Virus record (IMG/VR): IMGVR_UViG_3300002835_000131
Location: 54,177-74,176 of that record
From: an uncultured virus (IMG/VR IMGVR_UViG_3300002835_000131)
Lineage: Duplodnaviria; Heunggongvirae; Uroviricota; Caudoviricetes
DNA: 20,000 nucleotides
Direction: 5' to 3' (one strand)
Made by a program: the position numbers and the translations under genes
Notes under the pieces: model-generated
Databases searched by the model: none
What the model saw: only the letters and a program-made list of their open reading frames with translations
Told to the model about the DNA's origin: nothing
Part shown: one piece after another, positions 1 through 20,000 of the stretch
How positions within the stretch are numbered: the stretch's first letter is position 1
Layout: the number at the start of each line of letters is the position of its first letter

Positions 1-54
1 TTAAAGTTCATAGTTAGTTCTATTGCTTTTGTTGGTATTTTACTAGTTATATGA
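1..54 (+). CDS. 3' end of an upstream gene with a hydrophobic C-terminus (partial, ...LKFIVSSIAFVGILLVI*)
   Basis: Frame +1 is open from base 1 to TGA at 52-54, overlapping the terminase ATG (ATGA), typical of translational coupling. The visible residues look like a transmembrane segment. Confidence 0.55.
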   Translation, partial: LKFIVSSIAFVGILLVI

Positions 55-1628
55 GTCAAGACTTACGTGAAGTTATAAGACAGGAATATGTAAAGTGTGC
101 GAGTGACCCAAGCCACTTTATGAAAAAATACTGTTATATTCAACATCCTCAAAGAGGAAGAATCATGTTTAATTTATATCCATTTCAAGATAAAGTATTA
201 AATTTATGGAAAGACAATCCATACAGTATAGTACTTAAATCAAGACAATTAGGTATTTCAACACTATCAGCTGGTTATTCTTTATGGTTAATGTTATTCC
301 ATAAAGATAAAAACGTACTTTGTATTGCTACAAAGCAAGAAACTGCTAAAAACATGGTAACTAAGGTAAAATTCATGTATGAAAATTTACCATCATGGTT
401 AAAAGTAACAGCAGACGAAAATAATAAACTTACATTACGATTAAATAACGGATCTCAAATTAAAGCAGTATCAGCTGCTGGTGATGCTGGTAGATCTGAA
501 GCTGTATCTTTACTATTAATTGACGAGGCAGCATTTATTGAAGGTATTGATACAATTTGGGCTTCTGCTCAACAAACCTTAGCTACGGGTGGTGGTGCTA
601 TTGTATTATCTACTCCTTATGGTACAGGTAATTGGTTTCATCAAACATGGGTTAAAGCTGAAGCCCAACAAAACGATTTCTTACCTATTAAATTACCTTG
701 GTTTGTCCATCCTGAAAGAAATGAAGCATGGAGAAAAAAACAAGACGAATTATTAGGTGATCCTAGATTAGCATCTCAAGAGTGTGATTGTGATTTTAGT
801 ACTTCAGGTGATACAGTATTCTATTCAGAATGGATTGAATTTATATCTCAAACCACAATAAAAGAACCGCTAGAACGCCGCGGAGTTGACCGTAACTTAT
901 GGATATGGGAACCGGCGGACTATACTCAATCATATATGGTTATAGCCGATGTAGCACGGGGTGATGGCAAGGATTTTTCCGCAGCCCATGTTATACATGT
1001 TGAATCTAATACACAGGTAGCAGAATATAAAGGTCAATTACCACCTAAAGAATTTGGATTTTTCTTAGTTGGTTTAGCTACAGAATATAACCAAGCTTTA
1101 TTAGTAGTAGAAAATGCTAATATTGGTTGGTCAGCATTAGATGCAATTCAAGAACGTGGATATAAGAATTTATATTATTCACCTAAAAGTGATGCTAGTA
1201 ATAATGCTGATGCTTATTTTGACCAATATATGGATAATTCAAAATTAGTACCTGGTTTTACAACATCACTGAAAACTCGTCCTTTAATAGTTAATAAATT
1301 TAGAGAGTATATAGGTGATAAAAGTGTTGTTATTCAATCTAAACGTTTACTAGAAGAAATGAAAGTATTCATTTGGAAAAATGGTCGTCCTGAAGCACAA
1401 TCAGGATACAATGATGACTTAATTATGAGTTTTGCAATTGGAATGTATTTAAGAGATACATCATTAAGATTTAAATCACAAAACCTAGAAATGTCTAGAG
1501 CAACATTAAGTAATATGTCTGTTAACAGAACAGGATTTACAGGAGCGTATGGTTCTAGTGTTCCTAACCCATATAGTATAGAAAATGGTATGGGCGGAAA
1601 TGAAGACATTAGTTGGTTAATACGATAA
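51..1628 (+). CDS. terL: Terminase large subunit (T4 gp17-like ATPase plus RNase H-fold nuclease)
   Basis: Adenine-binding LYPFQ, Walker A-like KSRQLGIST, Walker B LLLIDEAAFI, coupling motif STPYG, nuclease motifs ADVARGDGKDFS, VENANIG and NDDLIMS. Lies directly upstream of the portal gene. Confidence 0.96.
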   Translation: MSQDLREVIRQEYVKCASDPSHFMKKYCYIQHPQRGRIMFNLYPFQDKVLNLWKDNPYSIVLKSRQLGISTLSAGYSLWLMLFHKDKNVLCIATKQETAKNMVTKVKFMYENLPSWLKVTADENNKLTLRLNNGSQIKAVSAAGDAGRSEAVSLLLIDEAAFIEGIDTIWASAQQTLATGGGAIVLSTPYGTGNWFHQTWVKAEAQQNDFLPIKLPWFVHPERNEAWRKKQDELLGDPRLASQECDCDFSTSGDTVFYSEWIEFISQTTIKEPLERRGVDRNLWIWEPADYTQSYMVIADVARGDGKDFSAAHVIHVESNTQVAEYKGQLPPKEFGFFLVGLATEYNQALLVVENANIGWSALDAIQERGYKNLYYSPKSDASNNADAYFDQYMDNSKLVPGFTTSLKTRPLIVNKFREYIGDKSVVIQSKRLLEEMKVFIWKNGRPEAQSGYNDDLIMSFAIGMYLRDTSLRFKSQNLEMSRATLSNMSVNRTGFTGAYGSSVPNPYSIENGMGGNEDISWLIR

Positions 1629-1638
1629 TATTTATAAT
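1628..1638 (+). promoter_or_regulatory. Putative late promoter motif ATATTTATAAT upstream of portal
   Basis: Identical 11-mer in three intergenic regions (1628, 3544, 11924), each starting 19-28 nt before an ATG. Confidence 0.6.
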
Positions 1639-1655
1639 TAATAACATATAATAAA

Positions 1656-3533
1656 ATGGCAGACAAAGGCTTATTTTCACGATTACAACGACTGTTCTCT
1701 ACTGATGTAGTGATGAGAAATCAGGGTGGTGATCAATTAAAAGTAATGGACGTTAACACCATACAACAAACAGGTGATATCGCTACTAACTCATTAATGG
1801 ATAGATATAATAGAATCTATTCAACTAATGCATCTTCACTTTATGGAGCTCAATTAAATTTAAATTATCAATACTTACGTACCCAATTATATTCAGACTA
1901 TGATATCATGGATCAGGATGCAATTGTTGGTTCTGCACTTGATATTGTAGCTGATGAGTCTACATTAAAAGATGATATGGGTGAAGTATTATCTATTCGT
2001 TCATCAGATGAAAACATTCAAAGAATTTTATATAACTTATTTTATGATGTATTAAATATCGAATTTAATTTATGGTCTTGGATTCGTCAAATGTGTAAAT
2101 ATGGTGATTTTTTCTTAAGATTAGAAATTGCTGAAAAATTTGGTGTATATAATGTTATTCCATACACAGCGTATCATATTGAAAGACAAGAAAATTATGA
2201 TAAAGACAAACCAGCGTCTGTTCGTTTCCAATTTAAACCTGAAGGATTTTTATCAGGTGATGGTTATTACAATACACCTAATTTAGGCCGTCAAAACGAA
2301 CCAGGTATTTTCTTTGAAAACTATGAGGTTGCTCACTTTAGATTAATTACAGATGTTAATTATTTACCATATGGTAGATCTTATCTAGAACCAGCTCGTC
2401 GTTTATATAAACAATACGCGTTAATGGAAGATGCAATGTTAATCCATCGTGTAGTTCGTTCACCAGAAAAACGTACTTTCTTTATTAATGTTGGTTCTAT
2501 CCCGCCTAATGAAGTTGAAGCATTTATGCAGAAAACTATTAGTTCAATGAAACGTACTCCATTAATGGATCAAAAGACAGGTGAATATAACGTAAAATAT
2601 AACATGCAAAACTTACTAGAAGATTTTTATATTCCAGTAAGAGGTAATGACCAAGCAACACGTATTGAAAATACTAAAGGTTTAGATTACGATGGTATTC
2701 AAGACGTTGCATATTTAAGAGATAAATTATTTGCAGCATTAAAGGTACCTAAAGCATTTTTAGGTTATGATAAAGATTTACAAGGTAAAGCAACATTAGC
2801 AGCGGAAGATATTCGTTTTGCTCGTACAATTGATCGTATTCAACGTATTACATTGTCTGAATTATATAAAATCGCATTAGTACATTTATATGTTCAAGGT
2901 TATACTAATGATGAATTAACTAACTTCGAGTTATCGTTAACCACACCGTCTATTATATATGATCAAGAACGTATTATGTTAATGAAGGAAAAAGTTGATT
3001 TAGCTAAAAACATCATTGAAACTAAATTAATGCCTACTGATTGGGTTTATGACAATGTATTCAGATTCTCTGAAGATTCATATGATGAATATAGAGATAT
3101 GATGATTGAAGATGCAAAACGTGAATTTAGAATCGCACAAATTAAAGAAGAAGGTAATGATCCAGTAGAAACAGGTAAATCTTATGGTACACCACATGAT
3201 TTAGCCAGTTTATATAGTAAAAACGGCAGACCAGAAGGTGAATTACCACCAGGATATAATAATGATACACAATTAGGTCGTCCAAAAGAAAAAGTATCTA
3301 ATATTAACACACAAGATAGCGCGTTAGGTCGTGATAGATTAGGTGTTAAAGATATGAAATCAGATGACCAACCAGGATATGGTAAATCAACAACCAAACC
3401 GTTTGCTTTAGAAAATGCTAAGTCAGCTTTCGCAAGAAATAAACGTTTGTTTGAACAAGTTGACAAAAAATTATGTCTTAGTCAAGAAAAACCAGGAGAT
3501 TCGCTATTAGATGAATCCCAAATTAGAGAATAA
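1656..3533 (+). CDS. gp20: Portal protein (T4 gp20-like)
   Basis: Motifs resembling T4-type portals: LMEDAMLIHRVVRSPEKRTFFINVGSIP, EDFYIPVRG, YLRDKLFAALKVPKAFL, EDIRFARTIDRIQ. Follows terminase. Confidence 0.94.
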   Translation: MADKGLFSRLQRLFSTDVVMRNQGGDQLKVMDVNTIQQTGDIATNSLMDRYNRIYSTNASSLYGAQLNLNYQYLRTQLYSDYDIMDQDAIVGSALDIVADESTLKDDMGEVLSIRSSDENIQRILYNLFYDVLNIEFNLWSWIRQMCKYGDFFLRLEIAEKFGVYNVIPYTAYHIERQENYDKDKPASVRFQFKPEGFLSGDGYYNTPNLGRQNEPGIFFENYEVAHFRLITDVNYLPYGRSYLEPARRLYKQYALMEDAMLIHRVVRSPEKRTFFINVGSIPPNEVEAFMQKTISSMKRTPLMDQKTGEYNVKYNMQNLLEDFYIPVRGNDQATRIENTKGLDYDGIQDVAYLRDKLFAALKVPKAFLGYDKDLQGKATLAAEDIRFARTIDRIQRITLSELYKIALVHLYVQGYTNDELTNFELSLTTPSIIYDQERIMLMKEKVDLAKNIIETKLMPTDWVYDNVFRFSEDSYDEYRDMMIEDAKREFRIAQIKEEGNDPVETGKSYGTPHDLASLYSKNGRPEGELPPGYNNDTQLGRPKEKVSNINTQDSALGRDRLGVKDMKSDDQPGYGKSTTKPFALENAKSAFARNKRLFEQVDKKLCLSQEKPGDSLLDESQIRE

Positions 3534-3543
3534 TAATCCTTAT

Positions 3544-3554
3544 ATATTTATAAT
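3544..3554 (+). promoter_or_regulatory. Putative late promoter motif ATATTTATAAT
   Basis: Second exact copy of the intergenic 11-mer, starting 25 nt before ATG 3569. Confidence 0.6.
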
Positions 3555-3568
3555 AAAACACTTTAGGA

Positions 3569-4423
3569 ATGATTGTTAAACATTCAAAATACAAGAATAC
3601 TGGCATTTTATTTGAACTTTTAGTTAGACAAATTACGTCTGATACATTGTCAGGCGTAGACTCAAAAGCAGCAACTATTCTAAAAAAACACTTTGTAAAA
3701 ACAGAGTTAGGAAAAGAGTATAAGTTATATGAAACGTTGTTAAACAACATTAAATTAAGTGAAGGCAAAGCCGATATTATTATCAGTACTTTATTAGAAA
3801 GTGCTAAATATTTAAACAAATCAGCATTACGTCGTCAAAAATATAATTTAATTAAAGAAATTAAAGCAAATTATGACGTTGATGAATTTTTTAAAACCAA
3901 ACTTCCTAACTACAAAACACAAGCAGCGTTTTATACATTATTAGAAATGTATGATGGTATTAATCAACCAGAAGCTAACCAAGTAATCTCAAATAAATTA
4001 ATTCTATTAGAACATTTAACTTCAGCACCACTTACAACAGTTGCTAAAGATACACTAATGGAAGAATTTAAGTCATACGATAAAGATATTCGTATGTTAA
4101 CTTATAGAGCGTTATTAGAAAAATTTAATTCTAAGTATGCTAATTTAAATGAAGGACAAAAATCAGTATTAAAAGAATTTATCAACAGTGTTGATAATCC
4201 ATCTAAATTAAAAGATTTTTACAATACTAAAGTAACAGAAATTAAATCTAATTTAACTAAATTAAATAAAAAAGTTAAAGATAAGACAACTCAAATTAAA
4301 ATTAATGAGGTGTCTAATATTTTAGTTACATTAGATAAAAATGATAAAATTAGTAATGATGATATGACTAATTTACTTCATTATTATGAATTACTAGAAG
4401 AATTACATAAGGTAAATGGATAA
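3569..4423 (+). CDS. Hypothetical alpha-helical head-module protein (284 aa)
   Basis: Long ORF with genome-typical codon use, lying between portal and protease behind the promoter-like motif. Leu/Lys/Glu-rich. No motif I can assign. Confidence 0.85.
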   Translation: MIVKHSKYKNTGILFELLVRQITSDTLSGVDSKAATILKKHFVKTELGKEYKLYETLLNNIKLSEGKADIIISTLLESAKYLNKSALRRQKYNLIKEIKANYDVDEFFKTKLPNYKTQAAFYTLLEMYDGINQPEANQVISNKLILLEHLTSAPLTTVAKDTLMEEFKSYDKDIRMLTYRALLEKFNSKYANLNEGQKSVLKEFINSVDNPSKLKDFYNTKVTEIKSNLTKLNKKVKDKTTQIKINEVSNILVTLDKNDKISNDDMTNLLHYYELLEELHKVNG

Positions 4424-5252
4424 GTTAAAAAGTATCATTAAACAAACATTAAAAGAAGTTAGTATTCATAAAGGTATTGACGGACAATTTGATACAGCTC
4501 TTCAGTGGATTTGGCTTTTTGGTGGTAAAGAATTATTAAAAAATAAACTAGAAATCTATAGCCCATCTAATGAATTTAGAACATTTAAAAAAGCTATGGA
4601 GACTGGTAAAATTACTATCCAAGACTTAGATAAAGCTACACAAGGAGAGCATGGACAAGCAGATAATATAGCTTTTTCACAAACCGCAGTTTGGAAACAA
4701 GATTTAAAACCATATTTAGATAATTATAACCAAGAAAAATTTAACAATTTAAATATTGATTTAGAAGAAGAGTCAGGTACAGGAGGTGGAGCATCAGCAG
4801 GGGCATTTAGTCCAGGTGAAGGACCACAAACAGCTACAAAAGCAGGTACAGATGCAGCTTATAAAAAAAATACTAATTCTAAAGGCACAACAAATAACTA
4901 TTACTATAAACTAGGTTACAAACCTGTTAATCAAAAAAAACTGAATCAACAGGCGAAAGGAATCGAAGTTAAACAAATGTGGAAAGAGAATGTAAACGAA
5001 GCACAATTAGATGTAGATGCTTATATTGATTCTTTAAACATAGATACACCAGAATTAAAAATATTTATCAAATCTAGATTAGAAGGATTTGATACATTAG
5101 AACAAAAATTAAACGAATTATTACCATTATTACAAAACGCAAAAGAAAAAACATTAAATTATTATAAAGATAAACCTAGTTTTAATGTGTTATATGGTAC
5201 TGATTTAGCAAACGATTATTTAAACGATTTAATAAACTTATTTAAAGACTAA
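4416..5252 (+). CDS. Hypothetical head-associated protein, possible internal/core protein (278 aa)
   Basis: Overlaps the upstream stop by 8 nt. Modular, with a Gly-rich linker (EEESGTGGGASAGAFSPGEG) and several L/V-x-E motifs. Confidence 0.8.
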   Translation: MDKLKSIIKQTLKEVSIHKGIDGQFDTALQWIWLFGGKELLKNKLEIYSPSNEFRTFKKAMETGKITIQDLDKATQGEHGQADNIAFSQTAVWKQDLKPYLDNYNQEKFNNLNIDLEEESGTGGGASAGAFSPGEGPQTATKAGTDAAYKKNTNSKGTTNNYYYKLGYKPVNQKKLNQQAKGIEVKQMWKENVNEAQLDVDAYIDSLNIDTPELKIFIKSRLEGFDTLEQKLNELLPLLQNAKEKTLNYYKDKPSFNVLYGTDLANDYLNDLINLFKD

Positions 5253-5253
5253 T

Positions 5254-5478
5254 ATGGCAAATATACCTGTTAATACAACCGGAATAGTAACTACAACATC
5301 AATCACTGGTTCATACGCTGGCTTTACAGTAGTATCAGGATCAGCTACATTCACTGGTATAAAAGATTTTAATGGATCTCCATTAACAACTCCTTGGGTT
5401 GTACCCGCTGGATTCACTGTTCCTATTTATGTAACTAGTGCTTCTTTATCATCAGGAGCAGTATTATTTTACAATTAA
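5254..5478 (+). CDS. Small Ser/Thr/Gly/Val-rich protein, possible capsid decoration protein (74 aa)
   Basis: Tightly packed in the operon. Beta-strand-like composition, almost uncharged, with TGS, SGS and SAS motifs. The function is an inference. Confidence 0.75.
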   Translation: MANIPVNTTGIVTTTSITGSYAGFTVVSGSATFTGIKDFNGSPLTTPWVVPAGFTVPIYVTSASLSSGAVLFYN

Positions 5479-5491
5479 TAACTCATTATAA

Positions 5492-6829
5492 ATGAAAACA
5501 TTACAAGAACAATACATCCTTATTAAAGAAGGAAAAGGAAACAAAGATCATTTCTTAAAACAAGCAAGAATTTTATTTCCAAATTATATTAATCAATATT
5601 CTGATTATAATACAACTATAAGTGTACTTAAATCAAAAAGTATTTTAAGTGAAGGTATTGGTGGTGTAATTAGTCACAAACCATCATCATCTTGGTTAGA
5701 AATTTTTAGAGAAAATACAAGTAATGAGGCAGTAGATATGACTTCAGCTTCTGATGGTCCCTTTGGGCAGGCTGTAGGTATGATAAAGCGTAATGGAGGT
5801 GCTAAATTATTAAATGATAAAAACATCACTAGAGCTATTGATTTATTTAATGCTCTTAAATCAGGAGAACTTAAAAAAGAAGATCTTGATATGATTATAA
5901 TGGCTGATGGAAAGAAATTCACTGAAACTGAAATATTTACACAAGATATAAAACCTCTTTTAAATACAAATGAAGGTGATGTATTAGGTACTTCACATAG
6001 TGATTTATCATTTGGCTCTAAAGTTAAAGTTGGTGATAAAGCTATGATTGGTGATGATAAAGTAGAAATTACTTTAGTAGATAAAGTAGATGGCAAAATT
6101 AAACAAATTAAAGGCAAGACAGAAGATGGTAGAGAGTTATTTGTAACTAAACCAATGTTGTTAAGACCAGTTAAAGAAGAAACATTATCAGAAGTCATTG
6201 GTGTTCCAAATAGAAAACTATATGGTGATTATGATGAGTTTAAAAAACCATCTAAACAAGTTAAAAAAGATTTAGCTGATCAATATAATACTGAAGATAA
6301 GAAAAATATTGATAATGTTTATGGTACATCTTTCTTAAATGGCTACTATGCTGAAATGAAAGATCCTAAAAACAAAACTAAAACAGTTGATGAGTTAAAA
6401 CAAATTGTACTTAAAAACATGGTTAAAGACATAAACTATTATGCTAAAAATGCTATGTTTGGAACTAAAGGAGTAGGATTTAAAACTGAAAAATTAACAA
6501 TTGCACCTAAAGGTAAATATAAGTCAAGCGGATATGGTGATTTACCTAAAGCTAAAACTATTAAAGAAGGTATTCATGACCGAGATATATTATCAAGACC
6601 TTCTTCAAACCCAGATGTAACACCATTAAAGCGATCACCTGAAGAGTTAGGTAAAGAGGCAGATAATAGATCTGAAAACATGTTGTTAATGAAATACCAA
6701 AAGCAAATTAATGATCGTAATATAACAGATGATGAATTAAGAGATATATTAAGTGGTCAAGGTGTTAAGGGATTTGGAGGAAGAAAAAATGCAATTGAAA
6801 AAATTATAAGTAATAGAAATACAAATTAA
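5492..6829 (+). CDS. Hypothetical Lys-rich multi-module head protein (445 aa)
   Basis: Long ORF immediately upstream of the prohead protease. Contains LQE, IKE, LSE, LSE and IKE motifs and an SH3/KOW-like stretch (KVKVGDKAMIGDDKVEITLVD). Confidence 0.82.
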   Translation: MKTLQEQYILIKEGKGNKDHFLKQARILFPNYINQYSDYNTTISVLKSKSILSEGIGGVISHKPSSSWLEIFRENTSNEAVDMTSASDGPFGQAVGMIKRNGGAKLLNDKNITRAIDLFNALKSGELKKEDLDMIIMADGKKFTETEIFTQDIKPLLNTNEGDVLGTSHSDLSFGSKVKVGDKAMIGDDKVEITLVDKVDGKIKQIKGKTEDGRELFVTKPMLLRPVKEETLSEVIGVPNRKLYGDYDEFKKPSKQVKKDLADQYNTEDKKNIDNVYGTSFLNGYYAEMKDPKNKTKTVDELKQIVLKNMVKDINYYAKNAMFGTKGVGFKTEKLTIAPKGKYKSSGYGDLPKAKTIKEGIHDRDILSRPSSNPDVTPLKRSPEELGKEADNRSENMLLMKYQKQINDRNITDDELRDILSGQGVKGFGGRKNAIEKIISNRNTN

Positions 6830-6835
6830 CGTAAT

Positions 6836-7441
6836 ATGAGACAAGTATTAATTGAAACACAATTATTTTCTCCTAAAGCTGTTAGGTTAACTGAAGGAAC
6901 TAATCCTGGAGGTAACATATTAGTAGAAGGTGTGTTAGCTACTGTCGAAGTAAAAAACGGTAATGGTAGATATTACGCTAAAGAATTATGGGAACGTGAA
7001 ATGGATCGCTACATGGAATCAGTTCGAGAAAACAGAGCATTAGGTGAATTAGACCACCCAGATTCTTCAATTATTAACTTAAAAAATGTTTCACATAATA
7101 TTAAAAAATGCTGGTGGAATGGAGATAATGTAATGGGTTTAATTGAAATTTTACCTACTCCATCTGGTAACATCTTAAAAGCATTAATTGAAAGTGGTAT
7201 TACAGTAGGTGTATCATCAAGAGGAATGGGTTCGTTAGAACAAAAAGGTAATGTAATGGAAGTACAAGATGACTTTGAATTACTATGTTGGGATTTTGTT
7301 TCAACACCTTCTAATCCTGGTTCATGGATGCAACCAACCAACTTAAACGAATCATATACTCCAGGTACAAATCAATACGGTAAAATTAATTCAATTATTA
7401 CTGATATTCTATGTGCTAATGGATCATGTCCGTTATTCTAA
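6836..7441 (+). CDS. gp21: Prohead core protease (T4 gp21-like)
   Basis: Motifs KNGNGRYY, GELDHP (catalytic His), GVSSRGMGS (catalytic Ser) and WDFVSTPS. Confidence 0.95.
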   Translation: MRQVLIETQLFSPKAVRLTEGTNPGGNILVEGVLATVEVKNGNGRYYAKELWEREMDRYMESVRENRALGELDHPDSSIINLKNVSHNIKKCWWNGDNVMGLIEILPTPSGNILKALIESGITVGVSSRGMGSLEQKGNVMEVQDDFELLCWDFVSTPSNPGSWMQPTNLNESYTPGTNQYGKINSIITDILCANGSCPLF

Positions 7442-7442
7442 C

Positions 7443-8036
7443 ATGAAAAATTTATTTCTAGTAATATTAGTTTGCCTATCAACAGTAGTTTTTGGACAAA
7501 CTAAATTAAGAGATAGTGTTAACTATCAAACTCCTAACTTTCGTATTGTATATTCTGAAATTTTAGAACAACCTAAATGGGTTACTTATACTGTTAAATG
7601 TCCTACAGGTACCGCTTCTAGAGCAGGTATGGAATTCTACACAGACAAAAACATTAAAACATCTGATAACGAAGATTATGTTAATAATGAGTGGGACAAA
7701 GGACATATTGCTCCTGCTGCTTCATTTAACTGTACTAAAGAAATGTTATACTCAACATTTACCTATATTAATTCAGCAATGCAACAACAATCACTTAATC
7801 GTGGTCCTTGGAAAGCATTAGAAATATGGGAACGTGAACAAGCAAAAACAACTACTGTATCAGTATATGTTAGATTAGATTACGATAAAGTACCTAAACG
7901 TGTACCTACAAACGCGGCAATACCTAAAGGATTCTATAAAGAATTAAAAGTAGGTAACACTAAGTATTGTTATTATTTTCTTAACATTGCCCCTACATCA
8001 AAAGACTTAAACACGTTTAAGTGTAATTGTAAATAA
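7443..8036 (+). CDS. Exported DNA/RNA non-specific endonuclease (Serratia NucA/EndoG-type beta-beta-alpha-metal) with signal peptide
   Basis: WDKGHIAPA matches the DRGH active-site motif; YINSAMQQQSLNRGPWKALE matches the metal-binding Asn helix. The start at 7443, one base after the protease stop, gives MKNLFLVILVCLSTVVFG|Q, a Sec-type signal peptide. Confidence 0.88.
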   Translation: MKNLFLVILVCLSTVVFGQTKLRDSVNYQTPNFRIVYSEILEQPKWVTYTVKCPTGTASRAGMEFYTDKNIKTSDNEDYVNNEWDKGHIAPAASFNCTKEMLYSTFTYINSAMQQQSLNRGPWKALEIWEREQAKTTTVSVYVRLDYDKVPKRVPTNAAIPKGFYKELKVGNTKYCYYFLNIAPTSKDLNTFKCNCK

Positions 8037-8041
8037 AACAT

Positions 8042-8070
8042 GGCTCTTCCAAAAGAAGAGCTTTCTCTTT
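8042..8070 (+). terminator. Intrinsic terminator after the nuclease gene
   Basis: Stem GCTCTTC (8043-8049), loop CAAAA, stem GAAGAGC (8055-8061), followed by TTTCTCTTT. Confidence 0.7.
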
Positions 8071-8100
8071 ACACTTCTGTGTGTTTTAGATAATCTGGAC

Positions 8101-8207
8101 ATATGTATATTAGAATATACTGCCCGCAATCGCATTTGCAGTATCTATAAATAACAATTCTATTACACTTTAAATAAGTGTATTTCCCAAACAAAATTTT
8201 AGGACAA
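8101..8207 (+). promoter_or_regulatory. Promoter-like motif ATATGTATA plus structured leader of the scaffold-capsid operon
   Basis: ATATGTATA at 8101-8109; hairpin ATACTGC (8117-8123)/GCAGTAT (8138-8144); TATAAATA at 8146-8153; hairpin TACACTT (8164-8170)/AAGTGTA (8176-8182). Confidence 0.5.
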
Positions 8208-9266
8208 ATGAGTAAAAACAGAGATTTGCTTAAAGAAGCAATCGAAGACGCTAAAGTTGTTAAAGAAACAGCAATAGCAAGCGCAAAAGCAGCACTTGAA
8301 GAACACTTTACTCCACAATTAAAATCTATGCTATCAGCTAAACTTGCAGAAATGGAAGAAATGGATGTTGAAGAAGCAGAGATGGATGATATGGAAGAAA
8401 TGTATTCTAAAAAAGAAGAAAACTTAATGGGCTACAAAGAAGTTAAAGAAGAAGAAGATCTAATCAACAACCCAAAAGGTCCAACAGCACATGGTAATGT
8501 AGCTGAAGAAGAATTAGATGAACTTAATCTTGACGAATTATTAGCTGAATTAGAAGCAGACATGAAAGACGAAAACATGCATGCTGAAGACGACGAAATG
8601 AAAAAAGAAGAATTAAACGAAGCAGAAGGTGAAGAAGAAGTTGAAACTGAAGAAGAAATCAACATTGAAGACATGACTGAAGAAGAGTTAAAATCATTCA
8701 TTGAAGACGTAATTAAAGACATGGTTGAATCTGGCGAATTAGAAGCTGGTGAAGGCATGGAAGGTGAAGAAGGCGAAGAAATGGAAAGTGAAGAAGAAGA
8801 AGTTTCAATTGATGAAATTTTAGCTGAAATCGCATTAGACGAAGCTAAGAAAAAAGGTGACAAAGAAGACAAGAAAGACAAAGAAGAAATGACTAAACTT
8901 AAAAAAGAGTTAGAAGAAGCTATGTCAACTATTGCTACTATGAGAACTGACATCAATGAAGTTAATTTGTTAAATGCGAAATTACTTTACACTAACAAAA
9001 TTTTCAAAGCTAAAAACTTAACCGAGTCACAAAAAGTAAAGGTTTTAAATGCATTTGATAAAGCATCAACAGTAAAAGAAACTAAATTAGTATTCGAAAC
9101 ATTATCAGAAGGTTTAAAAGAAACTTCTAAATCACATGTTAATGAATCATTGAAAACTAGTTTAGCATCTAAAACAACAGGTATCATGCCATCGGCAAGA
9201 AAACCTATTGTAGAAGTTAATGACACATTCAAAAGAATGCAAAAAATAGCAGGAATTATTAAATAA
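8208..9266 (+). CDS. Prohead scaffolding protein (T4 gp22-like position and composition)
   Basis: Extremely Glu/Asp-rich coiled-coil protein directly upstream of the major capsid gene, ending in RMQKIAGIIK. ATG 8208 (MSKNRDLL) is preferred over GTG 8178, which lies inside a hairpin. Confidence 0.85.
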   Translation: MSKNRDLLKEAIEDAKVVKETAIASAKAALEEHFTPQLKSMLSAKLAEMEEMDVEEAEMDDMEEMYSKKEENLMGYKEVKEEEDLINNPKGPTAHGNVAEEELDELNLDELLAELEADMKDENMHAEDDEMKKEELNEAEGEEEVETEEEINIEDMTEEELKSFIEDVIKDMVESGELEAGEGMEGEEGEEMESEEEEVSIDEILAEIALDEAKKKGDKEDKKDKEEMTKLKKELEEAMSTIATMRTDINEVNLLNAKLLYTNKIFKAKNLTESQKVKVLNAFDKASTVKETKLVFETLSEGLKETSKSHVNESLKTSLASKTTGIMPSARKPIVEVNDTFKRMQKIAGIIK

Positions 9267-9294
9267 AACAATTTAAAAAAAAATTTTAAAAAAA

Positions 9295-10971
9295 ATGAGC
9301 ACAATTCAATCATTATTAGAATCAGCTAGTCCTTGGAAATCACTCCAAAGCGATGCAGCTAAATTGTCTTCTAAATGGAACAAAACGGGTCTATTAGAAG
9401 GCTTAACAAATGTAGAGGCAAACAACATGTCTTTATTATTAGAAAACCAAGCTAAGCAATTAGTTATGGAACAATCAGATACAGGTGGAGGTTCATCAGC
9501 AGGTTCATTCTCTGTTGGTCAATCAGAAAACTGGGCTGGTATTGCTTTACCTTTAGTACGTAAAGTATTTGCTCAAATTGCAGCAAAAGAATTTGTTTCA
9601 GTTCAACCAATGTCAATGCCTTCAGGTCTTGTGTTCTTCTTAGACTTCCAATACGGAACAGCTAAAGATCCATTTGCAGTAGGTAGTTCATTGTATGGTA
9701 ACAGAAATGCAACAGGTGAATTCCCGTTTGCAACTCCAGCACCATCAGGTGGTTTATACGGAACAGGTCGTTTCACTTACTCTACCAACCAATTCTCATC
9801 ATCGGCAATCACAATTGCAACTGGTTCACTTATCGTTTCAGGTACGTTAGCTACAACTAACTTTGATTCAGATTACTCAGCTTCAGTTGCTGCAGGTCAA
9901 ATCAAAGCAATCACATTAGTAACTGCTTCTACAAACATCCCTTCATTTGATATGGATGCTGTTAGAGGTTTCTTAATTTTATCAGGTTCAGCTATTACTG
10001 CTGCTAATAACTTACAACAGTTTACTACATTTGATTACACAAACAACACTATTACATTCTTTGTGAGTGCTTCTTCAGCTACAATTGCTAACTCAGGTGC
10101 TTATACAATTTTGTATAACAAAGCTACTCAAATGAGCCCGTATAACGTAGGTGATTTTGAAGATTCGTCATCATTCGCAGTTCCAAATGCTCAAGATAAC
10201 TCATCTATCGTTATTCCTGAGATTAATGTTAAAATGCAATCACAAGCCATCACTGCTAAAACTAAAAAATTGAAAGCAGTATGGACACCTGAATTCTCAC
10301 AAGATTTAGCTGCTTACCAAAACATTGATGCTGAAGCTGAAGTAACAAACATCATGTCTGAGTACATTTCAATGGAAATTGATCTTGAAATCTTAGATAT
10401 GTTGATCGAAGATGCTGCTGCGGGTACTGAGTACTGGTCAACAGTTAACAACAACGTTTACAACCCAGCTACAGCTACTTTCTCAACAGCTGGTTCAGCG
10501 TTCTACAACACACAAGGCCAATGGTTCCAAACTTTAGGAACTAAAATCCAAAAATTAAGCAACAAAATTCACCAATTAACTTTAAGAGGTGGTGCTAACT
10601 TCATCGTTACATCTCCAACTGTAGCTACAGTATTAGAATCAATCCCAGGATTTGCTTCTAACAACAATGGTGATGCTGCTCAAATGGAATACGCTTTCGG
10701 TGTACAAAAAGCAGGTCAATTAAATGGCCGTTACACAGTTTACAAAAACCCTTACATGACTGAAAATATCATGTTATTAGGTTACAGAGGTTCACAATTC
10801 TTAGAAGCTGGTGCTGTATTTGCTCCATATGTTCCATTAATTATGACTCCACTTGTGTACGATCCAGATACATTTACTCCACGTAAAGGTTTATTAACTC
10901 GTTACGCTAAGAAAATGTTAAGACCAGAATTTTATGGTAAGATCTATATCCAAGGATTAAATACTATTTAA
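9295..10971 (+). CDS. gp23: Major capsid protein (T4 gp23-like)
   Basis: Motifs LLLENQ, ALPLVRKVF, VSVQPMSMPSGLVFFL, AKTKKLKAVWTPEFSQDL, FAPYVPL and DPDTFTPRKGLLTRY. Shift toward TTC/TAC/AAC/ATC codons, as in highly expressed genes. Confidence 0.97.
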   Translation: MSTIQSLLESASPWKSLQSDAAKLSSKWNKTGLLEGLTNVEANNMSLLLENQAKQLVMEQSDTGGGSSAGSFSVGQSENWAGIALPLVRKVFAQIAAKEFVSVQPMSMPSGLVFFLDFQYGTAKDPFAVGSSLYGNRNATGEFPFATPAPSGGLYGTGRFTYSTNQFSSSAITIATGSLIVSGTLATTNFDSDYSASVAAGQIKAITLVTASTNIPSFDMDAVRGFLILSGSAITAANNLQQFTTFDYTNNTITFFVSASSATIANSGAYTILYNKATQMSPYNVGDFEDSSSFAVPNAQDNSSIVIPEINVKMQSQAITAKTKKLKAVWTPEFSQDLAAYQNIDAEAEVTNIMSEYISMEIDLEILDMLIEDAAAGTEYWSTVNNNVYNPATATFSTAGSAFYNTQGQWFQTLGTKIQKLSNKIHQLTLRGGANFIVTSPTVATVLESIPGFASNNNGDAAQMEYAFGVQKAGQLNGRYTVYKNPYMTENIMLLGYRGSQFLEAGAVFAPYVPLIMTPLVYDPDTFTPRKGLLTRYAKKMLRPEFYGKIYIQGLNTI

Positions 10972-10990
10972 TTCTAAATTAATAGAATAA

Positions 10991-11023
10991 AAAGAAGGGA
11001 CTCGCATTGCGAGTCCTTTTTTT
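10991..11023 (+). terminator. Intrinsic (possibly bidirectional) terminator after the major capsid gene
   Basis: Stem GGACTCGC (10998-11005), loop ATT, stem GCGAGTCC (11009-11016), then T7. An A-rich tract precedes the stem. Confidence 0.9.
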
Positions 11024-11027
11024 GTCT

Positions 11028-11036
11028 ATATGTATT
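11028..11036 (+). promoter_or_regulatory. Promoter-like variant ATATGTATT
   Basis: Same variant as at 8101, again located just downstream of a terminator. Confidence 0.45.
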
Positions 11037-11053
11037 GAAAACTAATAAGTTTT

Positions 11054-11212
11054 ATGAGTGGAAATATTGCTAAAATACCGCTTATTATCAATTTGAATAT
11101 TAATATACACAACTATATTATCTCATATTTACCCGCTGTATTAGACGGGCTAATCAACAAATCAACAATTTTATTCACTAAACGACTGTATTATGAGTTC
11201 AAATCATCATGA
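11054..11212 (+). CDS. Possible small ORF (52 aa) overlapping the phoH start
   Basis: ATG 11054 to TGA 11212 encodes MSGNIAKIPLIINLNINIHNYIISYLPAVLDGLINKSTILFTKRLYYEFKSS. It starts 26 nt after the start of the ATATGTAT motif. No recognisable homology. Confidence 0.3.
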   Translation: MSGNIAKIPLIINLNINIHNYIISYLPAVLDGLINKSTILFTKRLYYEFKSS

Positions 11213-11906
11213 GGACGAGATCTTCAAAGAAAAACGTAAACCTAAAACTCCTATTAAATTTAAAATTCAATTAAACGAAGAACAGAAGCAAGCAAAAGAA
11301 AAAATTTTAAATAATACAGTTACATTATTAGCTGGTTCAGCAGGTTCAGGTAAAACCTTATTAGCATGTCAGATAGCATTAGAAAAGCTATTTATGAAAG
11401 AAGTAGAAAAAGTAATTATTACTAGACCTACAGTGTCAAAAGAAGAAATTGGTTTTTTACCTGGTGATTTAAGAGAAAAAATGGATCCTTGGGTTCAACC
11501 AATTTATCAAAATATGTTTTTACTATATGATAAAGTTGCTATAGAAAAACATATAGCCGAAGGTAATATAGAAATTGTACCTGTATCATTTATGCGTGGT
11601 AGAACATTTGTTAACTCAATTGTTATTGTAGATGAAGCTCAAAACGTAACCCATGAACAAATGGAAATGATTGTTACTCGTATTGGTATTGATTCTAAAA
11701 TGATAGTATGTGGTGATGATAATCAAGTAGATTTAAAAAATAAACGTGACTCTGGATTTAAATTTTTATACACAGCTGCGTCAAAAATTAAAAACTTGAT
11801 TGGAATTAAATTAACTACTAACCATAGAAATCCAATAGTTGAAGACTTAATTGAATTATATAATGATGCTTACGAAAGAGGCATGACCAATGTTAAAGTT
11901 AAGTAA
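11193..11906 (+). CDS. phoH: PhoH-family ATPase
   Basis: GSAGSGKT (Walker A), IITRP, IGFLPGDLREKMDPW, FMRGRTF, IVDEAQN, GDDNQVD and HR motifs. Confidence 0.96.
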   Translation: MSSNHHEDEIFKEKRKPKTPIKFKIQLNEEQKQAKEKILNNTVTLLAGSAGSGKTLLACQIALEKLFMKEVEKVIITRPTVSKEEIGFLPGDLREKMDPWVQPIYQNMFLLYDKVAIEKHIAEGNIEIVPVSFMRGRTFVNSIVIVDEAQNVTHEQMEMIVTRIGIDSKMIVCGDDNQVDLKNKRDSGFKFLYTAASKIKNLIGIKLTTNHRNPIVEDLIELYNDAYERGMTNVKVK

Positions 11907-11923
11907 GGAACCATATTTTTTTG

Positions 11924-11934
11924 ATATTTATAAT
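11924..11934 (+). promoter_or_regulatory. Putative late promoter motif ATATTTATAAT
   Basis: Third exact copy, starting 19 nt before ATG 11943. Confidence 0.6.
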
Positions 11935-11942
11935 TAAAAGGC

Positions 11943-12377
11943 ATGGCAACTTTCACTTCCCAAATATTTGAAATTTTAACATTAAATGGAGATAACGTAG
12001 GATCTTCTGTTACTAACACCATTAACAATGTTAATTTTGTAGATAACAGAATCCTTAGTATCCCTACTAGCTCAGTTACTACATTATTTTCAATGGATTC
12101 AGTACCAGGTGCTGGAACATTTGTAACAAGTAGTGTTCAGTATGTTAGAGTAACTAACAATTCAACTGTTACACCAATTAAATTAATTGTATCTTCTTCA
12201 ACAGAAGCTATGAGTTATTTAATTGCTACAGGTAGTTCATATATGATATCTACAAGTAAAATGACAGGAAGTGTAAGTGTTGGTACTGGTAGTTTTAATT
12301 TTAGTGATATTCAGTCAGTTAAAGCACAACCTTCATCAAGCGCAGCTTCAATAGAATATTACATTGTAACTATTTAA
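11943..12377 (+). CDS. Ser/Thr-rich putative virion structural protein (144 aa)
   Basis: Beta-rich composition with many TSS, TGS and SSS motifs. First gene of the neck operon. Confidence 0.8.
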   Translation: MATFTSQIFEILTLNGDNVGSSVTNTINNVNFVDNRILSIPTSSVTTLFSMDSVPGAGTFVTSSVQYVRVTNNSTVTPIKLIVSSSTEAMSYLIATGSSYMISTSKMTGSVSVGTGSFNFSDIQSVKAQPSSSAASIEYYIVTI

Positions 12378-12386
12378 TAAAATAAT

Positions 12387-13607
12387 ATGAATATACCTAT
12401 TTGGCCTGGTTCTAGTTCATTTGCTCAAGTATCAGCATCTTATTATAATACTCCTTCATCAGGAATTCCTCCTACTCCGTTTGGATTTTATGATAATGAG
12501 ACTCAATTTAAAACAGACGCTGATAGTGTAGCTATGTTTGTTACTCGTAGATTAGGATATCCTATTATGGATATTGAACTTCAAGATATTAACATATATG
12601 CTGCTTTTGAAGAAGCAGTTACTACATATGGAAATGAATTATATGCTTTTTTAACTAGAGATAATTATCTTACATTTGAAGGAGCTTCAACTTCTATTGA
12701 TGCTGATAATGCATTAATTACTCCTTCAATGGCTAATATTGTTAGATTATCTGAACAATATGGAGAAGAAGCAGGTTCAGGAGGTAACGTTACTTGGAGA
12801 AAAGGTAGATTAACTTTAATTCCAGGAGTACAAAGATATGATTTAAAAGCTTGGGCTGAGTCTCAAGGTATTGTAGGTGGAATTGAAATTAAAAGAGTAT
12901 TTTACCAACCACCTCCAGCTGTATCTCAAATGTTTGCTCCTTTCTTAGGAACAATGGCAGGAGGTTTAGGCGGAGTCCCAGCGGCTGGTGCTTATGGTTT
13001 AGGTATGGGTTATACAAATTATTTAATGATGCCTACAAGTTTTACAGCTCAAACTATTCAAGCTATTGAGATGCAAAACACTATAACCTTATCTAATTAT
13101 ACTTTTGAAATTACAAATAATGTAATCTCAGTGTTTCCAGTTCCTGGAACTGGATTTTTTAATGAAGAAATGGATAATAATTTAGATTACGGAATGTATT
13201 TAAATTTTGAATATGTTTCATTACAAGAAAGATTAGATTCAGCGTTTGGAGATGGTACAAATAAAATTACTAACACATCAAATGTACCTTATACTAATCC
13301 AAATTATAATGCTTTAAATTCAGTAGGTAGAAGTTGGATATATGAATACACTTTAGCATTAACTAAAGAAATATTAGGATATGTTAGAGGAAAATATAGT
13401 ACTGTTCCTATTCCTAATGCTGAAGTAACTTTAAATCAACAAGATTTATTATCTTCAGCTACAGCTACTAAAGATGCTTTAATTTTAAGATTAAGAGAAT
13501 ATTTTGATCAAACTTCACGTCAAGCATTGCTTGAAAGAAGAGCAGCTGAATCAGCAGCACGTGTAACAGAAATAAATCAAGTACCAATGGTAATTTATAT
13601 AGCATAA
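12387..13607 (+). CDS. Neck protein / head-tail adaptor (T4 gp13-like)
   Basis: RRLGYPIMDIELQD resembles the gp13 N-terminal motif; WIYEYTLALTKEILGYVRGKY...EVTLN and the terminal PMVIYIA fit the gp13 C-terminus. Confidence 0.82.
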   Translation: MNIPIWPGSSSFAQVSASYYNTPSSGIPPTPFGFYDNETQFKTDADSVAMFVTRRLGYPIMDIELQDINIYAAFEEAVTTYGNELYAFLTRDNYLTFEGASTSIDADNALITPSMANIVRLSEQYGEEAGSGGNVTWRKGRLTLIPGVQRYDLKAWAESQGIVGGIEIKRVFYQPPPAVSQMFAPFLGTMAGGLGGVPAAGAYGLGMGYTNYLMMPTSFTAQTIQAIEMQNTITLSNYTFEITNNVISVFPVPGTGFFNEEMDNNLDYGMYLNFEYVSLQERLDSAFGDGTNKITNTSNVPYTNPNYNALNSVGRSWIYEYTLALTKEILGYVRGKYSTVPIPNAEVTLNQQDLLSSATATKDALILRLREYFDQTSRQALLERRAAESAARVTEINQVPMVIYIA

Positions 13608-13608
13608 A

Positions 13609-14157
13609 ATGGCATTATTTGGAAGTATAAGAGATGTTTCAGCTTTAAGATTTATTAATAGAGAATTAATGGGTAATGTTATTACCCAACAAGTTGCTTA
13701 TTACAAATATAATCTAGGTCAAACTAGAGTTAATATGTATGGTGAAAATGTAGAGGGTAAATTTTATATTGGCCCAGTTCTATTAGATTGTTTACTTGAA
13801 AGAAATGATCAAGCATTCCCTACAAGTGATTTAGGTGTTGATTTAGTTTGGGGTATAAAAGTAGCATTTTTAAAAGATGATTTATTAAATAAAAATTATG
13901 ACTACAATATTGATACTGAGTTTTATGGAGCTAATTTAGTACCACAAGTAGGAGATATTATTTTATATCAAAATGGATATTTTGAAGTAGATAATGTAAT
14001 TTCAAACCAACAATTTGTAGGCAAAGATCCTGATTACCCATATGATGTAAATCCTTTAAATCCAGGATTACAAAACTTTGGTTGGGATCAATCAATTGTT
14101 TGTGATTGTCATTATGTACCACAAGATAGAGTAAACATAACTAAAGCAAGATTATAA
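13609..14157 (+). CDS. Neck protein / head closure (T4 gp14-like)
   Basis: Lies between the gp13-like and gp15-like genes. NMYGE and PQVGDIILYQNGYFEVDNV motifs are typical of head-closure proteins. Confidence 0.7.
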   Translation: MALFGSIRDVSALRFINRELMGNVITQQVAYYKYNLGQTRVNMYGENVEGKFYIGPVLLDCLLERNDQAFPTSDLGVDLVWGIKVAFLKDDLLNKNYDYNIDTEFYGANLVPQVGDIILYQNGYFEVDNVISNQQFVGKDPDYPYDVNPLNPGLQNFGWDQSIVCDCHYVPQDRVNITKARL

Positions 14158-15029
14158 TGGCTGGAAGAATACCTATACCTAAAACACAAAAAGAGATACT
14201 TGTAGATCAACAAGTACCTTTTGATGTTGAAAGAGGTAACCCTAATAAGTCTAATAATCCTAATAGAGCTACACAAACTTCTTTTAGAAATGATAATACT
14301 AAACCATTTAGTATTAGTCTTCAAGATATTGATGGAGCTATTATGTATTATTTTCAAAATGTTATTAAACCTTTTGTAGTGCAAAATGAAGAAAGAATAG
14401 AAGTTCCTGTTATATATGGTTCACCTGAAAAATGGAAATCATATCAAAAGGATGGTTATTATAGAGATGTAAACGGTGCTATTATGGCTCCACTTATTAT
14501 GTTTAAAAGAGATAGTATAGAAAAAAATAGGACTGTAGCTAATAAATTAGATGCTAATAGACCTAACAACTATACAGTAACAGAAAAACAATACTCTCCA
14601 AGTAATATATATAGTAATTTTAATGTTTTAACTAACAGAATACCAACTACTACATATTATGCTTCAGTAGTACCTGATTACTTAACATTAACTTATAGTT
14701 GTGTAGTATTTACTTACTATGTAGAACAATTAAATAAAATAGTAGAAGCAATTGAATATGCTTCAGATGCGTATTGGGGTAACCCAGAACAATTTCAATT
14801 CCAAACTCGTATTGATACATTTAATACAGTAACAGAATTACAAAATGACGCTGAACGATTAGTTAGAAGTACTTTTAATATTAAAGTATATGGTTATATA
14901 GTTCCAGAAGTATTACAAAAAGATTTAAACTCTATCAAGAAATTTTCAAGTAAGAGTAAAATAATTATAAATTTAGAATCAACAATAACAAACCCAACAA
15001 ACGAAATACAATATGGCCAGAATCAATAA
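14157..15029 (+). CDS. Tail completion / sheath stabiliser (T4 gp15-like)
   Basis: [19 protein letters not shown] and [10 protein letters not shown]...[10 protein letters not shown] resemble gp15-family motifs. Synteny 13-14-15. Confidence 0.75.
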
Positions 15030-18000
15030 CTCCATACCAAGAAACAATGTACGATTTTTAGATCAAGTATCTATAGCTTCTTTTGAAGTACCTACTTCAG
15101 GAGGTAGTAGTGGAATTGGTACATCTGGACTTTCAGGTTTATCAGGTCTTTCAGGTTTAAGTGGTACTGGCACCTCAGGTATTTCAGGCTTAAGTGGTAC
15201 TGGCACCTCAGGTATTTCAGGTTTATCAGGAACAGGTACATCAGGTATTTCAGGACTAAGTGGCGCTGGAACATCTGGTATAAGTGGTTTATCAGGAATA
15301 AATGGTACATCAGGACTTTCAGGTTTAGAAGGTTTATCAGGTTTAAGTGGTACTGGCACTTCAGGTTTATCAGGATTAAGTGGAACTGGCACCTCAGGAT
15401 TAAGCGGTTTATCAGGAACTAATGGTACCTCAGGTTTATCAGGTTTAGAAGGTATAAGTGGTTTATCTGGTTTAAGTGGTACAGGAACTTCAGGTCTAAG
15501 TGGTTTAAGTGGAACAGGAACTTCTGGTTTGAGCGGTCTTTCAGGAACTAATGGAACTTCAGGTCTTTCTGGTTTAGAAGGTTTATCAGGACTTTCAGGT
15601 CTTAGTGGTACTGGAACTTCAGGTTTATCTGGTTTGTCAGGAGCTGGTACATCAGGTCTAAGTGGTTTATCAGGAACTAATGGTACAAATGGTACCTCAG
15701 GACTCTCAGGTTTAGAAGGCTTAAGTGGTTTATCAGGCCTAAGTGGTACAGGTATATCAGGACTTTCAGGTCTTTCAGGTACTAATGGTACTAATGGTAC
15801 ATCTGGTCTTTCAGGCTTAGAAGGTACATCTGGTCTTTCAGGTCTTAGTGGTACTAGTACTTCAGGACTTTCAGGTTTATCAGGAACAAATGGTACATCC
15901 GGTCTTTCAGGTCTTGAAGGTACATCAGGTCTAAGTGGCATATTAGGTACATCAGGACTTTCAGGTTTAAGTGGTACTGGCACTTCTGGTTTAAGCGGTT
16001 TATCAGGTATAAACGGAATTTCAGGTTTATCAGGTTTAGAAGGTACATCAGGAATTTCTGGTCTTAGTGGAACAGGACTTTCAGGACTTTCAGGTCTTAG
16101 TGGTACTGGAACCTCAGGTTTATCTGGTCTTTCAGGAACTGGTTTATCAGGCTTATCAGGCTTATCAGGCTTATCAGGTTTATCTGGTTTAGAAGGTACA
16201 TCTGGTCTTTCAGGTCTTAGTGGAACTGGAACTTCAGGTATAAGTGGATTAAGTGGTACAATTGGTACATCAGGTATAAGTGGCTTAGAAGGTATAAGTG
16301 GTTTATCTGGTATAAGTGGTTTCTCAGGAACTAATGGTACCTCAGGACTTTCAGGTTTATCAGGAACAAATGGTACCTCAGGACTTTCAGGTTTAGAAGG
16401 TATATCTGGCCTAAGTGGATTAAGTGGTACTGGTACATCAGGTCTCTCAGGTTTATCAGGAACAAGTGGTACAAATGGTACTTCAGGTCTAAGTGGTTTA
16501 GAAGGCACAAGTGGTTTATCAGGCTTAAGTGGCACTGGAACTTCAGGTCTAAGTGGTTTATCCGGTACAAACGGAACTTCAGGTATTTCAGGTCTTGAAG
16601 GTACATCAGGTTTAAGTGGATTAAATGGTACATCAGGTTTATCAGGTTTAAGTGGTATATTAGGTACTTCAGGTTTATCTGGTTTATCAGGAACAAATGG
16701 AACAAATGGTACATCCGGTCTTTCAGGTCTTGAAGGTACATCAGGACTTTCAGGTTTATCAGGTACATTAGGAACTTCAGGTATAAGTGGTTTATCAGGT
16801 TTGTTAGGTCTAAATGGTGACTCAGGCATCTCAGGATTAAGTGGTATCTTAGGTACTTCAGGATTAAGTGGTATTTCAGGACTTTCAGGTACAAATGGTA
16901 CAAATGGAACTTCAGGAATATCAGGTTTAGAAGGTATTTCAGGTATAAATGGTATTTCAGGCATTTCAGGACTTTTAGGTAATTCAGGAATTTCTGGTTT
17001 AAGTGGTATTAATGGAATTTCAGGAATTTCAGGTTTAGAAGGCAATTCAGGTATTTCAGGTTTATCAGGTACTATAGGTATATCAGGTATATCAGGACTA
17101 AGTGGTATTAATGGTACAAATGGTACTTCAGGCATCTCAGGTTTAGAAGGAGCTTCAGGCATTTCAGGACTTTTAGGTAATTCAGGAATTTCTGGTTTAA
17201 GTGGTATTAATGGTACTTCAGGAATTTCAGGTTTAGAAGGTACTTCAGGTTTATTAGGTCAGTCAGGTATAAGTGGTTTATCAGGTACAAATGGTACAAA
17301 TGGTACTTCAGGAATTTCAGGTTTAGAAGGAGCTTCAGGTATATCTGGTTTAATTGGAAATTCAGGTATTTCAGGTTTAAATGGCACATCAGGTATTTCA
17401 GGATTAAGCGGTACAAATGGTACTATTGGAGATTCAGGTATTTCTGGTCTAAGTGGTACTTCAGGCCTATCAGGTATTTTAGGATTGTCTGGTATTTCAG
17501 GTTTATCAGGAATTTCAGGTCTAAACGGTGACTCAGGAATTTCAGGTTTAAGTGGTATAAGTGGTATTTTAGGATTAAATGGAGACTCAGGTCTTTCAGG
17601 ATTAAGCGGCTCATCAGGACTTTCAGGTTTATTAGGTACATCAGGTTTAAGCGGTATATCAGGTCTTTCAGGCATAGATGGAACTTCAGGACTTTCCGGT
17701 TTATCTGGTTTAAGTGGTATAAGTACATCAGGTATATCAGGACTTTCAGGTATGTCAGGTACCTCAGGTTTAAGCGGTTTATCAGGACTTTCTGGTATAG
17801 ATGGTATATCAGGTCTTTCAGGTACATCAGGTTTAAGTGGTCTTTTAGGTTTATCAGGTACAAGTGGTATTTCTGGTTTAAATGGCATCTCAGGCTTATC
17901 AGGTGACTCAGGACTTTCAGGTTTAAGCGGCACATCAGGTATAAGTGGTTTAAGTGGCACTTCAGGTTTATCAGGTATATCAGGTCTTTTAGGTATATCA

Positions 18001-20000
18001 GGTATAAGTGGCACTTCAGGCATCTCAGGACTTTCAGGTATATCTGGTTTATCAGGTATAAGTGGAGATTCAGGTCTCTCAGGTTTAAGTGGTACTTCAG
18101 GTATATCAGGTTTATCAGGTGAAAGTGGTTTATCAGGTTTATCAGGTACAAGCGGTATTTCAGGATTAAGTGGTACTTCAGGTATTTCAGGCTTATCAGG
18201 TATTTCAGGCTTAAGTGGCATTTCAGGTTTATCAGGTGAATCTGGTTTATCAGGACTTTTAGGTACATCAGGTCTTTCAGGCTTAAGTGGCATCTCAGGC
18301 TTATCAGGTACTTCAGGCTTATCAGGTACAAGTGGAATTTCAGGTTTAAGTGGTGAGTTAGGCTTATCAGGTCTTTCAGGCATATCAGGCATCTCTGGTT
18401 TATCAGGAACTTCAGGTCTATCAGGTGAATCAGGTTTATCAGGTTTAAGTGGTATTTCAGGATTAAGTGGTATATCAGGTATATCAGGTATAAGTGGTTT
18501 AAGCGGTATATCAGGTCTAAGTGGTACAAGTGGATTAAGTGGTACAAGTGGTACTTCAGGTTTAAGTGGAATATCAGGATTATCAGGTGAAAGTGGCTTA
18601 TCAGGACTTTCAGGCTTAAGTGGCACCTCAGGCTTATCAGGAATATCAGGTACATCTGGTTTAAGCGGCATCTCAGGTTTATCAGGCGAAAGTGGCTTAT
18701 CCGGTTTAAATGGCATAAGTGGATTAAGTGGTACTTCAGGTATCTCAGGTTTATCAGGTGAAAGTGGTTTATCAGGCTTAAGTGGCATCTCAGGAATTTC
18801 AGGATTAAGTGGTACATCAGGACTTTCAGGTATATCAGGCCTATCAGGTGAATCTGGTTTATCAGGACTTTCAGGTATAAGTGGATTAAGTGGTACTTCA
18901 GGTTTATCAGGAATATCTGGTTTAAGTGGTACTTCAGGTATATCAGGCCTAAATGGTGATTCAGGAATTTCAGGATTAAGTGGCACAAGTGGCATCTCAG
19001 GTTTAAGCGGAATTAGTGGTTTATCAGGCGAGTCAGGCATTTCTGGTTTAAGTGGTATTTCAGGTTTATCAGGTACAAGCGGTATTTCAGGTTTAAGCGG
19101 TGAATCAGGTTTATCTGGTTTAAGTGGTACTTCAGGTATTTCAGGCTTATCAGGCATCTCAGGATTATCAGGTATATCAGGCCTAAATGGTGACTCAGGT
19201 ATTTCAGGTTTAAGTGGTGTGAGTGGATTAAGTGGTACAAGTGGCATTTCTGGTTTAAGTGGAATATCAGGATTATCAGGCGAAAGTGGCTTATCAGGAC
19301 TTTCAGGTACAAGCGGAATTTCAGGTTTAAGCGGTGAATCAGGTTTATCTGGTTTAAGTGGGACTTCAGGTCTATCAGGTTTATCTGGTTTAAGTGGCAC
19401 TTCAGGTCTATCAGGTGAATCTGGTTTATCAGGTTTAAGTGGTATAAGTGGATTAAGTGGTACTTCAGGCATTTCAGGCTTATCAGGTACAAGCGGAATT
19501 TCAGGATTAAGTGGCACTTCAGGCTTAAGTGGTGAATCTGGTATTTCAGGTTTATCAGGAATATCAGGACTTTCAGGTATAAGTGGATTAAGCGGTGAAT
19601 CAGGTCTATCAGGACTAAGTGGCACTTCAGGTATTTCAGGACTTTCAGGTTTAAGTGGCATTTCAGGTTTAAGTGGTACATCAGGTATAAGTGGATTAAG
19701 CGGTACATCAGGTATCTCAGGCTTATCAGGTATTTCAGGTATAAGTGGTTTAAGTGGCATCTCAGGATTAAGCGGCGAGTCAGGAATATCAGGACTTTCA
19801 GGTACATCAGGTATCTCAGGCTTATCAGGTATTTCAGGTATAAGTGGTTTAAGTGGCATCTCAGGATTAAGCGGCGAGTCAGGAATATCAGGACTTTCAG
19901 GTACATCAGGTATCTCAGGCTTATCAGGTATTTCAGGTATAAGTGGTTTAAGTGGCATCTCAGGATTAAGCGGCGAGTCAGGAATATCAGGACTTTCAGG
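15013..20000 (+). CDS. Giant Gly-X-Ser collagen-like repeat protein, probable neck/tail fibre (partial, >1660 aa, open at window end; absent from the ORF track)
   Basis: ATG 15013 overlaps the gp15-like stop and gives [36 protein letters not shown], followed by [18 protein letters not shown] triplets. I found no in-frame stop to 20000. Same strand as the operon, and variation is concentrated at synonymous positions of this frame (Ser as TCA/TCT/AGT/AGC, Gly as GGT/GGA/GGC). Confidence 0.93.
15100..20000 (+). repeat. Degenerate 9-bp coding tandem repeat (GGN-NNN-TCA/AGT)
   Basis: Directly visible, for example ggt tta tca / ggt att tca / ggt tta agt repeated for about 4.9 kb. Confidence 0.97.
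19702..20000 (+). repeat. Perfect 99-bp tandem repeat, three full copies and possibly the start of a fourth
   Basis: Copies start at 19702, 19801 and 19900. The unit ggtacatcaggtatctcaggc...ggaatatcaggactttca encodes [33 protein letters not shown]. Confidence 0.93.

What the first reader, a model, noticed from the sequence alone, without database searches (positions are those of the whole stretch)
15013..20000. Unannotated giant proline-free, lysine-free Gly-X-Ser fibre protein
Seen: after a unique N-terminus of about 30 aa, the protein runs for more than 1600 residues as Gly-X-Y with X mostly Leu/Ile/Thr/Glu and Y overwhelmingly Ser. In the repeat I saw no Pro, Lys or Arg. The Gly register is maintained from 17731 to the window end (about 250 triplets). 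Established: collagen triple helices normally depend on Pro/Hyp or Lys-Asp/Glu pairs, but Riftia cuticle collagen is stabilised by glycosylated Thr in the Y position; Gly-X-X repeats can also form polyglycine-II bundles (snow-flea antifreeze protein, T-even gp38 adhesins). Inference: this is either a glyco-collagen needing Ser O-glycosylation or a very large PGII bundle. As a triple helix at about 0.29 nm per residue, the visible part alone would be roughly 0.5 micrometre. Its position after the neck genes suggests a very long neck or tail appendage.
Basis: partly seen in the sequence, partly recalled or inferred. Interest (0 to 1): 0.85.

Follow-up and report, generated by a model that had tools for sequence, protein, structure and literature searches.

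The report
Giant serine-rich collagen-like phage fibre
This is the first half of a gene for a very long, collagen-like fibre of a lake bacteriophage that lacks every amino acid known to stabilise collagen, and whose close relatives carry sugar-adding enzymes right beside the gene.

Summary
ORF 15013-19998 (+) is 1662 aa and open at the contig end. After a 30-aa N-terminus it is Gly-X-Y throughout: X is Leu/Ile/Thr, Y is 84% Ser. The repeat has no Pro, Lys or Arg. The last 252 triplets are unbroken from nt 17731.

The array is not an artefact, except perhaps its last ~70 nt. A second assembly matches at 99.98%, and there the gene runs to at least 3391 aa with eight CBM5/12 beads. A 95%-similar relative has a complete 3616-aa version ending in a Peptidase_S74 trimerisation chaperone.

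The gene follows gp13-like and gp15-like neck genes of an immuto-like T4-superfamily lake myophage. The same slot holds a giant Gly-X-Ser gene in 59 of 74 related contigs, and 54 of those 59 share an N-terminal RFLDQV anchor.

Glycosyltransferase or sulfotransferase genes follow the fibre gene in 8 of 9 readable relatives and in 0 of 4 collagen-less controls. None lies in this 74-kb contig.

Best reading: a trimeric, probably O-glycosylated, collagen-type virion fibre about 0.8 µm long. Its attachment site is unresolved. This is a new variant of known phage collagen, and this scan found the theme before on other DNA.

The parts
12387..13607 (+). gp13-like neck protein (406 aa)
   Evidence: phmmer against PDB: T4 gp13 9mkb_A6 E 1.4e-5 and 9lu4_D E 1.5e-5. 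PHROG 211 head-tail adaptor Ad2, E 4.1e-12.
13609..14157 (+). 182-aa ORF of unknown family, in the position of gp14
   Evidence: No Pfam or PHROG hit. The gp14 assignment rests on position only and is an inference.
14157..15029 (+). gp15-like tail terminator (290 aa); its stop overlaps the fibre start by 17 nt
   Evidence: AF2 model from a 22-sequence alignment, pLDDT 60.7. Foldseek PDB: 9mkb_AB E 7.4e-8, T4 gp15 4huh/4hud about 1e-6, then other tail terminators. 430 relatives in IMG/VR.
15013..15102 (+). N-terminal 30 aa of the fibre, with the conserved RFLDQV anchor motif at aa 14-19 (nt 15052-15069)
   Evidence: The motif RF[LIVM]D[QE]V is present in 54 of 59 collagen ORFs in this slot. It is also present in non-collagen fibres in the same slot: L014, L035, L049, L051, L081.
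15103..16542 (+). Segmented collagen-like region (aa 31-510): 13 runs of 4-22 triplets, mostly separated by Gly-X-Gly breaks
   Evidence: Register analysis. DNA periods of 33, 129 and other lengths at 69-80% match.
16546..17724 (+). Uninterrupted run of 131 Gly-X-Y triplets (aa 512-904)
17731..19998 (+). Uninterrupted run of 252 Gly-X-Y triplets (aa 907-1662), cut by the contig end
   Evidence: The run continues to 369 triplets in the near-identical record (L002).
19702..20000 (+). Perfect 99-bp x3.0 tandem repeat at the contig end; the last ~70 nt may be an assembly loop
   Evidence: TRF 100% match. L002 agrees up to 19930 and then differs. P0001 equals P0003 for aa 1-1639, with 4 differences in the last 23 aa.

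Best explanation
The window holds the 5' half, at most, of the gene for a giant homotrimeric virion fibre of an uncultured lake myophage. The phage belongs to the T4 superfamily, and its nearest cultured relative is Flavobacterium phage immuto.

Shown:
- The protein is a strict Gly-X-Ser array with a conserved N-terminal RFLDQV peptide.
- The gene sits directly after the gp13-like and gp15-like neck genes.
- The same gene in a 99.98% identical record reaches at least 3391 aa, with eight CBM5/12 modules strung along its distal third.
- A close relative's complete 3616-aa version ends in a Peptidase_S74 intramolecular chaperone.

Inferred:
- The short N-terminal peptide docks the fibre on the virion. 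The site, neck or tail terminator versus baseplate, is unresolved.
- A C-terminal trimerising domain brings three chains into register and nucleates a collagen-type triple helix that zips towards the N-terminus. The result would be a flexible thread of about 0.8 µm. It is kinked at Gly-X-Gly breaks in its proximal third and beaded with three-fold sets of carbohydrate-binding modules distally.
- The helix has no Pro, no Lys/Arg and almost no acidic partners. Its stability, and the masking of the Leu/Ile at X, most likely come from O-glycosylation of the Ser at Y by phage glycosyltransferases encoded just downstream in relatives.
- The fibre enlarges the capture radius of the virion and binds polysaccharide on the host or on particles.
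For: Gly periodicity is kept under nucleotide divergence, and Ser uses both codon families. Pfam Collagen E 1.1e-206. PHROG tail-fibre families down to E 1e-258.

The array is reproducible. L002/G002 is 99.98% identical over window 4157-19930. 24 of 24 listed lake or freshwater runs from 2016-2024 hold 75-92% of the sampled 31-mers. Logan contigs of 4 runs cover all 30 bins, and the listed array pieces of 226-606 nt show at most one difference.

Family evidence:
- 59 of 74 readable loci carry a Gly-X-Y ORF right after the gp15-like gene.
- In 53 distinct ORFs, Lys is <=0.2% and Arg <=0.6% in all, Pro is <=0.4% in 50, and Ser at Y is 50-98%.
- The anchor motif is in 54 of 59 and also in non-collagen fibres of the same slot.

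Trimer signature: Peptidase_S74 in G001 (E 9.4e-18; 9e-14; 2.3e-15). The same kind of C-terminus is visible by eye in L006, L022, L048 and L053. CBM_5_12 scores E 1.3e-25 in P0003, and segmentation finds eight ~50-aa beads.

Glycan genes downstream of closed collagen ORFs:
- L083: GT9-like plus GT4.
- L006: GT9-like plus GT2. L022: GT2 plus GT4 plus FkbM methyltransferase. L031, L053, L059: GT4. L048: sulfotransferase plus APS kinase plus cytidylyltransferase-like gene.
- L010/L011: GT4 found through L094.
- In L089, L095, L096 and L097 the two transferases lie between two collagen genes.
- Control: 0 of 4 collagen-less relatives have such genes in up to 10 kb.
Against: No structure evidence exists for a triple helix. 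The trimer prediction was not run by the tool.

Every known stabiliser is absent: Pro/Hyp and Lys-Asp/Glu bridges. One paper holds the latter to be general for collagen-like proteins, viral ones included (PMC11923368, passages read).

This phage's own 74-kb contig has no glycosyltransferase. That is 69 ORFs at E<=1e-4 and no tblastn match to the relatives' enzymes. Its C-terminus is unknown, because P0003 is still open at 3391 aa.

The linkage is not strict. L009 shows no glycan gene in three ORFs after its collagen gene. 10 of 16 relatives of the GT4 gene have no collagen ORF within 6 kb.

The GT9-like enzyme is not a TibC-type protein heptosyltransferase by NCBIfam, and the GT4 matches are generic.

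No contig of the four runs spans the array, so unit order rests on two assemblies that may not be independent. The cultured relative immuto has no collagen gene here, so there is no virion image or proteome.
Confidence: 0.62

Rival explanations
1. The array is not a triple helix. It would be an extended, mucin-like or serine-rich-repeat-like glycosylated thread, with single chains held stiff by dense O-glycans or simply disordered, tethering the distal binding modules.
For: Composition resembles flexible Gly-Ser linkers, especially in relatives with X = Ser/Thr and Y = 97-98% Ser (L025, L067). All known triple-helix stabilisers are absent. Glycosyltransferases are adjacent in relatives. GT4 enzymes include GtfA of serine-rich-repeat adhesins, but the match is weak and generic (TIGR02918 E 3.4e-6, far below cut-off).
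Against: A disordered linker gives no reason to keep Gly at every third residue. Yet Gly holds for 252 triplets here (369 in the near-identical record) and 1055-1056 in relatives, while the DNA units have drifted to 60% identity. Trimerising Peptidase_S74 C-termini directly follow the array in relatives.
Confidence: 0.17
2. The array is a polyglycine-II bundle of the snow-flea antifreeze or T-even gp38 kind.
For: Only the three-residue Gly period. A weak, below-threshold Atlas lead to Gp38-type proteins concerns the 197-aa protein encoded after the fibre in G001, not the fibre itself.
Against: There is one Gly per triplet, not two. 72% of X are Leu/Ile, which could not pack in a PGII sheet. 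Runs of 131-369 triplets have no turn-forming breaks. The features of PGII bundles are recalled from memory and were not tested against a model.
Confidence: 0.03
3. The array, or most of its length, is an assembly artefact of a much shorter repeat, or the frame is not coding.
For: The contig ends in the array with a perfect 99-bp x3 repeat. 35 of 59 related collagen ORFs run off their contig ends. No Logan contig spans the array, and many short-sided joints appear. Long antisense ORFs exist.
Against: Units are only 60-85% alike at DNA level, so short reads can order them. A second assembly agrees at 99.98% over 4.9 kb of array. Closed versions of 1800-3616 aa exist with in-frame N- and C-terminal domains. 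The antisense ORFs are (Pro-X-X)n shadows of the GGN period, and 68 of the 70 ORFs called in the first 54 kb of the contig are on the + strand.
Confidence: 0.03

Closest known systems
Phage collagen-like tail-fibre proteins: prophage EPclA-D of E. coli O157:H7 (PMC3368898, passages read) and Gly-X-Y ORFs of T4-like cyanophage P-SSM2 (PMC1079782, passages read)
   Same: A Gly-X-Y shaft lies inside a phage fibre protein. A non-collagen N-terminal attachment part and a C-terminal trimerisation domain flank it. The gene sits in the structural module of a tailed phage.
   Different: In EPclA, Pro fills about half of the X positions and many residues are charged. It is short, unglycosylated and melts at 42 C. 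Here Pro, Lys and Arg are absent, Y is 84% Ser and X is 72% Leu/Ile. The array is roughly 960 triplets long, and relatives carry adjacent transferases.
Glycosylated collagen-like exosporium proteins with a dedicated transferase: BclA3-SgtA of Clostridioides difficile (PMC7157674, abstract in search listing) and BclA of Bacillus (recalled)
   Same: A collagen-like repeat carries a hydroxy amino acid in the triplet, and a glycosyltransferase gene lies beside it. The glycan is thought to be part of the surface fibre.
   Different: Those are bacterial spore-surface hairs of a few hundred residues with Pro in the triplet (GPT type, recalled). Here the protein is a phage virion fibre ten times longer and Pro-free. 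Glycosylation is not shown, and the transferase genes are seen only in relatives.
Fibres with a C-terminal intramolecular chaperone (Peptidase_S74): endosialidase tailspikes and the T5 L-shaped tail fibre pb1 (recalled; reference list of PMC4621102)
   Same: The complete relative P0002 ends in PF13884. It carries the Ser-Asp-x-Arg-x-Lys stretch at the expected cleavage site (read; the motif's meaning is recalled).
   Different: Known examples chaperone triple beta-helix or beta-prism shafts, not a 970-triplet collagen-like shaft. The window's own C-terminus is missing.
T4 fibritin (wac) collar and whiskers (PMC12929629, passages read)
   Same: A trimeric fibre gene lies beside the neck genes gp13-gp15. 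A short N-terminal part does the docking, and a C-terminal domain nucleates folding.
   Different: Fibritin is an alpha-helical coiled coil of under 500 aa that binds gp13 domain III. Here the shaft is Gly-X-Y, is seven times longer and shows no sequence likeness. The docking site is unknown.

Membership tests
Collagen triple-helix repeat proteins (PF01391) | Gly at every third residue in long runs, and a Pfam hit over the cut-off | tested here: met
   Runs of 131 and 252 triplets. PF01391 scores 669 bits against a cut-off of 27.2.
Collagen triple-helix repeat proteins (PF01391) | Known stabilisers: Pro/Hyp in X/Y, or Lys-Asp/Glu interchain salt bridges | tested here: not met
   0 Pro, 0 Lys and 0 Arg in the repeat. 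Asp plus Glu make up 4.5% of X+Y.
Collagen triple-helix repeat proteins (PF01391) | Three chains actually form a triple helix | not testable with these tools
   The trimer prediction was not run by the tool. CD, melting or EM is needed.
Phage fibres with C-terminal intramolecular chaperone (Peptidase_S74, PF13884) | S74 domain at the C-terminus | tested here: inconclusive
   The window's gene, and its 99.98% twin P0003, are cut before the C-terminus. The domain is present in relative P0002 (60 bits).
Glyco-collagens with a dedicated transferase (BclA3-SgtA type) | Glycosyltransferase gene adjacent to the collagen-like gene | tested here: inconclusive
   None in this 74-kb contig, where the downstream DNA is missing. 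Present in relatives: 8 of 9 readable loci, against 0 of 4 controls.
Glyco-collagens with a dedicated transferase (BclA3-SgtA type) | Glycan on Ser/Thr of the repeat | not testable with these tools
   Needs mass spectrometry of the virion or of co-expressed protein.
TibC/Aah autotransporter heptosyltransferases (BAHT, TIGR04414), as partner enzyme | NCBIfam TIGR04414 hit for the GT9-like enzyme beside the fibre gene of relatives | tested here: not met
   L083 443 aa and L006 437 aa give only RfaQ-type hits, E 6e-5 and 1e-4, far below cut-off. There is no TIGR04414 hit at E<=0.01 and no PDB match.
T4 fibritin-type neck whiskers | Coiled-coil shaft and docking on gp13 | tested here: not met
   The shaft is Gly-X-Y, not heptads. 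Docking cannot be tested. Only the gene position next to gp13-like and gp15-like genes is shared.
Polyglycine-II bundles (snow-flea antifreeze, gp38 adhesins) | Gly-rich tripeptides with small residues, and short PGII strands joined by turns (features recalled) | tested here: not met
   There is one Gly per triplet, 72% of X are Leu/Ile, and runs of 131-252 triplets have no breaks.

The most novel reading that the evidence does not exclude
These lake phages make a micrometre-long triple helix from Gly-(Leu/Ile/Thr)-Ser triplets alone. Its stability would come not from proline or salt bridges but from Ser O-glycans added by phage transferases. That would be a third, purely glycan-based solution to collagen folding. 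The thread carries about 24 chitin/cellulose-type binding modules (8 beads x 3 chains). It would let the virion fish for hosts, or stick to polysaccharide particles where its hosts feed.
Probability: 0.2. Interest if true: 0.85.

Novelty: new variant of a known kind. Interest (0 to 1): 0.6.

Why it matters
Collagen biophysics holds that a stable triple helix needs imino acids, hydroxyproline or charge pairs. A 2025 survey proposed Lys-Asp/Glu clamps as a shared folding code, viral collagens included (PMC11923368, passages read).

Here a whole family of abundant lake-phage proteins keeps perfect Gly periodicity for hundreds to over a thousand triplets with none of these features. Either a new stabilising principle exists, with Ser glycosylation the obvious candidate, or the Gly-X-Y rule is being selected for another fold. 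Both alternatives can be tested with short recombinant fragments.

For phage biology, a fibre of about 0.8 µm is several times longer than a myophage tail. With repeated carbohydrate-binding beads it would change how encounter rates and particle attachment of freshwater phages are modelled.

Practically, such arrays are where assemblies of these phages break: 35 of 59 related ORFs run off their contigs.

Five literature searches found no paper describing this family. Earlier notes of this same scan describe the same theme on other DNA.

Tried and rejected
- Trimer prediction of aa 1300-1479 x3: the queue was full many times and one job was lost. The job was finally answered NOT FOLDED on likeness alone. 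There is no verdict, and it was not repeated in any form.
- AF2 of the ~120-aa N-terminal domain of distant relatives (alignment A2): pLDDT 43, unusable, and no fold search was made.
- Profile search with A2 over 1.84 billion proteins: 138 hits at E<=1e-3 and 23 at E<=1e-10, mostly short fragments. This says little.
- N-domain of L053 against immuto gp056, the fibre in the same position: E 0.52, no likeness.
- tblastn of the first 596 aa against 50,697 phage records: no match. This is expected with the low-complexity filter on and is not evidence of absence.
- phmmer of the 290-aa protein against PDB: chance-level rows only. The fold search was needed.
- The window's 445-aa ORF (5492-6829) gave a weak GT-D hit, E 0.0086 and below cut-off. 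PDB gave nothing and the Atlas gave no usable hit, so it is not counted as a transferase.
- Atlas search of the 197-aa protein encoded after the fibre in G001: scores 0.87-0.88 and TM under 0.5, with Gp38-type rows. This is a lead only.
- Internal globular parts of P0002 (167 and 235 aa): no Pfam family.
- Host: three MAG contigs hold relatives of the gp15-like gene, one of them binned as Microbacteriaceae. They are probably mis-binned phage contigs, so no host is inferred.
- Rfam on the window: nothing.
- Logan contigs do not span the array, and the short-sided joints (20-30 nt) are read as cross-matches among repeats or related phages.

Full report
**1. Observation**

The window is the last 20 kb of a single 74,176-bp virus record. 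ORF 15013-19998 (+) starts with ATG 17 nt before the stop of the upstream gene and has no stop before the contig ends. Its 1662 residues are G550 S465 L268 I137 T130 N42 E37 D11 A6 V4 R3 F3 M2 P2 Q2, with no Lys. The two Pro and three Arg all lie in the first 27 residues.

After the 30-aa N-terminus the chain is Gly-X-Y. 527 of 549 Gly-Gly spacings are 3. Up to aa 510 the register is broken every 4-22 triplets, mostly by Gly-X-Gly. Then 131 triplets (aa 512-904) and 252 triplets (aa 907-1662, from nt 17731) run unbroken. X is 47% Leu, 25% Ile and 22% Thr. Y is 84% Ser.

**2. Is it real?**

In the 252-triplet run the first two bases of every Gly codon are invariant, while the third base has 1.42 bits of entropy. 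The 27-nt units average 60% identity. Ser is written with both TCN (166) and AGY (77) codons. This is amino-acid-level conservation, not a freshly amplified DNA repeat.

The long antisense ORFs translate to (Pro-X-X)n and are shadows of the GGN period. An independent IMG/VR record (L002, record G002) is 99.98% identical to window 4157-19930 and then departs. The window's last 299 nt are a perfect 99-bp x3.0 repeat, so the final ~70 nt may be an assembler loop.

Twenty-four of 24 listed lake or freshwater metagenome runs from 2016-2024 hold 75-92% of the sampled 31-mers of window 12000-20000. Logan contigs of four of them cover all 30 bins. The listed array pieces, 226-606 nt long, show at most one difference. 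None spans the array. Local sequence is thus well supported. The order of units rests on two assemblies.

**3. The whole gene**

In G002 the same ORF is identical for aa 1-1639. It continues to at least 3391 aa and is still open at that contig's end. From aa 2014 it carries eight ~50-aa modules between collagen stretches, and these match CBM_5_12 (E 1.3e-25).

In record G001 the upstream gene is 95% identical and the fibre N-terminus is the same. There the ORF is complete at 3616 aa, with 970 triplets, two internal globular parts and a C-terminal Peptidase_S74 domain.

At 0.286 nm per residue (a recalled value), the collagenous residues give about 444 nm for the window's part and about 825-832 nm for the two longer proteins.

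**4. Context**

Upstream lie these genes:
- large terminase
- T4-type portal
- prohead protease
- a non-specific nuclease
- Gp23-type capsid protein
- PhoH

A gp13-like neck protein follows, then a 182-aa ORF of no family. The 290-aa protein gives an AF2 model of moderate confidence (pLDDT 60.7). That model matches the T4 gp15 tail terminator first (E 7.4e-8 to about 1e-6) and other tail terminators after it.

The nearest cultured phages by capsid protein are:
- Flavobacterium phage immuto (55%)
- Microcystis phage Mel-JY01 (48.5%)
- Rhodothermus phage RM378 (36%)

Immuto has no collagen gene at this locus. The other 54 kb of the contig hold replication and baseplate genes and five tRNAs, but no glycosyltransferase.

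**5. The family**

The gp15-like protein has 430 confirmed relatives in IMG/VR, of which 80 loci were kept. Of the 74 loci with at least 600 nt downstream, 59 have a Gly-X-Y ORF as the next gene. Of those 59:
- 35 run off their contig.
- 9 are cut by my 10-kb flank.
- 15 are closed, at 511-2919 aa.

Among the 15 loci without one, L009-L011 and L049 have a collagen ORF as the second gene.

In the 53 distinct ORF sequences, Lys is <=0.2% and Arg <=0.6% of X+Y in all. Pro is <=0.4% in 50; the exceptions are L022 at 1.3%, L023 at 2.8% and L036 at 5.7%. Ser at Y is 50-98%. X is Leu/Ile/Thr in the window's clade and Ser/Thr elsewhere. The longest unbroken runs are 1055-1056 triplets and are still open (L025, L067).

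54 of 59 begin with the RFLDQV-type peptide. The same peptide heads the non-collagen fibres that fill this slot in L014, L035, L049, L051 and L081, and those of L014 and L051 match YadA-head repeats. The DNA identity of close relatives to the window collapses about 340 nt into the gene.

A constant short N-terminus followed by a hypervariable shaft and swapped C-termini is the usual signature of a virion fibre with a fixed docking site and a changing receptor end.

**6. Glycan genes**

Nine loci have readable non-collagen ORFs after a closed collagen ORF. Eight of them carry glycan-modifying genes within four ORFs:
- L083: a GT9-like 443-aa protein (PF01075, E 1e-5) and a GT4 595-aa protein (PF00534, E 2.9e-18; phrog_2170, E 3.9e-43).
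- L006: GT9-like plus GT2.
- L022: GT2 plus GT4 plus an FkbM methyltransferase.
- L031, L053, L059: GT4.
- L048: a sulfotransferase, an APS kinase and a cytidylyltransferase-like gene.
- L010/L011: GT4, found through L094 on the same contig.

L009 shows none in three ORFs. L017 has only a 127-aa ORF before the locus ends.

In L089, L095, L096 and L097 the two transferases lie between two collagen genes. Four collagen-less relatives (L035, L037, L051, L081; 21 ORFs) have no such gene. In three of them (L035, L037, L051) the slot is followed within two or three ORFs by the tail sheath, and in L035 and L051 by the gp19 tube as well.

Against strict linkage, 10 of 16 relatives of the GT4 gene have no collagen ORF within 6 kb. 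The GT9-like enzyme gives no TIGR04414 (TibC/Aah) hit, only RfaQ-type hits far below cut-off, and no PDB match. The GT4 is generic. The acceptor is therefore inferred from neighbourhood only.

**7. Mechanism**

Shown: periodicity, composition, the conserved anchor, the position after the neck genes, CBM beads in the same gene, and an S74 end plus transferases in relatives.

Inferred: three chains are registered by a C-terminal trimerising domain and fold from C to N into a collagen-type helix. Gly-X-Gly breaks make the proximal third flexible. Ser O-glycans supply the stability that Pro and salt bridges give elsewhere, and they mask the Leu/Ile ridge. The distal beads bind polysaccharide.

The strict retention of Gly argues against a merely disordered linker. 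One Gly per triplet with bulky X, and no turns, argues against a polyglycine-II bundle. A trimer prediction could not be obtained. Where the fibre docks is open. T4 fibritin docks on gp13 domain III (PMC12929629, passages read), but nothing here shows the same.

**8. Comparison and novelty**

Collagen-like stretches in phage fibres are long known:
- Smith et al. 1998, seen only as a cited reference.
- P-SSM2 orf028, with Pro, Ser or Thr in X/Y (PMC1079782, passages).
- Pelagimyophages (PMC7029224, passages).
- EPclA, which has Pro at about half of X, many charges, is unglycosylated and melts at 42 C (PMC3368898, passages).

Glycosylated collagen-like fibres with a dedicated transferase are known from spores (BclA3-SgtA, PMC7157674, abstract in listing).

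What is new here is the combination: no Pro, Lys or Arg, Ser at Y, about 960-970 triplets, CBM beads, an S74 end and transferase neighbours, all in a widespread lake-phage lineage. My searches found no paper on it.

Earlier AI notes of this scan describe Gly-X-Ser phage fibres beside transferases in at least eight other genomes. Those notes gave me the TibC test, which came out negative for this lineage, and the BclA3 comparison.

**Verdict**

It is a real, truncated gene for a giant collagen-like virion fibre and a new variant of a known kind. The glyco-collagen reading is plausible but unproven.

Noticed in passing
G000:C1:8226-9302 (outside the window; L086 8226-9302): The phage has a tRNA cluster: Thr(TGT), Met, Ser(TGA), Gln(TTG) and Glu(TTC). 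tRNA-Ser(UGA) reads TCA, the commonest Ser codon of the array (288 of 465). tRNA-Thr(UGU) reads ACA, the commonest Thr codon. This may be a supply for translating the giant gene.
   Followed up: no
window 15063-17162 (-) and 17259-19958 (-): Long antisense ORFs of 699 and 899 aa translate to (Pro-X-X)n. They are shadow frames of the GGN codon period and could be mis-called as proline-rich genes.
   Followed up: yes
window 7413-8036 (+): A DNA/RNA non-specific endonuclease (PF01223, E 3.3e-23; phrog_14168) sits inside the head module, between the prohead protease and the putative scaffold gene.
   Followed up: no
L048 17540-20172: After its 2036-aa collagen gene, one relative carries a sulfotransferase, an APS kinase and a cytidylyltransferase-like gene instead of glycosyltransferases. 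This hints at sulfated modification of the fibre or its glycan.
   Followed up: no
L083 4432-4932 and 6328-7032 (P0002 aa 1421-1587 and 2053-2287): Two globular inserts lie in the complete 3616-aa relative and match no Pfam family. By eye the second resembles YadA-head repeats. Short fibres in the same slot of L014 and L051 do match YadA_head.
   Followed up: partly
L083 11025-11618: A conserved ~190-200-aa ORF directly follows the fibre gene in L083/L089, L006/L097, L095 and L096. It has no Pfam, PHROG or NCBIfam hit. The Atlas gives only weak leads to Gp38-type adhesins. It might be an adhesin or an assembly factor.
   Followed up: partly
G000:C1:29333-29791 and L022 8223-8663: A SegE-type GIY-YIG homing endonuclease lies next to the primase. 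In L022 this block follows the transferase cassette directly. In the window's contig it follows baseplate-side genes, so gene order differs between 97%-similar phages.
   Followed up: no
window 5492-6829 (+): A 445-aa ORF in the head module has a sub-threshold GT-D hit (E 0.0086). PDB and the Atlas gave nothing, so it stays unassigned.
   Followed up: yes
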